In this document: positions 1 to 64,000 of the stretch, one piece after another
Layout of the letters: the number at the start of each line of letters is the position of its first letter
Numbering within the stretch: position 1 is the stretch's first letter
Origin: an uncultured Acidobacteriota bacterium
GTDB lineage: Bacteria > Acidobacteriota > UBA6911 > CAINFC01
Direction: 5' to 3'
DNA length: 64,000 nucleotides
NCBI GenBank assembly: GCA_903847975.1
Contig: CAINFC010000322.1
Coordinates: 12,405-76,404 of the forward strand
The notes under the pieces: generated by a model
What the model saw: the letters and a program-made list of their open reading frames with translations, nothing else
Database searches by the model: none
Told to the model about the DNA's origin: nothing
Position numbers and translations under genes: made by a program

Positions 1-1110
1 ATCGTCGATGCGATTTTCGATCGGGGTGCCGGTCAGGACAAAGGCGTAGCGGCTCTGCAGGCGCTTGACCGCCTGCGCCGTTTTGGTGTTCCAGTTTTTA
101 ATGCGCTGCGCTTCGTCCAGGATGACGATATCGGGCTGCAGCTGCCGGTTGACGTCGAGCGAATCGGAGAGCATCTGTTCGTAATTGACCAGGGTGAAGA
201 ACGGGGCGCCGGCATATTGCAGGAGCCGCTTGGAGCGCATCCCGTAAACCAGCTGATATGGGAGGGAAGTAAACCGTTGGATCTGTTCTTCCCATTCGGT
301 TTTCAGAGAAGCCGGGGCCACCACCAGCGCCCGCCGGGCCTTGCCCAGCCGGTGCAGGAGGGCACAGGCGGCAATGGCTTGAATGGTTTTACCCAGGCCC
401 ATTTCATCGGCCAGCAGCGCTCTTTCGGTAAAAGCCAGATGCAGCATCCCTTCCCGCTGATAGGGATAGAGCGACACCAGCGTTTCCTGACCCGGCCAGG
501 CCCCCGACTGCACTTTCTGTTCATAGTCCCGCCAGGCCAGTTTGCGCTCCTGGGCGCGCCGGCACGCTTCCAGCCAGGGAGCCACATCCTGGGAAATGCG
601 CAGCGAAACGCCTCCCGCTTTCCGGAGGAGATCGGCAGCTTGTTCCGGGTCCTCCAGGAGAACCAGACCCTGACGGTCGATCCACGGCGCCAGGCCCGGC
701 GGCCGTTTGCTTCCTTCGACCCGCAGTCTTCCGGAAGAGATATCCGGGACGACATCCAGGCGGTCCGAGCCGGAGGCTTGGGCCTTCGCGAACAATCGCT
801 TAAACCGGGCCTGCAGATCCAGCAGCACGGCTTCCACATGCTTGCAGGTGCCGAGCGCATTGATGCGGAAATCGATGCAGGTACAGGAAAAGCGTCTCTG
901 GGCAAGATCGCGGATTTCGACGGTGTAGGTCAGGCCGCTTTTGGATTGTACGGAAAAATTGGAAAAGACCGGAAAACGGGCATCGAGATTGCGCACCAGC
1001 CAGGGTTCGGTTTGGGCGCGATGCCGCCGGCGCTCGATTTCCTCTTCATCGGAAGTGTTCCAATTGTGAATTGAGGGAGGCTTCTGCGGGGGGTCCGGTT
1101 TCTTTTTCAT
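1..1110 (-). CDS. SWIM zinc finger + SNF2-family (DEAD/DEAH-like) helicase, 5' part; runs off the window edge
   Basis: Manual translation of a frame missing from the ORF track: MKKKPDPPQKP...; SWIM motif CTCIDFRINALGTCKH; LYPYQREG, LLADEMGLGKT (motif I), ILDEAQRIKN (motif II), LTGTPIEN (motif III); open to base 1. Confidence 0.93.
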   Translation of the reverse strand, partial: MKKKPDPPQKPPSIHNWNTSDEEEIERRRHRAQTEPWLVRNLDARFPVFSNFSVQSKSGLTYTVEIRDLAQRRFSCTCIDFRINALGTCKHVEAVLLDLQARFKRLFAKAQASGSDRLDVVPDISSGRLRVEGSKRPPGLAPWIDRQGLVLLEDPEQAADLLRKAGGVSLRISQDVAPWLEACRRAQERKLAWRDYEQKVQSGAWPGQETLVSLYPYQREGMLHLAFTERALLADEMGLGKTIQAIAACALLHRLGKARRALVVAPASLKTEWEEQIQRFTSLPYQLVYGMRSKRLLQYAGAPFFTLVNYEQMLSDSLDVNRQLQPDIVILDEAQRIKNWNTKTAQAVKRLQSRYAFVLTGTPIENRIDD

Positions 1111-1276
1111 ATTTGTTTTCTTTCCCTGGAATAAAAGGCATTAAAGGGCCTGATGAGTATAAAAAGGAAAAAGGATCTTTTCAAGGCGGGGCATCGCAAA
1201 TCAATGGCGAAGCCCGACGCGCCGGCCTTCGGCATTCCCCCCCTGCTCCAAGGCACCCCTGCGGGAGGAAATGGGC

Positions 1277-3340
1277 TCAGTGAATCAGCAGACTGGTGAA
1301 TATACGCGGCGAGACAAATCCGCCGGTCCCTTCATCATAAAGGGCATTCTCGAAAGGAAAAACTCCGCCGCGCATTTCGATTCCACGGATGGAAATGCCA
1401 TGCGCATTCCGGATCTGAATTCCGGCAGGATACGGCTTCCACACGCCGGTAGTCCGGTGACAGATCAAATTGGCAAAAAGGATATTCCGGGAGTCCTTCA
1501 GATAGATGCCCAGCGTCTTCTCGCAGCCCCGGTCCTCTTCCAGCTGCAACGCATAAAAGGACCAGTTTTCCACATCCTCGAGTTTGACCTCCAGATCCTG
1601 ATGATGCTCCACGGAAACCTCGTACAGCTTTCCGGGCGTGCTGGTTTTGCTCACGTAAAACGCCAGTTTCGGTCTCCGGTCGTTGATCCAGAAGTTTTTA
1701 AATATCCCCGCGCCGCCCTCCGTGATCCACAGGGAATGGGTTTGTCCTTTTCCGGGCTGCCCGGGTCCCTCCCCGCCGGTAAAAAGTCCGTCCGCAAGGT
1801 AGGAGGAAGCGCCGGCCATCCACTGGATTCCGATCACCCCCGGATTGTGGCCGAAATTGAAGCCGATTCCGGAAATGCCGTTGGCGCCTCCCTTCGGAGC
1901 GATCAGCACGGGCCGGCCCGATGGCGCCTGCTCAAAACCGGCGGTTCCGTCTTTCAATATCCATTGGGTCATAAAAGGATGTAAGCCGATCCATCTGGTC
2001 TGCTCGTGCATGGTCAGGGTCCGGGAGATCACGTATTTCCCCATGGGCACATAGATGGTGCGATGCCGGGCCATGGCCTTTTCAAAAATATCCGTGCAAT
2101 CGGTAACCCCGTCTCCCTTGGCCCCCAGCCCGGTAATATCGATCCAGGTGGAAGGATGCGGCAGGGGCGGAATATCCCGCGGCGTGAATTCTCCCAGCGC
2201 CTCGACAGGTGCCTGATCCATCCGGGTGGTAAAAACGACCGGCCCCTCCCGGCCGGGAGGCAGTTCCAGGTGCAATCCGTGGCTGAAGCTTTTTACGGCA
2301 TACACCGGGGCCGGGGCCTCGAAGTCCATCTTCACTTCCCCTTTGGACCATCCCTGGGTCCTTCCCGAAAACCGCACCGTATAAGGGACCCGGGACAGCT
2401 TGAGGTTGTCCAGGTTCACCTGCAGATCGGGGGGAACGAAATTCTGAATGACCATCGCCGCCGCGGACAGGTTCTCAAACCAGGAATCTTTGACGTAGAG
2501 CTTCTCCCGGTCGGGGACCAGGATTCCGATCGGGGCATTTTGAAATCGGCTGCGGATCACCAGCATGCGCGCCCCGTTGGTAATCAGGGCCGCGTTCCGC
2601 TGCCCCTCGAAGCTGCAATCCAAAACCATGCACTGCCAGTCCGGCGGGGAGGCGTTGGTTTTGATCCCCCATTCGCCGCCGCGAAAGAAACAGTTTTCGA
2701 TCAGGTTGCCCATCTCTTCCACCGCACCGCGACCTTCTCCCACCTGGAATTCGATATTCTCCAGGGCGCACACCTGGGCCACATGGTAACGGACGGCGAC
2801 AGCCGCCGGGTTTCCTTTTCCTATCTCGAAATTGATATTGTTGATCCCGGAATAAAAGGTGACCCAGGTGCCGTCGATAAATTCCGGAGTCTGCCAGGTG
2901 CCGGGCTGCGGGCTCCTGGCGCTGCCGGGGCTCTGGCAGAAGTGGACCATGTACTTGCGATCGCCTTCCTGAAAGCCCGGCGTGCGATCGCCCAGCCGGA
3001 AAACGGGCCGCCTGTTTCCATAGCCGATCAGGCGGATCCCGGACCAGAGGTAGACTGTTTTCCCCAGCCGGTAGGTGCCCTCCGGGATGAACACGATCCC
3101 GTTCCGTGATTGCTCCAGGACCCGGTCGATGGCGGCCTGAATGGCGGGAGCGTCGTCCCCCTGGCCGTCTGCCGCCACGGAAAAGTTCTCCCGGGTCAGA
3201 TAGACCGCTTTCGGATCGTTGGGCCGAATCGGAAATACCGACTCGCTTCGGGTGTTATCGAAGGAAAATAGAAACCGGGAGAAAACGGTCATCCCCAAAA
3301 GACAGAAAATCCAGACGTTCCGAAGCAGCCGCTGATTCAT
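1277..3340 (-). CDS. Secreted GH55-like / pectate_lyase_3 beta-helix glycoside hydrolase
   Basis: Start reassigned to ATG 3340 (GGAGGAG RBS, signal peptide MNQRLLRNVWIFCLLG); two repeats of the family motif (ADGQGDDAPAIQAAID and GAKGDGVTDCT). Confidence 0.8.
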   Translation of the reverse strand: MNQRLLRNVWIFCLLGMTVFSRFLFSFDNTRSESVFPIRPNDPKAVYLTRENFSVAADGQGDDAPAIQAAIDRVLEQSRNGIVFIPEGTYRLGKTVYLWSGIRLIGYGNRRPVFRLGDRTPGFQEGDRKYMVHFCQSPGSARSPQPGTWQTPEFIDGTWVTFYSGINNINFEIGKGNPAAVAVRYHVAQVCALENIEFQVGEGRGAVEEMGNLIENCFFRGGEWGIKTNASPPDWQCMVLDCSFEGQRNAALITNGARMLVIRSRFQNAPIGILVPDREKLYVKDSWFENLSAAAMVIQNFVPPDLQVNLDNLKLSRVPYTVRFSGRTQGWSKGEVKMDFEAPAPVYAVKSFSHGLHLELPPGREGPVVFTTRMDQAPVEALGEFTPRDIPPLPHPSTWIDITGLGAKGDGVTDCTDIFEKAMARHRTIYVPMGKYVISRTLTMHEQTRWIGLHPFMTQWILKDGTAGFEQAPSGRPVLIAPKGGANGISGIGFNFGHNPGVIGIQWMAGASSYLADGLFTGGEGPGQPGKGQTHSLWITEGGAGIFKNFWINDRRPKLAFYVSKTSTPGKLYEVSVEHHQDLEVKLEDVENWSFYALQLEEDRGCEKTLGIYLKDSRNILFANLICHRTTGVWKPYPAGIQIRNAHGISIRGIEMRGGVFPFENALYDEGTGGFVSPRIFTSLLIH

Positions 3341-3488
3341 AGGTCTTCTCCTCCGAGTCAAAAAGCGGATCCCGACTTTTCCATCCATCCACCCTGCAGG
3401 CCATGATCCCGCGTTGCCAATCATCTCATCATTTGCTTTGGTCTGCAACCGGATTATCGGCTTCCCTTGGGGTGATATCGGCGGCCGT

Positions 3489-5270
3489 CTATCGGATCAG
3501 TACCGGCAGGTAGCACCTGGCGGAGCCGGTAAAATCGACCGCCGTGGCGCTGGGCGGTACCGCCACCGTCCTGGATGGGGGAGAGAAGGTGTACCCGCTT
3601 CGTGAGGGAGTCACCGTATAGTTTCCCGCGGTTACCCAAAGCAACGTATAATTTCCGTCGGCATCCGTGTTTCCCGGAAGAAGCCCGCCCGAAATCGACA
3701 CGTTCTGTATTCCGTGGCCCGCGCCATCCGTTACCCGTCCGGAAATGCTGTAGACGAGGTGGCCCACGAAATCAATGCCCGTGGCACTTGGCGGCACCGT
3801 CACTTGGGCGAGCATCGGCAAAAACCGATAGCCGCTCTTCGAGGCTCCAACCCAGTGAGTGCCGGCACTAACTCCGCTTATCGTATAGTAGCCGTCCGTG
3901 TCCGAAGTCGCCGTTTTCCCGTCTGCCCCCACCGTCACCCCCCCGATGCCGTTGCTGGAGGCATCGCGTACGCGACCGGAGATGGAATAGACAGTGGACC
4001 CCGGGGAGTAGATGAACAGGCGGAGGCTGGTACTGGAGGGATCTCCCTGCACCCAGGAAACATCCCCATTGGCCCTGGTTTGCATGGAATCGTCGCGGTT
4101 TCCCCAGGAAATGCCGGCTGAGGAAATCTCCTCCGGTCCCTGCAGGAAATTGCCGCCGGCGTCGATTCTTCCCATCCAGTAGGTATTATTGTTCGTCGTT
4201 TTCCAGCCGACCAGGTATTCGTTGGAAGACAGGGAGGTGCCGATGCGGGCCATCACCGGATCGCGCTCGTAGTCGCCGCTGGTATTGGTCAGCCAGACGA
4301 AGGTGCTTGAAAAAGTACCGGTAAGGGTAGCCAGTCCGATGCCCTTTCCGGTGTAGCCCGTCTGGTCCAAGGCGTTGAAGATCACCAGCCAGGCGCTGGA
4401 CGTGAAGGCCGTCTGGCCAAGCTGGGCTGACACTTTCCCGGCACAGTTCCCATCGCAGGGAAAAACTACCTGGCTGTTGTTCACCAGGATTCCTTTGCTA
4501 TAATAGCAGTCGCTGGAGCAGACCGGCGAGAACTTGGCCAGTACCGGATGATAGCTGATCAGGCCGGCCATGGAGTGGGAGCAGCCCCATTCCCATCCTC
4601 CGGATTGCACGGCGCCGCTGTCATTCACGTAGGTCAGCTGGTCGCCGTTGTGTGTCGCAAAAGGCCCGGAATCGCCATAGACAGCGAAATAGGCGCCATA
4701 CAATCCGTTGCCGTATGCCAGCCGGCTGTCTCCAATGCTGGCATCGAAGTGAGTCTGACTTCCGTCGATGTTGGTGGTCCAGACTTCGGTCCCATTCGAA
4801 TTGCGCCTGGACAGCCACATGATCTTGGCGCCGGCATCCCACAGGAGCACGGCAAAAGAACCGTCGCTATGCGCCACCAGCCCACGCAGGGAGCGAGCGG
4901 CAAAATGGAATGTCGATCCCAGCGAGCCGCCGCTCTCGAGGACCGACACGTGGCCGTCGCCGCCACTGTCCGTCCAGCCGACCAGGGTCCGGCCGTCGCT
5001 CAGGGGTGCGTGATACAGCCTTGGCGAAATAGAACACGAACCCCATGTGCACCAACTGGAACTGGAGGCAGCCAGAGGCTGCGGGAGGGTGACGGTATGA
5101 ATGCTGATCTGATCCTTGAGACTCGTCGGCTGCAAGGGCGAGCCCGGGCCCATCCTGGTTTCGACACGGGCCGGGCCGGCCAAAAGTGGCACCAGAAGCA
5201 GGGCAAACAGGAGCAAACCCGGGCCTCCCGGACCACCCGTACTCGGTTGGGAAAGATCTTTTCTTCTCAT
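3489..5270 (-). CDS. Secreted/surface protein: uncharacterised Cys-containing N-terminal domain, two carboxypeptidase-regulatory-like (CnaB-type) Ig repeats, C-terminal YLPVLIR tail
   Basis: Hydrophobic signal LLLFALLLVPLLAG; two ~80 aa repeats each starting VYSISGRV.D..G.GI..V and ending VPPSAT.(I/V)DF.G; ends RCYLPVLIR. Confidence 0.8.
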   Translation of the reverse strand: MRRKDLSQPSTGGPGGPGLLLFALLLVPLLAGPARVETRMGPGSPLQPTSLKDQISIHTVTLPQPLAASSSSWCTWGSCSISPRLYHAPLSDGRTLVGWTDSGGDGHVSVLESGGSLGSTFHFAARSLRGLVAHSDGSFAVLLWDAGAKIMWLSRRNSNGTEVWTTNIDGSQTHFDASIGDSRLAYGNGLYGAYFAVYGDSGPFATHNGDQLTYVNDSGAVQSGGWEWGCSHSMAGLISYHPVLAKFSPVCSSDCYYSKGILVNNSQVVFPCDGNCAGKVSAQLGQTAFTSSAWLVIFNALDQTGYTGKGIGLATLTGTFSSTFVWLTNTSGDYERDPVMARIGTSLSSNEYLVGWKTTNNNTYWMGRIDAGGNFLQGPEEISSAGISWGNRDDSMQTRANGDVSWVQGDPSSTSLRLFIYSPGSTVYSISGRVRDASSNGIGGVTVGADGKTATSDTDGYYTISGVSAGTHWVGASKSGYRFLPMLAQVTVPPSATGIDFVGHLVYSISGRVTDGAGHGIQNVSISGGLLPGNTDADGNYTLLWVTAGNYTVTPSRSGYTFSPPSRTVAVPPSATAVDFTGSARCYLPVLIR

Positions 5271-5652
5271 TTGGAGAATCCTCCATGGAGAAAAAGTGGT
5301 GATGTTGGGTTGTCCTTAAATTGCCGGACAATGCCGGCCAATGCTTTTCCTGATAAAGACTGAGCTGGGAAGAGTATATCCACCGGACGGAAGGGCGTCA
5401 AGAAAAACAGTGCCGGCTGGAACGCAGGCACTTCTGCGGTCCCGGGAGGCTCTGTGCATTCGTTTTTCGGGAGGGCCTACTATCCGTCCCATGGCCACAA
5501 TTTAACCGCCGGCAGCAGAGCGGCGCGGAATGGTAACGCATCGGAATTCGCCGCCGACGGCCCGGGTTCCTTTGCAAGACATGTTCCCGGCTCATTTTTC
5601 CTCCGACCCTATGCGGCCGGATCGAAGCGCTTCCCTTCACAGAGTCCGCTGT

Positions 5653-7569
5653 CTATTTGGGCAGGCGTTCTCCGGGCAGATCGCCGATATCCCACCGCGC
5701 AATCACCAGGGCGTCGGAGAGGCCCGCGGGGAGCCGGTTCGGCAAGCCGCCTCCCGGAGGCCCGTCCCGGCCCGCGCCACCCTGCGGGCCCGGAACACCG
5801 CGGGCCATCCCCACCCCCCCCGGGCCCATCCGGGGCATCCCGCCGCGCGGCGCTCCGATCCGGTTTTCCGGCAGACTCCGCGGAGCGCTCAGGCGCTTCA
5901 GCACCTGGACCTTCCCGAAGCTGCCCGCTCCTCCGGTCCGGTTGAGGTCGGCTTCGGATCCGATCAGGAAAATGCGGCGCCCCCGGGCCCAGGCGCGGAC
6001 ATCCCTGACATATTTACTTCGGCCTTCCAGGCCCCGATAAGCCTGCATGCGGGACTGCTGCTTTTCCAGCTGCATGGGAGAAGGCCCGTCCCTGTCCGGA
6101 CCCGCCATGTCGGGCGCCTCATTCCGCCCGGGATCCGCCGCGCCGGGGCCCGCCATGCCGGGCGGAGCGGGAGGGAGCATCCCTCCGCCCGCGAAACGTC
6201 CGGCATTCCCCAGAAGCCCCTGGGAAAGAGCGGCATCGGCCAGCCTCCAGCGCCGCACGAAATCCAGATGCTGCTGGATCGGATCCCCGGCCAGAACCAC
6301 GTCCCCCTCGGCGGAGACCTCCGCCAATGAATCCGTCAGCGCGGCCAGTCCTTCCTTCTGGAGCCGGAGCATGTCGCCCTGAAAGATCTCACGGCCACCC
6401 CAACCGGCCTGCATCAGCAGCAGAACCGCCGTCATCGCCATGCGAGCGGAGCCGCCGAGGGGCCGGGTCAGCTCCTCCAGGGCCCAAACGGCGCAAAGAA
6501 TCAGCCCCGGGAACACAGGGAGCAGAAAACGCATAAACATGTTCCCTTCCCCGCCCCAGTAATACGACATGTAAAGCACCATCACCGGCAGGCTCAGAGC
6601 GGACCAGAGAATGCCGAGCCGGCGATCGGATTTCCGGCAGAGCATCAGGGTCAGGCCCATCATAGCCGGTGCCAGAAGCAGACCCAGCCCTTCGTCATTC
6701 AGGGACCGGAGGTAGCTCATCGCGTGGCTTTTGAAAAAAGCCCAGCTGAAGCCGGTCTGCTCCCGGCTCAGGGTGTAGCCGGTGCGCCAGAAGGCCCCCA
6801 GGACCAGGTGGTTGCGCACCAGGAGGGGCAGGATCGGCAGTGCGGCTCCGGCGGCGGCGGCGACATAATGCCGCAGCATGATGGGCCGGCAGCGATGGTG
6901 CTGGACGAGAAAAAGAGCCACGGCCAGCCCCATGACGGCCTCCGGGTAGCGGATCGTGGGTATGCATCCCAGCAGCAGGCCCGCCAGGAAAGCCTGCCGT
7001 AGGTGTCCTTCGCGGGACCAGCGCAGGAGTACCCCGAGCCCCCAGACCAGAAAGGCAACCACCGCCATGTGCGAGTCGCACTCCCGGGCATGCCGCAAAA
7101 ACAGCGGGTTGATCGCCAGAAACACCACTGCAAGCAATCGCCATCCTCGCGGCAGAATTTCCCCGGCCAGAAAAAATAGTCCGGCAAGAGCCGCCAGGGC
7201 CAGAACGGGATTCACCAGCAGGCTGGCCCGGTAGCCGAAGGCCAGGTAAACCGGGGCAATCAGGACGGCCAGTCCGGGCGGATAACGGCTCATGTAGTAC
7301 CCGTCGGGCGTCAGCAGCCAGTGCATGCCGACATACTGGGCCGGAGAGGACGGCAGGAAGACCGACTGGCCGGTGCGGGCGATCAGGCTGCCCTGGGCCC
7401 AGTACCCATTGGCGTCCGGCTCGGAAATGGCCGGAACGAAGCGGAGCGCAAGAAAAAGGGCAACCAGGGCCAGGAGCAGAAAAAAACCAGCCCATTCCCA
7501 GTCAAACGAAAATGAAAATCGGCGCCCTGTGTGTCCGGAAGACTTCTTCAGCCTGCCTGCATTCTCCAT
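5653..7569 (-). CDS. GT-C fold membrane glycosyltransferase (PMT_2/GT39-like, ArnT-like)
   Basis: Multiple TM helices; EPDANGY first-loop acidic motif; SRYPPG; start reassigned to ATG 7569 (MENAG); Gly/Pro-rich C-terminal loops. Confidence 0.75.
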   Translation of the reverse strand: MENAGRLKKSSGHTGRRFSFSFDWEWAGFFLLLALVALFLALRFVPAISEPDANGYWAQGSLIARTGQSVFLPSSPAQYVGMHWLLTPDGYYMSRYPPGLAVLIAPVYLAFGYRASLLVNPVLALAALAGLFFLAGEILPRGWRLLAVVFLAINPLFLRHARECDSHMAVVAFLVWGLGVLLRWSREGHLRQAFLAGLLLGCIPTIRYPEAVMGLAVALFLVQHHRCRPIMLRHYVAAAAGAALPILPLLVRNHLVLGAFWRTGYTLSREQTGFSWAFFKSHAMSYLRSLNDEGLGLLLAPAMMGLTLMLCRKSDRRLGILWSALSLPVMVLYMSYYWGGEGNMFMRFLLPVFPGLILCAVWALEELTRPLGGSARMAMTAVLLLMQAGWGGREIFQGDMLRLQKEGLAALTDSLAEVSAEGDVVLAGDPIQQHLDFVRRWRLADAALSQGLLGNAGRFAGGGMLPPAPPGMAGPGAADPGRNEAPDMAGPDRDGPSPMQLEKQQSRMQAYRGLEGRSKYVRDVRAWARGRRIFLIGSEADLNRTGGAGSFGKVQVLKRLSAPRSLPENRIGAPRGGMPRMGPGGVGMARGVPGPQGGAGRDGPPGGGLPNRLPAGLSDALVIARWDIGDLPGERLPK

Positions 7570-7958
7570 TGGAATCTCCGTTGCCGCTCTGTTCGATATT
7601 GTGCCGCTACCCGATCCGGTGTGAACAAGTATCCCTGAATCGGTTTTTTCGTCAAGGCCCGCCGTCGTGCGGCGGGCAGCTGCGGAAAAAGTGCACACCC
7701 CTTCTCTCCTCTCCCTTCCTTTTGTCGATGGCGATTGCAGGAAATTTTTCCCGGCCGTCAAAAAGGATGGCTTCGCAAAAAATCCTGCTCCGCGTCAGGA
7801 CGGCCCTGACTGCTTCGCGTGATGTAAACTATAGGAAACAGGAAGGCGAAGCTTTTGAGACAAAAAAGAGGGCAGCGAAAAAGTGCGGGCTTGCGGCGGG
7901 AAGGATCCTGCCCTGCTGCCCTGAACATCCGGGGCCTCGCATTTTGTTGCCCACAGAG

Positions 7959-8891
7959 ATGAAACCGAATTCGGAAACAGACCACCCGACTCACGGGCCA
8001 TCGACCCTGCTCGGGCTACTGGCCATTCTGCTGTGGAGCAGCACCTTCGGCTTCGCCCGCAGCATCGCGGTTTCTTTCGGCGCTCTCCGATCGGGCGCCA
8101 TGGTTTTCCTGACTGCCGGACTGCTTTCGCTCCTCTGGGCCCTGCGAAAAAGCCGCCCGCCGTGTAAAGGGAGTCCCTTGGCCCTTGCTGCCCCGGGCAA
8201 ACCGCGCCGGCAGCTGGCGGCATGCGGACTTCTTTTTGTCGTCTACCTGGTATGCCTTTACCTGGCTATCGGCCTTGCGGCGAATGACAGCCAGGTTTTG
8301 CTCGTCGGGCTGATCAACTACCTCTGGCCGGCAGCCACTCTGGCTTTGGCCGTTCCCATTTTCGGACTCCGGATGCGCCGGTTTTTCCCCCTTGGCCTGC
8401 TGCTGGCACTGTTCGGCCTGGCACTGGCCACCGGCTCCCGGCCCCCCCCCGGCGACAGTCTCTCCCATCCGACGGCCTATTGGATCATGTTTCTGGGGAT
8501 GCTGTCGTGGTCCCTTTTTTCCGACCTCAACCGGGCCTGGAGTGCTTCCTGGCGCGGCAGCCCGGTTGGATTCTTTCTTACGGGAGGGGGATTGACCCTG
8601 GGGATCCTAAGCCTGCTGCTTCCGGAGCCGTTTACCTGGTCCTGGACTGCCGGAATCCAGTGCGCCTACATGGCCCTGGGCCCGGGCTGGCTGGCCTACA
8701 GCTTCTGGGACACCGGCACCCGGCGCGGCAATCTGCTGTTCCTGGCCAGTGCCAGCTACCTCACCCCGGTTCTTTCCTCTCTGGTGACTTCCTGGATGCT
8801 GCACCTCACACCCTCGGGCGCTTTCTGGGCGGGAACGATGCTCCTGGTTGCCGGCGCCGTCGTCTCCCGGCTCGGCCTCATCGACTCCTGA
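7959..8891 (+). CDS. EamA/DMT-family transporter (YddG-like exporter)
   Basis: About 10 TM helices; LLGLLAILLWSST, INYLWP and ASYLTPVLS motifs typical of YddG-like DMTs; ATG at 7959. Confidence 0.85.
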   Translation: MKPNSETDHPTHGPSTLLGLLAILLWSSTFGFARSIAVSFGALRSGAMVFLTAGLLSLLWALRKSRPPCKGSPLALAAPGKPRRQLAACGLLFVVYLVCLYLAIGLAANDSQVLLVGLINYLWPAATLALAVPIFGLRMRRFFPLGLLLALFGLALATGSRPPPGDSLSHPTAYWIMFLGMLSWSLFSDLNRAWSASWRGSPVGFFLTGGGLTLGILSLLLPEPFTWSWTAGIQCAYMALGPGWLAYSFWDTGTRRGNLLFLASASYLTPVLSSLVTSWMLHLTPSGAFWAGTMLLVAGAVVSRLGLIDS

Positions 8892-8982
8892 TGCGGCGTA
8901 GCGGCTGCCGGCTCTTTTGATTTCTCCCGGAACAATGGCATACAATCTACCGAACCCATATTTTCTTCCTTGCGAGCCGAAC

Positions 8983-9984
8983 ATGAAAAAAAGCTATTTT
9001 GTCCTTCTTCTTCTGACTCTGACCGTCTGGGGTGCCGTCGATTACCCGAAAACGGAAATCGGCAACGGCCTGATCCAGGCAAAACTGTATTTGCCGGACG
9101 CCCGGAACGGCTTCTACCGCTCCACGCGGTTCGACTGGGCCGGCACGATCTACGAACTGCAGTACAAAGGGCACACCTTTTTCGCACCCTGGGTCCGGCA
9201 GCATGATCCGGAGCTACGCGATGTGGAGTACCGCGCTGCTTTGAACGGATTTGCCGCCGGGACGAGAAGCGCCAACATCGGACCGGTCGAAGAGTTCAGC
9301 CTGCCTCTGGGCTATGACCAGGCCGCGGTCGGGGGCACTTTCATCAAAGTCGGAGTCGGAGCGCTGCGCAAGCCGGAGGAGCCCAAATACCAGTGGGCTA
9401 CCCCCTATGAGCTGGTCGATCCAGGCCAGTGGACGGCCCGCAGCGGTCCGGATTCCGTCGAGTTCACCCAGAAGCTGGCCGGCGGCGGCTTCGCCTACAC
9501 CTACCGCAAAACCGTGCGCCTTACCCCGGGCAAGCCGGAGCTGGTGCTGGAGCACAGCCTGCAGAATACCGGGCAGAAGCCCATCGACACCCTGGTTTAC
9601 AATCACAATTTTCTGACCATGGACGACCAGCCGACCGGCCCGGATTTTTCGATCCGGCTCCCCTTCGAAATTAAAGATGCCGTGGACAATCTGGGCGTGG
9701 TCCGGATCCGGGGCAAGGAAATCGGCTATAGCCGCGAGCTGGAAAAGGACGAGCGCTCCATGATCCAGGTCTCCGGCTTTGGGGCCACCGCGGCCGACTA
9801 CGACATCCGCGTGGAAAACCGCAGGACGGGAGCCGGCGTGCGGATCACCGCGGACCGGCCGCTGGCGCGCCTGGTGGTCTGGTCCGTCCGGCCGACGCGC
9901 TGCCCCGAGCCGTTCATCCGCGTGGCGGCCGATCCGGGGAAGGAGTTCACCTGGCGCATCACCTATGAATTTTACGCACGATAG
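8983..9984 (+). CDS. Secreted hypothetical protein with probable galactose-mutarotase-like beta-sandwich fold
   Basis: Signal peptide MKKSYFVLLLLTLTVWG; beta-rich sequence; YNHNF and C-terminal CPEPF..(PG)...W...Y pattern resembling aldose-1-epimerase-like proteins. Confidence 0.6.
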   Translation: MKKSYFVLLLLTLTVWGAVDYPKTEIGNGLIQAKLYLPDARNGFYRSTRFDWAGTIYELQYKGHTFFAPWVRQHDPELRDVEYRAALNGFAAGTRSANIGPVEEFSLPLGYDQAAVGGTFIKVGVGALRKPEEPKYQWATPYELVDPGQWTARSGPDSVEFTQKLAGGGFAYTYRKTVRLTPGKPELVLEHSLQNTGQKPIDTLVYNHNFLTMDDQPTGPDFSIRLPFEIKDAVDNLGVVRIRGKEIGYSRELEKDERSMIQVSGFGATAADYDIRVENRRTGAGVRITADRPLARLVVWSVRPTRCPEPFIRVAADPGKEFTWRITYEFYAR

Positions 9985-9985
9985 C

Positions 9986-11791
9986 ATGTCCTTCAGAAAA
10001 ACCCGCGTTCTTCTTTTCCTTAGCCTTGTTCTGACCGGGCACCGGATAGCCGCTCTTCCATTCGGGCCGCAGTCGAATATCCCTTCCCCCTGTGAAGGAC
10101 TCAAGAATCTCCCGTTACCCGATACCACCATTTTTTCCAGCCAGATTGTCCCCGCCGGCGGCTTTTCCGCACCGGCGGGCGCGGGGGGCATGCGGCAGGG
10201 ACCCGGTACTCCGTCAGCTTCCGATCTACCTTCCTTCTGCCGGGTCACCGGCCGAGTCTCGCCGGAGGTCGGTTTCGAAGTCTGGCTGCCGCCGGCTGCC
10301 GGCGACCGGCCATGGAACGGAAAATTCAACGGCGTCGGCAACGGAGGGCTGGCCGGTTTTATCAACTACGGCGCCATGATCCAGGCGCTGGGCCGCGGCT
10401 ATGCCACCGCCAGCACGGACACCGGCCACACCAGCAAACCGGGGAATGAGGCCTGGGCGCTGGGCCACCCCGAACGGCTGGTCGATTTCGCCTCCCGCGG
10501 CGTTCACGTGACCACCGTGGCCGCCAAAGCCCTGATCGAGGCCTATTACGGGCGGGAGCCGAAGTACTCCTATTTTACCGGCTGTTCCGGCGGAGGCGGA
10601 CAGTCTCTCAGCGAAGCACAGAGGTTCCCTGATGATTATATCGGGATTGTCGCCGGGGCTCCTGCCAATTTCCCGACGCGAATGTGGCCCGGAGAACTGT
10701 ACGCCGCATGGGTGACGCACCGCAGCCCCGCGCATCCGATCCCCAACGAAAAACTGCCGGCCATCACCCGGGCGGCGCTGGAAGCCTGCGACTCCATGGA
10801 TGGCGTCCGGGACGGTGTTCTGGATGACCCCCGCCTGTGCCGGTTTGATCCGGCCCGGATTCAGTGCCGGGACGTGGACGGCCCCGATTGCCTGACCGCC
10901 GCCCAGGTCGATTCGGTCCGAAAGATCTATGCCGGGCTGGCCCACCCGGCAACAGGCGAGCTTTTCTGGTACGGATACGAGATCAGCAGCGAGCCGGGCT
11001 GGCCCGGGCATATTCAGAATCCGTTCAACGTGCCCTTGAGCTATTTCAAGTACATGGTGCTGTCGGAGCCCGATTGGGACTGGAAGACCTTCGACTTTGC
11101 CGATCCGGCGAAGTTTGCAATTCTCCAGGATGCCTCCCGGAAGCTCGGGCCGGTTCTCGATTCCATCGATCCCGACCTCTCCTCCTTCCGTAAGAGGGGA
11201 GGCAAGCTCATCCAGTATCATGGCTGGATCGACCAGAACATCTCCCCGCGCAACAGCATCCGCTACTACGAGGATGTGAAAAAGGCCATGGGCGGGGAAA
11301 AGGCTACCTCGGATTTTTACCGGCTGTACCTGGCGCCGGGGATGGCGCACTGCGGTGGCGGACCCGGCCCCAACACCATAGACTGCCTGTCGGCGCTGGA
11401 GCTCTGGGTCGAGCAGGGGAAGGCTCCGGAGCGGATCATCGCCAGCCATGCGACGGCCGGCGCCACCGACCGCACCCGCCCGCTGTGCCCGTATCCGCAG
11501 GTGGCGCGGTACAAAGGGAGCGGCAGCACGGACGATGCCGGCTGTTTCGACTGCGTCGCCCCCCCGAGCCAATCCCCGCGCGAAGGGGCTTCCCGTCTTT
11601 TCCGGGCAACCCTTTCTCTTTCCGTCAGGAGCGTTCTTCCGGGGCAAAGTCCCATCGGGACAACAGAACAACAAAGCGCAAAAAGTCGCACAAGTTCTCA
11701 TGGAAGCCCTGGAGGGGCTTCGGAACACAGCCCGGGGTTGGCGCGCTTCGCGCCTACCCCGGGTAGAGATGTACGCAGACGACAACCCTGA
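9986..11791 (+). CDS. Tannase/feruloyl esterase family alpha/beta hydrolase
   Basis: Signal peptide; ASTDTGH, YFTGCSGGG (CS nucleophile motif), YHGWID.ISP, PGMAHCGGGPG, RTRPLCPYP; about 70 aa non-homologous C-terminal extension. Confidence 0.93.
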   Translation: MSFRKTRVLLFLSLVLTGHRIAALPFGPQSNIPSPCEGLKNLPLPDTTIFSSQIVPAGGFSAPAGAGGMRQGPGTPSASDLPSFCRVTGRVSPEVGFEVWLPPAAGDRPWNGKFNGVGNGGLAGFINYGAMIQALGRGYATASTDTGHTSKPGNEAWALGHPERLVDFASRGVHVTTVAAKALIEAYYGREPKYSYFTGCSGGGGQSLSEAQRFPDDYIGIVAGAPANFPTRMWPGELYAAWVTHRSPAHPIPNEKLPAITRAALEACDSMDGVRDGVLDDPRLCRFDPARIQCRDVDGPDCLTAAQVDSVRKIYAGLAHPATGELFWYGYEISSEPGWPGHIQNPFNVPLSYFKYMVLSEPDWDWKTFDFADPAKFAILQDASRKLGPVLDSIDPDLSSFRKRGGKLIQYHGWIDQNISPRNSIRYYEDVKKAMGGEKATSDFYRLYLAPGMAHCGGGPGPNTIDCLSALELWVEQGKAPERIIASHATAGATDRTRPLCPYPQVARYKGSGSTDDAGCFDCVAPPSQSPREGASRLFRATLSLSVRSVLPGQSPIGTTEQQSAKSRTSSHGSPGGASEHSPGLARFAPTPGRDVRRRQP

Positions 11792-11927
11792 AAGGGTTGC
11801 GCAAAATCCAACCATACCAGGTGTTTGCGCGGCCCTTTCAGGGCTGGGTTTCAAACAAATCCGCCCACCCGGGGTAGCGCCTTTGCGGTGCAACCCCGGG
11901 CTGTGTTCCGGAACCCCTTTGGGGTTT
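11704..11927. repeat. REPIN/MITE-like inverted-repeat element (family C-like)
   Basis: About 60 bp imperfect terminal inverted repeats with a perfect 20 bp core (CGGAACACAGCCCGGGGTTG 11721-11740 / CAACCCCGGGCTGTGTTCCG 11891-11910); inner palindromes CAACCCTGAAAGGGTTG and GCCCTTTCAGGGC. Confidence 0.8.
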
Positions 11928-11932
11928 TTTTT
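11912..11932 (+). terminator. Probable intrinsic terminator formed by the end of the repeat element
   Basis: AACCCC-TTT-GGGGTT hairpin followed by a T run, between convergent genes. Confidence 0.5.
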
Positions 11933-12045
11933 CGGGGGCATTAAAAAGCGGTAAGGCCAGGAAGGAAGCAGGAAGCAGTCCCGGGGGGAGGGGAGCGGTG
12001 GGGCCGCGGCGTACCGCCGCATAGCCCCGCCGCTTCGGGAACGGG

Positions 12046-13476
12046 CTAGGTGTAAATGTTGTCCATGGCGCGCTCCTCGTCCCACTGGGTGGTGGGCTCC
12101 CAGTAGCCGAACTTTTTGTCCAGGTGCGCCTTAATGGCCTCTTCGTTGAGGGTGATGCCGAGGCCCGGGCCGTCGGGAACGCGGATGAATCCCTTGTCGA
12201 CCAGGGGCTTCCCGGGACCGTCGACCAGCGTATCCCACCAGGGAATATCCACGGCATGGTTTTCCATGACGATGAAGCCTTCGCTGGCCGCCGCGCAGTG
12301 CACATTGGCCATGGCGCACACCGGCAGGCCGGCCATGTGGAACGTGGTCGGGATGCCGTAGGTCTGGGCCATGTCGACAATCCGCTTGGTTTCCAGGATT
12401 CCGCCGGAAGTGGACAGATCCGGGTTGATCACGTCGACGGCGTGCTCCTTGCAGAGCACCTCGAAGCCGGGCAGCAGATAGATGTCCTCGCCGGTGCAGG
12501 TCGCGACATCCAGCTCTTCGGTGATCTGCTTCAGCAGCTCGGTGTGAAACCAGGGCACCGGATCCTCCATCCAGGCCGGATTGGCCTTCTGGAAAGCCTT
12601 GCCCAGCCGGATGATCGAGTTGGTTCCGACGTTACCGAAATGATCGATGGAAAGGGGCGTATCCCAGCCGATGGCCTGGCGGATCTCCATCAGGTGATCG
12701 GCCAGCAGGGCAACCCCCTTATCGGTAATCTCGATGCCGGTCAGAGTGTGCTCCCGGCGGACACGGGGGCGATAGCCCCCCGGCTGGCCGGCGGCGGCCG
12801 CTGCTTCCTTCTCGGCGGCATCACTGTCGAATCCCAGAGGCTGCGACAGGGCTCCGGGAATTCCCGCCAGGCGGCGAACCCCGATGTCCAGCTTGAACCA
12901 GGTATAGCCCAGATCCTTGCGCCGCTTTATCTGTTCGGCAAAAATCTTGGGATCCGGCGATTCGGCCGTGTCGCAGTACAGGCGGATCTTATCCCGGTAC
13001 TTGCCGCCCAGCATCTGGTACACGGGAACGCCGTACACCTTGCCGGCCAGGTCCCAGCAGGCTTCCTCGATGGCCACCACGCCGCCGGCTGCCCGCCCCG
13101 TGCCGCCGAACTGGCGGAGCTTCCGGAATATTTTCTCGATATTGCAGGGATTTTCCCCCAGGATCCGGCTTTTCAGGACCAGCGCGTAGGTGCGGCTGGC
13201 TCCATCGCGGATTTCGCCATAGCCCGAAACGCCCTGGTTGGTGTCGATGCGGATGATATGCTTGCTCATGGATCCGCTCGCTCCGGTTATGCTGACCGTG
13301 CGCAGGTCGGTGATCTTCAGGGCCGAAGGGGACGAATTCCGGTTGGTGTTCTGCACCGCGGCATCCAGAGTGTTATCCGACCAGAAGCCGACTCCGGCGG
13401 CCGTGGCCGCACCCAAAGCGCCGGCGGACTTGAAAAAAGAGCGCCGGCCCAAAAATTTTTGCAACGATTTCTTCAT
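12046..13476 (-). CDS. Mandelate racemase/muconate lactonizing enzyme family dehydratase with Tat signal
   Basis: GRRSFFKSAGALG twin-arginine signal; AIEEACWDLAGKVYGVPVYQMLGG; metal ligands D(HFG), WMEDP, TGED; MENH. Confidence 0.9.
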   Translation of the reverse strand: MKKSLQKFLGRRSFFKSAGALGAATAAGVGFWSDNTLDAAVQNTNRNSSPSALKITDLRTVSITGASGSMSKHIIRIDTNQGVSGYGEIRDGASRTYALVLKSRILGENPCNIEKIFRKLRQFGGTGRAAGGVVAIEEACWDLAGKVYGVPVYQMLGGKYRDKIRLYCDTAESPDPKIFAEQIKRRKDLGYTWFKLDIGVRRLAGIPGALSQPLGFDSDAAEKEAAAAAGQPGGYRPRVRREHTLTGIEITDKGVALLADHLMEIRQAIGWDTPLSIDHFGNVGTNSIIRLGKAFQKANPAWMEDPVPWFHTELLKQITEELDVATCTGEDIYLLPGFEVLCKEHAVDVINPDLSTSGGILETKRIVDMAQTYGIPTTFHMAGLPVCAMANVHCAAASEGFIVMENHAVDIPWWDTLVDGPGKPLVDKGFIRVPDGPGLGITLNEEAIKAHLDKKFGYWEPTTQWDEERAMDNIYT

Positions 13477-13508
13477 CTGTTATTTCTCCGATGTGATGGA
13501 TTAATAAA

Positions 13509-14414
13509 TCATTCGTTAAAAAATACGCGGATTTCTCCGCCCACATGGCGCTCCGCCCAGCTCCGGCCGTTCAGAAAACAGCTTTTGGCATAGGCCTCGC
13601 CATCCATTGCCTTCCCGGTGATTACAGAAACAGACCGTCTCCCCTCGGCCGGATAGCCGGTCCGGGGATCCAGAATATGACCATAGACTTTGCCGGCACA
13701 GTAAAAATATTTTTCACTGCCGCCGGAAGTTGTCAGCGCCTCATCCTTCAAAAAAACTTCCGCCGCGGTTTTCCGCGGATTTTTCGGGTCGCGAATCCCG
13801 ACGGGCCAGCCCCGCGGCTCTTCCGGAGGGCATCCGATGGCGCGCAGGCTGCTGCCGGAGGCGGCCACCAAAGCCCGATCGCACCCGCGCCGTAGCAGAA
13901 TTTCCGTCATGCGGTCGACAGCGTACCCTTTTCCGATCCCGCCCGGATCGAGCTCCACGCCCGGGAGATCGAAACGCACCGTCCGATCCCGGGAGTCTAA
14001 CACAATATGCCGGAAGCCCACGAATTTTAGCGCCGAGGCAATCTCCTCCTCCGCGGGAATCCGGCCCTCTCCTTTCCTAAAGCCCCAGGCCCGCATTAGC
14101 GGGGCAGCACTGATATCAAAGGCCCCCTCGCTCTGCCGGCTGCACTGACCGCAGCGGGACAGCAGGTCAAAAAGCTCCGCCGTGATTTCCACTTTGCCCC
14201 CGGAAGCCTCCCGGTTGACCCGGCTCCACTCGCTGCCCGGCTGGAACATGGAGAGCATGGCTTCCAGCCGGAAGGCTTCCTCGAACGCGGCCTGCACCGC
14301 GGCCTGCATCCCCTGCGGATCGTTCCCGAAGAGCACCAAGGAAAAGGTCGAGCCCATGGCATCGGCACTTTCCTGCAGACGGAGAAGATCCGTGTCGGAT
14401 TTCTTTTCTCTCAC
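13509..14414 (-). CDS. apbE: FAD:protein FMN transferase (ApbE family), no signal peptide
   Basis: AMGSTF, SEWSRVN, GAFDIS, LDPGGIGKGYAVD, TTSGGSE, GHILDPRTG; GTG start with an in-frame stop just upstream. Confidence 0.92.
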   Translation of the reverse strand: MREKKSDTDLLRLQESADAMGSTFSLVLFGNDPQGMQAAVQAAFEEAFRLEAMLSMFQPGSEWSRVNREASGGKVEITAELFDLLSRCGQCSRQSEGAFDISAAPLMRAWGFRKGEGRIPAEEEIASALKFVGFRHIVLDSRDRTVRFDLPGVELDPGGIGKGYAVDRMTEILLRRGCDRALVAASGSSLRAIGCPPEEPRGWPVGIRDPKNPRKTAAEVFLKDEALTTSGGSEKYFYCAGKVYGHILDPRTGYPAEGRRSVSVITGKAMDGEAYAKSCFLNGRSWAERHVGGEIRVFFNE

Positions 14415-14467
14415 AATCCCTTTTTCGGGCGGCCGCCGGCCGCCCCTCCAGCTTTCCCGGCGTCAGG

Positions 14468-15853
14468 CTAGGGTTTGATGAGCGTTCCGTCGGGCAGACG
14501 GAGGTCGCCCCAGCCGCCGTTCAGACGGCCGCGCTCCCCCTGCTCGCTGGCCCCGAAAGGATACTTGGCCGCCAGTTTTTCGTCCACCTCGATTCCCCAT
14601 CCCGGCCGATCGTTGGGCCACAGGTAGCCGTCCCGGAAGGTGGCGCACCCCTGGAAGATTTCCGCCTGCACCCCGGTGATCAGTCCGCCCTCCTGGATGC
14701 CGAAGTTGTGGTTGGTCAGATCCAGGTGTAAATGAGCGGTATGGCCGATGGGAGAAACATCCCCCGGCCCGTGCCACGCGGTTTTCACCCCGTAGTGCTC
14801 GGCCACCACGGCGATTTTGCGGCAGGGGGTCACCCCGCCCATCTGGGACACATGACAGCGGAGGTAATCGATCAGCCGGCCTTCGATCAGCGGATGCCAC
14901 TCGTGAGGGCTGTTGAAGAGCTCGCCCATGGCAATCGGCGTGGCGCACTGGGCCCGCAGCTGCCGGAACCACTCGATATCTTCCGGGGAGAACGGGTCTT
15001 CCAGGAAATAAAGCTTGAAGGCCTCGCAGTCCTTCACGAACTGAATGGCCTGGCGCGGTTCGTAGCGCTCGTGCATGTCGTGCATCAGCTCCACTTCGTA
15101 GCCCAGCTCCTTGCGGCAGGCCTCGAAAATTTCCAGCATGCGGCGCAGCGAGGGTCCCCGCTCGAAGACCGGCGCGTCGTGCAGCGCCCTGGTCGCCGAT
15201 CCTCCCGGAGCGCCGCCGGCCGCTTCGGGCGGGCGCGGCCCGGAAGGCCGGCCTTCCCCGCCCTCGCCCTGGCCGCGCATACCCCGGCCCACCCGGACGT
15301 GCCTGTATCCCCTGGCCATCTGCTGGCGGACGTTCTCCACCACCTGCCGGGCGTCCATCCCGCCGGCGTTGGCGAACATCTGCACCGCTTCGCGCACCTT
15401 GCCGCCCCAAAGCTCGTAGCAGGGCATTCCCGCCTGGCGCCCCTTGATGTCCCACAGGGCCATGTCCACGCCGCTGATGGCGTTGTTGAGCACCGGACCG
15501 TTGCGCCAGTAGGAGCTGGCATAGCAGAGGTGCCAGGTGTCCTCGATCCGGCCGGCGGGCTTGCCGATCAGCAGCGGGCGCAGATATTTTTCCACCGCCG
15601 CCACGACCAGGTCGGCGCGCTGGGTGAACGTGGCGCAGCCGTAGCCGTAAAGCCCGTCCTGGTCGGTGAGTATTTTGACCACGATCAGCCGGGCATTGGC
15701 CGGCTGGGTGGCAATCACCTGGATGTCCTTGATTCTGGGGGCGGCCATTCCTCGTGTGGCCGCGGCCGCCTTTTCCCGGGCCTTCAGCTCGCGGCCCCCC
15801 GCCAGGCTGCCGAGAGCCGCGGCAGCCATCTGTACGAGATTGCGTCGGTTCAT
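14468..15853 (-). CDS. RspA/ManD-like enolase-superfamily sugar-acid dehydratase with Tat-like signal
   Basis: MNRRNLVQMAAAALG; YWRNGPVLNNAISGVDMALWDIKG; HDMHE, FLEDP, MGELF, AWHGPGDVSP. Confidence 0.9.
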   Translation of the reverse strand: MNRRNLVQMAAAALGSLAGGRELKAREKAAAATRGMAAPRIKDIQVIATQPANARLIVVKILTDQDGLYGYGCATFTQRADLVVAAVEKYLRPLLIGKPAGRIEDTWHLCYASSYWRNGPVLNNAISGVDMALWDIKGRQAGMPCYELWGGKVREAVQMFANAGGMDARQVVENVRQQMARGYRHVRVGRGMRGQGEGGEGRPSGPRPPEAAGGAPGGSATRALHDAPVFERGPSLRRMLEIFEACRKELGYEVELMHDMHERYEPRQAIQFVKDCEAFKLYFLEDPFSPEDIEWFRQLRAQCATPIAMGELFNSPHEWHPLIEGRLIDYLRCHVSQMGGVTPCRKIAVVAEHYGVKTAWHGPGDVSPIGHTAHLHLDLTNHNFGIQEGGLITGVQAEIFQGCATFRDGYLWPNDRPGWGIEVDEKLAAKYPFGASEQGERGRLNGGWGDLRLPDGTLIKP

Positions 15854-17052
15854 TACGATTTCCTTCCTGGCCTGCCCTCGGGGCGCATCCGCTGGAACCG
15901 GGGTCCGCCGTACTGGCGGAAGTTGAAAAGCGCTTCCTTGATCGGGACGCCGATGACTTCGATCTGCTTCAGATCGCAGGTTCCCACGCCGAGCTCCTGG
16001 GCCAGAAGCAGGGTGTTGTCGCAGCCTTCAAACGGCGCGGTCCCCTTGGGGGCCATCGGGTCAAAGCCCATCACGGCCGTGGCGACCGCATCCGTGGACA
16101 CGCAGTTGGTCCCGGCAACGAGCAGCCCCGGCTGGATAAAGGCGGTCAGCGGCCCGCGAGGCAGTTCCGCCCCGGCAATGGTCTCGATCCCCTCGATCAG
16201 CTGCAGGTGCATGGGAACAGCCGCCGCCAGATCGGCAATAAACCGGGGGATGCGATAGCCGGCGTCGCGGGGGCTCGTCGGATCCTTTTCGGGCGGCGAG
16301 CTGGAGGGGGGCTGCCGGCTGCCGGCATGCCCGATTTCGTTGCGCCCCCCGTAGGGAACCAGGCTGGGCCGGTCCAGGGGCACCTTGTTTCCGTAAATGG
16401 TGGTCGGGGTGATGCCGAAATAGTTCTTGATCGAGAGGGTCACGCCCGCGGTGGCATGCTCTTTCAGCTTGGTCATGGAAACCAGCACGTCGGTTTCCGC
16501 ATAGGCGCTGTTCAGGTCGAACGCCGGAAAGAGATGCCCCCCTTGGGGGACCGGGAAGCGGGTGTAGGGCTTGCTGCCCTTGTAGGCGATGTTGGTGTTG
16601 ATCAGCTCCACACGCGGTGCGGCGCCATACAGCAGCTTCGGATTCCAGGCGGCTTTCCACATGAACTCCTCCAGGGAGGCGCCCCAGGTCCAGGCTCCCT
16701 CCACGACCCGTATGCGGCGCGCTCCGGCTTTGTCGAGCAGGTGAATGACCGCGCCGACGGTGCGCGGGTGATTCCAGAAGGCGCGGCCGGCAGGGGTGTG
16801 ATCCATCCGCGTGGCGGTGGAGCCGGTCAAATTGATTTTGATGGTGACGGTTTTGCCCTTCACCAGCCGGCCCAGGCCGCCCAGCTGATCAAACATCGTG
16901 GCGGTTCGGGAGAGGAACTCCTCTCCGTAATCCCGACACCGGGCAATCGCTACCGGGCCCGTGGGCAGCCGGCCGGGAGCGGGCTCCGTCCGGGTCAGGG
17001 ACGCGCCCGCCGTGCTGATCCCGGCCATGAATTCTCTGCGATCCAGTTTCAT
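15853..17052 (-). CDS. DUF362 domain protein with Tat-like signal
   Basis: ATG 17052 overlaps the upstream stop (ATGA); MKLDRREFMAG; GKTVTIKINL, KLKEHATAGVTLSIKNYFG, D.VSTDAVA...MGFDP. Confidence 0.85.
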   Translation of the reverse strand: MKLDRREFMAGISTAGASLTRTEPAPGRLPTGPVAIARCRDYGEEFLSRTATMFDQLGGLGRLVKGKTVTIKINLTGSTATRMDHTPAGRAFWNHPRTVGAVIHLLDKAGARRIRVVEGAWTWGASLEEFMWKAAWNPKLLYGAAPRVELINTNIAYKGSKPYTRFPVPQGGHLFPAFDLNSAYAETDVLVSMTKLKEHATAGVTLSIKNYFGITPTTIYGNKVPLDRPSLVPYGGRNEIGHAGSRQPPSSSPPEKDPTSPRDAGYRIPRFIADLAAAVPMHLQLIEGIETIAGAELPRGPLTAFIQPGLLVAGTNCVSTDAVATAVMGFDPMAPKGTAPFEGCDNTLLLAQELGVGTCDLKQIEVIGVPIKEALFNFRQYGGPRFQRMRPEGRPGRKS

Positions 17053-18563
17053 ACCTGTCTCCTTGATTCCATCTCGTATTCCAGGGCGACAAAGGGCTGC
17101 AGGGCCCGGGCGGGCAGGTGGAATTCCATGCCCTCGAAATGGTCCGAAGGCTCGGCCGCCAGAATTTCCGGCTCCGCTCCGATGGTCCACACTTTGGCGC
17201 TCCGGCACGCATCCCGCACCCACACGGTCCGCAAGGCTCCCTCCCGCCTGCCGTTGAAGCTGGAGGCGTAGCTGAGCGTTTGCAGCACGCAACGGTTGCC
17301 GTCCGGGGAGATCAGAAAACGATTGCAGCCGGAGCTGCTGCCGTTAAAGATTTTCATCAGATCGTGGCGGTGGCTGAGCAGCAGCTGGGCGTCGACGGCC
17401 ACCTGGTAGGGGTCCGGAATTTCCTCGCGGGCGACCGCCAGACGGCCTTTCCCCAGGCTGCGGAGCTCATATTGGGTCATGAACTCCGGCTCCAGCGGCC
17501 GGCCCTCCGGGCCCCAGCCGTACCCGGCCAGTAGCAGGCCTCCCTGCTGAACGAAGTCGATCAGCTTCTCCCGGAGCGCCGGGGCCGGCTTTTCCTTGTC
17601 CGCGTAGACCATGGCCTTCAGGCCCTCGAAGGACCGCGCGGTGACCTGCGATTTCCACAGGACCCGGAACAGCAGATCGCGCCGCGCCATAAGATTCAGG
17701 ATCTCACCGCCGAAGTCGAAGTTGTCCCTGCTGAAATCGGAAAGAACGCCCATTTCCCCACGGGAGGCGAAGGTTTTCCACTCGCTGCGCTTCTCGAAGA
17801 AAGCCGCCGCGGCACAAATCTCTTTCCATGTTTTCTGCGCTGTGTCCAAACCGGCCAGAAGGTCGGCGCGAAGGCGTGCATCCAGGGAAATGATCCAGCG
17901 GCCTCCGGCAATTTCGGAATCGCAAATGGCGCTGCTGTAACTCTGCGGAGGAACAATCTCTCCCTTGCCCGGCGGATCGAACGACAGCCAGACGGGAGCG
18001 GAAATCCGGGCGCAGGCCATCTGAACGAACCAGCCGTTGGAATCAAGCCAGGGCGCGGCCGTCGGGCCGGAGGAGGAATCCTGTCCGCCGGCTGCCATGC
18101 TGACGCCGGGCCAGACATTTTCGGTCAGCACCAGGACGGAACCGGGGGCGTCCCAGGGAACTCCATCGCGACCGCTGCAGGCCAGGACCGGCACATCGGC
18201 TTGTCCCGGAAAGGCCGTGGCGATTATCCCGGAAAGACCCGCAGATTTGGCTGCGGCCGCGGCCGGTCTGGGGTCCGCGGCCTTTTCCACCCAGCCCAGT
18301 ACGGTCAGGCCCCGCTTCTTTGCCGCCTCGGCCAGCGGAAGGGATGTTTTCTGCTGCTCGGCATCCTCAGGAAGCCCGGCGGCCCAGGGGATGACCAGAG
18401 CGTTGATCGGCGTCCCGTCCAGAAGCCGCAGGGCTTCCGGGCGGTTCCAGCGGCCGGAAACCTCACCGGCGTTTTCGCTGGATCCCGCACTTTTGTTCTG
18501 ACGGGCGGCCTCCAGGGGCCCGCCCGGCCAGAACATGGGGATCATGCTCTTGAAGTCGGACAT
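17049..18563 (-). CDS. Conserved hypothetical protein; possible C-terminal class I glutamine-amidotransferase-like domain
   Basis: Clean ORF in the operon; AAGGAG RBS 7 nt before ATG 18563; L..FVQQGGLLLA...LGKGRLAV pattern. Confidence 0.65.
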   Translation of the reverse strand: MSDFKSMIPMFWPGGPLEAARQNKSAGSSENAGEVSGRWNRPEALRLLDGTPINALVIPWAAGLPEDAEQQKTSLPLAEAAKKRGLTVLGWVEKAADPRPAAAAAKSAGLSGIIATAFPGQADVPVLACSGRDGVPWDAPGSVLVLTENVWPGVSMAAGGQDSSSGPTAAPWLDSNGWFVQMACARISAPVWLSFDPPGKGEIVPPQSYSSAICDSEIAGGRWIISLDARLRADLLAGLDTAQKTWKEICAAAAFFEKRSEWKTFASRGEMGVLSDFSRDNFDFGGEILNLMARRDLLFRVLWKSQVTARSFEGLKAMVYADKEKPAPALREKLIDFVQQGGLLLAGYGWGPEGRPLEPEFMTQYELRSLGKGRLAVAREEIPDPYQVAVDAQLLLSHRHDLMKIFNGSSSGCNRFLISPDGNRCVLQTLSYASSFNGRREGALRTVWVRDACRSAKVWTIGAEPEILAAEPSDHFEGMEFHLPARALQPFVALEYEMESRRQV

Positions 18564-18632
18564 CGGCACACTCCTTGGCTGAGCCTGTTTTCTCAGCCGC
18601 TTATCAGACCGGATAAAAATAGCATGAATGAT

Positions 18633-20255
18633 TCATCGGTTCATGGTTTGTTTCAGCTTGACGTCAAAAAGATCGCAGAACGGCCGGCGCAGGTTATTTT
18701 TAACTACCGGGCCCCGAACGCTGAATTCGAGGTATTCCCGCTTCACCGGGTCGGCTTTCGGCCAGGCCGGCAGCCCTTTCCTGTTGGGATTGCCGGTTGC
18801 GGCAAACTGCGTCCAGTACTCCTGCATGCGGTCGGAAATAGGGCGGTCGGTTTCTTCCCTTTCCTTATCGGTGAGCATGCCGAACACATAGCGAAGTTCC
18901 AGGGAGTGCCGCGCGCCCTCCGGCTCATAGCCCTGGGTGAATTCGTACTGGTAGACTGGAAATCGGCTGCTGTGCCAGCCGGCAATGGTCTGCGTCGAGC
19001 AGCGAAACCCGGTGTCGGTGGCAAACTGTGCCGCGGCATCCCCGTAAGGCGGGTAAGCATCCGCCGCCGCACCGCCGGCCAGGCCGTATAATTTCATGGC
19101 CTGCGGCGCGAGCGGGCCGTAGAAATCCGCCACCCCTTTTTTCAGAGCTTCCGGCCCGCCGGCCAGAGACCGCTCCCGTCCGTTGTTGCCGATGATCAGG
19201 GGAATCGGCGCCTGGCCACCTTCCTGGAAGACGGCCGCCGGCAGCTTCGGTATCACGTAGCCGTCGACATTGGGCTCCGGGCGGGCCGAGCCCCCGCTGC
19301 CATAGGGCGGCGAGGCTTTCAGGACTTCCCGGGCGGAAAGCCGCCGCATGAAAGCCAGCGCCCCCGGCGAAGGGGCTTTCATTTTTTCAGCCAGAGCCAC
19401 GCCGCGCTGTTCCGCTTCCTTTAAAGAAGGGGTCAGCTGGCCGCGGATGATCACCGTACCGCTTTCGGCAATCGCCCGGTGGAAGAGTCCGCGGGCCAGA
19501 GGCGAGGTCATCATCAGCCCGATATCGTGGGCACCGGCGGACTGGCCGAAAACGGTCACCCGGCCCGGATCTCCGCCGAACTGCGCGATGTTGGCCTGCA
19601 CCCACTGCAGGGCGGCGATCTGGTCCTGCAGGCCGAAATTGCCGGATGTATGGTTCGGCGATTCGGCGGTCATTTCAGGATGGGCCATAAACCCGAGAAT
19701 GCCCAGGCGGTATTCCACGGTCACCACAATCACCCCGTGCCGTGAAAGCCGCTCTCCGTCAAAAGGAGGTTCGATGCCGATGTTTCCCTGGGCCGAACCG
19801 CCGGCGTTCCCGCCGCCGTGCACCCAGAACATCACCGGCAGGCGGCTCCCGGCCGGCCAGGTGGGCGTCCATATATTTAAGGTAAGGCAGTCCTCGCTGC
19901 CGATGGCCGCCACGCGGTCGTTCCAGCCCGCCGGGGCCTGGGCGCAGGGCGCGCCGTATTCCAGGGCGTCGCGCACGCCGTCCCACGGCCGGACCGGCTG
20001 CGGCTCCCGCCAGCGCCATTCCCCGACCGGCGGGGCCGCAAAGGGAATGCCTTTAAACACCGCGCCGCCCGCGGGCGCCGCCCGCAGCCGGCCGCGCACC
20101 TGGCCGCCGGTCACCGCAGCCACCGGATCGCGCCCCGCCGCAGCCAGAGAAAGGACGATCAACGGAAGAAAAAAAATTATGGCAGAAAGGATAAAAAAAT
20201 GAATGGGAGAAAATCGGCAGGGGTCACAGGCCGCTTTTCGTGAGGCTGCACTCAT
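18633..20255 (-). CDS. Carboxylesterase type B (para-nitrobenzyl esterase-like), secreted
   Basis: FKGIPFAAPPVGEWRW, SEDCLTLNIW, WVHGGG oxyanion loop, FGQSAG nucleophile elbow, ARHSLEL catalytic His. Confidence 0.95.
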   Translation of the reverse strand: MSAASRKAACDPCRFSPIHFFILSAIIFFLPLIVLSLAAAGRDPVAAVTGGQVRGRLRAAPAGGAVFKGIPFAAPPVGEWRWREPQPVRPWDGVRDALEYGAPCAQAPAGWNDRVAAIGSEDCLTLNIWTPTWPAGSRLPVMFWVHGGGNAGGSAQGNIGIEPPFDGERLSRHGVIVVTVEYRLGILGFMAHPEMTAESPNHTSGNFGLQDQIAALQWVQANIAQFGGDPGRVTVFGQSAGAHDIGLMMTSPLARGLFHRAIAESGTVIIRGQLTPSLKEAEQRGVALAEKMKAPSPGALAFMRRLSAREVLKASPPYGSGGSARPEPNVDGYVIPKLPAAVFQEGGQAPIPLIIGNNGRERSLAGGPEALKKGVADFYGPLAPQAMKLYGLAGGAAADAYPPYGDAAAQFATDTGFRCSTQTIAGWHSSRFPVYQYEFTQGYEPEGARHSLELRYVFGMLTDKEREETDRPISDRMQEYWTQFAATGNPNRKGLPAWPKADPVKREYLEFSVRGPVVKNNLRRPFCDLFDVKLKQTMNR

Positions 20256-20442
20256 ATTGGGCTCCTTTGAGAATCGTGGCGGATTCTTACCGTTCGCGCT
20301 GGCTTGAGGGTGCTCCGGGGCGGCCCAAAGCCAATTCCTTGCCTGGAGTTCTCCCTTGGGCGTACGGCGGCAAGCCGGATCCTTTTGGCAGCACGCAGCC
20401 TATAAGGCTGTACTCCAGACAAAAGCAGTGAAGGAATGATCC

Positions 20443-20473
20443 GGACGGCCCGGGCGGCAAGCCCGAGCCGTCC
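20443..20473 (-). terminator. GC-rich hairpin downstream of the TonB receptor gene (possible terminator or processing stem)
   Basis: GGACGGC-CCGGGC-GGCAA-GCCCGA-GCCGTCC stem-loop; only a weak U tract. Confidence 0.4.
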
Positions 20474-20488
20474 AGTGATCGGACTGTG

Positions 20489-23400
20489 CTAGAACAGGAT
20501 CTTGGCGCCGAACTCCAGCTGGCGTCCGCTGCCGACGTTGGTCTGCGTTCCGTTCCCCTGGCGGAGAGCGGTGCCGAACAGAGAGCTGGTGGGATCCATG
20601 TTCGGGTCCGCCCGGTTCAGACGGTTGGTCAGGTTGAAAGCGGACATCTTCAACTGGATTTTAAACAGTTCGCCGACCGGGATGGTTTTGCCGACCGAGC
20701 CCTGAATTTCCCAGTAAATCGGACCATGCACATCGTCGTAGGTCCTGGGATTCGACCTCTGGGTGTAAGCCGGCAGCCGGCTGAGCTTGCTGGTATCGAA
20801 CCACTTGGCCGGCGTGGGATTATCCAGCTTGGGGTCTCCGGTAGCCACCATGGGCCCGAACACCAGGATGTTGCCCGAGTTGAAGTACCAGGCGCCGACC
20901 AGCTGCCAGCCGCCGAACAGGTAGTCCAGCACCTTGGGCATCGAGGCGCCGAAGCGGCGTCCTTTGCCGAAGGGGAATTCATAGCTGCCGGCGATCGAGG
21001 CGGAGTGGTGCGGGTTGGCGAAGCCGCTGTTCATCAGCATGCCGGTACCCGCCTGCAGCCAGGACAGTTTGCCCAGATACTGATCCACTTCATCGTAGTA
21101 GCCCTGGACCTTCTCGCGGCGGTAGTTGTAGCCGACCAGGAAGTTGTACCCGTTTTTAAACGGGCGCTGAATCTTGACCTGCAGGGCGTGATACCGCTCC
21201 TTCTGGTTGCTCTGGAAAATTTCCCACAGGCCGCCGTACTGCGGGTAGGGGCGCAGCAGGGTTTTGGTGGCCACGGTCTTCACGTTGCGGTTCGGGCCGG
21301 GGTACTTTTCCGAAGTCAGGTAATTGTAGAAGGGGTTGGCCACCTGGACATCCATTGCGGTTTTGTTGGCGTAACCGATGCGCGGATCCCAGGCGTTGAG
21401 ATCGCGCGGGAACATCGACACGTCGGAGCCCAGGTTCACGAAGTAGGTAAGCTCCGCCACGATCTGGTTCGACAGCTGCCGGGAGAAGGTGATGTTGATG
21501 CGGTCGTTGACCATCCGCTTGAAATCCTTGTTGGCCCAGCCGACATTGGTTTCCCCCAATCCATAATACTTCCCGTAACCTTTGCCTTTGGGAACCAGCA
21601 GCGGGTTGGAAGCCGGGAACGGGTTGGAAATGGTGGCCTGGGGAACCCCCTGGTTCAGCGGCAGCACATTCTGCAGAGCGTCGAACCCCATATAGGGCGC
21701 TTCCAGGAAGCTCATGTTCCCCAACCCGGAATAGAGGTTCCCGCCGAGAATGAAATTGGATTCCGAGGGAGCCACAAACCGGGCCCATCCGGCACGGATG
21801 GCGGTCTGGTCGTTGGCCCGGAAGGCAACGCCCAGGCGCGGCATGAAGACCAGCTTCTGGGTGTCCCAGATTCCCTTGTGATCGGAGGTCACAAAGCTCC
21901 AGGCTCCGTTCCAGTTCGGGGCGGAGGTCCGCAGGGCGGTCACCGAGGCGGGAAGCGTCGGCGGCGCGCTGGAAATATCCGAATTGGCGGCGGTCAGGTC
22001 CATGCCGATGGAGCCGTTCTGGCCGGGATCGCTCCAGGGGGTATCCATTTCGTAGCGCAGCCCGAGGTTCAGCGTGATGCGGCGGTTCACTTTCCAGTCG
22101 TCCTGGAAATAGAGGCCGTACATGTTGGTCTCCATGGCCCGGGTCGGCTTGGTCTGTCCGTAGGAGTTCTCCCGGAGTGCGCCCAGGAGGAAGGTGGCAT
22201 ACTCGTGGCCCACCAGCTGGGTGTTGGGGCTGAGGTAGGTATCGGCCGTCAGATCGGCGGGAAAGTAGAAATTCCACTTGCTGGTGTTCACCAGGCTGAT
22301 GCCGCCGCTGTGGCGCATCTGGTAGCCGGCTTTCATGAAATGCGCGCCGCGCTGCTGGGAGATCTGGGAGTTCCAGCTCCAGCCGCCGGGGTGCTGGTAC
22401 CAGATACCGGTGCGGCCGACCGAGCTGGTCGGGTTGGCTCCGATATTGAGAGAGGGGAAGAAAGTAGGAAACTCGTTCTGCTCGAACGGCTTGTACCAGT
22501 TGCTGTTCGGCCAGTACTTGGAGAAGCCGCTCGGGCCCAGATCCTTGGTCGGAGCCGCAAAGTCGTCGTCCAGCTTGTGCCAGGTGAAGCCGAGGTTGAC
22601 CACCACGGTCTGGCTGGCAGTCCAGATGGCGTTCCCGGAATAGCTGTAGGCGTTCCGGAAGCTCCCCTGCGGGATGTAAAACTCGTTCGGGTACAGGATA
22701 TCGTCCACCCGGTCCGAAGTGGTTTTGAAAATGCTGTAACGGCCGTAAATCCGCAGCTTGTCGTTCAGGTACCAGTCGACGCGGTCGGAAAGGTTCCAGT
22801 AGTCGTAGGAATCCTTGTAGGTGGCCGAAAAGTTATTCACTCCGGTGATGTTGTCGGGAGTGCGGTTCGGCTTCCACAAAGAGGCCATCACTCTCGAAGA
22901 GAGCGCGTCGAAGCGGGTAGCGGGGATTTTATTGCCGGCAAACGGGGTTCGGGTAACTTTGCCGCTGGCGTCTACCACGGTGGTCCACGGGTCGTAGATC
23001 ACCCGCAGGTCGCCCTTGGTATTCTTGGACTGGGAGAAGTCCCCCTGCCGCTCCAGGTCGGTAGGCATCGTCAAAGTCATGGTCAACGGAGTGCGCAGCC
23101 GCCAGGCCTCATAGCTTACGAAATTGAATAGCTTGTTCTTGATGATGGCGTTGCCCAGCGTCCCGCCGAGGATGTTGTTGCGGGTGGCGGTGTTGGTCCG
23201 CTGGGTGCGGTCGGACATGGCATTCCAGTTCGGCTCGCGGTGCACCCAGAAGGCGGTTCCGTGCCAGTCGTTGGTACCGGACTTCAGGGTCATGCTGACG
23301 CTGCCCCCGGCGCTGTGGCCGACTTCGGCATCGACGGCGTTCTGCTGCACGTTGACTTCCTGGATGGAGTCGGTGTTGGGCACGTAGCTGGCCTTGTAGC

Positions 23401-24025
23401 CCACGCCGATGGCGCTGCCGTCGACCTGCAGGTCATTCTTCTTGTCCGTGCCGCCGCCCATTTCGATGCTGTTGGCGGCCCAGGAGAGGAAGGGGTTCAC
23501 TTCGTTGCGGCGGGTGTCCTGCACCGCCGGATTGAGATAAGTCAACTTGAAAGGATTGCGGTCCAGCCGGGGAAGCTCCGAGGCCAGCTTGGTATCGACC
23601 GTCAGAGCGATATTGGTGGTATTAAAGGACACCGCCACCGGACTTTCCGTTACCGTGACGGTCTCGGAAATGGCGCCCACTTTGAGGGCCACATTGACGG
23701 TGATGTCGGCCTGTGCCTGAACGGTAATGTTCTCCTGCACATATTTGCTGAAGCCGGACATCTCCACGGTAACAGTGTAGGAACCCGGATCGACGAAGTC
23801 GAAACGGTAGAGTCCGGCATCGTTGGTTACTTTGACCGTCTGAACGTTGGTATGGATGTTCAGCAGAGTCACTGTGGCCCCGGGAATCACCGCCTGGGAC
23901 GAATCGGTCACCAGGCCCTGAATCTTGCCGCGGAATTCCTGGCCGGCAACCGTCCAACAGAGCAGCGGCAGCAGCAGCAGCAGAACCAGGGAAATAAATG
24001 GCACAAAACGTCTGATCTTCTTCAT
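20489..24025 (-). CDS. TonB-dependent receptor, acidobacterial Oar-like type with N-terminal carboxypeptidase-regulatory domain
   Basis: Signal peptide; GKIQGLVTDSSQAVIPGATVTL; plug NTDSIQEVNV...DAEVGHSAGG...KSGTN; YFQDDWKV; C-terminal GRQLEFGAKILF. Confidence 0.95.
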   Translation of the reverse strand: MKKIRRFVPFISLVLLLLLPLLCWTVAGQEFRGKIQGLVTDSSQAVIPGATVTLLNIHTNVQTVKVTNDAGLYRFDFVDPGSYTVTVEMSGFSKYVQENITVQAQADITVNVALKVGAISETVTVTESPVAVSFNTTNIALTVDTKLASELPRLDRNPFKLTYLNPAVQDTRRNEVNPFLSWAANSIEMGGGTDKKNDLQVDGSAIGVGYKASYVPNTDSIQEVNVQQNAVDAEVGHSAGGSVSMTLKSGTNDWHGTAFWVHREPNWNAMSDRTQRTNTATRNNILGGTLGNAIIKNKLFNFVSYEAWRLRTPLTMTLTMPTDLERQGDFSQSKNTKGDLRVIYDPWTTVVDASGKVTRTPFAGNKIPATRFDALSSRVMASLWKPNRTPDNITGVNNFSATYKDSYDYWNLSDRVDWYLNDKLRIYGRYSIFKTTSDRVDDILYPNEFYIPQGSFRNAYSYSGNAIWTASQTVVVNLGFTWHKLDDDFAAPTKDLGPSGFSKYWPNSNWYKPFEQNEFPTFFPSLNIGANPTSSVGRTGIWYQHPGGWSWNSQISQQRGAHFMKAGYQMRHSGGISLVNTSKWNFYFPADLTADTYLSPNTQLVGHEYATFLLGALRENSYGQTKPTRAMETNMYGLYFQDDWKVNRRITLNLGLRYEMDTPWSDPGQNGSIGMDLTAANSDISSAPPTLPASVTALRTSAPNWNGAWSFVTSDHKGIWDTQKLVFMPRLGVAFRANDQTAIRAGWARFVAPSESNFILGGNLYSGLGNMSFLEAPYMGFDALQNVLPLNQGVPQATISNPFPASNPLLVPKGKGYGKYYGLGETNVGWANKDFKRMVNDRINITFSRQLSNQIVAELTYFVNLGSDVSMFPRDLNAWDPRIGYANKTAMDVQVANPFYNYLTSEKYPGPNRNVKTVATKTLLRPYPQYGGLWEIFQSNQKERYHALQVKIQRPFKNGYNFLVGYNYRREKVQGYYDEVDQYLGKLSWLQAGTGMLMNSGFANPHHSASIAGSYEFPFGKGRRFGASMPKVLDYLFGGWQLVGAWYFNSGNILVFGPMVATGDPKLDNPTPAKWFDTSKLSRLPAYTQRSNPRTYDDVHGPIYWEIQGSVGKTIPVGELFKIQLKMSAFNLTNRLNRADPNMDPTSSLFGTALRQGNGTQTNVGSGRQLEFGAKILF

Positions 24026-24190
24026 TCAACCTCCTAAAGCCCAAACATGACGCTTGTTTACGCAGGCACAAAAAGATGCAGCATACCTGAACGAAACAGC
24101 ACAACTCCGGTCTGAGGGGGGACGGAAACGATTTTCCGTCCAAGGAAGCCCCGGACCTGATGCTGTAAGCATAGCGGACGTTCCTTCCAC

Positions 24191-24231
24191 AACCTATTCG
24201 AAATTGGAAAATGATTATTCCGATATGGAAT
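24191..24231 (-). promoter_or_regulatory. Paired LysR-type boxes upstream of the TonB receptor gene
   Basis: Perfect ATTC-N7-GAAT at 24217-24231 and degenerate ATTC-N7-GAAA at 24196-24210 (21 bp spacing); candidate -10 TATGCT at 24168-24173 on the minus strand. Confidence 0.7.
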
Positions 24232-24274
24232 CAGATTTTTCCCGGGGAAGAACCCCTCCGCGCAAGGAAAATCC

Positions 24275-25789
24275 TTATTCCCGGGCAATCACCAGGCGAT
24301 AGGTGCGGACCGCCCCCTGCGCCGGGGTGACCGCGATTTCCACAGCATTTTCCCCCTTCTTCAGATCCGCCCGGGCGGCGGCCCCCGACTTTGCCTCCTT
24401 GCCGTTGATGGTGATCGCTTTATGATCGGCGTGATAGGCCGTGGGGGTTATTTCCACCTGGGCAACACCCGCCGGGACCGTGGCGGTGTAGCCGGTCTGG
24501 AAAGAGGAGAAAACGGGCCGGGGGATGACGGCCCTGCCGTCCGCAGTCTGTACTCGGAGGAAACCCAGGGCGGCCGGATCGGTTACCAGGTTTTTGGGGT
24601 TGTACCACAGGCCGGCCAGCCCGACATTGGCCTGGCGAAGTTCGGTAGCCCGGCCGTCGCGAACCGTCTTCGCCGGCTTGCCTTCCAGCTCCCCGCGCAG
24701 CACTTTTTCCGCGGCGATTCTCATGTCGGTGATCAGCTGCTTGCCGGCGGCGCCGTGGAGCGGAGTTTTTTCCTGGTAGTGGTGCCCGACCAGCAGGGTC
24801 AGCCCGCTCAGGCGGCGGATCCGGGCTTCCGCCCGCTTGAGCCCCGCCAGGTACTGGTCCAGGGCGGCGCAGGTCGGGGCGAACATGTACACCATGCTGC
24901 CGGAGCTGATCCCGTCCCCGGTGACAGCGATGCGGTTGGCTTCATCGAGAAAAATCACGCAGCCCAGGGAATGACCGGGAACCGCCAGAACTTCGAATTT
25001 CCTCCCGGCACCGATATCGATGACGTCGCCGTCCTTGATCCACTTGTACCGGCTGTTGACCAGGGCCGGGGGCAGGCGGGTCACATCCAGGTCGCTCAGG
25101 TATACGGTGGCCTCCGGAAACTGGTCAACCTGCAGGAAGTGGTCGCGGTTGCCGTGGGTGATGGCCACATCGACCGGAAGGCGCGTCAGCTTCTTCACGT
25201 AGGCCGCCAGGTCTCCCCGACCCATGCCGGTATCGAACAGCAGGGCCCGGTCTTTCCCTTCAATCAGGTACATGTCTTCGTTGGAAACGAAGCCGCCGAA
25301 GTCCTGGATGCGCCACATCCCCTTGCCGATCGGCTCGGACCAGTATTCCCTGGACAGGTCCTTCTGGTCCACCGCCAGCTGGTAAGTCGTGGCCGGTCCG
25401 CCTCCCCCGGGAGACAGCACAATACGGACCGGGTTGACGCCCGGCTTGAGGCGGACCTTGACCGGCTCTCCCGGCTGGGCCTCGGTGTCGTTGATCTTCA
25501 GGCTGCCGTGGCCGCCGGCGGCCACCCGGGCGGTAATCACCACGTAAGAGGTGTAGCTGGCGTCCACCGTCGCGGTGTAATTCCGATTCTCCGGAGAAAA
25601 TTTCTCGTGAAGCGGAATGACAAACCGCTCGATGTCGGTCTTGTCGGCGGCCAGTTCCAGGCCGCTCAGCTGCAGAGCGGAGGCGCAGTGCGCCGGATGA
25701 ATCCACAGGCAGAAAAACAGCGCAGACATGCAGAGCGGAACGAGATTTCCTGGCATCATGGGAGACCTTTCCCTTCCTTTATTTTCCAT
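24275..25789 (-). CDS. Secreted MBL-fold metallo-hydrolase flanked by two cadherin-like beta-sandwich domains
   Basis: Start at 25789 or 25759; MYLIEGKDRALLFDTG, THGNRDH, PGHSLG, TGDGI; N- and C-terminal Y.ATV......V.IT...LK.G.N.V.I.V repeats. Confidence 0.85.
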   Translation of the reverse strand: MENKGRERSPMMPGNLVPLCMSALFFCLWIHPAHCASALQLSGLELAADKTDIERFVIPLHEKFSPENRNYTATVDASYTSYVVITARVAAGGHGSLKINDTEAQPGEPVKVRLKPGVNPVRIVLSPGGGGPATTYQLAVDQKDLSREYWSEPIGKGMWRIQDFGGFVSNEDMYLIEGKDRALLFDTGMGRGDLAAYVKKLTRLPVDVAITHGNRDHFLQVDQFPEATVYLSDLDVTRLPPALVNSRYKWIKDGDVIDIGAGRKFEVLAVPGHSLGCVIFLDEANRIAVTGDGISSGSMVYMFAPTCAALDQYLAGLKRAEARIRRLSGLTLLVGHHYQEKTPLHGAAGKQLITDMRIAAEKVLRGELEGKPAKTVRDGRATELRQANVGLAGLWYNPKNLVTDPAALGFLRVQTADGRAVIPRPVFSSFQTGYTATVPAGVAQVEITPTAYHADHKAITINGKEAKSGAAARADLKKGENAVEIAVTPAQGAVRTYRLVIARE

Positions 25790-25848
25790 GTTGTTCCTAC
25801 CGGATCCCGCGAGAAGGCGGAAGCATACCGGGCCATGCCGGCCCTGCA

Positions 25849-25913
25849 AAACTAGCACTTCCGCCAGAGGAGGTTCAATTCCATTTATGATAATATGCAT
25901 TCCAAAATAGAAT
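25849..25913. promoter_or_regulatory. Paired LysR-type boxes and divergent promoter between the MBL gene and lysR
   Basis: Perfect ATTC-N7-GAAT at 25899-25913 and degenerate ATTC-N7-GATA at 25878-25892 (21 bp spacing); minus-strand -35 TTGAAC (25873-25878) and -10 TAGTTT (25849-25854). Confidence 0.75.
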
Positions 25914-25926
25914 AGTTTAAGGAATC

Positions 25927-26826
25927 ATGGAAATCCGTCAGGTTCAATATTTCTTAGCCATCGCCGAGAAGGGCAGCTTTTCCGCGGCTTCGGAGGAGCT
26001 TTATATTTCCCAGTCGGCTCTATCCAAGCAGATCATGGCCCTGGAAAAGGAGCTGGGCTTTGCCCTCTTCGACCGCAACAAGCGGAAAATTTCGATGACC
26101 GCCGCCGGGGAGGCCTTTCTGAAATATGGCCGCAGGCTGAACCAGGTCTACCTGGACATGACCCGCGAGCTGACCCGCTTCAAGACGACTTCCCCTCTGT
26201 CCATCGCCGCCATTCCCGTGGTCGCCGAATACGGGATTACCTCCTGCCTGGCCCGGTTCCGAAGCGCCCACCCGCAGATTCACTTCGCCATGGAAGAGCG
26301 CGAAGCGTTCACCATCCCCCCCGCCCTGCAAAGCCACCAGTTCGAACTGGCCTTCCTCCGCGAAAACTACCTGCCGAAATCGCTTCAACCGGTTCTGGAA
26401 ATCTGCCGGGATAAAATGGTGGTGACCCTTTCCCAAAAGCACCGCCTGGCCGGACGAAAATCGCTACGGCTGGAGGAGTTGTCCGATCAGAATTTCATTC
26501 TTTTCGAAAAAGGAACCGTCATTCATGAGATTTCCATGGATGCCTTTCGCCGCGCCGGCTTCAAGCCCAAAATCGCTTATACCGGCCTGCGGGCCCAAAG
26601 CGTCCTCTCCTCGGTGGCATCCCAGGATGGAATCGCCCTGATGATGGAAAGAGTCCTTGATTACCACAGCCACCCCGGAATCGTTTCGATTCCTCTGCAG
26701 GAGCCCATCGAGAGCCGGATCCTGCTGGTCGCATCGAAAAACAAGGAGCTTTCCAAGCCGGCCCGGATTTTTATCGAATTTCTTACCGCCGATTTGCGCC
26801 GGGGAAACGCGAAAGCCCGCGGCTAG
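25927..26826 (+). CDS. LysR-family transcriptional regulator
   Basis: MEIRQVQYFLAIAEKGSFSAASEELYISQSALSKQIMALEKELGFALFDR HTH; substrate-binding domain. Confidence 0.97.
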   Translation: MEIRQVQYFLAIAEKGSFSAASEELYISQSALSKQIMALEKELGFALFDRNKRKISMTAAGEAFLKYGRRLNQVYLDMTRELTRFKTTSPLSIAAIPVVAEYGITSCLARFRSAHPQIHFAMEEREAFTIPPALQSHQFELAFLRENYLPKSLQPVLEICRDKMVVTLSQKHRLAGRKSLRLEELSDQNFILFEKGTVIHEISMDAFRRAGFKPKIAYTGLRAQSVLSSVASQDGIALMMERVLDYHSHPGIVSIPLQEPIESRILLVASKNKELSKPARIFIEFLTADLRRGNAKARG

Positions 26827-26851
26827 CAGCAGCCGACGGCACGCCCTCTGC

Positions 26852-27029
26852 AATAGCCCGGCAAAAGGTCCCTCTTCCCAGCCGAAATGGGGTGATTGTT
26901 TCTTTCGCCCTTCCTGATCTTCCCGCCTTCCTGTGAAATGATCGGGCTCATAGAAAGATATGGAAGAGCGGGAAGAAAAGCGAAAGGGTCTGTCGCCAGG
27001 AGGCGGTGATTTTTTACGAATTTGTCCTT
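26852..27029 (-). mobile_element. Miniature inverted-repeat element, family A, copy 1
   Basis: Ends AATAGCCCGGCAAAAGGTC / TTTTTTACGAATTTGTC; core is the reverse complement of the copies at 27547 and 34642 (TTCACAGGAAG.CGGGAAGATCAGGAAG). Confidence 0.7.
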
Positions 27030-27032
27030 GCC

Positions 27033-27135
27033 GATGACCCGGCAAAAAGTCGCCTTCTCGCGGAAACCCTGCAAGGGGTTCCTGGGAATTCTCACGATTA
27101 TTACGGTTCGCATCCCGGACTTTTGTCGAGCCGGC
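27033..27135. repeat. Short element with the same terminal motif and an internal hairpin
   Basis: GATGACCCGGCAAAAAGTC ... GACTTTTGTCGAGCC; internal AACCCT-GCA-AGGGGTT. Confidence 0.5.
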
Positions 27136-27141
27136 AGGAAA

Positions 27142-27455
27142 GATAGCTTCGCAAAAAATCGTTTTTTCGTCCGGTTCTGCCGTCCCGCTGGGACTTGCCC
27201 CGTGCGGAAGCCAACCCGGCAATAAATTGCCGGGCTACAATCTTGCCGTCCCTTACGGGACTATGCCTCGGGAAAACAGTCCTGTGCCGGTTTACGCGGG
27301 GCATCCCAAGGCCATGGCGGAGCACAACGCTACAATCTCGGCTATCTCGCCCCGTATGGCACTGACGCAAGTCCCGTAAGGGACGGCAGATTGTGGCCCG
27401 GCACGTGAGTGCCGGGTTGGGGCAGGAGCAACCCAAGTCCCATCGGGACGGCAGA
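27142..27455. mobile_element. Palindrome-rich miniature element, family B, copy 1
   Basis: Repeated GTCCC-N3-GGGAC and CCCGGC-N-GCCGGG palindromes; collinear with the copy at 43430-43674. Confidence 0.75.
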
Positions 27456-27546
27456 ACAAAATGAAATTTCGAAGGATGATGCCCCGGCAAAAAGTCACAC
27501 ATCTTCGAATTTCCGTTGGGGAAGGCCCTATGGGGTTACCAGCGAT

Positions 27547-27702
27547 GATAAATTCGTAAAAACTCACCGTCTCCAGGCGGCAGAAGCTTTCGTCTTTCTT
27601 CCTGTGCGTCCTATCTGTTCACAGGAAGACGGGAAGATCAGGAAGGAAGAAAGAAGCCACACTTGTATTTTGGAAGGGGGAAGGGACTTTTTACGGGTCG
27701 TC
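27547..27702 (+). mobile_element. Miniature inverted-repeat element, family A, copy 2
   Basis: GATAAATTCGTAAAAACTC ... GACTTTTTACGGGTCGTC ends; TTCACAGGAAGACGGGAAGATCAGGAAGGAAGAAAGAAGCCA shared exactly with the copy at 34642. Confidence 0.75.
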
Positions 27703-27869
27703 GCCAGGGCCGGCATCGGAAAAAACAGGGTCCGGCTCTGCCCTACCGATGCGGCCAGGCGACTATTTCGTTGTCCGCTTATTGCGGTGCGGATGGATAT
27801 GGATTACCATCAATTTCAAATACGGCAGAGTTCTCCGCGGACACCCCGAAGGCGCCAAGAGGAATAAAA

Positions 27870-28967
27870 ATGAACGAGACGCAGGAAAAAACGACGATCA
27901 TGGTGGTCGACGACACGCCGACCAACCTGAACGTGCTGAGAGAAATGTTCGTCAGCCGGGATTACCGTGTTCTGATGTTTCCCAGCGGAAGCATGGTGCT
28001 CAAGGCCTTGAAAAAGAAAGTGCCGGACCTCATTCTGCTCGACGTCATGATGCCGGAGATGGACGGATTCGAAACCTGCCGGCTCATCAAGGAGAACGAA
28101 GCGCTGCGGGACATACCCGTCATTTTCATCAGCGCCCGTGACGACGAGGAAAGCAAGGTACGGGCCTTTTCCATGGGCGGCGTGGACTATGTGACCAAGC
28201 CGTTTCAATACGAGGAGGTCAATGCCCGGGTGGAGACGCACCTGCAGATGTTCCGGATGCGCCGGGAGCTGAAGCATTACAACCAGTGTCTGGAAAACCT
28301 GGTGAAGGAAAAGGTGAGGGAGATCTCCGACTCCCAGCTGTCCACGATCGCCGCCGTGTCGGTACTCGCCGAATCCCGGGACGACGACACCGGACACCAT
28401 ATCGAGCGGACCCGCACCTTCTGCCGGGTTCTGGCCACCAAACTGCGCGAGAATCCGCGCTATGCGCCGGGAATCTCGGATGCATTCGTGGAGACCATCT
28501 TTCAGGCTTCCCCCCTGCACGACATCGGCAAGGTCGGGATTGCCGATGCCATTCTGCTGAAGCCGGACAAGCTGACCCGGGAAGAGTTTGAAATCATGAA
28601 GACCCATACCCTGATCGGGGCCCGAACCCTGCAGACCGTTCGCCGGAAATACCCGGGCAACAGTTTTGTGAACATGGGCATCGCCATAACCCGCTCCCAT
28701 CATGAAAAGTGGGACGGCAGCGGCTACCCGGACGGCCTGGCCGGAGACGATATTCCGCTCAGCGCCCGCATCATGGCCCTCTGCGACGTCTATGACGCCC
28801 TGCGGTCCAGGCGCGTTTACAAGCAGCCCTATTCCCACAGCCGCAGCTCCGAACTGATCCGGGAGGGCTCCGGATCTCATTTCGATCCGGCGATCGTTCA
28901 GGCCTTCCTGCAGGTGGAAGCGGAATTTGCCCGGATCCGCGACGGGATGAGCGATGGCCTCGAATAG
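27870..28967 (+). CDS. Response regulator with HD-GYP domain (RpfG-type cyclic di-GMP phosphodiesterase)
   Basis: REC (VDD, LLDVMMP, TKPF); ESRDDDTGHHIER, PLHDIGK, HHEKWDGSGYP, DVYDAL; ATG 27870. Confidence 0.95.
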   Translation: MNETQEKTTIMVVDDTPTNLNVLREMFVSRDYRVLMFPSGSMVLKALKKKVPDLILLDVMMPEMDGFETCRLIKENEALRDIPVIFISARDDEESKVRAFSMGGVDYVTKPFQYEEVNARVETHLQMFRMRRELKHYNQCLENLVKEKVREISDSQLSTIAAVSVLAESRDDDTGHHIERTRTFCRVLATKLRENPRYAPGISDAFVETIFQASPLHDIGKVGIADAILLKPDKLTREEFEIMKTHTLIGARTLQTVRRKYPGNSFVNMGIAITRSHHEKWDGSGYPDGLAGDDIPLSARIMALCDVYDALRSRRVYKQPYSHSRSSELIREGSGSHFDPAIVQAFLQVEAEFARIRDGMSDGLE

Positions 28968-29016
28968 ACGGAAACATTGGCGGTTGCGGATTTAAATCGA
29001 AAGGAGGTCGATTGGC

Positions 29017-32000
29017 ATGACGAACGAAAAACAGGCCGGCTGCCCGGGCGAACCTGCCTTTGAGAATACGAGCGCGCCCCGCATGCCGGAGGAGGAGATT
29101 TTCGACAGCCGCACCTGCCTGCCCGCTTTTATCGCCCAGGCACCCGTGGCCCTCGCCATGTTCGACACCCGGATGCGCTATCTGAGCTTCAGCCGTCAAT
29201 GGGCGGCCCAGTTCGGCCTCGGAAACAAGGATTTGAACGGCCTTTGCCATTACGAAGTCATGCCGGAAACCCCGGAAGGGTGGAAAGAGAACCACCGGCG
29301 CGCCCTCGAGGGAGAAGTCGTGAAGACGGAGGAGGAGCGCTTCCCCAAAGCCGACGGCTCCGTGCTGTGGCTTCACGGGGAGGTCCGTCCCTGGCACGAC
29401 CGCCAGGGGCGGATTGGCGGCATCATCGTTTTCAGCGAGGAAATCACCCGGCGAAAAGCGGCGGAAGAAACCCTGCAGGAAAAGGAAAAGTTTTTCCGCC
29501 TCATGGCGGAAAACATCAACGATATCTTCTGGATCGCCAGCCCGCGGATGAAGTCGCTGGTCTATGTCAACCCCAGCTTCGAGAGAGTCTGGGGCCGTCC
29601 CCGTCAGCTGATATACGATTCCCCTGGGGTGTTCATGGACTGGATCCATCCGGAGGACAGGGAACTGGTGAGGGAGGATCTGGCCAGGGGACTCAGCGGC
29701 ACGACGCCCTACACCCACGCGTACCGTTTTCTCCGCCCGGATGGTACGGTCCGCTGGCTTGAAGCCTGCATTTACCCCATTTTCGACGATACCGGGCAAG
29801 TCTATCTGTATACCGGTACCGGCCGGGACATCACCGACCAGAAAGCGCTTTCCCTGGAACTGGAAGCCTACCGGAAAAACCTGGAGAAACTGGTCCGGCA
29901 GAGGACCGCCTCCCTGGAAGCAAGTGAAGCCAAGCTGCGGGCCATTGTGGATGCCATGCCGGACGTGGCCTTCCTGCTGGATGCCGGCGGCCGCTACCTG
30001 GAAGTTCTGACCTCCTCCCGCGAACTTCTCTATGTTCCGGAAGCCGAGCTGATTGGCCGCAGGGTTGCCGACCTGCTTCCGGAAGCGCAGGCGACACTAT
30101 TAGTCCAGACGATCGAAAAGACGCTGGCCACCCGGGATATCCAGACAGTGGAGTATTTCCTCCCCCTGGCCAAGGGAAAGTGCTGGTTCGAAGGGCGCTG
30201 CGTTCCGATCCTGTCCTCCTGGAGCGAGCAGGATGCCGGACTCGTTTTTTTTGTCGCCAGGGATATCACCTATCGAAAAAGGATTGAAGAGCTGGAGACC
30301 ATCCGGTTGAAATTCGTAGAGGCGGCGGTCAACCTGGCCGTCTCGGAAGAGGCATTGTCGCATTTTCTGGGAAGCACCTGTCTGACCCTGGGCTGGGATC
30401 TTGGCGAAATCTGGAGCTACAGCGCCCATAACGGGACTTTCCGGGTTCTTTGCATCTGGCAGCAGATCGGAACCCGGGCCAACGATTTTATGGAGGTGAC
30501 CGGACGCCAGAAATTCACACCGGGCGTCGGCCTGCCGGGAATTCTCGTTCAGTCGCGGGAGCCCATCTGGGTGGAAGACGTGACCGCGGATCCGAGGTTT
30601 ATACGCCAGTCGGCGGCCAGGAAGGCCGGGCTGCACACCGCCCTGGCCGTGCCCATCATCCTGGACCAGGAGGTGACCGGTGCCCTGATTCTCTACTGCT
30701 GCCGGATCATGGAAAGAGAAGAGGACCTGGTCCGGACCCTTTCCGAGCTGTGCAAGCAGATCGGGCAGCTGCTGGAGAAGAACCGGGCGGTGGAACAGCT
30801 GAAGGCTTCCAAGATTCAGTCCGAGTCCGCCAGCCGGGCCAAGTCCTCCTTTCTGGCCAATATGTCGCACGAGATCCGCACCCCCATGAATGCCATCCTC
30901 GGTTTTACCCAGGTCCTGCTGCGGGATGCCGTCTTCACGCCGAGGCAGCTTCAGCTTCTTCGGATTATCGAGCAGTCCGGCACGCACTTGATGAACCTGA
31001 TCAACAATATCCTGGACCTTTCCAAGATTGAAAGCGGCAAAATCGTTCTGGACCAGCGCGAGTTCAGCCTGCGGGGCCTCCTGGAGAGCATCGATGTCCT
31101 TTTCCGGGCGCAGGCCCAGGGAAAAGGACTGGACCTGCACACCCGGATCGACCCGGACCTCCCCCCGTTTGTCCTGGGGGACGAAGGCAAACTCCGCCAG
31201 ATTCTGAACAACCTGCTGAGCAACGCCATCAAGTTCACCGCCCAGGGGCGGGTGAGCCTGCAGGTAAATTCCGACCTTCTGCTGCAGCTGGATCCGGCGG
31301 AAGAAGGAAAAGTCCGCCTGAACTTCTGTGTCGAAGACTCGGGGCCCGGAATCAGCCAGGGGGACCTGGAAAGAATATTCCATCCCTTCGAACAGTCCCA
31401 GGCAGGCTTCGACTATGGCGGAAGCGGGCTGGGGCTCACCATCGCCCGGGAATTTGTACAGCTCATGGGCGGCGATCTGGCCGTGTCCAGCTCGCTTGGG
31501 CAGGGGAGCCGCTTCGACTTTCACGTGCTGGTCCGGAAGAGCGATCATTCGGAAAAAGAAAGGATTTCCGGCGGCCGGCAGATCCTGCGGCTTCGGGCCG
31601 GAACGGAGCCTTTGTCGGTCCTGGTGGCCGACGACAGTGCCGACAACAGACTGTATATCCGGGAGCTGCTGGTGGGGATCGGAATCAGCGTCTTCGAGGC
31701 AGAGAACGGCATGGAGGCCCTGGATGCCGTCGAGCAGCTGTCGTTTCACGCGGTGCTGCTGGATATCCGCATGCCCGTCATGGACGGGTATGAAGTCATC
31801 GCCCGGATAAGGGCTTCGGACCGGGGGAAAAACCTGCCGATCATCGCCGTCACCGCCAGCGCCTTCCGTGAAGAAGAGGAGAAGGCTGTCCGGACCGGCG
31901 CCAACGCCTATCTGCGCAAGCCGTTCCGGCCGGTTGAGCTCTACGATATCCTCGGCCAACAGCTCGGCCTGACCTATGAATATGCCGCCGAATCCCGGCT

Positions 32001-32229
32001 TGCCGACAGTGCCCAAAGCGATAACCGCCCTGCGGTTCCCATACCCGAAGATCTGCGGGAGAAGATAGCGGCTACGGTGGAGGAGGGGGATATCGTTCGT
32101 TTGAAGGAACTGATCGCGCTGGTGGGCGGCTATGATCGCACCGCGGAAATAAATCTTCAGTCTCTGGCCGACCAGTTCGATTACCATTCCATTCTGAAAT
32201 GGATCACGAAAAACAGGCAGGTATCATGA
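29017..32229 (+). CDS. Hybrid sensor histidine kinase (PAS x3, GAF, HisKA, HATPase, REC)
   Basis: [49 protein letters not shown]; PAS and GAF motifs upstream. Confidence 0.96.
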   Translation: MTNEKQAGCPGEPAFENTSAPRMPEEEIFDSRTCLPAFIAQAPVALAMFDTRMRYLSFSRQWAAQFGLGNKDLNGLCHYEVMPETPEGWKENHRRALEGEVVKTEEERFPKADGSVLWLHGEVRPWHDRQGRIGGIIVFSEEITRRKAAEETLQEKEKFFRLMAENINDIFWIASPRMKSLVYVNPSFERVWGRPRQLIYDSPGVFMDWIHPEDRELVREDLARGLSGTTPYTHAYRFLRPDGTVRWLEACIYPIFDDTGQVYLYTGTGRDITDQKALSLELEAYRKNLEKLVRQRTASLEASEAKLRAIVDAMPDVAFLLDAGGRYLEVLTSSRELLYVPEAELIGRRVADLLPEAQATLLVQTIEKTLATRDIQTVEYFLPLAKGKCWFEGRCVPILSSWSEQDAGLVFFVARDITYRKRIEELETIRLKFVEAAVNLAVSEEALSHFLGSTCLTLGWDLGEIWSYSAHNGTFRVLCIWQQIGTRANDFMEVTGRQKFTPGVGLPGILVQSREPIWVEDVTADPRFIRQSAARKAGLHTALAVPIILDQEVTGALILYCCRIMEREEDLVRTLSELCKQIGQLLEKNRAVEQLKASKIQSESASRAKSSFLANMSHEIRTPMNAILGFTQVLLRDAVFTPRQLQLLRIIEQSGTHLMNLINNILDLSKIESGKIVLDQREFSLRGLLESIDVLFRAQAQGKGLDLHTRIDPDLPPFVLGDEGKLRQILNNLLSNAIKFTAQGRVSLQVNSDLLLQLDPAEEGKVRLNFCVEDSGPGISQGDLERIFHPFEQSQAGFDYGGSGLGLTIAREFVQLMGGDLAVSSSLGQGSRFDFHVLVRKSDHSEKERISGGRQILRLRAGTEPLSVLVADDSADNRLYIRELLVGIGISVFEAENGMEALDAVEQLSFHAVLLDIRMPVMDGYEVIARIRASDRGKNLPIIAVTASAFREEEEKAVRTGANAYLRKPFRPVELYDILGQQLGLTYEYAAESRLADSAQSDNRPAVPIPEDLREKIAATVEEGDIVRLKELIALVGGYDRTAEINLQSLADQFDYHSILKWITKNRQVS

Positions 32230-33416
32230 GCGAAACAGACTACAAGGGATCCCTGATGATTGTGGATGATGTCCCGGAAAACCTGAGAATCCTCCAGGAA
32301 ATGCTCTCTTCCAGTGGATACAGAATCCTGATGTTCCCCAGCGGAAAAATGGCCTTGAACGCCATAGCGAGGCACAAGCCGGACCTTCTCCTGCTGGATA
32401 TCATGATGCCGGAAATGGACGGCTTTGCGATGCTGCGCTCTCTGCGTGAAATGGAAGGGTGCGGCGATCTTCCGGTCATTTTCATCAGCGCCCTGGGCGA
32501 AACACACAGCAAGGTGCGGGCTTTCCGGATGGGGGGAGTGGATTACATAACCAAGCCGTTTCAGCATGAGGAGGTGCTGGCCCGCGTGGAGACCCACCTG
32601 AGCCTGCGCCGGATGCGCGCGGAGCTGCAGGAGCACAACCATCGGCTGGAGGAGCTGGTCCGCGAGAAGGTGCAGGAGCTGGAAGTTGCCTATGACCGGC
32701 TTCGCGCCATCGATCGGGCCAAGAACGATTACCTGTCGGCCATCTCCCATGAAATCCGGACTCCGGTCAACGGGCTTTTAGGCATTGCCGACCTCGCTCT
32801 TTCGGAGCTCCCGGACGAAGAGCTGAAGGAGTCCCTGCTGCCCTGCTATGAAACCACGAGGGAACGGATCATGGACGCCATTGACGGATCCATGAAACTC
32901 CTGGAGCTGCAGGAAAAAGGCCTGATCGTCGAAACCACGCCCATCGACCTTCCTCCCCTGGTGGAAAAGGCGCGCTCCTCGCTCGCCGGGTTTTATTCGG
33001 AGAAGCGGCTTTCGCTTGCGGTGGCCGGCCCCGGACCCGCCCGCGTTCTGGGAAATCGCGACCTGATCCTGCAAAGCGTCCTCACCCTGCTTCGCGCCAG
33101 CGGACTGATGGCCCACCCCGGTTCGACTATCGACATGCGCTACCGTTCGGAAGGGGAGAGGGTCGCCATGGAAATGGACTTTCCCGCCCTGGCCCTCTCC
33201 GAAGGGCTGCAGCGGACTTTTTTTGATGTTTTCTCCCCGGAGCGGACCTCCTCGCTCGTCGAGAGCCTGGGCTTCTCCGTCCCCCTGTCGGCGGCTCTGC
33301 TGCAGGCCATGGGGTGCGGAATACGGATCGGGAATACCGGAACGGGGATCGTCATCGGCGTCTCCTTTCCCCGGGCGGAGCCCGGAAGCCGGGAAACGGA
33401 GCCGGGGAGCGTATGA
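32226..33416 (+). CDS. REC + HisKA protein with a degenerate HATPase domain
   Basis: ATGA overlap with the kinase gene; REC intact; SHEIRTPVN intact; N, G1 and G2 boxes not recognisable. Confidence 0.88.
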   Translation: MSETDYKGSLMIVDDVPENLRILQEMLSSSGYRILMFPSGKMALNAIARHKPDLLLLDIMMPEMDGFAMLRSLREMEGCGDLPVIFISALGETHSKVRAFRMGGVDYITKPFQHEEVLARVETHLSLRRMRAELQEHNHRLEELVREKVQELEVAYDRLRAIDRAKNDYLSAISHEIRTPVNGLLGIADLALSELPDEELKESLLPCYETTRERIMDAIDGSMKLLELQEKGLIVETTPIDLPPLVEKARSSLAGFYSEKRLSLAVAGPGPARVLGNRDLILQSVLTLLRASGLMAHPGSTIDMRYRSEGERVAMEMDFPALALSEGLQRTFFDVFSPERTSSLVESLGFSVPLSAALLQAMGCGIRIGNTGTGIVIGVSFPRAEPGSRETEPGSV

Positions 33417-33925
33417 AACGGACTATTGCCGGAATCCACAGCGGGGAAGGCGGGAAGGCGGATCGGGAGGCGCGCCGCATGCGGGACCTGCTGCTGCGGC
33501 GGGATTTCCTGCGGAGCGGCCTGGGTTTGACCGGCGTTTATCCCCTGTGCTGCCTGTCCCCGGAACTGCCGCCGTCGGCGGTCCTCTGGGAAAAAGACAG
33601 GCTGCTGCTGGATCTCACGGCGGCCGCTCCCCTCAAGCGGATCGGGTCCGCGGCATCCGTCGCGGATCCGGCGCGGAAAGTCAACCTGCTGGTGATCCGC
33701 AGCGGGAAGAACCAGTTTGCGGCCCTCGACCGGACCTGTACCCACGGCGGGGCGATGTGCGCCTACCAGCACCGCACCCGCACCCTGCGCTGCACCAGCC
33801 TGAACCACGCGGAATACGATCTGCAGGGTACTCTATTGCACGGGCGCACCCACGGGAACCTGCGCAGCTATCCCGTGCGGAGAAAGGGGAAGACCCTGGA
33901 GATCCTCCTGGAGGGGCGCGGGTGA
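33413..33925 (+). CDS. Rieske [2Fe-2S]-like protein with an internal twin-arginine-like motif
   Basis: ATGA overlap; RRDFLRSGLG; ALDRTCTHGG box 1; atypical box 2 CTSLNHAEYD; NLRSYPV. Confidence 0.8.
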   Translation: MKRTIAGIHSGEGGKADREARRMRDLLLRRDFLRSGLGLTGVYPLCCLSPELPPSAVLWEKDRLLLDLTAAAPLKRIGSAASVADPARKVNLLVIRSGKNQFAALDRTCTHGGAMCAYQHRTRTLRCTSLNHAEYDLQGTLLHGRTHGNLRSYPVRRKGKTLEILLEGRG

Positions 33926-34602
33926 AAAGATTCCGCATTTTTGCATGGATGTTGTTTCTGGCTCCGCTCCATGGAGCCGACTTCCAGCCGGTGCCCGTCG
34001 GTGCCGGTTCTCCGGTGTACCGGATGAGTCGGACCGAAGTCACCGTCCGGCAGTTCCGGGCCTTCGTGGAGGCTACCGGCTACCGGACGGCAGCGGAAAA
34101 AGCCGGTGCGGCGCGCACCTGGAAGGCCCCGGGATTCGCGGTTCTGCCGGAGCAGCCGGTGGTGTACGTTACCTTCCGGGATGCGGAGTGCTACTGCCGA
34201 TGGGTGGGGGGGCGCCTGCCGACGGATGCGGAGTGGGAATATGCCGCCCGTGCCGGTGCCGCCGGCCGCCATTACTGGGGGGAGAAGATCGACGGACGCT
34301 ATCTCTGGTTTCGCGGCAATTCCGGCGGCCGCCCGCAGCCGGTGGCCCGGAAGCGGCCGAACCGCTGGGGCTTTCACGACATGGAAGGGAATGTCTGGGA
34401 GTGGACCCGCTCGGACCAGGAAAGCGGGGAGGAGACGGGAAACCGCAGGGGCGGGAGCTGGGTCGATTGCGAAAACATCGACGGCGGGCCGGGGCGCAAT
34501 CCCTCGCCGCTCATCGGGCTTTCGACGTTCTTCCGGATTCCGGTCCGGCTGGAGCACCGCTACGACGACATCGGCTTCCGCTGCGTGCGGTCCGGGCCCT
34601 GA
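33922..34602 (+). CDS. FGE-sulfatase (SUMF1/EgtB/PvdO) fold protein, secreted
   Basis: GTGA overlap; TEVTVRQF, PVVYVTF.DA..YC.W.GGRLPTDAEWEYAAR, PN.WG.HDMEGNVWEW, RGGSW, IGFRC. Confidence 0.9.
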   Translation: MKRFRIFAWMLFLAPLHGADFQPVPVGAGSPVYRMSRTEVTVRQFRAFVEATGYRTAAEKAGAARTWKAPGFAVLPEQPVVYVTFRDAECYCRWVGGRLPTDAEWEYAARAGAAGRHYWGEKIDGRYLWFRGNSGGRPQPVARKRPNRWGFHDMEGNVWEWTRSDQESGEETGNRRGGSWVDCENIDGGPGRNPSPLIGLSTFFRIPVRLEHRYDDIGFRCVRSGP

Positions 34603-34641
34603 GCGCCGTGCGGCCGGGCAACATACCGTTTCGTCCTGTCG

Positions 34642-34815
34642 GATAACCCGGCAAAAGCTCCGTCTCCGGGTGACAGACCCTTCCGCTTTTCTTCCCGCTC
34701 TTCCTTATCTTCCTGTAATCCCTGTCTGTTCACAGGAAGACGGGAAGATCAGGAAGGAAGAAAGAAGCCATCCGTGTATTTGGGAAGGGAAAACGGATCT
34801 CTCGCACCCTTATCA
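34642..34815 (+). mobile_element. Miniature inverted-repeat element, family A, copy 3
   Basis: GATAACCCGGCAAAAGCTC left end; pyrimidine tract then purine tract core matching the copies at 26852 and 27547. Confidence 0.7.
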
Positions 34816-34863
34816 AAGAAGCGGCAAAAAGTATTGGGAAGCCCGGAAGGGGCGGAATGATTC

Positions 34864-35013
34864 CAGCCCGGGGTGAAGCCCCGGGAAGCGATGTTGTATT
34901 GCATGTCGAGCCCTGTAAGGGCGGCCTAAAACGAACGAGCAATAGGATATAGGTCGCCCCTACAGGGCTCCGATTTCCGAATGCCATCATTCCCGGGGCT
35001 TCGCCCCGGGCTG
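34864..35013. repeat. REPIN-like element, family C, copy 1
   Basis: 24 bp outer IR (CAGCCCGGGGTGAAGCCCCGGGAA / TTCCCGGGGCTTCGCCCCGGGCTG, 1 mismatch) and 21 bp inner IR (34908-34928 / 34950-34970). Confidence 0.8.
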
Positions 35014-35065
35014 AGGATATTTGAGGCTTTCCGATTCCTTTCTTTCGATGGCGACGGCCAGGTCC

Positions 35066-35809
35066 TCAGCGGCGGCTCCATAGCTTTCTTCCGCCCTGGT
35101 CGTAGATGACCCGCATCGTCCGCCCGTCCTCGGTCATGCCGTAGGTGCCGACGCGGACCCAGTCCCCGCTGCTCCGGGCGACAAACAGCACACCGTTTTG
35201 AGCGCGCCACCGTCCGCGCTCCGCGCTGCCCCCGGGACCCCCGTCATAGGACCAGTCGGTCCCGCCGGCCACGCTTCGGCCCTTGGCATATACAAAGGTT
35301 CCGTCGGCACGAAAAGAAATCCGCTCCTCGGAGGCCATCGAAGCGCTGCCGCTGACGATGACGTCCTGGTACGACCAGTCTCCCACCAGGCGGGGATCTC
35401 CGGCTACGTCCCCGGCCGAAGGCGATGCGGGAGGGACAACCGGTGGAGGGGCCGCCGCGGCGGCCCCCGCCCGGCGGAACTCCATCGGAAGGGAGCCGGC
35501 GCGCTGCTGCGGTCCATCCTCCTGCGAAAGCGTGAGACGAAGCACGTCCCCGCTCAGGGCGATGGCAAAGGACCCTTCGCCGCCGGAGGAGACCGCCCGG
35601 CCGCTGGCTTTGTCGCCGGAAACGGTGCCGGACAGAGTGGCTGCCGTCTGGCCCTGGGCTTCGAGAGCCCCGGTGAGGGCCGTGCCCTTCACCTCGAGGC
35701 GAAGGGTCACGATCCCTCCCGGAAGGCTGAGTTGATAGGTTCCCGCAAGGCCGGGGGCCTGGGCTTGAGCCGCCGCGAAGAGGCTCACAACGAATAGCAG
35801 AAATATCAT
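35066..35809 (-). CDS. Secreted hypothetical protein, two beta domains (C-terminal lipocalin-like) joined by an Ala/Pro linker
   Basis: Signal MIFLLFVVSLFAAAQA from ATG 35809; LAGTY and LVGDW barrel-start motifs. Confidence 0.65.
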   Translation of the reverse strand: MIFLLFVVSLFAAAQAQAPGLAGTYQLSLPGGIVTLRLEVKGTALTGALEAQGQTAATLSGTVSGDKASGRAVSSGGEGSFAIALSGDVLRLTLSQEDGPQQRAGSLPMEFRRAGAAAAAPPPVVPPASPSAGDVAGDPRLVGDWSYQDVIVSGSASMASEERISFRADGTFVYAKGRSVAGGTDWSYDGGPGGSAERGRWRAQNGVLFVARSSGDWVRVGTYGMTEDGRTMRVIYDQGGRKLWSRR

Positions 35810-36030
35810 AGGAGACTCCTGTTCTGTTTTACAAATATCCAGAGGAGAATACCTGCGGATCCGGCTGAAAGCAAGGAGCCCCGGTTCCGTACCCCGGCCG
35901 GCGTATGAAAAACCAGGGAGCCGTTTGCGGAAATGAACGGTGCCGTCCCAGAAGCGGACACTCTTTCCCCCGGAAAAGAGGCCTCCGCTGTCCGGGGGGC
36001 TGTAAAATGCGGCTTCCGGGTGTCGTGCCT

Positions 36031-36047
36031 CTGGCACGCGTTTTGCA
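36031..36047 (+). promoter_or_regulatory. Sigma54 (RpoN) -24/-12 promoter
   Basis: CTGGCACGCGTTTTGCA = TGGCAC-N5-TTGCA, GG-N10-GC spacing, 25 bp upstream of the adaptor ATG. Confidence 0.85.
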
Positions 36048-36072
36048 AACTCGGAAGCACGAGGTGAACATT

Positions 36073-37326
36073 ATGGATATTCAGCGAAAGGTGAATCCCA
36101 GAAAAAAGTGGTACCGCTGGACGGCCACAGTCCTGATAGCCCTGGGTGTCGTCGGTGGGGTGACCTGGGCTCTGGCCCGCCTGAAGCCGGCGGCCCCTTC
36201 GGTGGACCGCGGCTCCGCCTGGACCGATACGGTCAAGAGGGGCCCGATGATCCGCCAGGTCCATGGGGTCGGCACGCTGGTTCCCGAGGAGCTGATGTGG
36301 GTTCCGGCGGTTACCAACGGAAGGGTCGAAAGAATCCTGATGCGGCCCGGAGCCAAAGTCAGCCGGAACACGGTGCTGCTGGTCCTGACCGATCCGGCCC
36401 TGAAGCTGGCGGCCCTGGAGGCCGATTTCCAGGTCAAAGCCGCGGAAGCACGGCTGCAGGACCTGCACATCCAGCTGAAGAGCCAGAACCTGACCCAGCA
36501 GTCGGCGGTGGCTCGCATAACCACCGAGTACGAGCAGGCCCGGCTGCGGGCCGACCGCAATGCGCTGCTGGCCAAGGACGGGCTGCTGGCGGATATCGAC
36601 CTGCGCGTGGCGCAGTCTACGGCCGATCAGCTGGAGAGGAACCGGCGCATCGAGCAGGAGCGGCTGGAGATCCAGCAGGAAGCCATCCAGGCCCAGCTGG
36701 CGGTGCAGCGGGCGGAGGTGGAGCGCCTCAAGGCCCTGGCCGAGCTTCGCCGCAGCGAAGTGGCCCAGCTCGAAGTCCGGGCGGGAACCGAGGGCGTGCT
36801 GCAGGAGATGCCGGTACAGGTGGGGCAGCCGGTCAGCCCCGGGACCATCCTGGCCAAGGTGGCGCAGCCGGAGCGCCTGATGGCCGAGCTGAAAATCCCG
36901 GAGACCCAGGCCAAGGATGTGGCCGTCGGCCAGCAGGTGGCCGTCGATACCCGCAACGGAATCATCCCCGGGCGGGTGGCGCGCATCGATCCGGCGGTCA
37001 AGGAATCGACGGTCACCGTGGACGTGAAGCTGGAAGGCCAGCTGCCCTCCGGGGCGCGCCCGGACCTGAACGTGGACGGGACCATAGAGATTGAGCGATT
37101 GAGCGATGTGATTTATATCGGGCGGCCGGTATTCGGGCAGCCCAACAGCACGGCGCGCATCTTCCGCCTGGAAGCCGACGGAAAAACCGCGGTCCGGATC
37201 CAGGTCGAGTTCGGCCGCAGTTCGGTTAACACCATGGAAGTAGTTCGCGGGCTGAGCGTCGGCGAGACGGTCATCCTGTCCGACATGACCGCCTGGGATG
37301 CGCACGACCGCGTGGTTCTGCGCTGA
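36073..37326 (+). CDS. Efflux periplasmic adaptor subunit (HlyD/MacA-like)
   Basis: GAGGTG RBS, ATG 36073; N-terminal TM; long coiled-coil hairpin; lipoyl halves (GRVERI, VRAGTEGVL). Confidence 0.93.
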   Translation: MDIQRKVNPRKKWYRWTATVLIALGVVGGVTWALARLKPAAPSVDRGSAWTDTVKRGPMIRQVHGVGTLVPEELMWVPAVTNGRVERILMRPGAKVSRNTVLLVLTDPALKLAALEADFQVKAAEARLQDLHIQLKSQNLTQQSAVARITTEYEQARLRADRNALLAKDGLLADIDLRVAQSTADQLERNRRIEQERLEIQQEAIQAQLAVQRAEVERLKALAELRRSEVAQLEVRAGTEGVLQEMPVQVGQPVSPGTILAKVAQPERLMAELKIPETQAKDVAVGQQVAVDTRNGIIPGRVARIDPAVKESTVTVDVKLEGQLPSGARPDLNVDGTIEIERLSDVIYIGRPVFGQPNSTARIFRLEADGKTAVRIQVEFGRSSVNTMEVVRGLSVGETVILSDMTAWDAHDRVVLR

Positions 37327-37406
37327 AGCCCCGTCGGGCGGCGCGGAGCATGAAGAGCAGAGAAGAAAACCTGAGTAGGGAACAATCGATAGAAAGGCAA
37401 AAAGCA

Positions 37407-38129
37407 ATGAGCACCAACGGCAACCGACTGATTCACCTGGAAAAAGTAACCAAGGTTTTTCTGACCGACGAAGTGGAAACCCACGCCCTGTCCGGCATCA
37501 ACCTGGAAATCCGCCAGGGGGAGTTCCTGGCCATCGCCGGCCCCTCGGGCTGCGGCAAGTCCACGCTGCTTTCCATTCTGGGCCTGCTCGATTCGCCCAC
37601 CGACGGAGCCTACCGGCTGAACGGAACGTCGGTGGAGGGCCTCAAGGCCGCGGAGCGGGCCCGCATCCGGAACCGGGAGATCGGGTTCATTTTCCAGGCC
37701 TTCAACCTGATCGGGGACCTGACTGTTTATGAAAATGTGGAGCTGCCCCTGACCTACCGGGCCATGCCGGCCGCGGAGCGGAAGAAGCGGGTGGTGGAAG
37801 CCCTGGAGAAGGTGGGGATGTCCCATCGCATGAAGCACTACTCCTCGCAGCTATCCGGCGGGCAGCAGCAGCGGGTGGCGGTGGCCCGGGCCCTGAGCGG
37901 CAACCCGTCGGTCCTGCTGGCCGATGAGCCCACCGGAAACCTGGATTCGGCCAACGGGGAAGTGGTCATCGACCTGCTGCGGGAGCTGCACCGCCAGGGC
38001 GCGACGATCTGCATCGTCACCCACGACCCGCGGTATGCGGAATGCGCCCAGCGCACGGTTCACCTTTTCGACGGGCAGATCGTGGATGAGAAAGTCCGCG
38101 TTCCGGCCGCCGCTGCCTCGTTGTACTAG
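37407..38129 (+). CDS. ABC transporter ATP-binding protein (MacB/LolD-like)
   Basis: GPSGCGKST, LSGGQQQRV, LLADEPTGNLD, VTHD. Confidence 0.97.
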   Translation: MSTNGNRLIHLEKVTKVFLTDEVETHALSGINLEIRQGEFLAIAGPSGCGKSTLLSILGLLDSPTDGAYRLNGTSVEGLKAAERARIRNREIGFIFQAFNLIGDLTVYENVELPLTYRAMPAAERKKRVVEALEKVGMSHRMKHYSSQLSGGQQQRVAVARALSGNPSVLLADEPTGNLDSANGEVVIDLLRELHRQGATICIVTHDPRYAECAQRTVHLFDGQIVDEKVRVPAAAASLY

Positions 38130-38141
38130 GAGGGTCCTGCC

Positions 38142-40565
38142 ATGAGCGGCCTGCGATCCGACCTCCGGTACGCGGTGAGAGTTTTTCGAGCCCACCCGGG
38201 GATTTCCCTGGTGGCCCTGGTCTCCTTTGCCCTGGGGATCGGCGTTTCCTCCACGATTTTCAGCCTGGTGGACGGCATGTACCTCCGGCCGCTTCCGGTC
38301 CGCGATCCGTCCGGCCTGGTCTGGGTCAGCAGCCTCAGCTCCGAAGGGCGGCACAGCGGACTGGCCTGGCGGGACTACCTGGAGGTGAAAAAGGCCCCCG
38401 GTATTTTTTCCGACGCAGCGGTGCAGAATCGCCGGGGAGGTCGGATCGAAAGCCCGGGAGAGCCGGAGACGGTGCTGGTCACCGTCGTTTCCGACAACTA
38501 TTTCCCGATGCTTGGCGTGGCGGCCTCGCGGGGCAGGCTGTTCGAGGCGGGCGAGGGCTCGTCCCCGGCGGCGGACGGCGGACTGGCCATGGCTGTCAGC
38601 GACAGCCTCTGGCGGCGCCGGTTTTCCTCCGACCCGGCCCTGGTGGGCAAAAGCGTGCGGATGAACGGCCGCCCTTTCACGGTGGTCGGAATCCTGCCCC
38701 CGGGATTTCAGGGGCTGGACCGCTCCCTGCAGAACGATGTGTGGGTCCCGGTCCGCACCTGGCGGGCGATCGGCAACCAGAAGGAATTCGAAGAAAGGGG
38801 CAGCGGGCAGTTTGAGGTCCTGGGCCGGCTGCAGGGAGGAGTCGCCCTGGACCAGGCGCGCTCCCGCCTGGAGGCGCTCGACGGCCTTTTGCGGAAGGAA
38901 AACCCGGAGGCGTACCGCAACCGCCGGCTGGCGGCGGCCACCGAGGCCGAGCGCCAGAACCGCCGCGGGACCAATCCCGGCACGCTGCTGCTGGCCATTG
39001 TCGGCCTGGTGGTCCTGATCGCCTGCTCCAACGTGGCCATCCTGCTTCTGGCCCTGCGGGAGACGCGCCACCGGGAAATCAGCATTCGCCTGGCGGTGGG
39101 CGCTTCGCCCGGCCGCCTGGCCCGGCAGCTCCTGGCGGAAGCCGCGCTGCTGGCCCTGGCCGGCACGGCGCTGGCGCTGCTCCTTTCCGGGTGGATGATA
39201 CCCCTGCTTCCGGCCCTCCTGCCGCCCGGGCCGGGATTCACCCACTACGATATCCGGCTGGATCTCAGGGTCCTGACGGTGTCCCTGCTGACCGGCGTCG
39301 CTTCGGTCCTGCTGGCCGGGGCCAGCCCGGCGCTGGGAATCCTGCAGGTCGACCTGATGGAAACGCTGCGGGGGAGGGAGTCGGACCGCAAAGCCGGCCG
39401 GCTGGGCCGCTCCCTGCTGGTGGCCGGCCAATCCGCTCTTTCGGTGGTTCTTTTTACTGCCGCCGCCCTTCTGGCGCAGAGCTTTCTGCACAGCAGCCGG
39501 CAGCCCCTGGGACTGGACCGCAATAAAGATGTCCTGGTACTGTTCGGCATCGACCAGGGCCCCCGGGACCGGGTTTATTCCAACGCCGAAGAGGCGGTCC
39601 GGCGGCTGGGCGCCCTGCCGGGCGTGCGGCGCGCTGCCTTTTGCCGGAGATCTCCTTTCGGCTCCTCCGGGAGCGGGGCGGTGCGCGAGGTGGTGCTCCC
39701 CGACCGCGCCACCTCAGCCGATGACGGCCTCATGCGATTGCGATACAACCAGGTGAGCCGAGACTACCTGGACACCCTGGGGATCCGGGTTCTGAGCGGC
39801 CGGCCTTTTTCGGAAGCCGACATGAATGCCGGCGCCCGGGTCGTGCAGATCAACCGGACGATGGCCCGGCAGTTCTGGCCATCGGGAGACGCCCTGGACC
39901 GGTATATCCTGGTGGATAAAGTCCGCACCCGGATTGTCGGCGTCGTGGAAGACGGAGTAATCGGCAAAATCCACGAAGCGCCGGAGCCGTTCCTGCTTTT
40001 CCCCTTTTCCCAGGCGCCGGTGAATGAGGTCACCTTCCTGGTGGAAACCGCGCAAAAGCCGGATGCGCTGCTCAGCTCCGTCCAGGCGGAACTGCGGTCC
40101 GCGCATCCGAACCTGGCTCTGCTGATGAGCGGCACGCTGCAGCAGCAGCTGCACGATGCGCTTTACGGGGACCGGATCCCGGCGGTTCTTGCGGCCGCCA
40201 TCGGGGTGCTGGGCATGTTCCTGGCCGCCGCGGGCCTGTTCGGCGTGGTGCTGCAGGGCGTCCAGCGCCGCATGCGGGAAACCGCGGTGCGCATGGCTCT
40301 GGGGGCCCTGCCGAAGGATATTCTCTGGCTGGTGTTGCGCCGAGGGCTTCTGCTGGCCGGAAGCGGGGCGGCCGCGGGTGCGGTCGCCTCCCTGGCCTGC
40401 GGGCGGCTGATGTCCGGCCTGCTGCACGGCGTGGAGGCCCACGACCCGCTGGCCCTGGGGCTGGGCATTGCCGCGGTTCTGCTGATGGCCGTCGCCGCCA
40501 GCCTCTACCCGGCCTGGAAGGCCATGCGCGCCGATCCGGGAGAGCTGCTGCGCGCCGAAGCGTAA
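38142..40565 (+). CDS. ABC permease, duplicated MacB/FtsX type (ADOP-like)
   Basis: DLRYAVR...HPG, two periplasmic domains, REISIRLAVGA and RETAVRMALGA repeats, C-terminal P...A.RADP...LRAE. Confidence 0.93.
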   Translation: MSGLRSDLRYAVRVFRAHPGISLVALVSFALGIGVSSTIFSLVDGMYLRPLPVRDPSGLVWVSSLSSEGRHSGLAWRDYLEVKKAPGIFSDAAVQNRRGGRIESPGEPETVLVTVVSDNYFPMLGVAASRGRLFEAGEGSSPAADGGLAMAVSDSLWRRRFSSDPALVGKSVRMNGRPFTVVGILPPGFQGLDRSLQNDVWVPVRTWRAIGNQKEFEERGSGQFEVLGRLQGGVALDQARSRLEALDGLLRKENPEAYRNRRLAAATEAERQNRRGTNPGTLLLAIVGLVVLIACSNVAILLLALRETRHREISIRLAVGASPGRLARQLLAEAALLALAGTALALLLSGWMIPLLPALLPPGPGFTHYDIRLDLRVLTVSLLTGVASVLLAGASPALGILQVDLMETLRGRESDRKAGRLGRSLLVAGQSALSVVLFTAAALLAQSFLHSSRQPLGLDRNKDVLVLFGIDQGPRDRVYSNAEEAVRRLGALPGVRRAAFCRRSPFGSSGSGAVREVVLPDRATSADDGLMRLRYNQVSRDYLDTLGIRVLSGRPFSEADMNAGARVVQINRTMARQFWPSGDALDRYILVDKVRTRIVGVVEDGVIGKIHEAPEPFLLFPFSQAPVNEVTFLVETAQKPDALLSSVQAELRSAHPNLALLMSGTLQQQLHDALYGDRIPAVLAAAIGVLGMFLAAAGLFGVVLQGVQRRMRETAVRMALGALPKDILWLVLRRGLLLAGSGAAAGAVASLACGRLMSGLLHGVEAHDPLALGLGIAAVLLMAVAASLYPAWKAMRADPGELLRAEA

Positions 40566-40622
40566 AGCGCCTTGCATCCAGCCGGTCTTTCTCTTAAGAT
40601 CCATCCAACAGGAGAATCATCC

Positions 40623-41993
40623 ATGAAGGAATCGACGGTTTCTTTGCCGCGGGTGCTGATTGCCGACGACCAGGCCGATGTTCTGCAGGCCCTGCGCCTG
40701 CTGCTCAAGACGGACGGATTTGTCACCGAACCGGCCTCCTCGCCGGCCGGCATTCTGCGCGCCCTGGAGTCGGCGGATTTCGATGTGGTCCTCATGGACC
40801 TGAATTACGCCCGCGACACGACTTCCGGCCAGGAAGGGCTGGACCTGCTGGCCACCCTGCGCGGCCTGGACCCGCACCTTCCGGTGGTGGTGATGACCGC
40901 CTGGGGAAGCATCGAGCTGGCGGTGGAGGCCATGCACCGGGGAGCGCGCGATTTCATCCAGAAGCCGTGGGACAACGCCCGGCTGCTGAGCATCCTGCGC
41001 ACCCAGGTGGAGCTGCGGCGCGCCCTGCGGCAGAGCCAGCGGCTGGAGGCCGAGAACCGCTTCCTGCGAACCGAGGGAACCTCGGAAATCATCGCCCGCT
41101 CGCCGGCCATGCTGCAGGTGCTGAGCGTCGTTCACCGCGTGGGACCCTCGGAAGCCAACGTGCTCATCACCGGCGAGAGCGGGGTGGGAAAAGGGGTGGT
41201 GGCCCGGGCCCTGCACCAGGTTTCCCGGCGCTCCCACCGCTCCCTGGTCACGGTGAATACCGGCGGCCTTTCCGAGGGAGTATTCGAAAGCGAGCTGTTC
41301 GGCCACGTCAAGGGCGCCTTCACCGACGCCCGCAGCGACCGGGTGGGTCGCTTCGAGCTGGCCGAAGGCGGCACGCTGTTTCTGGACGAAATCGCCAACG
41401 TGCCCCTGGGCCAGCAGGCCCGGCTGCTGCGCGTCCTGGAGACCGGGGAGTTCGAGCGGGTAGGCTCCTCGCGGACCCAGAAATCGGACGTCCGGGTGGT
41501 TTCCGCCACCAACGCCGATCTGTCGGAGGAGGTGCGCGCCGGTCGCTTCCGCGAGGATCTGCTGTTCCGCCTGAACACCATCGAAATCGCCGTGCCCCCC
41601 CTGCGCAGCCGGAAGGAGGACATCCTGCCCCTGGCCACGCACTTCCTGCGGCAGCACGCCCAGCGCTATCGCAAGACCCTGGCCGAATTTGAGCCGGCCG
41701 CGGTGCAGGCCCTGATGAACCACCCCTGGCCGGGCAACATCCGCGAGCTGGACCACGCCGTGGAGCGGGCGGTGCTGATGAGCCAGGACCGGATGGTGCA
41801 TGTCGCCGATCTGTCCCTGCGGCAGGCCAGGGAGGCGGGAAACCGCATGGAGGAGATGAGCCTGGAAGAAGTGGAGCGCTGCCTGATCCAGAAGGCCCTG
41901 GCCCGGCACAGCGGCAATGTCAGCCAGGCGGCCGAAGCCCTGGGGCTGAGCCGCAGCGCCCTTTACCGCCGGCTGCAGCGCCACGGGCTGTGA
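40623..41993 (+). CDS. Sigma54-dependent response regulator (NtrC family)
   Basis: REC; TGESGVGK, ESELFGH.KGAFTDA, LFLDEI, FREDLLFRL, WPGNIREL; Fis HTH. Confidence 0.97.
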   Translation: MKESTVSLPRVLIADDQADVLQALRLLLKTDGFVTEPASSPAGILRALESADFDVVLMDLNYARDTTSGQEGLDLLATLRGLDPHLPVVVMTAWGSIELAVEAMHRGARDFIQKPWDNARLLSILRTQVELRRALRQSQRLEAENRFLRTEGTSEIIARSPAMLQVLSVVHRVGPSEANVLITGESGVGKGVVARALHQVSRRSHRSLVTVNTGGLSEGVFESELFGHVKGAFTDARSDRVGRFELAEGGTLFLDEIANVPLGQQARLLRVLETGEFERVGSSRTQKSDVRVVSATNADLSEEVRAGRFREDLLFRLNTIEIAVPPLRSRKEDILPLATHFLRQHAQRYRKTLAEFEPAAVQALMNHPWPGNIRELDHAVERAVLMSQDRMVHVADLSLRQAREAGNRMEEMSLEEVERCLIQKALARHSGNVSQAAEALGLSRSALYRRLQRHGL

Positions 41994-42026
41994 GGTGCCC
42001 GGCTGCCGGCCGAAGAAAGGGAGCCG

Positions 42027-43331
42027 ATGCGCTATGAAAACCGCCTGACCCTGATCATCCTGGCCGGTGGATTTCCGGCCTTGGCCCTGGGCTTGTTCCT
42101 GCTGTGGACCCGGGCCGGCTCCTCCTCCTGGGCCGCCGCGGCGGGATGGCTGGCCGCGGCGGCCTGGGTGGCCGGAGCGGCCGCGGTGCGGCGCCGGCTG
42201 GTGCACCCGCTGCGCACCCTGGGCGGGCTGCTGGCCGGGCTGCGGTCGGGCGACTACTCGGCCCGGGCCCGGGTCGGAAGCCGGGACGATGCCCTGGGAG
42301 AGCTGTTTTACGAGGCCAACGCCCTGTGCCAGAGCCTGTCGGAGCAGAGGCGCAATGCGGTGGAGGCTACCGCGCTGCTGCGCACGGTCATGGCGGAGAT
42401 CGACGTGGCCGTATTCACCTTTGACGGAGAGAGGCGGCTGACCCTGGTTAACCGCGCCGGGGAGAATCTGCTGGCCCGCCCCGCGGCGCAGATCCTGGGC
42501 AGGGCCGCCGCAGAGCTGGAGCTGGCGGACCTGCTGGAGGACAGCCCTCCCCGGGTGATGGAGAGATCCTTTCCCTGCGGCCCGGGCCGGTGGGAGGTCC
42601 GGGTCAGTACGGTATGGGAGCGGGGGCGGGCCATGCGGCTGCTGGTGGTTCAGAACCTGACGCGGGCCTTGCGGGAGGAGCAGATTCAGTCCTGGAAGCG
42701 GCTGGTGCGCGTGCTGGGGCATGAGCTCAACAACTCGCTGACCCCGATCAAATCCATCGCCGACAGCTTGCGGACGCTGATGAGCCGGGGCGTTGCCGCC
42801 GAGGACTGGAAGCAGGACGCCGAGGACGGGCTGCGGGTCATTGCCGGCCGGGCCGATTCCCTGGCCCGGTTCCTGGAAGCCTATGCCCGGCTGGCCCGGC
42901 TTCCCCAGCCGCAGCGGAAGTCGTTTGCCGTCCGCGAGTGGATCGGACGGGTGCTTCCGATGGAGACCCGGCTGCCGGTGGAGTGGGCGGAGGGACCGGA
43001 CCAGACGGTGACGGCGGATCCGGACCAGCTCGACCAGCTGCTCATCAACCTGCTGCGCAACGCGGTGGATGCCGCGCTGGAAACCGGAGGCGGAGTGCGC
43101 CTGGGCTGGAAGATTCACCGCCGGTGGCTGGAGCTCTTCCTGGAGGATGAAGGCCCCGGGCTGCAGAGCACCGGCAACCTGTTTGTGCCCTTTTTTACCA
43201 CCAAGCCGGGCGGTTCGGGAATCGGCCTGGCCCTCAGCCGCCAGATTGCCGAGGCCCACGGCGGTCAGCTCACCCTGGAGAACCGGTCCGACCGGACGGG
43301 CTGCCGGGCCCTGCTGCGCCTGCCGCTCTGA
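42027..43331 (+). CDS. Sensor histidine kinase (NtrY-like: TM, HAMP, PAS, HisKA, HATPase)
   Basis: LGHELNNSLTPI, QLLINLLRNA, EDEGPG, FFTTKPGGSGIGL. Confidence 0.95.
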   Translation: MRYENRLTLIILAGGFPALALGLFLLWTRAGSSSWAAAAGWLAAAAWVAGAAAVRRRLVHPLRTLGGLLAGLRSGDYSARARVGSRDDALGELFYEANALCQSLSEQRRNAVEATALLRTVMAEIDVAVFTFDGERRLTLVNRAGENLLARPAAQILGRAAAELELADLLEDSPPRVMERSFPCGPGRWEVRVSTVWERGRAMRLLVVQNLTRALREEQIQSWKRLVRVLGHELNNSLTPIKSIADSLRTLMSRGVAAEDWKQDAEDGLRVIAGRADSLARFLEAYARLARLPQPQRKSFAVREWIGRVLPMETRLPVEWAEGPDQTVTADPDQLDQLLINLLRNAVDAALETGGGVRLGWKIHRRWLELFLEDEGPGLQSTGNLFVPFFTTKPGGSGIGLALSRQIAEAHGGQLTLENRSDRTGCRALLRLPL

Positions 43332-43429
43332 TTCCGGGAATGGCGTGACATGCAGCCTTTCCATGTCTGTGGGAAGACCGGCGGACCATGAACGATTTGC
43401 ATCGGCGGGTGGAAGGATCGCTTATTCAT

Positions 43430-43674
43430 GATGACTTCGCAGTATATCGTTTTTTCGTCCGGCTCTGCCGTCCCTGACGGGACTTTGCTTCGGAATAAAA
43501 GTCCTGTACCGGTTTACGCAGGGCTTGCCAAGGCCATGGCGGAGCCCAACGATACGATATCCGCTATCACGCCCCGTGTGCCACACATGCAAGTCCCGCA
43601 AGGGACGACAAGAGTATAGCCCCGGCACGTGAGGGCCGGGTCGGGTCGGGGGTAACCCAAGTCCCATCGGGACG
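43430..43674. mobile_element. Palindrome-rich miniature element, family B, copy 2 (followed by a family A fragment at about 43688-43720)
   Basis: Shares blocks ATCGTTTTTTCGTCCGG, CCAAGGCCATGGCGGAGC, AAGTCCCG.AAGGGACG, CCCGGCACGTGAG.GCCGGG and AACCCAAGTCCCATCGGGACG with 27142-27455. Confidence 0.75.
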
Positions 43675-43763
43675 TCATATCATTATCCGCCTTCTTCCCG
43701 ATCTTCCCGTCTTCCTGTGTAAGCGGGTGCCGGAGGATGAAATTTTTCACCTGCTTCCCCTAT

Positions 43764-43801
43764 AAAAAAGGGGGGCGATGCCTAACGGCACCAGCCCCCC
43801 C
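43764..43801 (-). terminator. Rho-independent terminator of the Gfo/HEAT operon
   Basis: Minus strand GGGGGG.TGGTGCC-GTTA-GGCATCGCCCCCC followed by TTTTTT. Confidence 0.7.
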
Positions 43802-43833
43802 ATGGAGGATAATCCGATCTACCGCTGTCCGGC

Positions 43834-45858
43834 CTATTTCTTCTTTTTCTGGGCCAGCTGCTGCTTGATGGAATTGACCGCCAGCTGGGCCTCCTCAGCC
43901 ACCGACTTGTCCTTCAGCTGCGATTGGGCTGTCTTCAGCGCATCCTTGGAGGCATAACGCGGCAGGGCGCCGATAAGAGTTTTCTTCTCTTCGGGCTGGC
44001 TGGCAAGGGCCAGTGCCTGGTTGAGCATTTTTACCGACTCTGCAGGCTTGCGCTTGGAGGCGGTGCGGCCCATGGTGTTGACCAGGCCGCGAAGAGCCAG
44101 AACCTTGTGCGCCGGCACGTTGGCCTGACGGGCTACGGCCAGCATTTCTGCCGGCAGCGCGGGGTCGTTCCAGGTGGAGAGCCCCAGGATGGCGGCGCGC
44201 TTCACTTCGGCGTTGCTGTCCTTCAGCGCTTCTTTGAGAACTCCCATCGCCGCCGCGTTATTGGTGTCCGCCAGCACGGTGATCAGGCTGGCCCGGATTT
44301 CCGGGTCGCTCTGCTGCTTCAGGGCCGCAAGCAGCGTATCGATCTTCACGTCCGGGTACCGGCGCAGGATTCCCGAAAGAGCCCTCTCCGTTTCCGTGCG
44401 CAGCGTGGAGGTCTGGGAGGAAACCAGCAGGGAAAGCAGCTCGGGAAATTCGGCAGGGCCGGCCAGATCCCGGGCGACGCGCAAGGCTTCCCGGCGCACC
44501 TGGCTTTCTCCTTCCTTGGCCAGCTGCAGGACGTTATGCACCGCCCCTTCGGCGCCGCGCTCGCCCATGGCCCGGAGCAGTTCTACCTTCACCTTGGGCT
44601 CCGCCCCGGCAATGGCGTTCGAGATGGCAGAGTTCACTTCCGGATTGCGAAGCCGCGCCAGGCTCTGGCGTGCGGCCACCTGCTCTTCGTTGCTGGTACG
44701 GGCGGCAATCTCGGCCAGCGGACGCACGCAGGCGGCATCTCCGCTTTGAATCAGCCCGGACATGGCCGCCATGCGGACGTCGGCGCTTTCATCCTTAAGG
44801 GCGGCGGTCATCTTTTCCCGAACGGCCGCATCCTTGCTGCCCGACAGCATGGTCAATACCACCGCCTTCTGGCGGGACGGCAGGCCCGGATAGCTCTGCA
44901 GAAGCCGCTGGGTCGGATCGGCCTCGGGGATGGCTGCCAGCAGCCGGATGCTCTCCGCCTGGATGGCCGCCTCCTCTTTTTCCAGATTGGCCGTCAGCAG
45001 GGCCACCGCCTGGCCGGGATCGGCGGCGGCATAGCCGCGCAAAGCTGCCAGGCGCGCTGCCACAGGCTGACCGGGAACGGTCAGCAGGCGGTACTGATCT
45101 GCGGCCTGGCTTTTCTTGCCCTCCTTGAGGAGCGAATCGATGCACAGCAGGTAGGCATCCAGAGCCGCTTGTTGCACCGCACCGGAAGCGGAGGTCCGGA
45201 TCCGGTCGAGAATGGTCAGGGAGGTCATCCCGGCAATCTTACCCAGTGCGGAAACGGCAGCGATGGCCACCGCCGGACTGGAGCTCTTGGCCAAGCCTTC
45301 CAGGGCGGGCAGGGCCTCCGCATCGCGGCGGTTTCCCAGGGAGTTGATCAATCCTATTTTTTCCGCTTCGGCCGCATCGCTCAGATGTTTGCGCAAGGCA
45401 CCATTGGCGGCCGGTCCCGGAATGCGCTCCAGGGCATAGCGGGCCACATTGGAGGTGTCCGGGGAAACCAGCATGGATTCCAGCACGGGAACAGACTGGT
45501 CCGTGCCGATCAGGCTCAGCTGGCGGCAAAGAAAATCGCGTCCGCTGTTGGTCGGCCGGGATTGGAGGGAGGCCAGCAGCTGCTTTTCGGCTTCCCGGGC
45601 GGTGCCGGGATCCGATTGGGCCTGCAGGAGCAAATCGGCTACCAGGGTAAGTGGCTCCCGGCTCATCCCATAATCATACTGGACGACCTTGGGCAGAGTC
45701 TTGGTCAGTTTTTTAATCAGAGCTGGCCCGGTCAGTTTTTGCGCAGCGGCCTGCCCGGACACCGGAAGGGTGGCAACGGCTGCTGCCAGAAGGAGGATGC
45801 CGGTCATAAGCAGCGCCCGAAGGCGAAGTTGGGATCCAAGTGTTTTCATTGGCTTCAT
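43834..45858 (-). CDS. Secreted HEAT/PBS-lyase repeat protein
   Basis: ATG 45858 with AAGGAA RBS; signal peptide; repeated alpha-solenoid units (ARYALERI, LINSLGNRRD, VRMAAMSGL, VRREAL, VKRAAILGL). Confidence 0.88.
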   Translation of the reverse strand: MKPMKTLGSQLRLRALLMTGILLLAAAVATLPVSGQAAAQKLTGPALIKKLTKTLPKVVQYDYGMSREPLTLVADLLLQAQSDPGTAREAEKQLLASLQSRPTNSGRDFLCRQLSLIGTDQSVPVLESMLVSPDTSNVARYALERIPGPAANGALRKHLSDAAEAEKIGLINSLGNRRDAEALPALEGLAKSSSPAVAIAAVSALGKIAGMTSLTILDRIRTSASGAVQQAALDAYLLCIDSLLKEGKKSQAADQYRLLTVPGQPVAARLAALRGYAAADPGQAVALLTANLEKEEAAIQAESIRLLAAIPEADPTQRLLQSYPGLPSRQKAVVLTMLSGSKDAAVREKMTAALKDESADVRMAAMSGLIQSGDAACVRPLAEIAARTSNEEQVAARQSLARLRNPEVNSAISNAIAGAEPKVKVELLRAMGERGAEGAVHNVLQLAKEGESQVRREALRVARDLAGPAEFPELLSLLVSSQTSTLRTETERALSGILRRYPDVKIDTLLAALKQQSDPEIRASLITVLADTNNAAAMGVLKEALKDSNAEVKRAAILGLSTWNDPALPAEMLAVARQANVPAHKVLALRGLVNTMGRTASKRKPAESVKMLNQALALASQPEEKKTLIGALPRYASKDALKTAQSQLKDKSVAEEAQLAVNSIKQQLAQKKKK

Positions 45859-45914
45859 TTCCTTGTCTTTGATAAATTCCGATTGGTTGGATGGTCCGAA
45901 TTGATTCCTGCCGG

Positions 45915-47240
45915 TCATATGTGCCAGGGGCTGCGCATGGGGCGGGACAGCAACCGGCTGGCTTGGGGATCATCCAGGAGGGTCTCGGTGTCCGGATCCC
46001 AGCGCAGCTTGTGGCCGGTCTGCATGGCGATCTGCCCCAGCCATCCGGGGGTCGCGGAGCGGTGTGCGGTTTCCGCCGGGCAAAGAGGCACCGCGCGGGT
46101 TTTGACGCATTGGATGAATTCCGCAAAGTGGCTGGGGGAGCGATACAGCTGTATTTCGCCCGGGCCGATTTTCTCCCGCAGCAGGCTCTTGGGATTGGCG
46201 TCCATGCCGCTGCGGTCCACCCAGACCCAGCCGCGGTCCCCGATCCATTTGGTCCCGCTCTTTATTTCCGGGTAGCCCCCGGCCAGCTTCATGGTGATTC
46301 CGTTGCGATAGCGGGTGTGAACCATGTAGCGGGTGGCCGTATTCCAGAGCCCGCTGCGGGGATAGGTTCCCTGTCCCTCGACTTCGATCGGTCCGGTCCG
46401 GTCCAAATCCAGGCCCCAGTGGGCAATATCCAGGTGGTGCCCAACCCAGTCAAGGACCTGGCCGCCGCCGTAATCGAGGATCCAGCGCCAGTTTTTGTGC
46501 ACCCGTGCGGGACAGTACGGAGCCCAGGGGGCCGGCCCCAGCCAGCGGTCGTAGTCCAGGACAGGCGGCGGGGGGCCGGCCTGTTCCTGTCCGGCGGTCC
46601 GGCCGAAGTCGGTGTGCCCCTCCGGCAGGCCCACTTCCACTTTCTGCACCTGACCGATGCGCCCGTTCCGGACCAGCTCGCAGGCAAAGCGGAAATGGCT
46701 CTGGGACCTTTGCCAGCTGCCGGTCTGCCAGACGCGACCATAGCGCTTCACCGCATCGCAGATGGCTTTTCCTTCCGTCCAGTTATGCGCCAGGGGTTTC
46801 TCGCCGTAAATATCCTTGCCCGCGCGGGCAGCGGCAATGGCGGGGATGGAGTGCCAGTGGTCGGGCAGCCCCAGAGAGACCGCATCGATGTCGGTGCGGG
46901 AGAGCAGTTCCTCGAAATGGTGAAAGGTGGCGCAATCCTCGTTCCCGTACTTGCGGTTGACCAGGTCCTGGGCATTCTTCAGATGGTCCTTGTCGATATC
47001 GCACACGGCGATCACCCGCACGTCGCGAAGCTCGAGAAAGGCCTCCATGTTGGACGTGCCCTGCCAGCCCACGCCGATGCAACCCAGGTTCACCCGACTG
47101 GAGGGGGAAGTCGCCCCGTCGCGGCCCAGGACCGATGCGGGCAGGAGCGTCGGGAAACCGAGGCCGGCAGCCAGGGTTCCCGCGGTTTTTTGGAAAAATT
47201 TCCTTCGGCTGGAAGGATTCGATGGTGCGGGCATAATCAT
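45915..47240 (-). CDS. Gfo/Idh/MocA family oxidoreductase with Tat signal
   Basis: AAGGAG RBS, ATG 47240; SRRKFF Tat motif; LGCIGVGWQG, PDHWH, YGEKPL, WQTGSWQRS, DWVGHHLD. Confidence 0.94.
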   Translation of the reverse strand: MIMPAPSNPSSRRKFFQKTAGTLAAGLGFPTLLPASVLGRDGATSPSSRVNLGCIGVGWQGTSNMEAFLELRDVRVIAVCDIDKDHLKNAQDLVNRKYGNEDCATFHHFEELLSRTDIDAVSLGLPDHWHSIPAIAAARAGKDIYGEKPLAHNWTEGKAICDAVKRYGRVWQTGSWQRSQSHFRFACELVRNGRIGQVQKVEVGLPEGHTDFGRTAGQEQAGPPPPVLDYDRWLGPAPWAPYCPARVHKNWRWILDYGGGQVLDWVGHHLDIAHWGLDLDRTGPIEVEGQGTYPRSGLWNTATRYMVHTRYRNGITMKLAGGYPEIKSGTKWIGDRGWVWVDRSGMDANPKSLLREKIGPGEIQLYRSPSHFAEFIQCVKTRAVPLCPAETAHRSATPGWLGQIAMQTGHKLRWDPDTETLLDDPQASRLLSRPMRSPWHI

Positions 47241-47357
47241 GCGGCTCCTTTTGGCTACGTGTAATACAACCTGCTTTTCCGGCGGGGCGCCCCGCGGCAC
47301 CTTACCGAAGAAACGAATGAAATGTAATGAAAAACGCGGCAATAATCAAGGAGAAGT

Positions 47358-49237
47358 TCATGGCCGCTGCCGGTTTAGCCAGAGGTGCGACCGCGGCGGC
47401 AGGCGAACCGTACCGGTTTCTTTCTCAAAAAGGATCCCCTCGCCGGGATCGGAGGCCGGAGCCAGGCCGGCAGCGCCGGGCCCGGAAAGGCGCAGGGAGG
47501 CCGGGGCGCGGTTATAGTTGCACAGAAAAAGAGAAGCATTCCCCAGCGGCTGCATGGTTACCCGCGCGGGGCCCTCCATGTCGATTCCCAGTTTCTGATG
47601 GAAGATCCGGCGCACCGTGTTGGACCAGGCTTCGGGGATTTCCAGCAGGCCCAGCTCCCGCGGGCAGAGCAGGACTTCGCCAACGGCGTCGAAATCCTCC
47701 TGGGAAAAAGTCTTTCCGTTCAGAACGTAGAATTTTGTCCCCTGGCTTTCATGTTCCAGCAAAAAGGGAATTTCTTTTTCTCCGGCGCGGGCCACCAGCA
47801 GCGCCTTGGCCGGTCCGGGCTGGATTTCCATGGCTAAATCCAATCCGTGGGGTACCTCCACCGCCTGGCGGCCGAGGTAAACCCGGGTGGCGCGCACCGG
47901 TGCCGGGCGGGCGGGCAGCCGAACGCCGGCCCAGGATGCGATCTGGGGCCCTTTTTCCGCCTGCGCCAGGAATCCCGTGGTCAGGATGACGATGGCGCGG
48001 CTGCGGACTGCGGACTGCAGCCGCTCGAAAACATTCCGATCGGCGGCGGCCTGGGTGGGAAGAAAAATAACGTTCTCCTTTTCGGGAAACCGGGCGGTCG
48101 GAATCAGGGGGATGCCGAGCATGCCCAGGTAATCCATCAGGTAAAGGTCGCTGCCGGCATCGCTGTGCGGCGGCTTGTAGGAAGGAATTCCGCGCACCGG
48201 ATCCTTGCGGACCGCAGCCGCCAGCCGTTTCAGCTCCGGCGTCGACCGCGTCAGAAGGGCGCCTCCCGGGTGTCGGCCCAGCACGTCCCCGTAGTGGAAG
48301 ATCACGATTTCCTCCGCTCCTCCCAGGACGGTCTGATAGGCCTGTTCCACGAAATCGATCCCTTCGCAGTCCCCATGATCGAACCAGGCACTGGTCAGCT
48401 TGTCGCCGGCCAGCGACCGCATCCAGCGGAAGCCGACGAAACCTTCGTAGGGCTGGACGAACCCGTAACGCTGGGTATACTGCCCGCGGGTTTCGGTCCC
48501 GACCCACACCTGGTCGAACCGGGCCGGTTTGCGGACCACATCGTACCCGAACAGGTGAAAGCGATCGTACCACTGGGGGTATTTGATGATGACCCTGATT
48601 CCCGGGTGGGCCTCCTTGGCCGGGCGGATCAGAACCTGCTGGGCCACTTCCGACAGAAGGTCCATGCGATACTGGGACCAGCTGCGATCCTGGCGGGCGG
48701 CCTGGGATTCGGGGCTGGTGTCTCCGCTGCACAGGAAGTCGTCGATCACGTACTCGTCGAACAGCGGCGCGGTGCTGCGCATGACCTTTTCCAGGTCCTG
48801 GCGGGTTTTGGGATTCTGCCAGTTCAGCCAGTCCAGTTTTTCGTTCTGCCGCACCCCGAAGTCTTTCCCGGGCACTGTAGCGATACCGCCCATGACCCGG
48901 AATCCCTGAGCCTGAAAAAAGTCGCGGGCCTGCCGGAGTTTTTCCACCGGGACCACCAGGCCGCTGCGGTACGATTCCAGGATCACCCGGTCCACGCCCA
49001 GCTCGCGCAGCCGGTCCACGGCCTGTTGTCGCCCTTCCTGGTCCGCGGGAAGCGCATTTACGGAATGGGCGGTAATGTAAATGCTGAAGCGCAGATCGGC
49101 GGCGCGGGTCTGGAAAATCATCAGCAAAAGAAGGCAGGCGCACAGCGGCCGGACCACGGGCTGCACCAGGCCCGGGGCATGCCGTCCGTTGCTCCGCGAC
49201 CGGCTGGTTTCGGGGGGGGTGGAGAATAGTGTCTGGA

Positions 49238-49241
<4 letters not shown>
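47358..49241 (-). CDS. Secreted hypothetical protein, probable TIM-barrel glycoside hydrolase-like domain plus C-terminal domains
   Basis: Probable TTG start overlapping the upstream stop (TTGA) with AGGAG RBS; signal-like [15 protein letters not shown]; IDDF, IKYPQWY, VGTETR, WFDH barrel-like motifs. Confidence 0.6.
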
Positions 49242-53041
<3,800 letters not shown>

Positions 53042-53062
53042 AAGCGCTCGTTTTTATCTCCA

Positions 53063-54997
53063 TCATTTCCCCAGAGCACGCTCGATGTCCAGCAGCATGG
53101 TAACTCCGGCCGAAAGCTTGGCGATTCCCAGGATATAATCGGTGTTGACCGAGGAGCCGAAATCCGGGGTGTCCTCCACCTGCTCGCCGGTGACATCACA
53201 GACTTCCAGCACCGCATCGACAATTACCCCGATCTGGATCGAGCCGCTGAGGCCGGCGATTTCCGTAACGATGATGCAGGTCCGGTCGTCATATGCGGTG
53301 GGCGGAAGTCCGAATTTCAGGCGCAGGTCGACAATGGGAATCACCTTGTTCCGGAGGTTGATGATTCCCTTCATGTAGGCGGGCATCTTGGCCAGCGGGG
53401 TAATGGTCATCATCTGGATGATCTCGCGCACATCCATGATGGAAACCCCATACCTCTCCGTTGCCAGGCGGAATACCAGGTATTTTCCCTCCCGGCTTGC
53501 CAGCACACTGGCCAAACCTTCGGAGGGCTTGGCGGCGGCCGTTGTGATCGTGCCCTCGGATTCTTTCGTGGTACGGACTTCCGGGGCGGTAGGCAGCATT
53601 TCGCGGACGTCCATCCCTTTTTTCCGGAATGCGGCATCGGCAAACCGCAGGTCGACAAATTTCTCCAGGTCGATGATGGCCCCGATATCCATTTTGGCGG
53701 TCATGTATCGCTGGATCCGGTCCAGATCTTCCAAAGTCGGATACAGGTTTCCGGTGCGGATGCCCTTCGGGTCGGTCAGCACCTGGTGGATCAGGTTGGA
53801 GGTCAGCCCGAGCTTTTTCTGCGGATCGAGGAAGGAAACCGCGATTTCCGAGGAAGGCAGCGGGTTGTCCATGATAAACCGGCCGGCGTCGATGAGCTGT
53901 TCCGTAAATTCATGAACCGTATCGGTATTCCGGTCAATGAATTCCTTGCGGAATACGAACACGCAGCAGGGGTGGTTATCCCAGATCTCGCTGCTGAGGA
54001 TCTGCCGTTCGGCAATGCCGGAAGCCACGGCCCGAATCCCGATCGGTTCAGCCACCATGAATCCGCAGATATTGGCGTTTTCAGCCATGAATTCCGGCAT
54101 ATGAATGGGGGCCACGACGTCGAAGAGGACATTGACCGCTTCCTTGCCGGAAACGCCCGGGCGAAGGCCCATTTCCGTGAAGTACTTATGGGCCAGCATG
54201 TTGTGAATCGACATTTTGTAGGGGATCAGGAAGGCCTTGTGCTTGAAGAACTGCGGGTAAGGCTTGCGGTATTCGGTGGACCGTGTGCGGACCATGGTGC
54301 TACCGTTGCGGTGGGTAAAAAGAGTCAGCCGGATGGGCACACCATAGTTGAAGAGGTCCATGGCGGCAGGAGCCAGAATGCAGGCGGCATCGACATCCTT
54401 TTTTTCCAGAGCGTCCTGGACCATGTTCCAGTTGGGCAGGCACTGGGTTTCCAGGCTGTAGGTGTGCGATCGGACCTGGCCGGTCTCCAGGTGGTGTTTC
54501 AGGACGCCCAGGGCCAGATGGTCCGTGATCTGGATATGGGCCACCCGGAGGATCGGGCGACCGTCTGCGGTGGTGGTTGCCAGCGCTTTGGCGGGCTGAG
54601 CGGGCTCGGTCCGGATTCCCAGTATTTCGTCGATTCGGCGCTTGAGCTCGTCGGGCAGGAAAGGCTTGGCAACCACCGCGGAGGCCCCGGCGTCCATGGC
54701 CTCCTTGATGTGCTGCTTGTCGCCCTGTCCGGTGGCCATCAGGAAAGGCATCTGCCGATAGTCAGGGTTCTTTCGGAGCCACTGCAGCAGCTCCATCCCA
54801 TCCTTGCGTGGCATGGCCCAGTCGCTGATAACCAGGCGGATATCCTCGTGCGCGGCCAGCTTTTCCAGGGCATCTTCCCCATCCTGGGCCTCCACGACGA
54901 CCGGGTATCCGATCTGGGCCAGAATTTTGATTTCCATGCGGCGCATGGTCGGTGCGTCTTCGACCAGGAGAATTTTGACGGTGGGAGATGGATTCAT
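53063..54997 (-). CDS. Fusion protein: CheY-like REC + NrtA/CmpA/NasS-type solute-binding domain + CheW
   Basis: ATG 54997; KILLVED...ISDWAMP...ATG...AKPF; ITDH, NW, ILAP, HRNGS, SIHN, VAEP, HPCC; YLVFRLATERYG...KGIINLRNKVIPIVDLR...GVIVDAV. Confidence 0.9.
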   Translation of the reverse strand: MNPSPTVKILLVEDAPTMRRMEIKILAQIGYPVVVEAQDGEDALEKLAAHEDIRLVISDWAMPRKDGMELLQWLRKNPDYRQMPFLMATGQGDKQHIKEAMDAGASAVVAKPFLPDELKRRIDEILGIRTEPAQPAKALATTTADGRPILRVAHIQITDHLALGVLKHHLETGQVRSHTYSLETQCLPNWNMVQDALEKKDVDAACILAPAAMDLFNYGVPIRLTLFTHRNGSTMVRTRSTEYRKPYPQFFKHKAFLIPYKMSIHNMLAHKYFTEMGLRPGVSGKEAVNVLFDVVAPIHMPEFMAENANICGFMVAEPIGIRAVASGIAERQILSSEIWDNHPCCVFVFRKEFIDRNTDTVHEFTEQLIDAGRFIMDNPLPSSEIAVSFLDPQKKLGLTSNLIHQVLTDPKGIRTGNLYPTLEDLDRIQRYMTAKMDIGAIIDLEKFVDLRFADAAFRKKGMDVREMLPTAPEVRTTKESEGTITTAAAKPSEGLASVLASREGKYLVFRLATERYGVSIMDVREIIQMMTITPLAKMPAYMKGIINLRNKVIPIVDLRLKFGLPPTAYDDRTCIIVTEIAGLSGSIQIGVIVDAVLEVCDVTGEQVEDTPDFGSSVNTDYILGIAKLSAGVTMLLDIERALGK

Positions 54998-55100
54998 ATT
55001 CCGCGCTCTGCTTCCTGAAAAAAGAAATTGTATGGTTAAATAAAAAAGACGTTCCCAGAAAAAGGTCTGCGATATATAAGTATACAATCTTTGAGCGCAT

Positions 55101-55832
55101 ATGCCAGACCATCGTCAACATCGCGGAGTCCACCCGGAGGACCGCTCCCTTTGGAGTCCGAACCGGCTGCCGTTTTTACAGTCGGCGGTGCAGGATATGT
55201 CGTGGCTTTTAGGCCATGGGTATGCTTCCAAGTCCGTCCTGAAGCTGGTGGGGGATCGTTACAACCTCCATGCCCGGCAGAGGGAAGCGGTTTCCCGCTG
55301 CTCCTGCTCGGAGCAGCGGCGTCAGGCCAGAGGGAGCAGGCAGCTGAGCAGCGAGGCGGTCCGCGGCAGACCGCTGCTGCTGGATGCCTTTAACGTGATT
55401 ACGACCGTGGAAGTGGCTTTGTCGGGAGGCGTGCTCCTGGCCGGCAGGGACGGCTGCCTGCGGGATGTGGCCGGGGTCCACGGCACCTACCGGGAGGTGG
55501 AGGAGACGGTACCGGCGATTTTGCTTCTGGGCGGCTTTTTACAGGAATTGCAGCCATCGGGGTGCTGCTGGCTGCTGGACCAGCCGGTTTCCAACAGCGG
55601 CAAGCTGCGCGGAATCGTGCTGCATCTAAGCCGGCAGCAGGGGTGGGGACACACTGCCGAGCTTTCCCCCGATCCCGACAAGGTCCTGATTCGCGGATCC
55701 GAAGTGGTGGTCAGCTCGGACAGCGCCGTGCTGGACGCCTGCGGCCCCTGGTTCAATCTGGTCCGGGCGGTGGTGAAGGCCCATGTGCCGGATGCCTGGA
55801 TTATTCCTCTCGGCTCCTGCGGCGCGGGGTAG
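55101..55832 (+). CDS. DUF434 domain protein
   Basis: LL.HGY.....LKLVGDRYNL..RQR; LLDAFNVITTVE; DGCLRD; LDQPVSNSGKL; SSDSAVLD. Confidence 0.88.
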   Translation: MPDHRQHRGVHPEDRSLWSPNRLPFLQSAVQDMSWLLGHGYASKSVLKLVGDRYNLHARQREAVSRCSCSEQRRQARGSRQLSSEAVRGRPLLLDAFNVITTVEVALSGGVLLAGRDGCLRDVAGVHGTYREVEETVPAILLLGGFLQELQPSGCCWLLDQPVSNSGKLRGIVLHLSRQQGWGHTAELSPDPDKVLIRGSEVVVSSDSAVLDACGPWFNLVRAVVKAHVPDAWIIPLGSCGAG

Positions 55833-55836
55833 CCGC

Positions 55837-55967
55837 TTTTCTCTTCCTGATCTTCCTGTCTTCTTGTGAAAAAATCGGAATCACAGGAAGATAAGGAAGA
55901 AAGGAAAGCCGGGAAGAAAAACGAAAGAGCCTGCCGCAAGGAGACGGGGACTTTTTGCGAACCAATC
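55837..55967 (-). mobile_element. Miniature inverted-repeat element, family A, copy 4 (one end truncated)
   Basis: Right end GACTTTTTGCGAACCAATC; core TTCCTGATCTTCCTGTCTTCTTGTGAA...TCACAGGAAGATAAGGAAG. Confidence 0.65.
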
Positions 55968-56005
55968 CGGTTGAATGACCGGCAAAAAGCCATGGAGGCT
56001 GTTTC

Positions 56006-56935
56006 TCAAAGTCCGAAGCGGTGAAGGACCGGCTCGCTCCCGGCAGAAGCTTCGCGGGCTGCCAGGATGCGGATGCGAGGGTGCCGGCGGTGAAAGGCGG
56101 CGATTTCCTCCGGGGGCATTACCATGAACGCAGTGGAAAGGGCATCCATCATGGCTGCATTTCCGGGCAGCAGGGCGTCCGTGGCCTGCATCTCCTCTTC
56201 CGGTCCGGGTGCAGGTGTTTCCCTGTCGGCCCAGACCCACACGGCTCTTTTTCCCTGCAACGGGTTTCCTGTCCTGGGGTTGATGATATGCCCGCCTTTT
56301 TCCAGCCCGGAACCGCTGAATACGATGTGGCTGGCCTCCATGCGAAGGAGCTCCCTGGGTGGGTCGGCCGGCCAGGAGAGCCGCAATCCCCAGCCTTGCT
56401 CCTTCTCCGGCGGATCGAGAGCCAGAACCGAACTTTGCCCGCCATGAACCAGGAACCGGCGGATCTCCCAGTCCAGAAATTCTTCGGCCAGGCAATCGAT
56501 TGCATATCCCTTGCCGATGGCTCCAAAATCCAGGCGCAGTCCGGGCGCCAGAATTTCGGCGGCCATATTTTCCGGATCCAGAAGGATCGACTCCATGCCG
56601 CTTCCCAGGGTGACGTCAAAAGCGCCCCCGGTTTCCAGGTAGGCCCGGTTGGCCAGCTGCAGGCATTCCACGGTGGATTCTCCCAGAATCACCCGCTCAC
56701 CCACTTCTGCCTGGCAAAGGCGGGAGACGTCGCTGTTTTCCACGAAGCGGCTCAACTCCTGCTCGAGGCCGTCCAGCCGTCGAAAAGCCCTTTTGGCGGC
56801 CTGCCGGGCGTACTCCCGGTCCGGCAGGGAGATGAACACCTGGAACAGGGTGTTCATGGCCCCGTGGGTGAAGCAGTGGGCCGGCGGCCTTTCCGCGGTT
56901 GCTTCTTCCGGCGTGGGGTCGTCCTCGTTCCCCAT
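56006..56935 (-). CDS. apbE: FAD:protein FMN transferase (ApbE family), divergent, no signal peptide
   Basis: HGAMNTLF, SDVSRL, GAFDVT, LDFGAIGKGYAID, GGQSSV, GHIINPRTG, DALSTAFMV; ATG 56935. Confidence 0.9.
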   Translation of the reverse strand: MGNEDDPTPEEATAERPPAHCFTHGAMNTLFQVFISLPDREYARQAAKRAFRRLDGLEQELSRFVENSDVSRLCQAEVGERVILGESTVECLQLANRAYLETGGAFDVTLGSGMESILLDPENMAAEILAPGLRLDFGAIGKGYAIDCLAEEFLDWEIRRFLVHGGQSSVLALDPPEKEQGWGLRLSWPADPPRELLRMEASHIVFSGSGLEKGGHIINPRTGNPLQGKRAVWVWADRETPAPGPEEEMQATDALLPGNAAMMDALSTAFMVMPPEEIAAFHRRHPRIRILAAREASAGSEPVLHRFGL

Positions 56936-56945
56936 GGCGTTGCGG

Positions 56946-58547
56946 TCAGGGTTTCCTTTCACCCTGTTCCTCCGCCTCGCGCCGGAGATAATCTTCCCAG
57001 AGGGACCGGGCCACGTAGCCCCGGACCTCCACCTGCGGCCGGAGCTCGGTGTAGCTTTCCAGCATGCGCATGTAAAGCTCCCGCTCGCCGGGAGGGGGAA
57101 TCTCGTACAGCTTATGCACCACACCCGCCTCCATGTCCGGCGTGGCCAGAATCAGCGGGGCGTTGGCGGCCTGGTCCGAAAATCCGGTCCACCAGCGCGC
57201 TTTGGGAAAACGCCGCAGATACCAGGGGAGCGGCCAGAGGTTTTCCCGGCTGTAGACCTGTACCGGCATGCCGATACCATCCGGATGGGCTTTGGCGATG
57301 GCCTCGACTCGGCGGACGATGCTGAAAACTCCCGGACCGGTATGGGCGTAGACGAAAGGATTGCGGGGATCGGCATCCATCGGAAAGCAGGCGCGCCAGG
57401 ATTGCCAGCCAAGATGCCCGGCTCCGAGGAGAAACAGCCAGATCACTGCTCCCCGGTACCAGGAAGCCGGGAAGAGGCGGTAAAGCCGGATGGTCCCGAC
57501 ACCGGCCAGCAGGATCCACCCCAGCCAGAACTGAATCAGGCACCAGGGGGTTTTGTAGGCGATTGCGGCATAAAGGGCTGTCAGAAAAATCGTGTAAAGG
57601 CCCAGGAATCGGAGCAGCGTCCGGTCCAGGTCCACCCGCGGATGGCGGCTGAGGCTCTCCCATAATCCCAGGCAGCCGAAAAGAAAAATAAAGCCCTCTG
57701 TCCACACCGGTCCACCGGGCTCCCGGAAAAACAGAATGGTCTGCAGGTAATAGTACCAGGGGTGGGTATGGAGGGCCGCGTCGTGGATCCGCACCAGATA
57801 AAGGAAATAGGCACGAACCGAGTCGATGACCCCCGGCCAGTGGGAAAAGAAGGAGCTGTAGAAAACAACGGAGCTCAGCAGGGCGGCGAGCAGGAAGGCG
57901 ACCAGGTGCCGGCTTCGCCAAAAGGGGGCGGGATGTGCCGGGGACGGGTCCGCTGCCGGTCTACGGACGCATATGACCAGCGAGGCGGCTGCGGCGGCCA
58001 GGGACAGGCAAAAGGTCTCCTTGGTGGCATGCGAAAGGCCGAGCGCCAGGCCCGACAGAAGCAGCCAGCCGGGACGCGCGGAGCGGAAAAACCGGTAGCC
58101 GCAGGCCAGGAAGGCGCAACTGAAAAAAAGCAGCAGCATTTCCTGGATATAGTATCGGCTGTAATAAGCCATGACCGGGGAAACAGCCAGCAGGCAGGAG
58201 GCGGCGGCTACAGAGGGAAGCCCCAATCCGGACTTCCACAGCAGGAGGAGGGGGACCAGCAGCAGGCCGAACAGGGCCGGCACGGACCGCAGGAGTGCTT
58301 CACTCAGGTCGGTGTAGCGGTGAACTCCGCGGATCCAGGCGGGAAGGAGGGTGAAATAATTCAGGGTGGGTCCGTGGTACTCGCTGGGATCGTACCGGTA
58401 CCCGCCCCCCTCGAGGAGCGTCCCCAGCTTGTCAGCGTGCACCGCTTCGTCGCAGTGCATGGGCCGCCGCTCCAGCCCGGGAAGACGGAGCAGGGCGGCC
58501 CATGCCGTGGACAGCAGAATCAGCAGCCAGAAAGCGAGGTTTTTCAT
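56946..58547 (-). CDS. TIGR03663 / Agl23-like GT-C membrane glycosyltransferase
   Basis: RPMHCDEAVH, YRYDPSEYHGPTL.Y, YYSRYYIQE, ATKET, HPWYYY, YKTPW, WPLPWYLR. Confidence 0.85.
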   Translation of the reverse strand: MKNLAFWLLILLSTAWAALLRLPGLERRPMHCDEAVHADKLGTLLEGGGYRYDPSEYHGPTLNYFTLLPAWIRGVHRYTDLSEALLRSVPALFGLLLVPLLLLWKSGLGLPSVAAASCLLAVSPVMAYYSRYYIQEMLLLFFSCAFLACGYRFFRSARPGWLLLSGLALGLSHATKETFCLSLAAAAASLVICVRRPAADPSPAHPAPFWRSRHLVAFLLAALLSSVVFYSSFFSHWPGVIDSVRAYFLYLVRIHDAALHTHPWYYYLQTILFFREPGGPVWTEGFIFLFGCLGLWESLSRHPRVDLDRTLLRFLGLYTIFLTALYAAIAYKTPWCLIQFWLGWILLAGVGTIRLYRLFPASWYRGAVIWLFLLGAGHLGWQSWRACFPMDADPRNPFVYAHTGPGVFSIVRRVEAIAKAHPDGIGMPVQVYSRENLWPLPWYLRRFPKARWWTGFSDQAANAPLILATPDMEAGVVHKLYEIPPPGERELYMRMLESYTELRPQVEVRGYVARSLWEDYLRREAEEQGERKP

Positions 58548-59257
58548 TTGGCCGGCCGGCCAAACACCTCGACTTCCACCATATGGTTCAGCTCATTGGC
58601 GTTATTGCCGTTGCTGTAAAGGCGCACGTAGCGGGCTTTGGCCCCCTTGGCATCGATCAGCTTTCCTTCGGAGGTTTCCACGTAATTCATCTGCTTGCCG
58701 GCGCCCAGGCCGGAGGTGTTGTCATGGTCGTTGTTGAAAATCGTGCGGACGTTGCTGGTGAAGTCGCGGTCATCGGCCAGCTGCACGACAACATCGAAAT
58801 AAACCCGTGGGGTTTTGTGGAAATGCCAGACAACCACGGCAAAAATCTCGTGAGCGGCGCCGAGGTCCACGGTTTCGTTCTGCAGGCCCGGCCCGAATTC
58901 CACGAAGCTGCCGTCTCCGGCCGATTTGTCGCCGTCGGTGAGCATCTCAATTTCCCCGATGGTGGGTTCCTTATCGCTGGCAGCGACCTTTTTTCCCTTG
59001 GAGATCAGGACAACGCCGGCCGGGGCCAGGAAGGGTTCCCTCGGCTTTCCGAGAGGTTTTTCCAGGTTGGGTACCTTGAGGTTCTGGGGCGTTCCTTCGA
59101 ACATCGGCTTGGGCAGCTCCAGCGGAATGGGAACCAGCTTCTCCTGGGCCTGCACCGGGGTCACGGTCATCGATACCCCGAGAAAAAGAAGGGCAAACAG
59201 GCAGGAGCTCAGAACGGCGCCGCTGCCGGCCCAAATCCAGATACGGTTGGTTTTCAT
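58544..59257 (-). CDS. Secreted discoidin / F5-8 type C (galactose-binding-like) domain protein
   Basis: ATG 59257; signal peptide; LTDGDK, VDLG...I..VVVWH, ARYVRLYSNGN, NHMVEVEVFG. Confidence 0.8.
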   Translation of the reverse strand: MKTNRIWIWAGSGAVLSSCLFALLFLGVSMTVTPVQAQEKLVPIPLELPKPMFEGTPQNLKVPNLEKPLGKPREPFLAPAGVVLISKGKKVAASDKEPTIGEIEMLTDGDKSAGDGSFVEFGPGLQNETVDLGAAHEIFAVVVWHFHKTPRVYFDVVVQLADDRDFTSNVRTIFNNDHDNTSGLGAGKQMNYVETSEGKLIDAKGAKARYVRLYSNGNNANELNHMVEVEVFGRPAK

Positions 59258-59385
59258 AGAATTCCTTCTCCTTATGGAATGAAATGGAAATGGATACCTG
59301 ACTTTTAGAATCTCACAGAAAACGGATGGTTGCAAGATAGCGGAAGAAAATCTGAGGCTTGGGCATGCTCCCTGGATGCGGGAAT

Positions 59386-60006
59386 TTACTGCGCCGGTTC
59401 CCGGGCTACCATGGACAAATAAACGAAGATGATTCCCGAAAGGAAAACGCCGAGCGTTGTGTAGCGATGCCAGAATAATAGCGAGTCCTGGCGTTCCGGC
59501 GTCAGCAGCGGGAACAGGGAGATGATGACCGAAACCGCTGCCGGTATGGACAGGGCGACCATGATCCAGAAAAAAATCTTCCGCAGGAGGACGGCATAGC
59601 TGTTGCGCGGGCCCATCTTGGAGGAGAAAGGATAGCGCAGTCTTCTCCAGTCGGCTTCCTGAAAGCGGTTCCGGTGTGCCCAGAGCAGCACGGTGAATAC
59701 CAGGGAGGCGATGTAAACCGGAGCTGCCGTCGCATGGGTCATCAGATCGAAGCCCGTCAGGTGATGTTCCGCCGAGCTGGTTCCGGTATAGGCCGAATAG
59801 GCCAGAACCCCCATGGCTCCGAAGGTGACCGTGTAGGTACCCAGCCGGAAAGGGATCATCAGCAGTGGGGCTCTCGGCTTCCGGCTCCCGGCCATCTTTC
59901 CCTTCTGCAGAAAGAACCGTACCGTCCGGAAGATGCAATGAGCGGCGAGGATTACCAGAACCAGGGTCAGCCAGTTGGCCACGGTAGCGCGAAATATGTT
60001 CTCCAT
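59386..60006 (-). CDS. Membrane cytochrome b-like protein (DUF4405 / Ni-hydrogenase cytochrome b-like)
   Basis: Five hydrophobic helices with His at helix positions typical of heme b ligands (LMTHATAAP, LFWHRYTT, also AHC and WAH). Confidence 0.65.
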   Translation of the reverse strand: MENIFRATVANWLTLVLVILAAHCIFRTVRFFLQKGKMAGSRKPRAPLLMIPFRLGTYTVTFGAMGVLAYSAYTGTSSAEHHLTGFDLMTHATAAPVYIASLVFTVLLWAHRNRFQEADWRRLRYPFSSKMGPRNSYAVLLRKIFFWIMVALSIPAAVSVIISLFPLLTPERQDSLLFWHRYTTLGVFLSGIIFVYLSMVAREPAQ

Positions 60007-60057
60007 CGTTATCTCACTTTGTTTTTCATCCCTAATGATCCGTGCCGGGTCGGGCGG

Positions 60058-62007
60058 TTATTCCGATTCCTTCTCAAAAGAGAGTGCCTTCGACAGGCGT
60101 CCCAGCCCGCGGAATCCGTAAAGCAGGCAGAAACCGGCGAGCAGGCCCAGGGCGACCCAGATGCTGCCTTTCATCCAGGGGCGGTATACGAAAGAATCGC
60201 TCAGCTTGTCGATGTAGGTCCGGTCGAAAGATTTCTGAAACCAGCTCATCTCCCGGACCTGCTGCCGTTCGGCGGCTATGGGCGAGTCGACGGTCACCTG
60301 GCCGTAGAAGAAATTCTCATTTTTGGAGTGGCAGTCTTCGCAGTGGTTGACGCCCAAAGCCTGAGTGGCGGGGCGCACATCGTGGGCCATCGGCCAGTAG
60401 TAAGGCTTGGCCGCCTCGCTCTCCTCCTCCACCAGCCCGTTTTTCATGCCGTTCAGGGCATGCAGCTTGCCGCCGCTGACATAAACGGGGCGCCCGGCGC
60501 CCGGTTCGCTTTTGCCCAGGGCCTCCAGTAGCGAGGCCATCTGGGCAGCCGTCCAATCCGGCCAGCTGCCGTCGGCCGGGATTTTCCACTGTTCCATCAG
60601 CTTGCCGGCCTTCAGGCGGACGGTATCGGGCGGCAGAGGGCTGACTTTCCCGCCGGCTTCATATCCCCAGAAGGAAGGCCAGATCGCCTTATAGGTGCCG
60701 ATTCTGCCGTTTTCGTCTTCGGCCAGCAGGGGGTACTGGATGTGCGGAAGGGCCATCGGGGCCTTGTTGACATTGCGCATACCCAGGAAATGGGTCTGGC
60801 TGGTCTTCTGGTATCGCACCTGGCGATCCGGCCAGGGACCGGAGTGGCATGCCGTGCAGTGCAGCTTGGTAAAATGAATCGAAGGAAACCCCTTGTGGGT
60901 TGGCCGCGGAGCGGCCATGCGTCCGGCGGTCGGAGCCGCAGAGGCCCCGGTTGCCCCTTCGCCAAGATGGCATCCCTTGCAGGTCAGGGCGGCTGCGGCG
61001 GGATCGCCGCCCCGGGCTGATTCGCCTTCATATCCCCGGACGATGCGATGGTCAAGGCTGTTGCGATGGCAGTCCACGCAGGTGAACCCGCGGCTCATGT
61101 GGATATCTTCATCGGCCTTCCAGCGATCCACGCCGAGCTGTGCGGTGTCGGCGTTGGAGTGGCAGAAATAGCAGCGCTTGGCCGGTACGGTTCGAACCAG
61201 GTCAAAGGCCACTTTGCTGCCGGCCCAGAAGCGGCTTTCGGCGTAGGCGGTCTTGGGCTGCTTGTCCCGGAGGCCGTCTTCCACATTGCCCAGCAGATAA
61301 TCGTAAGTGGAAGGCATGGCGGAGGCGCTGCCGGTGACGGCGGCGAGACCGCTGGAGGCGGCCGGAGCCCAGCGGAAATTCTCCCGAAGAATCTGGATGG
61401 CATATTCCGCATGGTCGTAAGCCGGGCTGTCGTCATGGCAGGTCAGGCAGTTGACTTCCACTTCGCCGGACAGCTCCCAGCGCGCAGCCGGATCTTCTTT
61501 CCGGGGGTCGGCATCGGCGCTGATACCTCCGGCCGTCCTTCCGGCGAAAAGGCGCGCAAACTGCCAGCGCGAGATGCCTGCCTCCTGGGGATGAAAGGTG
61601 CCCGGCCAGTGGCGATAAGACAGGGGAATCTGGGTGCCCGTCTGGGCATCGGCGAGAATCCACGGCTGCCCTTTGCGGCCCGGCGGAATGCCATTCTCCG
61701 TGGAGTTGAAATGCCAGCCGTTCCGGATCATGTCGTAGTCGTGACACTCGCCGCAGGTCGTCCGCGTGCTGAAGGGCAACGGCGGTTTGACATCGGGCAG
61801 CACCACGTCGCCCTCGGCAATGCGTAGTGGAATCAGGTGCGCCGGGTGAGCCCGGCTTCCGTCGCTGAAGTCGCCCAGCTTCGGCTTCTTGGGTTCGGGA
61901 GGATTAGCGGGAGGCGGATCGGCTCCCTGAACTCCCCATGCGGCGGCGAAAAAAAGCAGGGTGCTGATCCTGAGGATCCTGCGGTAAGCCTCTCTGTTCT
62001 GCTTCAT
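60058..62007 (-). CDS. Membrane-anchored multiheme cytochrome c, seven CxxCH motifs
   Basis: CGECH, CLTCH, CYFCH, CVDCH, CKGCH, CTACH, CEDCH; N-terminal signal and C-terminal TM helix. Confidence 0.93.
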   Translation of the reverse strand: MKQNREAYRRILRISTLLFFAAAWGVQGADPPPANPPEPKKPKLGDFSDGSRAHPAHLIPLRIAEGDVVLPDVKPPLPFSTRTTCGECHDYDMIRNGWHFNSTENGIPPGRKGQPWILADAQTGTQIPLSYRHWPGTFHPQEAGISRWQFARLFAGRTAGGISADADPRKEDPAARWELSGEVEVNCLTCHDDSPAYDHAEYAIQILRENFRWAPAASSGLAAVTGSASAMPSTYDYLLGNVEDGLRDKQPKTAYAESRFWAGSKVAFDLVRTVPAKRCYFCHSNADTAQLGVDRWKADEDIHMSRGFTCVDCHRNSLDHRIVRGYEGESARGGDPAAAALTCKGCHLGEGATGASAAPTAGRMAAPRPTHKGFPSIHFTKLHCTACHSGPWPDRQVRYQKTSQTHFLGMRNVNKAPMALPHIQYPLLAEDENGRIGTYKAIWPSFWGYEAGGKVSPLPPDTVRLKAGKLMEQWKIPADGSWPDWTAAQMASLLEALGKSEPGAGRPVYVSGGKLHALNGMKNGLVEEESEAAKPYYWPMAHDVRPATQALGVNHCEDCHSKNENFFYGQVTVDSPIAAERQQVREMSWFQKSFDRTYIDKLSDSFVYRPWMKGSIWVALGLLAGFCLLYGFRGLGRLSKALSFEKESE

Positions 62008-62040
62008 GTATGGAATAGGGGGTCTGCAAAGGGTTATTGT

Positions 62041-63399
62041 CTAAACCTCGAACTCGCCGGGCGAGAACTCCAGCTTTATGGCTTTGTCCACTGCCTCGTT
62101 CACTTTCAGGACGGCAACGGCGGTTTCGAATCCGATTTCACCCGGGCAGTTCAGCTTCGCTTTTCCGCGGATGGAATCGAAGAAATTTTCCAGGTGAGGC
62201 TGGTGGTACTTCTTTTTCATGGGGACTGGAATGCTGTAACTCGGCGGGGGAGCGGTTTCCCGAACGTCCAGGGTGACGGCAGGCGCGCCTGCCGCCGGCT
62301 TCGGCTCCTCCTTGGGAGCCAGAATATAGCCCCGCTTCACCCACTGAGCCCAGTCCGGAGCGTTGCCCACATCCCGGTACAGGGCGCCCTTGCCGGCCGA
62401 CTCGCTGATTTCCAGGGTACCTTCGTCTCCCATGAACACTTCAAAGTAGCCGCCGAAGCCGTTGGTGGTCAAAGTCTGGTAGAAGGCACGGACGGTACCG
62501 CGCCTGGTCTGGTATTCGTACACCGTCAGGACGGTATCGTACCATTCGTGGGTGGCTTTGCTGTAATAGTCCGTTCCGCCGCTGGCAATCACCGAGCGGG
62601 GAGGAGTGCCCAGGAACCAGGTGAATATGTCGATCTGATGGGATCCAAGGTCGACGATCGCTCCTCCACCCAGGCCTTTGTACCAGCGCCAGTTGAGAAA
62701 CTGTTCCATGGAGCGGAAGCCGTACTTTTCAAGAGTGGCCTGAGGAATGTGGTACTTCTCGGGCATGGTCAGGAAATCTTTTTTGGCCCGATTCCACTGC
62801 CCGGCGATATTGGTGATGTTGCCGAGGAGCCGGGCCTCCTGGATCAGCTTCTGGTAGGCATGGATGTAACGCGGGTTGCTCCGGCGCTGGTGGCCGATCT
62901 GCAGAAATTTTCCGGTTTCGCGGGAGGTGCGCACCATCTTCCGGGCGTCCTCGAGATTGGTGGACATTTCTTTTTCGCAGTACACGTGCAATCCGGCCTT
63001 CATGCACTCGATGGCGTGTTCGGCGTGCCAGAAATCGGGCGTGGCGACGATCACCGCATCCAGGCGATCCTTCTCCGCGGCCAGCATCGCTTTGTAGTCG
63101 TTGTAGGGCCGGTTTTCGTGCTTGAATTTGGCCAGGCTGCGGGTCATCCGTTTGAGGTTGTACTCCTCCCAGATATCGCAGACAGCAACAAAGCGCACAT
63201 TGGGAATTTGCAGAGCGGCATCCACCAGGACCTGTCCCTGGGCGCCCGCTCCGATCAGGCCGACCTGAATTTCGTTGGTGATCCTGCTCCGGGCCGCCGC
63301 GGGACGAGAGGAAGAGATTAATAGCCCGGCGCCCAGACTGCCGGCCGTTGCCATGAAACCGCGCCTATCCATTGGGTTGATAGAGTTGTTTTCTGTCAT
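62041..63399 (-). CDS. Gfo/Idh/MocA family oxidoreductase with Tat signal
   Basis: DRRGFMATAG Tat motif; GLIGAGAQG, ATPDFWH, YCEKEM, QIGHQRRS, DLGSHQID. Confidence 0.94.
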   Translation of the reverse strand: MTENNSINPMDRRGFMATAGSLGAGLLISSSRPAAARSRITNEIQVGLIGAGAQGQVLVDAALQIPNVRFVAVCDIWEEYNLKRMTRSLAKFKHENRPYNDYKAMLAAEKDRLDAVIVATPDFWHAEHAIECMKAGLHVYCEKEMSTNLEDARKMVRTSRETGKFLQIGHQRRSNPRYIHAYQKLIQEARLLGNITNIAGQWNRAKKDFLTMPEKYHIPQATLEKYGFRSMEQFLNWRWYKGLGGGAIVDLGSHQIDIFTWFLGTPPRSVIASGGTDYYSKATHEWYDTVLTVYEYQTRRGTVRAFYQTLTTNGFGGYFEVFMGDEGTLEISESAGKGALYRDVGNAPDWAQWVKRGYILAPKEEPKPAAGAPAVTLDVRETAPPPSYSIPVPMKKKYHQPHLENFFDSIRGKAKLNCPGEIGFETAVAVLKVNEAVDKAIKLEFSPGEFEV

Positions 63400-63592
63400 G
63401 GTTAATTCTCCTTATCGAACAAATCCAAATATAAATACGCCTGTCTTTTTAAAATGTTACCTTGAACTTGCCTTGCCGAAGCATTGGGATTAAAAACCAT
63501 CTGGCGGAAAACATCAAGAGGATTTTTAGGGGGGAGGAGGAGACTATCCGGAACCCCTGGGGTTCTCGTCTTTTTGCGCCTTTATCGGGGGA

Positions 63593-63657
63593 GGATGAAG
63601 CGGTAATTAAGTCCCCCAACCCCTTTCGGGGTTCTGGGACTTTTTGCCGGGTCATCG
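63593..63657. repeat. Short element with the family A terminal motif and an internal hairpin
   Basis: Right end GACTTTTTGCCGGGTCATC is the exact reverse complement of GATGACCCGGCAAAAAGTC at 27033; internal AACCCC-TTTC-GGGGTT. Confidence 0.6.
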
Positions 63658-63713
63658 GGGAGGACGGAGGTGAAAAGAATCCTGACGGGGCGAAATGCTT
63701 CCCGTTCCGCACA

Positions 63714-63846
63714 AAGCCCCCGGGAAGCGATAGTGTATTGAAGAAAGAGCCCTGGAAGGGCGGCCTAAAGCAAACGGTAAAAAGGATTTAGGTCGCTATC
63801 ACAGGGCTCGGATTTTACAACCTTAACGATATCCGGTCTTTCGCCC
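63714..63846. repeat. REPIN-like element, family C, degenerate copy 2
   Basis: AAGCCCC(C)GGGAAGCGAT.GTGTATTG...GAGCCCTG.AAGGGCGGCCTAAA...TAGGTCGC...ACAGGGCTC collinear with 34876-34975. Confidence 0.75.
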
Positions 63847-63880
63847 CGCGCCAGGCTTGGCACAGGGCGTGCGGGAAGGG

Positions 63881-64000
63881 TTATTTTTTGACCAGACGAA
63901 TGCTGCCGTTGACGGTTTCCAGTTGGATTTTCCCTTTGCCGCTGCCCAGGGAACCGCTCATCTCTTTTCCCACCAGATGTTTCTTTACCTCGAAAGGAAA
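63881..64000 (-). CDS. C-terminal fragment of a probable DUF4097 beta-strand repeat protein (gene starts outside the window)
   Basis: Manual translation FPFEVKKHLVGKEMSGSLGSGKGKIQLETVNGSIRLVKK*. Confidence 0.7.
   Translation of the reverse strand, partial: FPFEVKKHLVGKEMSGSLGSGKGKIQLETVNGSIRLVKK

Follow-up and report, generated by a model that had tools for sequence, protein, structure and literature searches.

What does a single protein sense, and to which signaling complex does it couple, when it joins a CheY-like receiver, a periplasmic-type binding-protein fold and a CheW domain in one polypeptide? We analyzed a gene encoding such a protein within a 64,000-nt stretch of DNA from an uncultured Acidobacteriota bacterium (the whole stretch is called the window here). 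An earlier note on this DNA had proposed a three-domain fusion without a signal peptide that acts as a ligand-gated, CheV-like adaptor. The gene occupies positions 53063..54997 of the reverse (-) strand. The mechanical open reading frame extends over 53063..55087 (-) with a TGA stop at 53063-53065, and its first ATG is at 54997; because homologs align end to end from this first ATG, we take 53063-54997, encoding 644 amino acids, as the gene. Pfam matches all three proposed domains in the intact frame (Response_reg, NMT1_2 and CheW, from the N to the C terminus), with 378 residues separating the receiver from the CheW domain. The protein has neither a signal peptide, in agreement with the note, nor a transmembrane segment: the receiver forms its very N terminus, and the hydropathy scan flagged two marginal windows (19-residue mean of 1.74-1.83, from aa 574-575) that fall within a CheW strand.

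We found 964 homologs at E<=1e-10, and the same three Pfam domains are present in 119 of the 120 best of the 964 homolog clusters (~54-72% identity), so that the domain-architecture search for REC-NMT1_2-CheW suggested in the note yields at least 119 clusters with all three domains. A chance or artifactual fusion, or a gene in decay, is therefore rejected as having a negligible probability: the frame is intact, the identical 644-aa protein is present on nine contigs, the architecture recurs in 119 of the 120 best clusters, and conservation reaches 90% or more in 32-46% of the alignment columns of each domain among 74 aligned homologs. We found no observation that favors such a reading. The protein is intact and cytoplasmic, evolves under purifying selection and is kept in many genomes. 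The hosts of the homologs are mostly anaerobic Desulfobacterota, with WP_093882085.1 as the ortholog in Syntrophus gentianae, and the sequence itself is present in DNA metagenome runs only (lake water and others). In the papers searched on CheW, NMT1, NMT1_2 and receiver-modulated CheW, we found no description of the REC-NMT1_2-CheW architecture; a systematic survey of CheW domains set rare architectures aside, and the sole CheV architecture analyzed there is CheW-REC.

The receiver (aa 8-125; 54623..54976, (-)) is CheY-like. Response_reg matches aa 9-122 (PF00072, E 1.7e-25, 89.8 bits compared to a cut-off of 30.2), CheY proteins are the best PDB matches, and CheY 6TG7 aligns with a TM of 0.89 and 41% identity. 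The active site, which had been read as intact, consists of E13-D14, D59 in 'ISDWAMP' (the phospho-acceptor; codon 54821-54823), T89 and K111, and each of these residues is either invariant or conserved in at least 90% of the 74 homologs. As judged by its residues, the domain is a phosphorylatable receiver in the sense of PF00072. It is joined to the binding domain by a linker (aa 126-147; 54557..54622, (-)) that has a variable sequence and a fixed length of 21-24 aa across the 74 homologs.

The binding domain (aa 148-460; 53618..54556, (-)) has a class-F binding-protein fold (Pfam NMT1_2 at aa 150-376, E 6.4e-25) and is the most conserved of the protein's domains in the same alignment. The earlier description of this fold as NrtA/CmpA-like holds for the fold class (Foldseek TM of 0.68-0.70 for NrtA 2G29 and for 9UAI, the regulatory domain of CmpC; as TM (target), 0.68 for 2G29 and 0.65-0.66 for CmpA 2I48/2I49), but not for the clade: the nearest relative is S. 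aureus 3UN6, which is the best match both by sequence (E 3.6e-14, compared to 3e-4 for NrtA) and by fold (TM 0.90, rmsd 2.6 A). The cleft motif comprises D159-H160, W190, H229, S263, H265, E317, W339, H342 and C344-C345 (codons 53963-53968). H229, H265, E317, C344 and C345 are common to the domain and 3UN6, where the Cys-Cys pair supplies the sole cysteines within the aligned portion, and a residue table shows that H229, H265, H342, C344 and C345 are kept across fused, free and exported binding proteins. By alignment, the domain thus belongs to a 3UN6-type His/Cys clade of NMT1_2. No NCBIfam family reaches its cut-off for the binding domain alone (SsuA_fam scores 34 bits compared to 163.5, and SaoX 16 compared to 300). 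The title of the 3UN6 PDB entry names zinc ('with zinc bound'), and in an AlphaFold 3 model published for a related binding protein, two Cys and one or two His hold a metal. Judged by the motif and this homolog, 3UN6, the His/Cys-Cys site in the cleft most likely holds a metal ion too. ABC importers of the 3UN6 type are also linked to clade-B CO dehydrogenases.

The note had called this domain nitrate-bicarbonate-type and had pointed to NasS as a cytoplasmic NrtA-like ligand sensor; a sensor of the NasS/NrtA/CmpA type would bind a trigonal oxyanion (nitrate/nitrite or bicarbonate) directly. The shared fold class (TM 0.68-0.70 to 2G29 and 9UAI), the cytoplasmic location, as in NasS, and the retention of W102 and H196 equivalents together with the 'W..HP' segment all speak for it. 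The specificity position speaks against it. NrtA H196/G240/K269 correspond to H408/G452/K481 in the CmpC regulatory domain and align here to H265/A316/C345; K269 of NrtA and K481 of CmpC set nitrate specificity, and bicarbonate-binding CmpA has Glu at the same site. The charge-determining Lys or Glu is therefore replaced by an invariant Cys, with a second invariant Cys just before it, while NasS is reported to retain every nitrate-coordinating residue, which the 644-aa protein does not. The sequence match to NrtA, far behind that to 3UN6, and the lack of an NCBIfam family at cut-off point the same way. Consequently, we rejected the nitrate/bicarbonate assignment on the Lys-to-Cys substitution, and we consider direct oxyanion sensing of this type very improbable.

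A redox, thiol or sulfide sensor fares better, though we still regard it as unlikely. Here, oxidation, sulfide or a soft metal would switch the state of C344-C345, whether or not the pair carries a metal, and the change at the Cys pair would shift the conformation of the receiver and binding domain, with the binding-protein cleft reused as a reactive site. In other proteins, vicinal Cys pairs bind metals or act as redox elements. An invariant Cys-Cys pair and three His line the cleft, the hosts are chiefly anaerobic Desulfobacterota, and one receiver and binding-domain pair is fused to a NIR_SIR sulfite/nitrite-reductase-like domain. However, exported ABC-importer binding proteins and domains fused to ABC permeases carry the same motif, a distribution that points to a transported solute. 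Moreover, Asp frequently occupies position 344 across the wider His/Cys clade, which is easier to reconcile with a metal ligand than with a disulfide.

The receiver and binding domain form the conserved unit, a cassette for which CheW is one of several alternative plug-ins. A receiver precedes every binding domain whose identity to that of the 644-aa protein exceeds ~40%. We judged the packing of the two domains by using pTM as a proxy and comparing the full-length AlphaFold2 model (pTM 0.71) with a model of the cassette alone (aa 1-465; pLDDT 92.6, pTM 0.90). Its fusion partners are CheW, a CheA core (P3-P4-P5), SpoIIE/PP2C, RsbW-STAS and NIR_SIR; in a single protein, P0138, it lies C-terminal to a HisKA-HATPase kinase core, and it is also found in tandem or stand-alone. 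Three of the cassette-CheA-core proteins (P0131, P0132 and P0141) have no Hpt/P1 domain, and the wider His/Cys clade is additionally joined to an MCP signaling domain (P0248). At locus L032, a stand-alone cassette (47% identity across aa 1-456) shares its operon with an ABC ATPase, a permease and a binding protein that is exported, and this exported protein carries the equivalents of H229, H265, H342 and C344-C345. The closest free cytoplasmic homolog (41% identity) lies in another operon (L030), beside a single-domain REC, an Hpt protein, a REC-PP2C, an RsbW-STAS and a PAS-MCP.

Beyond the cassette, a disordered tether (aa 461-503; 53489..53617, (-)) leads to the CheW domain. In the full-length AlphaFold2 model its pLDDT is <50 over aa 468-499, and among orthologs it varies in length from 22 to 53 aa with a mean identity of 17%. 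The CheW domain (aa 504-642; 53072..53488, (-)) is complete, as had been claimed: Pfam matches aa 505-642 (PF01584, E 7.4e-35, 120 bits compared to a cut-off of 23.5) over profile positions 1-134 of 138, and the fold matches 8C5V chain E with a TM of 0.88. It aligns to residues 18-151 of E. coli CheW (2HO9) with 36% identity, where R549 corresponds to R62 and E525 to E38, and the equivalents of I33 and V36 are also kept. We take these four E. coli residues, I33, V36, E38 and R62, to be important for binding CheA P5 and the chemoreceptor tip. The domain therefore classifies as a canonical CheW of the ordinary type. With a tether that is disordered and variable in length, there is no indication that CheW is gated by direct allostery, in contrast to the 'ligand-gated' part of the earlier proposal. 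The AlphaFold2 model of a long disordered tether is also compatible with a regulated sequestration of CheW.

We next turn to the gene's neighbors. The predicted 'downstream kinase' exists: a membrane hybrid histidine kinase of 1267 aa (49238..53041, (-)) starts after a 21-nt spacer (53042..53062, (-)) that runs from the stop of the gene to the kinase ATG, contains GGAG ahead of this ATG and reads as a likely operon junction. Pfam orders its domains as PAS, HisKA, HATPase_c, two REC and Hpt. Counted by eye from the hydropathy scan and the sequence, its membrane part has about six hydrophobic stretches in aa 9-222, a loop of ~160 aa and one more stretch at about aa 421-447; the cytoplasmic part would span about aa 446-1267. 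The pair of REC-binding-CheW gene and hybrid kinase is kept in the two closest lineages (L001, 71%; L035/L036, 72%), where the farther flanks differ. From this arrangement, the two genes are likely co-transcribed, and the kinase is probably the phosphodonor to D59, for which it is the candidate.

The wider context is sparse in chemosensory genes. A tblastn search of the 64-kb window at E<1e-3, which is a sequence search rather than a full annotation, returned neither a CheA core nor an MCP signaling domain, and the absence of CheA and chemoreceptor genes reported before is confirmed at that threshold. In Syntrophia and Desulfobacteria, orthologs on five long contigs (including loci L002 and L003) have no conserved neighbors and are orphan genes; MCP genes lie <10 kb from an ortholog in two of these loci only, and are not adjacent. 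No che cluster is visible near the cassette-CheA-core fusions, whose contigs are 3-9 kb long and whose neighbors are other two-component proteins. Neighbors recur only by local synteny, and therefore gene context names no partner outside the window's own clade.

Our preferred reading, to which we assign a probability of roughly 45%, is that the protein acts as an auxiliary adaptor in the manner of CheV and receives two inputs, one from phosphorylation and one from a solute in the cytoplasm. The CheY-like receiver would pack against the binding-protein-fold domain as the conserved core, and the His/Cys-Cys cleft would hold a metal ion, as in 3UN6. The binding domain would then signal how much of a small solute is present in the cytoplasm, this solute probably being the substrate of the 3UN6-type NitT/TauT ABC importers, much as NasS and the C-terminal domain of CmpC do for nitrate inside the cell. 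On its flexible tether of ~40 aa, the canonical CheW would join the cassette to a CheA/chemoreceptor-type complex, where the protein may act as an auxiliary adaptor or a phosphate acceptor whose behavior is set by D59 phosphorylation and ligand occupancy. The co-transcribed hybrid kinase would most likely supply the phosphoryl group through its Hpt domain. We counted the MCP fusion (P0248) and the L030 operon with its PAS-MCP in favor of the chemosensory link, and the conserved cleft motif and the L032 importer operon in favor of the sensor role. Against the adaptor reading we counted the window without CheA or chemoreceptor, the orphan orthologs and the cassette-CheA-core contigs without a che cluster.

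Alternatively, the CheW domain could operate outside chemoreceptor arrays, which we regard as improbable. It could pair with the P5 domain of the cassette-CheA-core paralogs, or of another kinase, in a receptor-free complex; or the cassette could restrain CheW until phosphorylation or ligand binding, in which case the neighboring kinase would have this protein as its terminal response regulator. This alternative draws on the existence of the three CheA-core fusions without Hpt/P1, on the absence of che genes adjoining any ortholog examined, on the conserved operon with a kinase that ends in Hpt, and on the CmpC regulatory domain as a precedent for ligand-released intramolecular locking by the same fold. 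It is opposed by the ordinary type of the CheW domain, which is 36% identical to the E. coli protein and keeps the I33, V36, E38 and R62 equivalents, and by AlphaFold2, which does not confidently place CheW on the cassette.

The protein can be compared with several known systems. Like CheV, the protein combines a CheW-like domain and a phosphorylatable CheY-like receiver in a single polypeptide, and an auxiliary adaptor or phosphate-acceptor role at a CheA complex would be expected of both. Unlike CheV, its order is reversed with REC at the N terminus, so that it falls outside the two-domain CheW-REC definition of the CheV.I architecture; a 313-aa binding domain and a disordered tether intervene, and the receiver has the binding domain, not CheW, as its partner. 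Its C-terminal domain matches full-length E. coli CheW (2HO9 and 8C5V chain E), but that protein is a single domain of ~160 aa, whereas here CheW is the C-terminal quarter of a 644-aa protein. 3UN6, considered here together with the binding proteins of clade-B CODH operons, is the best sequence and fold match to the binding domain and has H229, H265, E317 and the Cys-Cys pair in common with it; 3UN6 and its relatives are exported lipoproteins of ABC importers, while this domain is cytoplasmic, follows a receiver and would have a signaling role.

Two further systems place the same fold inside the cell. In NasS-NasT, a cytoplasmic NrtA-fold sensor and a receiver-domain protein associate in a manner altered by ligand binding, and here both parts are fused. 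The differences are that NasS retains all nitrate ligands, where the key Lys is Cys in this protein, and that NasT has an ANTAR RNA-binding output in place of CheW, whereas the present receiver is CheY-like with a complete phospho-acceptor site. The C-terminal regulatory domains of CmpC and NrtC (9UAI, 9U9Z, 8WM7) are cytoplasmic copies of their transporter's own binding fold that sense the solute inside the cell; on a flexible tether, they control a partner by docking on it and releasing it according to the ligand. The binding domain resembles them in fold (Foldseek TM 0.70), and the L032 operon has the same logic of exported and cytoplasmic paralogs; unlike the binding domain, they are appended to an ABC ATPase and use Lys481 to bind nitrate, while here the partners are REC and CheW, the Lys position is Cys and there is no ABC_tran. 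Finally, the Shewanella oneidensis che1 locus with CrsR/CrsA combines Che components with PP2C, anti-sigma and STAS modules in one pathway, in line with the variety of outputs of the cassette and with the L030 operon; it lacks a binding-protein-fold sensor, and its relevance to the REC-binding-CheW gene is indirect.

A broader proposal, which we consider less likely than not, is that the cassette is a previously undescribed general module. It would combine phosphorylation with a metal-assisted small-molecule input and feed both into CheW, CheA-core and MCP outputs as well as PP2C/RsbW-STAS outputs, and its CheW and CheA-core fusions would deliver a cytoplasmic cue, the substrate of the 3UN6-type importers, to Che-type kinase complexes without a chemoreceptor.

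If the adaptor reading is true, the protein would represent a new class of CheW-domain protein with its own ligand sensor. It would inform the questions of how the cytoplasmic metabolic state enters chemosensory complexes and of what CheV-like adaptors do, which is poorly understood. One modular receiver-sensor cassette would be in repeated use, with at least five different outputs, among anaerobic Desulfobacterota and in an Acidobacteriota-like lineage. Such proteins would also provide soluble, cytoplasmic and easily expressed members of the 3UN6-type binding-protein clade, and the cassette's ligand could in turn answer the question of what this clade binds, which is tied to the enigmatic clade-B CO dehydrogenases.

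On the minus strand, the mechanical open reading frame spans 53063..55087 from a TTG start; its first ATG lies at 54997, preceded by an A/T-rich stretch, with a purine-rich 'AGGAAGCAGAG' stretch 10–20 nt upstream. Because this is the first ATG and the alignment of 74 homologues begins there, we place the gene at 53063-54997 (−), in agreement with the limits given in the earlier note, encoding 644 aa. Pfam finds three strong matches without overlap: Response_reg (aa 9–122, E 1.7e-25), NMT1_2 (aa 150–376, E 6.4e-25) and CheW (aa 505–642, E 7.4e-35; profile positions 1–134 of 138). The full-length AlphaFold2 model built on the 74 homologues (pLDDT 84.4, pTM 0.71) likewise has a receiver (aa 8–125), a two-lobed binding-protein fold (aa 148–460), a low-confidence segment (aa 468–499, pLDDT <50) and a CheW fold (aa 504–642), bearing out the proposed three-domain fusion. 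Both the receiver and the CheW-like domain are genuine members of their families. As had been claimed, the receiver is intact, with a complete active site (E13-D14, D59 in 'ISDWAMP', T89 and K111); it is phosphorylatable, and its best solved-structure matches are CheY proteins. Neither the signal peptide whose absence was reported earlier nor any membrane segment was found in the 644 aa.

The receiver and binding domain (aa 1–465) recur together as a cassette, which is reused with chemosensory and partner-switching outputs. We searched 1.84 billion cluster representatives exhaustively with aa 140–465 (HMMER), which yielded 605 matches at E ≤ 1e-3. Nearly all full-length representatives above about 40% identity carry the domain from about residue 137–149, directly behind a receiver; in the remainder it is still behind the receiver, deeper in a longer protein. 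Cassette proteins total 459 to 1416 aa. Pfam scans and local phmmer distinguish the cassette alone (for example a 458-aa protein from locus L008, labelled Desulfosudis oleivorans), the cassette in tandem (P0004), and the cassette followed by CheW (the orthologues, including the window gene), by a CheA core without Hpt (H-kinase_dim, HATPase_c and CheW; P0131, P0132 and P0141), by SpoIIE/PP2C (at least 8 representatives), by RsbW-like HATPase_c_2 with STAS, or by a NIR_SIR domain (P0136); in P0138 a HisKA-HATPase kinase core precedes it. In the three CheA-core proteins (from L029, L028 and L027, respectively), dimerisation, ATPase and CheW-like P5 domains are present, Hpt/P1 was not detected, and P0141 has an additional receiver at its C-terminus; no che genes lie beside them at these loci, their neighbours being other two-component proteins. 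The P0136 partner is NIR_SIR_ferr plus NIR_SIR, a nitrite/sulfite-reductase 4Fe-4S/ferredoxin-like module and an unusual companion for a receiver.

In the CheW-bearing orthologues, the linker between receiver and binding domain has 21–24 residues of poorly conserved sequence, and that between binding domain and CheW ranges from 22 to 53 residues (mean identity 17%), extending to about 100 in P0123 and P0134. AlphaFold2 on aa 1–465, using a diverse alignment that mixed outputs, gave pLDDT 92.6 and pTM 0.90; at this pTM for two domains, their relative placement is predicted confidently. For the full-length model, a pTM near the observed 0.71 would be expected if the cassette (465 of 644 residues) were well placed and CheW were not. 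The fixed versus variable linkers and the pTM of 0.90 versus 0.71 point to a rigid cassette that behaves as a single structural unit, with CheW as a tethered add-on.

That add-on is a complete, canonical CheW domain whose tether is floppy. It aligns with E. coli CheW residues 18–151 without large gaps, and it superposes on solved CheW with TM 0.88 at 36% identity. The 'NLR' arginine R549 (R62 in CheW) and E525 (E38) are kept, and both positions matter for CheW function. Within the window, neither a CheA core nor an MCP signalling domain was detected, consistent with the earlier statement that it lacks CheA and chemoreceptor genes. The downstream kinase mentioned there is a 1267-aa hybrid histidine kinase (49238-53041, −), which follows after a 21-nt spacer containing GGAG. 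Judged by eye on its sequence and hydropathy scan, the kinase has about six hydrophobic segments within aa 9–222; a loop of some 160 aa and another such segment (about aa 421–447) lead on to PAS, HisKA, HATPase_c, two receivers and Hpt.

The operon with this Hpt-ending kinase is conserved. A trio comprising a divergent DUF434/DUF5616 gene (55101-55832, + in the window), the fusion gene and the kinase is kept in the homologous loci L001 and L035/L036, and the farther flanks differ; a functional link of the DUF434/DUF5616 gene with the fusion gene is possible. Because the kinase-containing trio is kept, a phosphorelay ending on D59 in this clade is a reasonable inference. Comparing the window with L001 and L035, the kinase's membrane/sensor part is 34% identical, its core 49–58% and the fusion protein 71–72%; the external sensor diverges much faster than its cytoplasmic partner. 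The adjoining kinase would suit a reading in which CheW acts away from receptor arrays, or is held back until its release, and the protein serves as the kinase's terminal regulator; the canonical CheW with R549 and E525 in place would suit docking on an array, and we consider the former unlikely. Orthologues in Syntrophia and Desulfobacteria are isolated genes without recurrent neighbours; in two loci MCP genes lie within 10 kb of them, not adjacent. A 147-aa C_GCAxxG_C_C gene is convergent and immediately downstream on the Syntrophia-like contigs L023 (11956-12399) and L034 (11993-12436), which may be plain synteny. The window also holds a second two-component pair (29017-33416, +), a 1070-aa PAS-PAS-GAF-HisKA-HATPase_c-REC hybrid kinase (29017-32229, +) and a 405-aa REC-HisKA protein (32199-33416, +) whose genes overlap by 31 nt.

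The binding domain belongs to the clade of 3UN6, an ABC binding protein of S. aureus whose structure was deposited as 'with zinc bound'. 3UN6 is its best solved relative by sequence (E 3.6e-14, versus 3e-4 for NrtA and 0.03 for CmpA) and also by fold (TM 0.90, rmsd 2.6 Å, versus TM 0.68–0.70 for NrtA and the CmpC regulatory domain); the domain falls within no NCBIfam family. Fourteen residues are invariant in the 74 orthologues: H154, D159, H160, C186, W190, H229, H253, H265, E317, W339, H342, C344, C345 and R350. A more widely conserved subset (D159-H160, W190, H229-R230, S233, S263, H265, sometimes Gln, E317-P318, W339, H342, position 344 as Cys or Asp, and C345) spans receiver-fused proteins to free 300–340-aa proteins, with or without export signals. 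The protein has its His/Cys-Cys cleft in common with the zinc-bound transporter protein. The only cysteines in the aligned part of 3UN6 (residues 30–254) are the CC pair matching C344-C345. In a paper on clade-B CO dehydrogenases, a 3UN6-like binding protein was modelled with AlphaFold 3, and in the model two Cys together with one or two His coordinate a metal; the authors give the clade's ligand as not known and report that the associated enzyme turned over neither bicarbonate nor nitrate. From the conserved residues, we read the cleft as a putative metal-thiolate/imidazole site where NrtA has nitrate; the metal may be the signal itself or may serve as a cofactor in binding another molecule. 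Two adjacent invariant cysteines would also suit a sensor of redox or sulfide rather than of a solute; this seems to us improbable.

We located the nitrate-ligand positions by counting along CmpC and NrtA in HMMER alignments. His408, Gly452 and Lys481 of CmpC correspond to H196, G240 and K269 of NrtA, and to H265, A316 and C345 here. The three CmpC residues are the published nitrate ligands of its regulatory domain, and K269 and H196 are named in the literature as nitrate-pocket residues of NrtA. The pocket lysine balances the nitrate charge and sets specificity, CmpA has Glu at the same position, and NasS reportedly keeps all nitrate-coordinating residues. Here the lysine position is an invariant Cys, directly preceded by a second. 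The earlier assignment to an NrtA/CmpA-like domain thus holds for the fold and not for the nitrate/bicarbonate-type pocket. On this Lys-to-Cys substitution we rejected an NrtA/CmpA/NasS-type domain, whose defining pocket is absent; 3UN6 is also closer by both sequence and fold. A NasS-like nitrate/bicarbonate sensor is very unlikely, its cytoplasmic location and shared fold notwithstanding.

The fusion is real and conserved. Nine contigs encode an identical 644-aa protein, the three places examined coming from three different metagenome samples, and the runs containing the sequence are mainly lake-water metagenomes. Searching 5.8 billion protein clusters gave 964 relatives at E ≤ 1e-10; 119 of the best 120 share all three Pfam domains, full-length and with about 54–72% identity. 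An assembly artefact is, given these identical contigs and matching relatives, next to impossible. Columns at least 90% conserved make up 41% of the receiver, 46% of the binding domain, the most conserved of the three, and 32% of CheW, showing that constraint acts on all three domains. Source names among the relatives include Syntrophus, Smithellaceae, Desulfobacterium and Desulfobacteraceae (for example WP_093882085.1, Syntrophus gentianae, and CBX31125.1, Desulfobacterium sp. N47). The window is syntenic with L001, from a MAG labelled Acidobacteriota (71% identity), and in our judgement its gene content, with CarboxypepD_reg outer-membrane barrels and MacB/FtsX permeases, fits that label. 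The two closest homologues are P0002 and P0003 (from L001, labelled Acidobacteriota), the named relatives beyond them being Desulfobacterota, and the fusion gene has a G+C of 0.584 versus 0.619 for the window; horizontal acquisition is possible. Elsewhere in the window, genes for a 649-aa multihaem cytochrome with Cytochrome_C7/MtrC-like matches (60058-62007, −) and a GFO_IDH_MocA oxidoreductase (62041-63399, −) adjoin.

One operon places the cassette beside an importer. At L032 (8001-13240), the gene order is free cytoplasmic binding-domain protein, ABC ATPase, exported binding protein, permease and stand-alone cassette, so that paralogues flank the ATPase and permease. The three paralogues are a leaderless 312-aa protein, a 399-aa protein with a twin-arginine leader (RRQFLGSAAAALGA) and the 457-aa receiver-fused cassette (47% identical to aa 1–456 of the window protein); all keep H229, H265, H342 and C344-C345. 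This pairing of a periplasmic uptake protein with cytoplasmic sensing paralogues follows the same principle as NrtA alongside the NrtC/CmpC regulatory domains and NasS. Mainly because of this arrangement, we think by analogy that the cassette may report the cytoplasmic pool of the importer's substrate. The wider His/Cys clade includes further fusions to an MCP signalling domain (P0248), ABC permeases (P0202, P0215), GAF and V4R. Among free cytoplasmic homologues P0160 is the closest, at 41% identity and with an intact motif; its operon comprises histidine kinase, REC-PP2C, RsbW-STAS, Hpt protein, single-domain REC, DUF169, binding-domain protein and PAS-MCP. This operon holds as separate genes most cassette fusion partners (receiver, PP2C and RsbW-STAS), and its MCP parallels the clade's MCP fusion. 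The Shewanella oneidensis che1 locus with CrsR/CrsA, where Che genes and a partner switch share one locus, is a precedent for this mixture. On contigs L030 (4647-6487) and L031 (35-1560), a DUF169 gene is directly upstream of a free cytoplasmic His/Cys binding-domain gene, and a membrane PAS-MCP gene comes next.

We propose, with a probability of roughly 0.45, that the cleft would bind a metal and, via or beside it, a small solute; that ligand closure and phosphorylation would jointly set the state of the cassette; and that CheW would take the cassette to a CheA/receptor complex. There the protein may serve both as an additional coupling protein and as a phosphate acceptor, in a manner that would depend on an intracellular chemical cue. 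By architecture it is not CheV, but it may work alike, as an adaptor with a receiver; it may also work like NasS-NasT or the CmpC regulatory domain, in which a cytoplasmic domain of the binding-protein fold is the sensor.

Databases already list the family under generic names ('chemotaxis protein CheW', 'response regulator receiver modulated CheW protein'). Targeted literature searching found no description of the three-domain combination, nor, in the literature searched, of the cassette, its Cys-for-Lys pocket or its range of outputs; a systematic study of CheW-domain architectures left out those with fewer than 40 sequences. The protein should be moderately surprising to a specialist in chemotaxis or two-component systems, and it offers a practical experimental way to find the ligand of the 3UN6/clade-B-CODH transporters.

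Follow-up and report, generated by a model that had tools for sequence, protein, structure and literature searches.

The analysed window, a stretch of 64,000 nucleotides from an uncultured Acidobacteriota bacterium, contains six co-oriented ORFs on the (-) strand followed by an intergenic repeat (Table 1). The ORF check of the window returned the coordinates of the initial annotation, and the gaps recomputed from them agree with the tight spacing reported there: 33 bp between the Gfo and cytochrome c genes, 51 bp between cytochrome c and the membrane protein, 128 bp between the membrane protein and the discoidin gene, -4 bp between discoidin and GT-C (the discoidin gene and the GT-C start share 4 bp), and 10 bp between GT-C and ApbE. 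The start of the discoidin gene, an ATG chosen with AAGGAGAAGG preceding it, is located behind the 128-bp gap and a strong ribosome-binding site. The gene run was said to end at a repeat element, and this was confirmed: the repeat lies 98 bp past the ApbE stop, has the hairpin arms CTTCCTGTG ... CACAGGAAG, and occurs in four copies in the window (26910-26975, 27597-27686, 34691-34797, and the copy in Table 1). No Rfam family matched this repeat, which is a possible terminator or mRNA-end element.

Table 1. Genes of the cluster and the adjacent repeat, with coordinates in the window.
Feature	Coordinates	Strand	Size	Basis or remark
GfoA, Tat-exported Gfo/Idh/MocA NAD(P)-type oxidoreductase	62041..63399	(-)	452 aa	Pfam and motifs
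Heptaheme cytochrome c	60058..62007	(-)	649 aa	Exactly 7 CxxCH
FdnI-like membrane cytochrome b, divergent PF01292 family	59386..60006	(-)	206 aa	Family homologues
Secreted discoidin-like (F5/8 type C / CBM32-like) protein, conserved Pro-rich linker	58544..59257	(-)	237 aa	Homologues
GT-C fold glycosyltransferase-like membrane protein (PMT_2; TIGR03663/Agl23 family)	56946..58547	(-)	533 aa	Pfam, NCBIfam
ApbE-family FAD:protein FMN transferase homologue, without export signal	56006..56935	(-)	309 aa	Pfam
Intergenic repeat with internal hairpin	55843..55908			Between convergent gene ends

Putative subunits and helper proteins

GfoA was matched by Pfam models for the N- and C-terminal domains of the GFO_IDH_MocA family (PF01408, E = 4.7e-20; PF22725; PF02894). 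Its N-terminus carries the Tat-type motif DRRGFM, and the RRGF (Tat), GAGAQG (Rossmann), and EKE and DLGSHQID (catalytic) motifs were identified in the sequence; 84 orthologues from both variants of the system described below keep the Tat arginine pair as well as the NAD and catalytic motifs. The best NCBIfam matches were models of sugar 3-dehydrogenases and inositol dehydrogenases, none of which came close to its equivalog cutoff. On the model of the BT_2158 glycoside 3-dehydrogenase GfoA scored only 84 bits, where the cutoff is 750, so its substrate is not assignable from this match. The nearest solved structures were DgpA, GFOR and GH109, with the alignment limited to the Rossmann half. We infer that GfoA is the catalytic subunit and that its substrate class is sugar or glycoside.

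The seven CxxCH motifs of the cytochrome c are invariant in 19 homologues together with nine further invariant histidines, which leaves room for seven bis-His hemes, i.e., a wire. Multiheme cytochrome c families of Pfam matched the gene product, which has an N-terminal Sec signal and is anchored in the membrane at its C-terminus (hydrophobic helix at residues 611-629; helix 596-647 in the AF2 model). More than 835 homologues were found, none with an informative name from any source, and a PDB search returned no sequence relatives. In seven loci cytochromes c and b are fused as a single ORF of about 800-828 aa, a length that agrees with that of many homologues of cytochrome c (780-840 aa).

The membrane protein of the window had no Pfam match and was assigned via its homologues, as 27 of 33 family members matched PF01292 and the family profile matched cytochrome b556 of formate dehydrogenase-N (1kqf_C, FdnI) at E = 1e-8. 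Residues H91 and H180, kept by 99-100% of the family, align with two FdnI histidines that we take to be the periplasmic-side heme ligands. A third FdnI histidine, presumably a cytoplasmic-side ligand, aligns with F194 of the window protein (histidine in 69% of the family), and the family is without a histidine where His18 of 1kqf_C aligns (numbered as in that alignment). Judged from these residues, the cytochrome b of the window seems to keep the periplasmic-side heme only, which makes an Fdn-type transmembrane redox loop doubtful for this protein. The protein is presumed to be the quinone-reactive subunit. The wire of multiheme c and membrane b proposed in the initial annotation is thus backed by the c-b fusions and the FdnI homology.

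The discoidin-like protein of the window, with a signal or anchor helix at residues 14-32, likewise had no Pfam match and was assigned via homologues, which match F5_F8_type_C_2 (28.3 bits, cutoff 27.8) and F5_F8_type_C near threshold; a weak CBM32 (AlyQ) match was found in the PDB. It is the best-conserved protein of the cluster (53-84% identity). Elsewhere the discoidin domain is fused to FGE-sulfatase, WD40, VIT-VWA and ECF-sigma proteins. The GT-C protein was identified by PMT_2 (PF13231, E = 1.2e-6) and by TIGR03663 (174 bits, cutoff 126.25), and its N-terminal loop motif RPMHxDE is kept in 62 orthologues. ApbE matched PF02424 (E = 7.9e-31) and, weakly, solved ApbE structures; 87 orthologues share the conserved stretches DLGxxGKG, SG..KG.HI.xP and STAF, which we take to be the known ApbE motifs.

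A signal peptide or lipobox was absent from all of the about 87 cluster ApbEs examined, including 43/43 from loci with the cytochromes (cyt-type), and the ApbEs of the inspected DoxX-type loci (280-337 aa) are too short to hold a signal peptide. Lacking an export signal, these enzymes cannot flavinylate proteins inside the periplasm. An FMN_bind domain or Dxx[ST]GA[ST]-type motif was not conserved in any cluster protein. If there is no flavin, hydride-to-heme transfer would have no obvious mediator. The passage of electrons through flavin that had been suggested for the cluster is, on both grounds, not supported. The flavin step is unproven and, if real, takes place in the cytoplasm, most plausibly on Gfo ahead of its export by Tat; flavinylation of cytoplasmic proteins by cytosolic ApbEs has a precedent (PMC12052999).

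Gene neighbourhood and the DoxX-type variant

Searches of species-representative genomes identified 345 loci, of which 80 were fetched. The Gfo gene is immediately upstream of the cytochrome c gene in 65/68 loci and a membrane-protein gene is immediately downstream in 66/68. For the helper genes the long loci were used (at least 8 kb of downstream sequence, n = 47): ApbE was present in 37/47 and all three helpers (ApbE, discoidin and GT-C) in 33/47, and in 10/47 no helper was found within 10 kb. Five cyt-type loci have ApbE with neither GT-C nor discoidin beside the cytochromes, and in loci without these two genes ApbE comes straight after cytochrome b. The cyt-type synteny held in Acidobacteriota, Planctomycetota, Calditrichota, KSB1 and Omnitrophota. 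Being conserved across phyla, the gene arrangement is far beyond chance, and the neighbourhood search called for by the initial annotation therefore came out in favour of a conserved system. The same annotation knew of no characterised system of this composition, and no description of the six genes together was found in papers or NCBIfam.

Many of the hosts are Sedimentisphaerales MAGs or lineages from sediment and peat, which we take to be anaerobes. Cultured Sedimentisphaerales are anaerobic fermenters, for which a quinone-linked oxidation is less obviously useful.

Genes for DUF1080/3-keto-disaccharide hydrolases were found in 45/80 cyt-type loci and TIM-barrel AP_endonuc_2 genes in 12/80; MFS transporters and extra Gfo paralogues also recur, and a second Tat-Gfo (GfoB) or more Gfo paralogues are usually beside GfoA. 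By family, these neighbours resemble the Bacteroides BT2156-2160 3-keto-glycoside pathway, and they fit the sugar or glycoside substrate proposed earlier. A GT2 gene (ArnC-, AglJ-, PpgS- or dolichyl-phosphate hexose transferase-like) adjoins ApbE in 23 cyt-type loci; the window and the inspected DoxX-type loci lack it.

A commoner sister system combines GT-C, ApbE, discoidin and an orthologous Gfo with DoxX instead of cytochromes c and b. Nearly all of about 80 metagenome loci had the order GT-C, ApbE, discoidin, GfoA, DoxX, GfoB, and their GfoA shares 57-60% identity with the window protein; in one locus (L167) the coordinates of the ApbE and GfoA genes overlap by 4 bp. The helper trio stays with GfoA in varied orders (membrane protein-GT-C-ApbE-discoidin, ApbE-discoidin-GfoA-cytochrome c, discoidin-GT-C-x-ApbE-GfoA-DoxX), a linkage seen in at least five phyla. 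Because the helpers also accompany the orthologous GfoA of the DoxX system, they belong to the dehydrogenase and not to the wire: Gfo and these three proteins form the conserved core, and the membrane module is exchangeable. The hemes, initially listed as part of the system, are hence not essential to it, as the orthologous Gfo and the same helpers mostly occur with DoxX.

Comparison with known systems

FdnGHI (formate dehydrogenase-N) and related periplasmic three-subunit dehydrogenases share with the cluster a Tat-exported catalytic subunit, an electron-transfer subunit anchored by a single C-terminal transmembrane helix, and a b-type membrane cytochrome, that of the cluster being the FdnI relative. 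Unlike FdnGHI, the cluster has an NAD(P)-type Gfo/Idh/MocA catalytic subunit in place of a molybdoenzyme, seven c-type hemes in place of four iron-sulfur clusters, a b family that universally keeps only two histidines (presumed periplasmic-side ligands), and ApbE, GT-C and discoidin helpers without counterpart. Zymomonas GFOR, among the best PDB matches of GfoA, is likewise a Tat-exported Gfo/Idh/MocA protein, with non-dissociable NADP, although the alignment with GfoA is confined to the Rossmann region. The cofactor of GFOR is re-oxidised by a second sugar substrate, and the enzyme is not known to work with a membrane partner.

In LacABC-type enzymes the catalytic subunit is an FAD (GMC-type) protein, not Gfo/Idh/MocA. 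As described in PMC8121099, LacABC and ThuAB couple sugar 3-oxidation to cytochrome c and the respiratory chain, like the role proposed for the cluster, and that paper gives them no heptaheme cytochrome, FdnI-like b, DoxX alternative, ApbE, GT-C or discoidin partner. BT2156-2160 and Alistipes AL1-5 also include a Tat-exported periplasmic Gfo/Idh/MocA protein (in Bacteroides/Alistipes with tightly bound NAD) and share the families DUF1080, TIM-barrel, second Gfo and MFS with the neighbours of the cluster (PMC8121099; 10.1101/2024.03.25.586180). GfoA is no equivalog of BT2158, as its score indicates, and the Bacteroides cluster as described has no cytochrome, DoxX, ApbE or discoidin gene (PMC8121099; 10.1101/2024.03.25.586180). 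The ApbE-dependent extracytosolic systems (Nqr, Rnf, NosR, PplA, DUF2271/DUF3570) also have apbE inside an extracytoplasmic redox gene cluster. Unlike in these systems, the ApbE studied here is without export signal, and no FMN_bind, DUF2271, DUF3570 or NqrB-like acceptor was found in the cluster. The survey of extracytosolic flavinylation explicitly left out apbE genes without export signal (Meheust et al. 2021), and the location of this ApbE has its nearest precedent in Klebsiella fumarate reductase, whose ApbE is cytosolic (PMC12052999).

Proposed role and alternative explanations

With slightly more confidence than doubt, we consider the cluster to encode a membrane-attached periplasmic sugar/glycoside dehydrogenase complex feeding the quinone pool, i.e., linked to the respiratory chain. 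Directly seen in the sequences are the gene content, the export signals and heme motifs, the conserved synteny, the c-b fusions, the homology to FdnI and the swap for DoxX. GfoA would take up a non-exchangeable NAD(P) as it folds in the cytoplasm, exit by Tat, and oxidise a sugar hydroxyl in the periplasm to a keto-sugar, most likely at C3 of a glycoside. If this is the direction of flow, the two electrons on the bound nicotinamide would pass to the heptaheme cytochrome c, which would be tethered by its C-terminal helix to the FdnI-like cytochrome b that reduces quinone. Before GfoA or a co-exported partner leaves through Tat, cytoplasmic ApbE may load it with FMN, so that hydride transfer becomes one-electron steps; GT-C, with the neighbouring GT2 in many genomes, may glycosylate a periplasmic component, e.g., the Pro/Thr-rich linker of the discoidin protein, itself a putative binding or docking subunit. 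Of the overall reading in the initial annotation, the synteny, the c-to-b wire and the sugar substrate held up, while the flavin step and the necessity of the hemes did not, and the b of the window keeps only the two histidines of the presumed periplasmic-side heme.

It is unlikely, but less so than the other alternatives, that GfoA takes part in a redox-neutral oxidise-eliminate-reduce cleavage of glycosides (BT2158/GH109-like) in which the membrane module re-sets trapped cofactor, or that flow is reversed, with quinol electrons reaching GfoA as a periplasmic keto-sugar/carbonyl reductase and electron sink in anaerobes. The Bacteroides/Alistipes enzymes, including that of Bacteroides thetaiotaomicron, are thought to recycle their tight NAD by 3-keto-glucose reduction, with cytochromes mentioned as an alternative only (10.1101/2024.03.25.586180). 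The nearest solved relatives of GfoA include GH109 and GFOR, GfoB or further paralogues usually accompany GfoA, and a b subunit with seemingly the periplasmic-side heme alone fits an electroneutral link over an energy-conserving loop. The many presumably anaerobic hosts would suit this alternative. Sequence does not reveal the direction of electron flow, however, and a seven-heme protein with a dedicated, sometimes fused, b subunit is costly for occasional repair.

A role in envelope glycan modification is improbable: GT2 would make a polyprenyl-phosphate sugar, GT-C transfer it to an envelope acceptor, and Gfo oxidise or epimerise it in place guided by the discoidin domain, while the membrane module takes the electrons, there being no NAD pool in the periplasm. 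In favour, GT-C truly belongs to TIGR03663 and its DE loop motif is conserved, GT2 adjoins ApbE in the loci counted above, and the discoidin fusions are typical of a general envelope/ligand-binding module; however, GT2 is missing from the window and the inspected DoxX-type loci, five of the cyt-type loci with ApbE lack GT-C and discoidin beside the cytochromes, and the recurring neighbours (DUF1080, TIM-barrel, sugar transporters) are catabolic. That Gfo-cytochrome c-cytochrome b and discoidin-GT-C-ApbE are unrelated modules side by side, the latter with a different job, is very improbable, since the helper trio keeps with GfoA after the DoxX swap, in several gene orders and at least five phyla, even though the blocks are often 2-6 kb apart with variable genes between, the 10 long loci without helpers carry the first block only, and the discoidin gene of the window has its own gap and ribosome-binding site. 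On the preferred reading, as a dehydrogenase complex feeding the quinone pool, the system may show how exported NAD-type sugar dehydrogenases dispose of electrons.

The locus in the window and its conservation

The initial annotation had described six co-oriented, tightly spaced genes ending at a repeat element, and both points were confirmed: the genes lie on the minus strand with gaps of 33, 51, 128, -4 and 10 bp, and the repeat is one of four hairpin-bearing copies (see the table). Short intergenic repeats of several families (45-207 nt, 73-87% identical), some of them with internal hairpins, are scattered in the window. No Rfam match was found within 55000-64000, and searches for promoters and terminators in 55500-64000 did not exceed chance. 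The window derives from a lake-water metagenome, and the sequencing runs containing the locus were three DNA runs, all from one lake-water metagenome study, and no RNA-seq runs with the locus were found in the run search. Two long open reading frames elsewhere in the window (767 and 915 aa) were without Pfam match, and the 767-aa one, which was the one scanned against NCBIfam, had no match there.

Coordinates and properties of the six-gene cluster and of other features in the window
Feature	Position	Strand	Remarks
Gfo/Idh/MocA protein (GfoA)	62041-63399	-	452 aa; Pfam/NCBIfam
Cytochrome c	60058-62007	-	649 aa; exactly seven CxxCH, N-terminal signal, C-terminal hydrophobic helix; multiheme c by Pfam/NCBIfam
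Membrane protein (b subunit)	59386-60006	-	206 aa; without Pfam match, assigned via orthologs
Discoidin-like protein	58544-59257	-	237 aa, secreted; start taken at the ATG that follows a strong AAGGAG sequence
GT-C membrane protein	56946-58547	-	533 aa; PMT_2/TIGR03663
ApbE	56006-56935	-	309 aa; Pfam/NCBIfam
Hairpin-bearing intergenic repeat	55843-55908		between convergent genes, just past the ApbE stop; one of four copies
DUF434/DUF5616 protein	55101-55832	opposite to cluster	downstream of cluster
674-aa protein	53063-55087		downstream of cluster; by eye, N-terminal response-regulator receiver and CheW-like C-terminus
Hybrid histidine kinase	49238-53041		1267 aa, multi-pass; downstream of cluster
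Long ORF	47358-49661	-	767 aa
Second Tat-type Gfo	45915-47342	-	GFO_IDH_MocA_C2
HEAT-repeat protein	43834-45918	-	694 aa
Long ORF	40617-43364	-	915 aa
Second ApbE	13509-14414	-	PF02424, 241 bits; no signal peptide
Intergenic repeat copies	26861-27686, 34653-34976, 43430-43682, 55843-55908, 63638-63815		flank the six-gene cluster on both sides

Homologs of the cytochrome c numbered more than 835 (approximately 45-54% identity), none of them informatively named. Loci carrying the heptaheme cytochrome c (cyt-type loci) were collected from one genome per species, which yielded 345 loci, and the best 80 of these 345 were examined. All 80 are from MAGs except one from a single-cell genome, and they belong to the Acidobacteriota (Bryobacterales, Vicinamibacterales), Planctomycetota (Sedimentisphaerales, Phycisphaerae, Pirellulales), Calditrichota, KSB1 and Omnitrophota. 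Where the flanks were long enough (68 loci), an orthologous Gfo gene (50-70% identity) was located immediately upstream of the cytochrome c gene in 65 loci and the membrane protein gene immediately downstream in 66, so that the lack of conserved synteny named beforehand as a reason to abandon the proposed system was not observed. In the 47 loci whose downstream sequence spans 8 kb or more, ApbE was present in 37, GT-C in 35 and the discoidin-like protein in 33; all three helpers were present in 33 and none of them in 10. The gene order is b subunit, GT-C, ApbE, discoidin-like protein in the Bryobacterales, several Acidobacteriota have ApbE after the b subunit with the discoidin-like and GT-C genes not nearby, and in the Planctomycetota the b subunit and discoidin-like genes are set apart by 2-6 kb of transporters. 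Such variable gene order favors selection for co-location over the inheritance of a single frozen operon.

A 464-aa multi-pass membrane protein family without Pfam or NCBIfam match is encoded between the cytochrome b and discoidin-like genes in 28 loci (e.g., L068:4979-6373; loci L005-L081), and an MFS transporter takes its place in 11 others; the 464-aa protein may be a substrate or product transporter.

The commonest context of the discoidin-like gene was not the cytochrome cluster, it was a sister arrangement (DoxX-type) in the order GT-C, ApbE, discoidin-like protein, Tat-exported GfoA, DoxX and a second Tat-exported Gfo (GfoB), which was seen in almost all of approximately 80 metagenome loci and in several long contigs. 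The DoxX-type GfoA is 57-60% identical to the Gfo of the window, as close as the cyt-type orthologs of the Planctomycetota, and one contig (L118) carries the order ApbE, discoidin-like protein, GfoA, cytochrome c. DoxX is a family of small membrane proteins related to the quinone-reactive DoxD. The conserved core of the system is GfoA with the three helpers, and its membrane partner is exchangeable, being either the heptaheme cytochrome c with the b subunit or DoxX. This exchange is the strongest argument that the membrane module connects GfoA to the quinone pool, and it also implies that the helpers serve the dehydrogenase and not the hemes.

GfoA and its membrane module

GfoA has the Rossmann and C-terminal alpha/beta domains of the Gfo/Idh/MocA family (PF01408, E = 4.7e-20; PF22725, E = 2.3e-13; PF02894, E = 4.4e-12), and its GAGAQG Rossmann motif is conserved among orthologs. 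EKE at 142-144 and DLGSHQID at 250-257, which correspond to the EKP-type Lys and the D...H pattern of the family, are invariant in 84 orthologs and by analogy would have a catalytic role. The N-terminus, DRRGFMATAGSLGAGLL, contains a twin-arginine pair ahead of a hydrophobic segment, as in a Tat signal, and the RR pair is kept in at least 93% of the 84 sequences; the TIGR01409 score lies below threshold (13.1 vs. a cutoff of 16.7), so the Tat assignment is based on the conserved twin-arginine motif.

The equivalog model of the BT_2158-type glycoside 3-dehydrogenases (NF058561) matched GfoA over residues 12-259 only, at 83.6 bits vs. a cutoff of 750, which places it outside that family. The NCBIfam models for UDP-GlcNAc 3-dehydrogenase, inositol 2-dehydrogenase and BT_2158 all gave similarly low scores far under their cutoffs, and the PDB relatives (DgpA, GFOR, glucuronide 3-dehydrogenase, GH109) align over the Rossmann half only. 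Genes for DUF1080/3-keto-disaccharide hydrolases were found in 45 of the 80 cyt-type loci and genes for TIM-barrel AP_endonuc_2 proteins in 12 (fused to DUF1080 in locus L001), and MFS and other transporters and extra Gfo paralogs were recurring neighbors. DUF1080, TIM-barrel, MFS and Gfo are the families of the 3-keto-glycoside pathway BT2156-2160 of Bacteroides thetaiotaomicron (PMC8121099). The genomic context of GfoA points to glycoside catabolism via keto-sugars.

The second Tat-type Gfo of the window scored 143 bits on the BT_2158 model, and its gene overlaps by 4 bp that of the HEAT-repeat protein; 13 other loci have a homologous HEAT protein gene (37% identity) upstream of their cytochrome cluster.

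The heptaheme nature of the cytochrome c, claimed initially from the sequence alone, is borne out by the homologs: all seven CxxCH motifs and nine further His are invariant in 19 of them, giving sufficient ligands for seven bis-His hemes, and the Pfam models Cytochrome_C7 and c3_2 match. Because this protein is weakly similar to octaheme tetrathionate and nitrite reductases, it was also considered as a possible enzyme in its own right, a possibility not adopted as the main reading, since the matches are short heme-motif stretches and the invariant His are enough for all-bis-His hemes. A profile search against PDB sequences retrieved nothing meaningful for the cytochrome c, and its AlphaFold2 model (19-sequence alignment) had a mean pLDDT of 46 and was unusable.

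The membrane protein of the window has no match to PF01292, which 27 of 33 orthologs do match, and the family profile matches FdnI (1kqf_C; cytochrome b556 of formate dehydrogenase-N) at E = 1e-8. The essentially invariant residues H91 and H180 are aligned with two FdnI His that we take to be the periplasmic-side heme ligands. Position 194, His in 69% of the members and Phe in the window, aligns with a third FdnI His, presumably a cytoplasmic-side ligand, and the family has a residue other than His where 1kqf_C has His18. Of the four His expected for two b hemes, H91 and H180 alone are thus universal. Judged by sequence, the membrane protein is probably an FdnI relative in which one predicted heme is well supported and a second, in the window protein, is doubtful.

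Cytochrome c and membrane protein form a single ORF of approximately 800-828 aa in seven loci, mostly of Acidobacteriota (L002, L003, L004, L006, L008, L014, L047), which explains the many cytochrome c homologs of 780-840 aa. The fusion search found such cytochrome c-b fusions alone and none for ApbE, GT-C, the discoidin-like protein or Gfo. With its conserved gene order, the C-terminal helix on the cytochrome c and the c-b fusions, the cluster has the layout of FdnGHI, in which a Tat-exported catalytic subunit, a C-terminally anchored multi-center wire and the membrane subunit are encoded together, whereas the wire of the cluster consists of hemes c where FdnGHI has iron-sulfur clusters. The system would work like FdnGHI, with a putative coupling of GfoA to the cytochrome c, and is not a member of that family.

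The three helpers

The ApbE of the cluster matches PF02424 at 108 bits and solved ApbEs weakly. It agrees with ApbEs in predicted fold and in motifs, and the stretches DLGxxGKG, HIxxP and STAF, which we take to be the known ApbE motifs, are conserved in 87 orthologs, for which reason the enzyme is probably active. No signal peptide or lipobox was found in the window ApbE or in 43 cyt-type orthologs using the longest possible ORFs; approximately 28 hydrophilic residues precede the first conserved strand in the cyt-type ApbEs, and the sister-system ApbEs inspected (280-337 aa) likewise have no room for a signal. The enzyme is probably cytoplasmic. Cytosolic ApbEs are known (PMC12052999), and ApbEs without export signal were deliberately left out of a large survey of flavinylation systems (Meheust et al., 2021), which may be why the system was not reported there.

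Pfam scans found no FMN_bind, DUF2271, DUF3570 or NqrB-type domain in the conserved cluster proteins, and regex and conservation searches of the six proteins and their orthologs found no conserved flavinylation motif (Dxx[ST]GA[ST]-type). In the cytochrome c, TGAS (353) and TGSAS (225) were considered as flavinylation sites and dismissed, as they are not conserved. The flavin step initially placed in the electron path was therefore not upheld, the ApbEs being without export signal and the cluster without acceptor domain or conserved motif. ApbE lies directly behind the b subunit in loci without the discoidin-like and GT-C genes, and in locus L167 the apbE and gfoA genes share 4 bp. Since GfoA, as a Tat substrate, is the sole cluster protein folding in the cytoplasm before export and is closely tracked by ApbE, we infer that it is a candidate target of flavinylation. 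The best 120 ApbE homologs are all single-domain. The idea that ApbE makes a lipid-linked flavin donor for GT-C was also considered and set aside, with no evidence for it and unfavorable chemistry.

The second ApbE of the window is more canonical and apparently cytoplasmic, and stands in an unusual context, flanked by two mandelate racemase/enolase-superfamily genes and beside a DUF362 protein (12046-13476, 14468-15853, 15853-17292), and no flavinylation target is obvious.

Among the cluster members, conservation is highest for the discoidin-like protein (53-84% identity), which has at least 7,650 homologs at E ≤ 0.001; E ≤ 1e-30 is reached by 835 clusters formed at 50% identity. The window protein has no Pfam match at E ≤ 0.01, while homologs reach 28.3 bits vs. 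a cutoff of 27.8 and have precomputed matches to PF00754/PF22633; the match to the AlyQ CBM32 is weak, and the AlphaFold2 model (20 sequences) had a mean pLDDT of 47 and was unusable. Among the proteins P0241-P0390, from which fusions were drawn, the domain with its Pro-rich linker is also fused to FGE-sulfatase, WD40 propeller, VIT-VWA and ECF sigma-factor domains (e.g., P0315, P0353, P0379, P0388), and up to seven copies occur in some giant proteins (P0241, 1691 aa). The domain therefore behaves as a general binding module and not as a redox center. On two unrelated contigs (L082, L083), genes for FGE-sulfatase and radical-SAM/B12-binding proteins are found at a distance of a few kb from the DoxX-type genes, which echoes the FGE-sulfatase-discoidin fusion P0315.

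The GT-C protein is a true member of TIGR03663 (174 bits vs. 126.25), and the RPMHxDE acidic motif of its first extracytoplasmic loop, as expected of GT-C proteins, is conserved in 62 orthologs. A GT2 resembling polyprenyl-phosphate sugar synthases is encoded beside ApbE in 23 cyt-type loci and is absent from the window. GT2 and GT-C together point to a sugar donor that is lipid-linked and to an acceptor in the periplasm; our guess is that the translationally coupled GT-C glycosylates the conserved FEGTPQN linker of the discoidin-like protein.

Alternative readings and significance

The most far-reaching reading of these results, to which we assign a rather low probability, is that a cytoplasmic ApbE attaches FMN covalently to the NAD-containing Gfo, or to a co-travelling partner, before Tat export. 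The product would be a two-cofactor periplasmic sugar dehydrogenase that delivers electrons to the quinone pool via the interchangeable heptaheme c and FdnI-like b or DoxX, assisted by a lectin-like subunit glycosylated by its dedicated GT-C; widespread among the Acidobacteriota and Planctomycetota of soil, peat and sediment, it would tie glycan oxidation directly to respiration. We know of no described two-cofactor (NAD and FMN) periplasmic sugar dehydrogenase. Electron flow need not have this direction, and the membrane module may do no more than reset the cofactor of a lyase-type cycle that is redox-neutral in other respects, or it may work in the opposite direction and serve as an electron sink, in favor of which are the many host lineages that we believe to be anaerobes and the apparently mono-heme b subunit of the window. 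The system may also modify an envelope glycan instead of catabolizing free glycosides. That the Gfo-c-b and discoidin-GT-C-ApbE blocks are functionally independent is unlikely in view of the swap to DoxX and the changing gene orders.

As a respiratory dehydrogenase, the system would be of a known kind, that of periplasmic dehydrogenases wired to quinone; new are a type of catalytic subunit without precedent and the exchangeable membrane module. The initial annotation knew of no characterized system of such composition, and no relevant paper on this gene combination was found in the literature, nor any NCBIfam model specific to the cytochrome c, the b subunit, the discoidin-like protein or GfoA. 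The three helpers are tightly linked to the system, and among them the discoidin-like protein and GT-C form a very highly conserved pair.

The nicotinamide cofactor of exported Gfo/Idh/MocA enzymes is non-exchangeable in the periplasm. Its re-oxidation in the 3-keto-glycoside pathway is an acknowledged open point, for which cytochromes have merely been speculated on (10.1101/2024.03.25.586180), and the locus and its relatives offer a concrete proposed answer in the form of a dedicated membrane module with two interchangeable forms. If this is true, a large group of bacteria from soils, peat, lakes and sediments couples glycan oxidation to electron-transport chains, the family of periplasmic respiratory dehydrogenases gains a new type of catalytic subunit, and an unrecognized class of ApbE targets, flavinylated in the cytoplasm and then exported by Tat, might be exposed.

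Follow-up and report, generated by a model that had tools for sequence, protein, structure and literature searches.

Genes at the locus

The window, i.e. the whole stretch of 64,000 nucleotides that was analysed, carries on its minus strand a gene for a heptaheme c-type cytochrome of 649 amino acids (P0001; 60058..62007), which was delineated from the ORF, alignments and an AlphaFold model. This gene is flanked 33 nucleotides upstream by a gene for a 452-amino-acid Gfo/Idh/MocA dehydrogenase with a Tat signal (P0002; 62041..63399, minus strand) and 51 nucleotides downstream by a gene for a 206-amino-acid FdnI/PF01292-like membrane cytochrome b (P0003; 59386..60006, minus strand). In the same orientation follow the genes for a membrane-anchored or secreted discoidin-like (F5/8 type C-like) protein (58544..59257), a polytopic membrane glycosyltransferase of the GT-C / PMT_2-like type (56946..58547) and an ApbE-family flavin transferase devoid of an N-terminal hydrophobic segment (56006..56935). 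Among sequencing runs, the locus is found in lake-water metagenome DNA, and no RNA run holding it was found.

Heme motifs, membrane anchor and probable axial ligands

P0001 is a multiheme c-type cytochrome, composed of a signal peptide, a periplasmic part with seven hemes and a C-terminal transmembrane (TM) anchor. The first-pass annotation had claimed exactly seven CxxCH motifs, and this number was borne out. They start at residues 85, 187, 279, 310, 343, 384 and 556, compared to 0.012 motifs expected from the composition of the protein, and all seven are invariant in each of the homolog sets (42, 120 and 83 homologs), the motif of heme 1 taking the form CxxxCH in one subgroup of the family. 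Fourteen of the 15 cysteines belong to these motifs and the remaining one (C627) is located inside the TM helix. The signal peptide (residues 1 to ~28, MKQNREAYRRILRISTLLFFAAAWGVQG; 61924..62007, minus strand) was called by eye from the sequence, with an approximate cleavage site; it is Sec-type in appearance, and the N-terminal region is variable in the family alignment. The C-terminal anchor, also claimed earlier, is real, as the hydrophobic segment from residues 611 to 636 (60100..60177, minus strand) is spanned by a long helix (residues 596-643) in the AlphaFold model.

The heme motifs, all encoded on the minus strand, were aligned with those of MmcA from the Rnf complex of Methanosarcina acetivorans and of OTR from Shewanella. 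The first motif (CGECH, residues 85-89; 61741..61755) was placed in the family alignment. The second (CLTCH, 187-191; 61435..61449) aligns with heme 2 of MmcA and hence with heme 3 of OTR, and is preceded by a loop of the 'F-G-x-x-x-P-G-G-G' type at the position where, by transitive alignment via MmcA, OTR carries its catalytic heme 2. The third (CYFCH, 279-283; 61159..61173) aligns with heme 3 of MmcA, which has a CxxxCH motif there, and the fourth (CVDCH, 310-314; 61066..61080) with heme 4 of MmcA and heme 5 of OTR. The fifth (CKGCH, 343-347; 60967..60981) corresponds to heme 5 of MmcA, where the motif is CxxxxCH, and to heme 6 of OTR, the sixth (CTACH, 384-388; 60844..60858) to hemes 6 and 7, and the seventh (CEDCH, 556-560; 60328..60342) to hemes 7 and 8 of MmcA and OTR, respectively. 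Motif 4 is flanked by the conserved H303 upstream and H320 ('LDHxIxRGY') downstream, motif 6 is preceded by the invariant H371 and H378, and motif 7 by the invariant H542 ('AHDVRP'). The periplasmic part also contains a non-heme alpha/beta insert at about residues 420-545. Both strings quoted previously for the clustered hemes are present, 'DIHMSRGFTCVDCH' at residues 301-314 and 'HKGFPSIHFTKLHCTACH' at residues 371-388; in the latter, H371 and H378 are conserved, whereas H383 of 'LHC' is not (consensus 'KLTCTACH').

Seven histidines outside the motifs are 100% conserved in the 83 orthologs of P0001 (H57, H99, H303, H320, H371, H378 and H542), and the last five of them align with conserved histidines of MmcA. 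The hemes of MmcA, and those of OTR except heme 2, are reported to be bis-His ligated (PMC11024163). Most likely, all seven hemes of P0001 are bis-His ligated as well, the axial ligands having been assigned from conservation and homology only, since the AlphaFold model holds no hemes; its pLDDT is below 50 over hemes 4-5. Further conserved residues are H406 (98%), H422 (94%) and M587 (96%), in view of which one heme may have His/Met or another ligation, together with K401 and K415.

Partner proteins

A Pfam search with P0003 itself remained below thresholds; PF01292 was matched by 14 of 18 P0003 orthologs (best E 7e-15), and the P0003 family profile matches FdnI (1KQF_C, E 7.5e-5). H91 and H180 are the only invariant histidines of the family, and this pair suggests a single heme b on the periplasmic side. 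Compared with FdnI, the position of H18 is occupied by a tyrosine, and a phenylalanine is found 14 residues past H180, where the second TM4 histidine of FdnI falls by spacing. In some relatives, the cytochrome c and the cytochrome b are fused into one protein of ~800 amino acids.

The nearest solved relatives of P0002 are DgpA, GFOR and glucuronide 3-dehydrogenase, and the protein contains a Tat motif. We propose P0002 as the electron donor to the heptaheme cytochrome. The use of the cytochrome with a sugar oxidoreductase, as suggested in the first-pass annotation, agrees well with this Tat-exported Gfo/Idh/MocA protein, whose gene is directly upstream and conserved and whose activity is predicted.

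Electron transfer from NAD(P)H to heme normally requires a flavin. The flavinylation motif of ApbE is [S/T]GA[S/T] (PMC8238504), and a conserved [ST]G[AS][ST] motif is absent from all six orthologous groups of the locus. Two stretches of P0001 were considered as flavin sites and rejected: the loop containing 'TGAS' (residues 353-356, after heme 5) varies among homologs or is missing from them, and most homologs have K or R as the last residue of 'VTGSAS' (residues 224-229). The co-conserved ApbE gene hints that a flavin bridges the hydride to single electrons.

Conservation of the neighbourhood and distribution

Relatives of the cytochrome occur in at least 547 species-representative genomes, mainly of Planctomycetota and Acidobacteriota, and form 324 clusters at 50% identity (E <= 1e-30); a small number of loci bear the label Omnitrophota, Calditrichaceae or Cytophagia. 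The neighbourhood was counted in 85 loci fetched from these 547 genomes, and the gene order is kept in all those whose sequence extends far enough. The Gfo/Idh/MocA gene (56-70% identity) is directly upstream of the cytochrome gene wherever sequence exists, and the cytochrome b gene is directly downstream in 73 of 83 loci. The genes for the discoidin-like protein (60-70% identity across phyla), the GT-C protein and ApbE are found in the same orientation at distances of 0.5-9 kb, their order being shuffled between Planctomycetota and Acidobacteriota. In addition, a gene for a DUF1080 3-keto-disaccharide hydrolase is located just upstream in 37 of 60 relatives. No description of a module combining Gfo/Idh/MocA, multiheme and ApbE proteins was found in the literature, including that on Phycisphaerae.

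Proposed function

The arrangement of the locus points to a respiratory chain in which the heptaheme cytochrome, exported by the Sec route and held at the membrane by its single C-terminal helix, would act as a non-catalytic electron wire. The Tat-exported Gfo/Idh/MocA enzyme would oxidise a periplasmic sugar or glycoside, probably to a 3-keto-glycoside, and the hydride of its NAD(P)H would be split into single electrons that run along the seven hemes. From there the electrons would pass, presumably within a physical complex, to the FdnI-like cytochrome b, whose single heme b would sit close to the periplasmic side, and then to the quinone pool. We consider it probable that the heptaheme protein is such a non-catalytic wire, linking a glycoside dehydrogenase in the periplasm with the quinone pool that receives its electrons.

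The same proteins could also work in the opposite direction. In an outward conduit of the CbcL type, the cytochrome b would take electrons from quinol and hand them to the heptaheme protein, whose acceptors would lie in the periplasm or outside the cell, or would be the Gfo/Idh/MocA protein acting as a keto-sugar reductase. The combination of c-type and b-type cytochromes and the fusions do resemble CbcL, in which a nine-heme cytochrome c sits on a diheme cytochrome b (PMC9129911), Fe(III) and AQDS can be reduced by MmcA itself (PMC11024163), and in a separate MmcA-like heptaheme group (P0347-P0349) a complete PF01292 cytochrome b forms part of the same polypeptide. However, the tightest and most conserved partner of the cytochrome is the exported dehydrogenase directly upstream, 3-keto-glycoside hydrolase genes adjoin in most relatives, and the fetched loci showed no genes for an outer-membrane conduit. 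Moreover, redox chemistry disfavours an outward conduit, as the conversion of an alcohol to a ketone runs downhill with menaquinone as oxidant, unlike the reverse reaction. We therefore regard outward flow as unlikely and retain the wire from the dehydrogenase to the quinone pool. As to P0347-P0349, their assignment to the same lineage as P0001 was rejected, since BLASTP with P0001 gave motif-length matches only; they represent a separate lineage.

Relationship to MmcA and OTR

A first reading of the comparisons, that the family has only generic multiheme similarity to known cytochromes, was overturned by the comparison with MmcA. Using hhalign, the family profile matched the MmcA sequence with 97% probability (E 6e-11, 88 bits) and the MmcA profile with 98.8% probability (E 1.2e-16, 125 bits) over 309 columns. 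This alignment spans hemes 2-7 with their order kept and includes the non-heme domain that separates heme 6 from heme 7. The match with the OTR profile is weak (55%, 45 bits); its register is the one expected from the MmcA-OTR alignment, with hemes 4-7 of the family on hemes 5-8 of OTR. An OTR sequence read by machine from the supplement of a paper aligned in a shifted register with 10% probability, and a clean OTR alignment was used in its place.

Part of such scores can arise from the heme motifs alone, and the likeness to MmcA and OTR might accordingly reflect convergence or attraction between motifs, leaving the family without specific relatives. The control with NrfB (48 bits, 86% probability) shows that multiheme profiles attract each other, NrfA reached 40 bits and 40% probability, and permuted controls in which C and H were kept reached up to 93% probability. 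Foldseek of the AlphaFold model, in which hemes 4-5 have the low pLDDT given above, against the PDB returned nothing at E <= 0.001. Similarly, when PDB sequences were searched with P0001 and with the profile of its family, the only matches, to NrfA and reaction-centre cytochromes, were weak and local, and OTR (1SP3) was not among them. Against this explanation, the C/H-preserving permutations scored on average 30.6 bits and at most 43 against the MmcA sequence (real score 88), and 38.4 +/- 8.7 bits with a maximum of 65 against the MmcA profile (real score 125), which places the real profile score ~10 SD above them. The 309 aligned columns extend into the non-heme domain, and the registers of the family-MmcA, family-OTR and MmcA-OTR alignments are mutually consistent. 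The spacing between successive motifs also follows a matching pattern, with 102, 92, 31, 33, 41 and 172 residues in P0001 and 63, 74, 35, 40, 24 and 164 in MmcA. Convergence or motif attraction thus appears improbable, and homology of the P0001 family to the OTR/MmcA superfamily is supported by these profile comparisons. The heme spacing that had been put forward earlier as characteristic of the OTR-like family has less value in this respect: 'H-x-G-x2-C-x-D-C-H' is not diagnostic by itself, because the same spacing occurs in NrfA and NrfB.

The profile search and phylogeny proposed in the first-pass annotation were both carried out. Over 42 family members, the OTR model was the most frequent NCBIfam match (39 of 42) and the MmcA model the third (27 of 42, local matches), the best E-value for the latter, TIGR04314, being 2.6e-8. 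For P0001 itself both models stay below cut-off: TIGR04315 (OTR) gave 29.7 bits against a cut-off of 375, as a local match of residues 298-348, and TIGR04314 gave 14.2 bits against a cut-off of 250. MmcA is encoded by the gene that comes first in the Rnf operon, has no TM domain and has CxxxCH as its heme 3 motif and CxxxxCH as its heme 5 motif (PMC11024163), whereas P0001 comes from a bacterial context, has a C-terminal TM helix and has canonical CxxCH motifs at both hemes. OTR has eight hemes, with a conserved lysine ligand at the catalytic heme 2 (PMC11024163, citing Mowat 2004), whereas P0001 has seven motifs, the 'FGxxxPGGG'-type loop replaces heme 2, and the family alignment contains no conserved lysine at the position of K171 of OTR, W296 and D301 being invariant in that stretch. 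In the tree, the P0001 family is a clade on its own long branch (support 100/100), which makes it a new, deeply branching lineage within the superfamily, outside both named families. It is a separate and very deep branch, nearer to MmcA than to OTR. The earlier assignment to a bacterial heptaheme branch of the OTR/MmcA family consequently stands as to relationship, on the strength of the MmcA profile match, but not as to membership, which the curated OTR and MmcA models reject.

That the protein is instead an OTR-like catalytic enzyme that reduces tetrathionate, nitrite or hydroxylamine and in which one heme is open or oddly ligated is very improbable: the distant relationship to OTR and the unusual ligation that H406, H422, K401, K415 or M587 could provide are outweighed by the Gly-rich loop in place of OTR heme 2, as in MmcA, by the lack of a conserved counterpart of the OTR lysine, by seven invariant distal histidines for seven hemes, and by a score of 30 bits with an OTR model whose cut-off is 375.

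Significance and comparison with known systems

Published descriptions of MmcA restrict it to Methanosarcinales and give OTR as its only relative. The relatives of P0001 add a large bacterial sister family with its seven-heme scaffold. The electron acceptor of Tat-exported Gfo-type glycoside dehydrogenases such as BT2158 is an open question in the literature, and the fixed partnership with Gfo/Idh/MocA provides a concrete candidate answer for the exported, NAD(P)-carrying glycoside 3-dehydrogenases (PMC8121099), which could explain how exported sugar dehydrogenases are re-oxidised. If true, abundant bacteria of sediments, soils and lakes would draw electrons for respiration directly from sugars oxidised outside the cytoplasm. 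More tentatively, the family might be the electron-accepting subunit of widespread, undescribed periplasmic glycoside (sugar):quinone oxidoreductases, in which an MmcA-type heptaheme wire together with a mono-heme cytochrome b would re-oxidise a Tat-exported NAD(P)-carrying enzyme, and a flavin placed at a non-canonical site by the signal-less ApbE would mediate the change from two-electron to one-electron transfer. On this view the scaffold of MmcA would be an ancient module that can be moved between systems, paired with Rnf in methanogens and with cytochrome b in bacteria. We hold this wider reading to be doubtful at present.

Among known systems, MmcA (TIGR04314) shares with P0001 its seven hemes in the same order and with similar spacing, the Gly-rich loop at the site of the catalytic heme of OTR, and the conserved distal histidines and non-heme domain between hemes 6 and 7, and each seems to conduct electrons at the membrane without catalytic activity of its own. 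MmcA is ~150 amino acids shorter, lacks the TM helix, has the CxxxCH and CxxxxCH variants at hemes 3 and 5, belongs to an Rnf operon, and all reports of it come from Methanosarcinales, which here means methanogens and ANME archaea. In contrast, the P0001 family, present in the bacterial species genomes counted above, has canonical motifs, a TM anchor, Gfo/Idh/MocA and cytochrome b partners and a long branch of its own. OTR (SO_4144, PDB 1SP3; TIGR04315), although the most frequent curated match of the family, is a soluble eight-heme enzyme with a catalytic heme 2 and a lysine ligand, whereas P0001 is an anchored seven-heme protein and a predicted wire.

In its layout the locus resembles formate dehydrogenase-N (FdnGHI) and related periplasmic dehydrogenases that depend on Tat. 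In both cases the catalytic subunit is exported by Tat, the electron-transfer subunit has one C-terminal TM helix, and the cytochrome b is of the FdnI type; the heptaheme protein stands where FdnGHI has its Fe-S subunit FdnH. The two differ in that FdnGHI is a molybdoenzyme with a four-cluster Fe-S wire, whereas the locus codes for a heptaheme cytochrome c and an NAD(P)-type Gfo/Idh/MocA protein, and P0003 keeps only the histidine pair of the periplasm-side heme. The fused members of ~800 amino acids are comparable by layout to CbcL of the inner membrane of Geobacter sulfurreducens, in which an all bis-His multiheme c-type domain is likewise joined to a b-type domain; CbcL differs from the family by its nine c hemes, its six-helix diheme b domain and the passage of quinol electrons outward (PMC9129911). 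Finally, BT2156-BT2160 of Bacteroides thetaiotaomicron (PMC8121099) combine a Tat-signal Gfo/Idh/MocA gene with a DUF1080 hydrolase and a TIM-barrel gene, an arrangement common to most relatives of the locus described here. No cytochromes are linked to these genes, whereas here a pair of cytochromes c and b is attached.

Sequence features and distribution of the cytochrome

The open reading frame at 60058-62007 (minus strand) codes for a 649-residue protein, P0001, with seven CxxCH motifs (residues 85, 187, 279, 310, 343, 384 and 556), against 0.012 predicted from its composition. Fourteen of its 15 cysteines lie within these motifs and the last one in the hydrophobic helix near the C-terminus. 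A Sec signal peptide can be read at the N-terminus, and the sole transmembrane-like segment (residues 611-636) lies inside a long helix (596-643) of the AlphaFold model. The seven motifs and C-terminal membrane anchor noticed in the first-pass annotation are thus confirmed, and the sequence strings quoted there were all found in P0001. The model has a pLDDT of 79, yet falls below 50 across hemes 4-5, and its comparison with the PDB by Foldseek gave no match. Residues 420-545, between hemes 6 and 7, were confidently modelled (pLDDT > 90) as a non-heme alpha/beta domain, which found no Foldseek match and may be a docking surface. Pfam recognised only generic c7/c3 domains in P0001.

A word-indexed search yielded more than 835 homologs with 44-54% identity, nearly all unnamed or labelled 'hypothetical'. 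An exhaustive search of 50%-identity representatives gave 324 clusters at E <= 1e-30, and a scan of species-representative genomes located relatives in 547 stretches. They belong mostly to the Planctomycetota (Phycisphaerae, Sedimentisphaerales) and Acidobacteriota (Bryobacterales), with a few loci labelled Omnitrophota, Calditrichaceae or Cytophagia. The seven heme motifs are invariant throughout P0001 and its orthologs (the window family), heme 1 taking the form CxxxCH in one subgroup. Seven histidines outside the motifs (H57, H99, H303, H320, H371, H378 and H542) are conserved at 100% in 83 orthologs, followed by H406 (98%), M587 (96%) and H422 (94%). The only public runs in which the gene was found are lake-water metagenomes (word shares of 1.00 and 0.91) and one sediment metagenome (0.10); no RNA data containing it were found. 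Full-text literature searches found no description of the family or its gene module.

A conserved gene module

The cytochrome gene is preceded on the same strand, with a gap of 33 nt, by the gene of a Tat-signal Gfo/Idh/MocA dehydrogenase (P0002, 62041-63399) and followed after 51 nt by that of a 206-aa membrane protein (P0003, 59386-60006). Genes for a discoidin-like protein (58544-59257), a GT-C/PMT_2-like protein and an ApbE homolog (56006-56935; Pfam E 3e-31) come next in this order, all on the minus strand; the first two overlap by ATGA. Wherever sequence exists in the 85 loci that were fetched, the gene directly upstream of the cytochrome is that of the dehydrogenase (56-70% identity), and the discoidin-like, GT-C and ApbE genes are on the same strand within 0.5-9 kb, their order differing between Acidobacteriota and Planctomycetota. 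The membrane protein gene is directly downstream in 73 of 83 loci. Between phyla the discoidin-like protein shows 56-71% identity, equalling the dehydrogenase in conservation and exceeding the other module members. A DUF1080 3-keto-disaccharide hydrolase gene lies just upstream of the dehydrogenase in loci L001, L002 and L004 and in 37 of the 60 relatives with upstream sequence, usually together with a xylose-isomerase-like TIM-barrel gene. Many loci also carry three or four more Tat Gfo/Idh/MocA paralogs upstream. In the window, no convincing ORF was found in the ~600 nt upstream of the dehydrogenase (63400-64000), where the window ends.

Among proteins of solved structure, DgpA, Zymomonas GFOR and glucuronide 3-dehydrogenase are the nearest relatives of P0002. 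The NCBIfam models that match it best are those of UDP-GlcNAc 3-dehydrogenase, inositol 2-dehydrogenase and the BT_2158 glycoside 3-dehydrogenase; each score is far below the cut-off, and the alignment with the BT_2158 model takes in the Tat region.

ApbE is co-conserved with the module. The ApbE homolog of the window has no hydrophobic N-terminal segment at any possible ORF start, and for this reason it may act in the cytoplasm, unlike classical ApbE, a lipoprotein. No conserved [ST]G[AS][ST] motif was found in any of the six module proteins. A proposed flavinylation site of P0001, 'TGAS' within 'EGATGAS' after heme 5 (residues 350-356; 60940-60960, minus strand), was rejected; it is probably a chance match, since the loop around it varies and is missing from several homologs.

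The P0003 family profile matches FdnI of formate dehydrogenase-N (E 7.5e-5) and 14 of 18 orthologs match PF01292; by sequence, P0003 is a probable member of the FdnI/cytochrome b561 family. Among its orthologs H91 and H180 are the sole invariant histidines, and we read them, from the positive-inside rule, as lying at periplasmic helix ends. The position of FdnI H18 is a Tyr in P0003, and the site matching the second TM4 histidine of FdnI by spacing, 14 residues past H180, is a Phe in the window protein. This pattern suggests that P0003 binds just one heme b, on its periplasmic face. In homologs of ~780-820 aa (P0007-P0021; 6001-8430 in loci L002 and L003) the cytochrome is naturally fused to an FdnI-like membrane protein, whose counterpart in the window is the separate gene 59386-60006. 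A rival reading, in which the module is a CbcL-like conduit (PMC9129911) that oxidises quinol and passes electrons outward, is compatible with this c/b architecture but leaves the invariant dehydrogenase partner unexplained.

Relation to MmcA and octaheme tetrathionate reductase

The curated models of octaheme tetrathionate reductase (OTR) and of MmcA, the Methanosarcina heptaheme cytochrome, gave P0001 29.7 bits (cut-off 375) and 14.2 bits (cut-off 250), respectively. PDB sequence and profile searches returned just a weak local match to NrfA, with OTR 1SP3 not among the matches. Across 42 family members, OTR was the most frequent NCBIfam match (39/42) and MmcA the third (27/42).

The family profile was aligned by hhalign with an MmcA sequence published by Gupta et al. 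2024 (PMC11024163, supplement), which is 95% identical to a database MmcA. The match (97%, E 6e-11, 203 columns) placed hemes 2-6 in the same order, with four distal histidines and a Gly-rich loop before heme 2 in common. Its 88 bits compare with a mean of 30.6 (maximum 43) for MmcA shuffled with all C and H fixed, 16.4 (maximum 23) for fully shuffled MmcA, and 40 and 48 for E. coli NrfA and NrfB. An alignment of 21 MmcA sequences raised the match to 98.8% (E 1.2e-16, 139 bits, 309 columns), covering residues 148-565 of P0001, that is hemes 2-7 and the non-heme domain; column permutation with C/H columns fixed gave 38.4 +/- 8.7 bits (maximum 65; real 125). The match to 20 aligned OTR sequences was weak (55%, 45 bits), and it set family hemes 4-7 on OTR hemes 5-8, as predicted from the MmcA-OTR alignment (99.9%, 272 bits). 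The 420-545 domain aligns with the corresponding region of both proteins. Heme spacings are similar in P0001 (102, 92, 31, 33, 41, 172) and MmcA (63, 74, 35, 40, 24, 164). In a maximum-likelihood tree the window family forms a single clade (100/100), which a very long branch sets off from OTR, MmcA and other heptaheme groups.

Taken as a statement of homology, the OTR/MmcA reading of the first-pass annotation is thus supported by the profile alignments with their consistent OTR register, the controls, the spacings and the tree. As to membership, the family forms a deep branch of its own, a new one, nearer to MmcA than to OTR and falls inside neither curated family. This tested link and the rejection of the flavinylation site are new in this analysis.

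OTR is defined by its catalytic heme 2 and the lysine ligand of that heme (PMC11024163). An OTR-like enzyme is unlikely here, because by transitive alignment a Gly-rich loop replaces heme 2, as it does in MmcA, no conserved Lys stands at the ligand position in the family alignment, and seven invariant distal histidines, five of them aligned with conserved MmcA histidines, are present for seven hemes. From these residues we infer that P0001 is a wire in which every heme is bis-His ligated and none is open. Attraction between heme motifs without homology is also unlikely, given the far lower control scores and the aligned non-heme domain.

The MmcA query also found P0347-P0349, 764-aa heptaheme proteins of a separate lineage, which lies nearer to MmcA than to the window family. 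Their heptaheme part is fused to a full PF01292 cytochrome b, and the annotation of some members is 'thiosulfate reductase cytochrome b subunit'; an MmcA-type module has thus become paired with cytochrome b more than once.

Proposed function and comparison with known systems

With P0001 as a wire, oxidation of a periplasmic sugar or glycoside would supply electrons, which would pass through its seven hemes, then the heme b, and enter the quinone pool. The weak link of this scheme is the conversion of an NAD(P)H hydride into single electrons. Liu et al. 2021 (PMC8121099) left the acceptor of BT2158, a Gfo-type enzyme exported by Tat, unidentified, and in the phyla where it occurs the module is a possible answer to this question. 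The layout is that of formate dehydrogenase-N: the catalytic subunit is exported by Tat, the electron-transfer subunit has a single C-terminal helix, and the cytochrome b is of the FdnI type, except that a heptaheme protein stands here in place of the Fe-S subunit.
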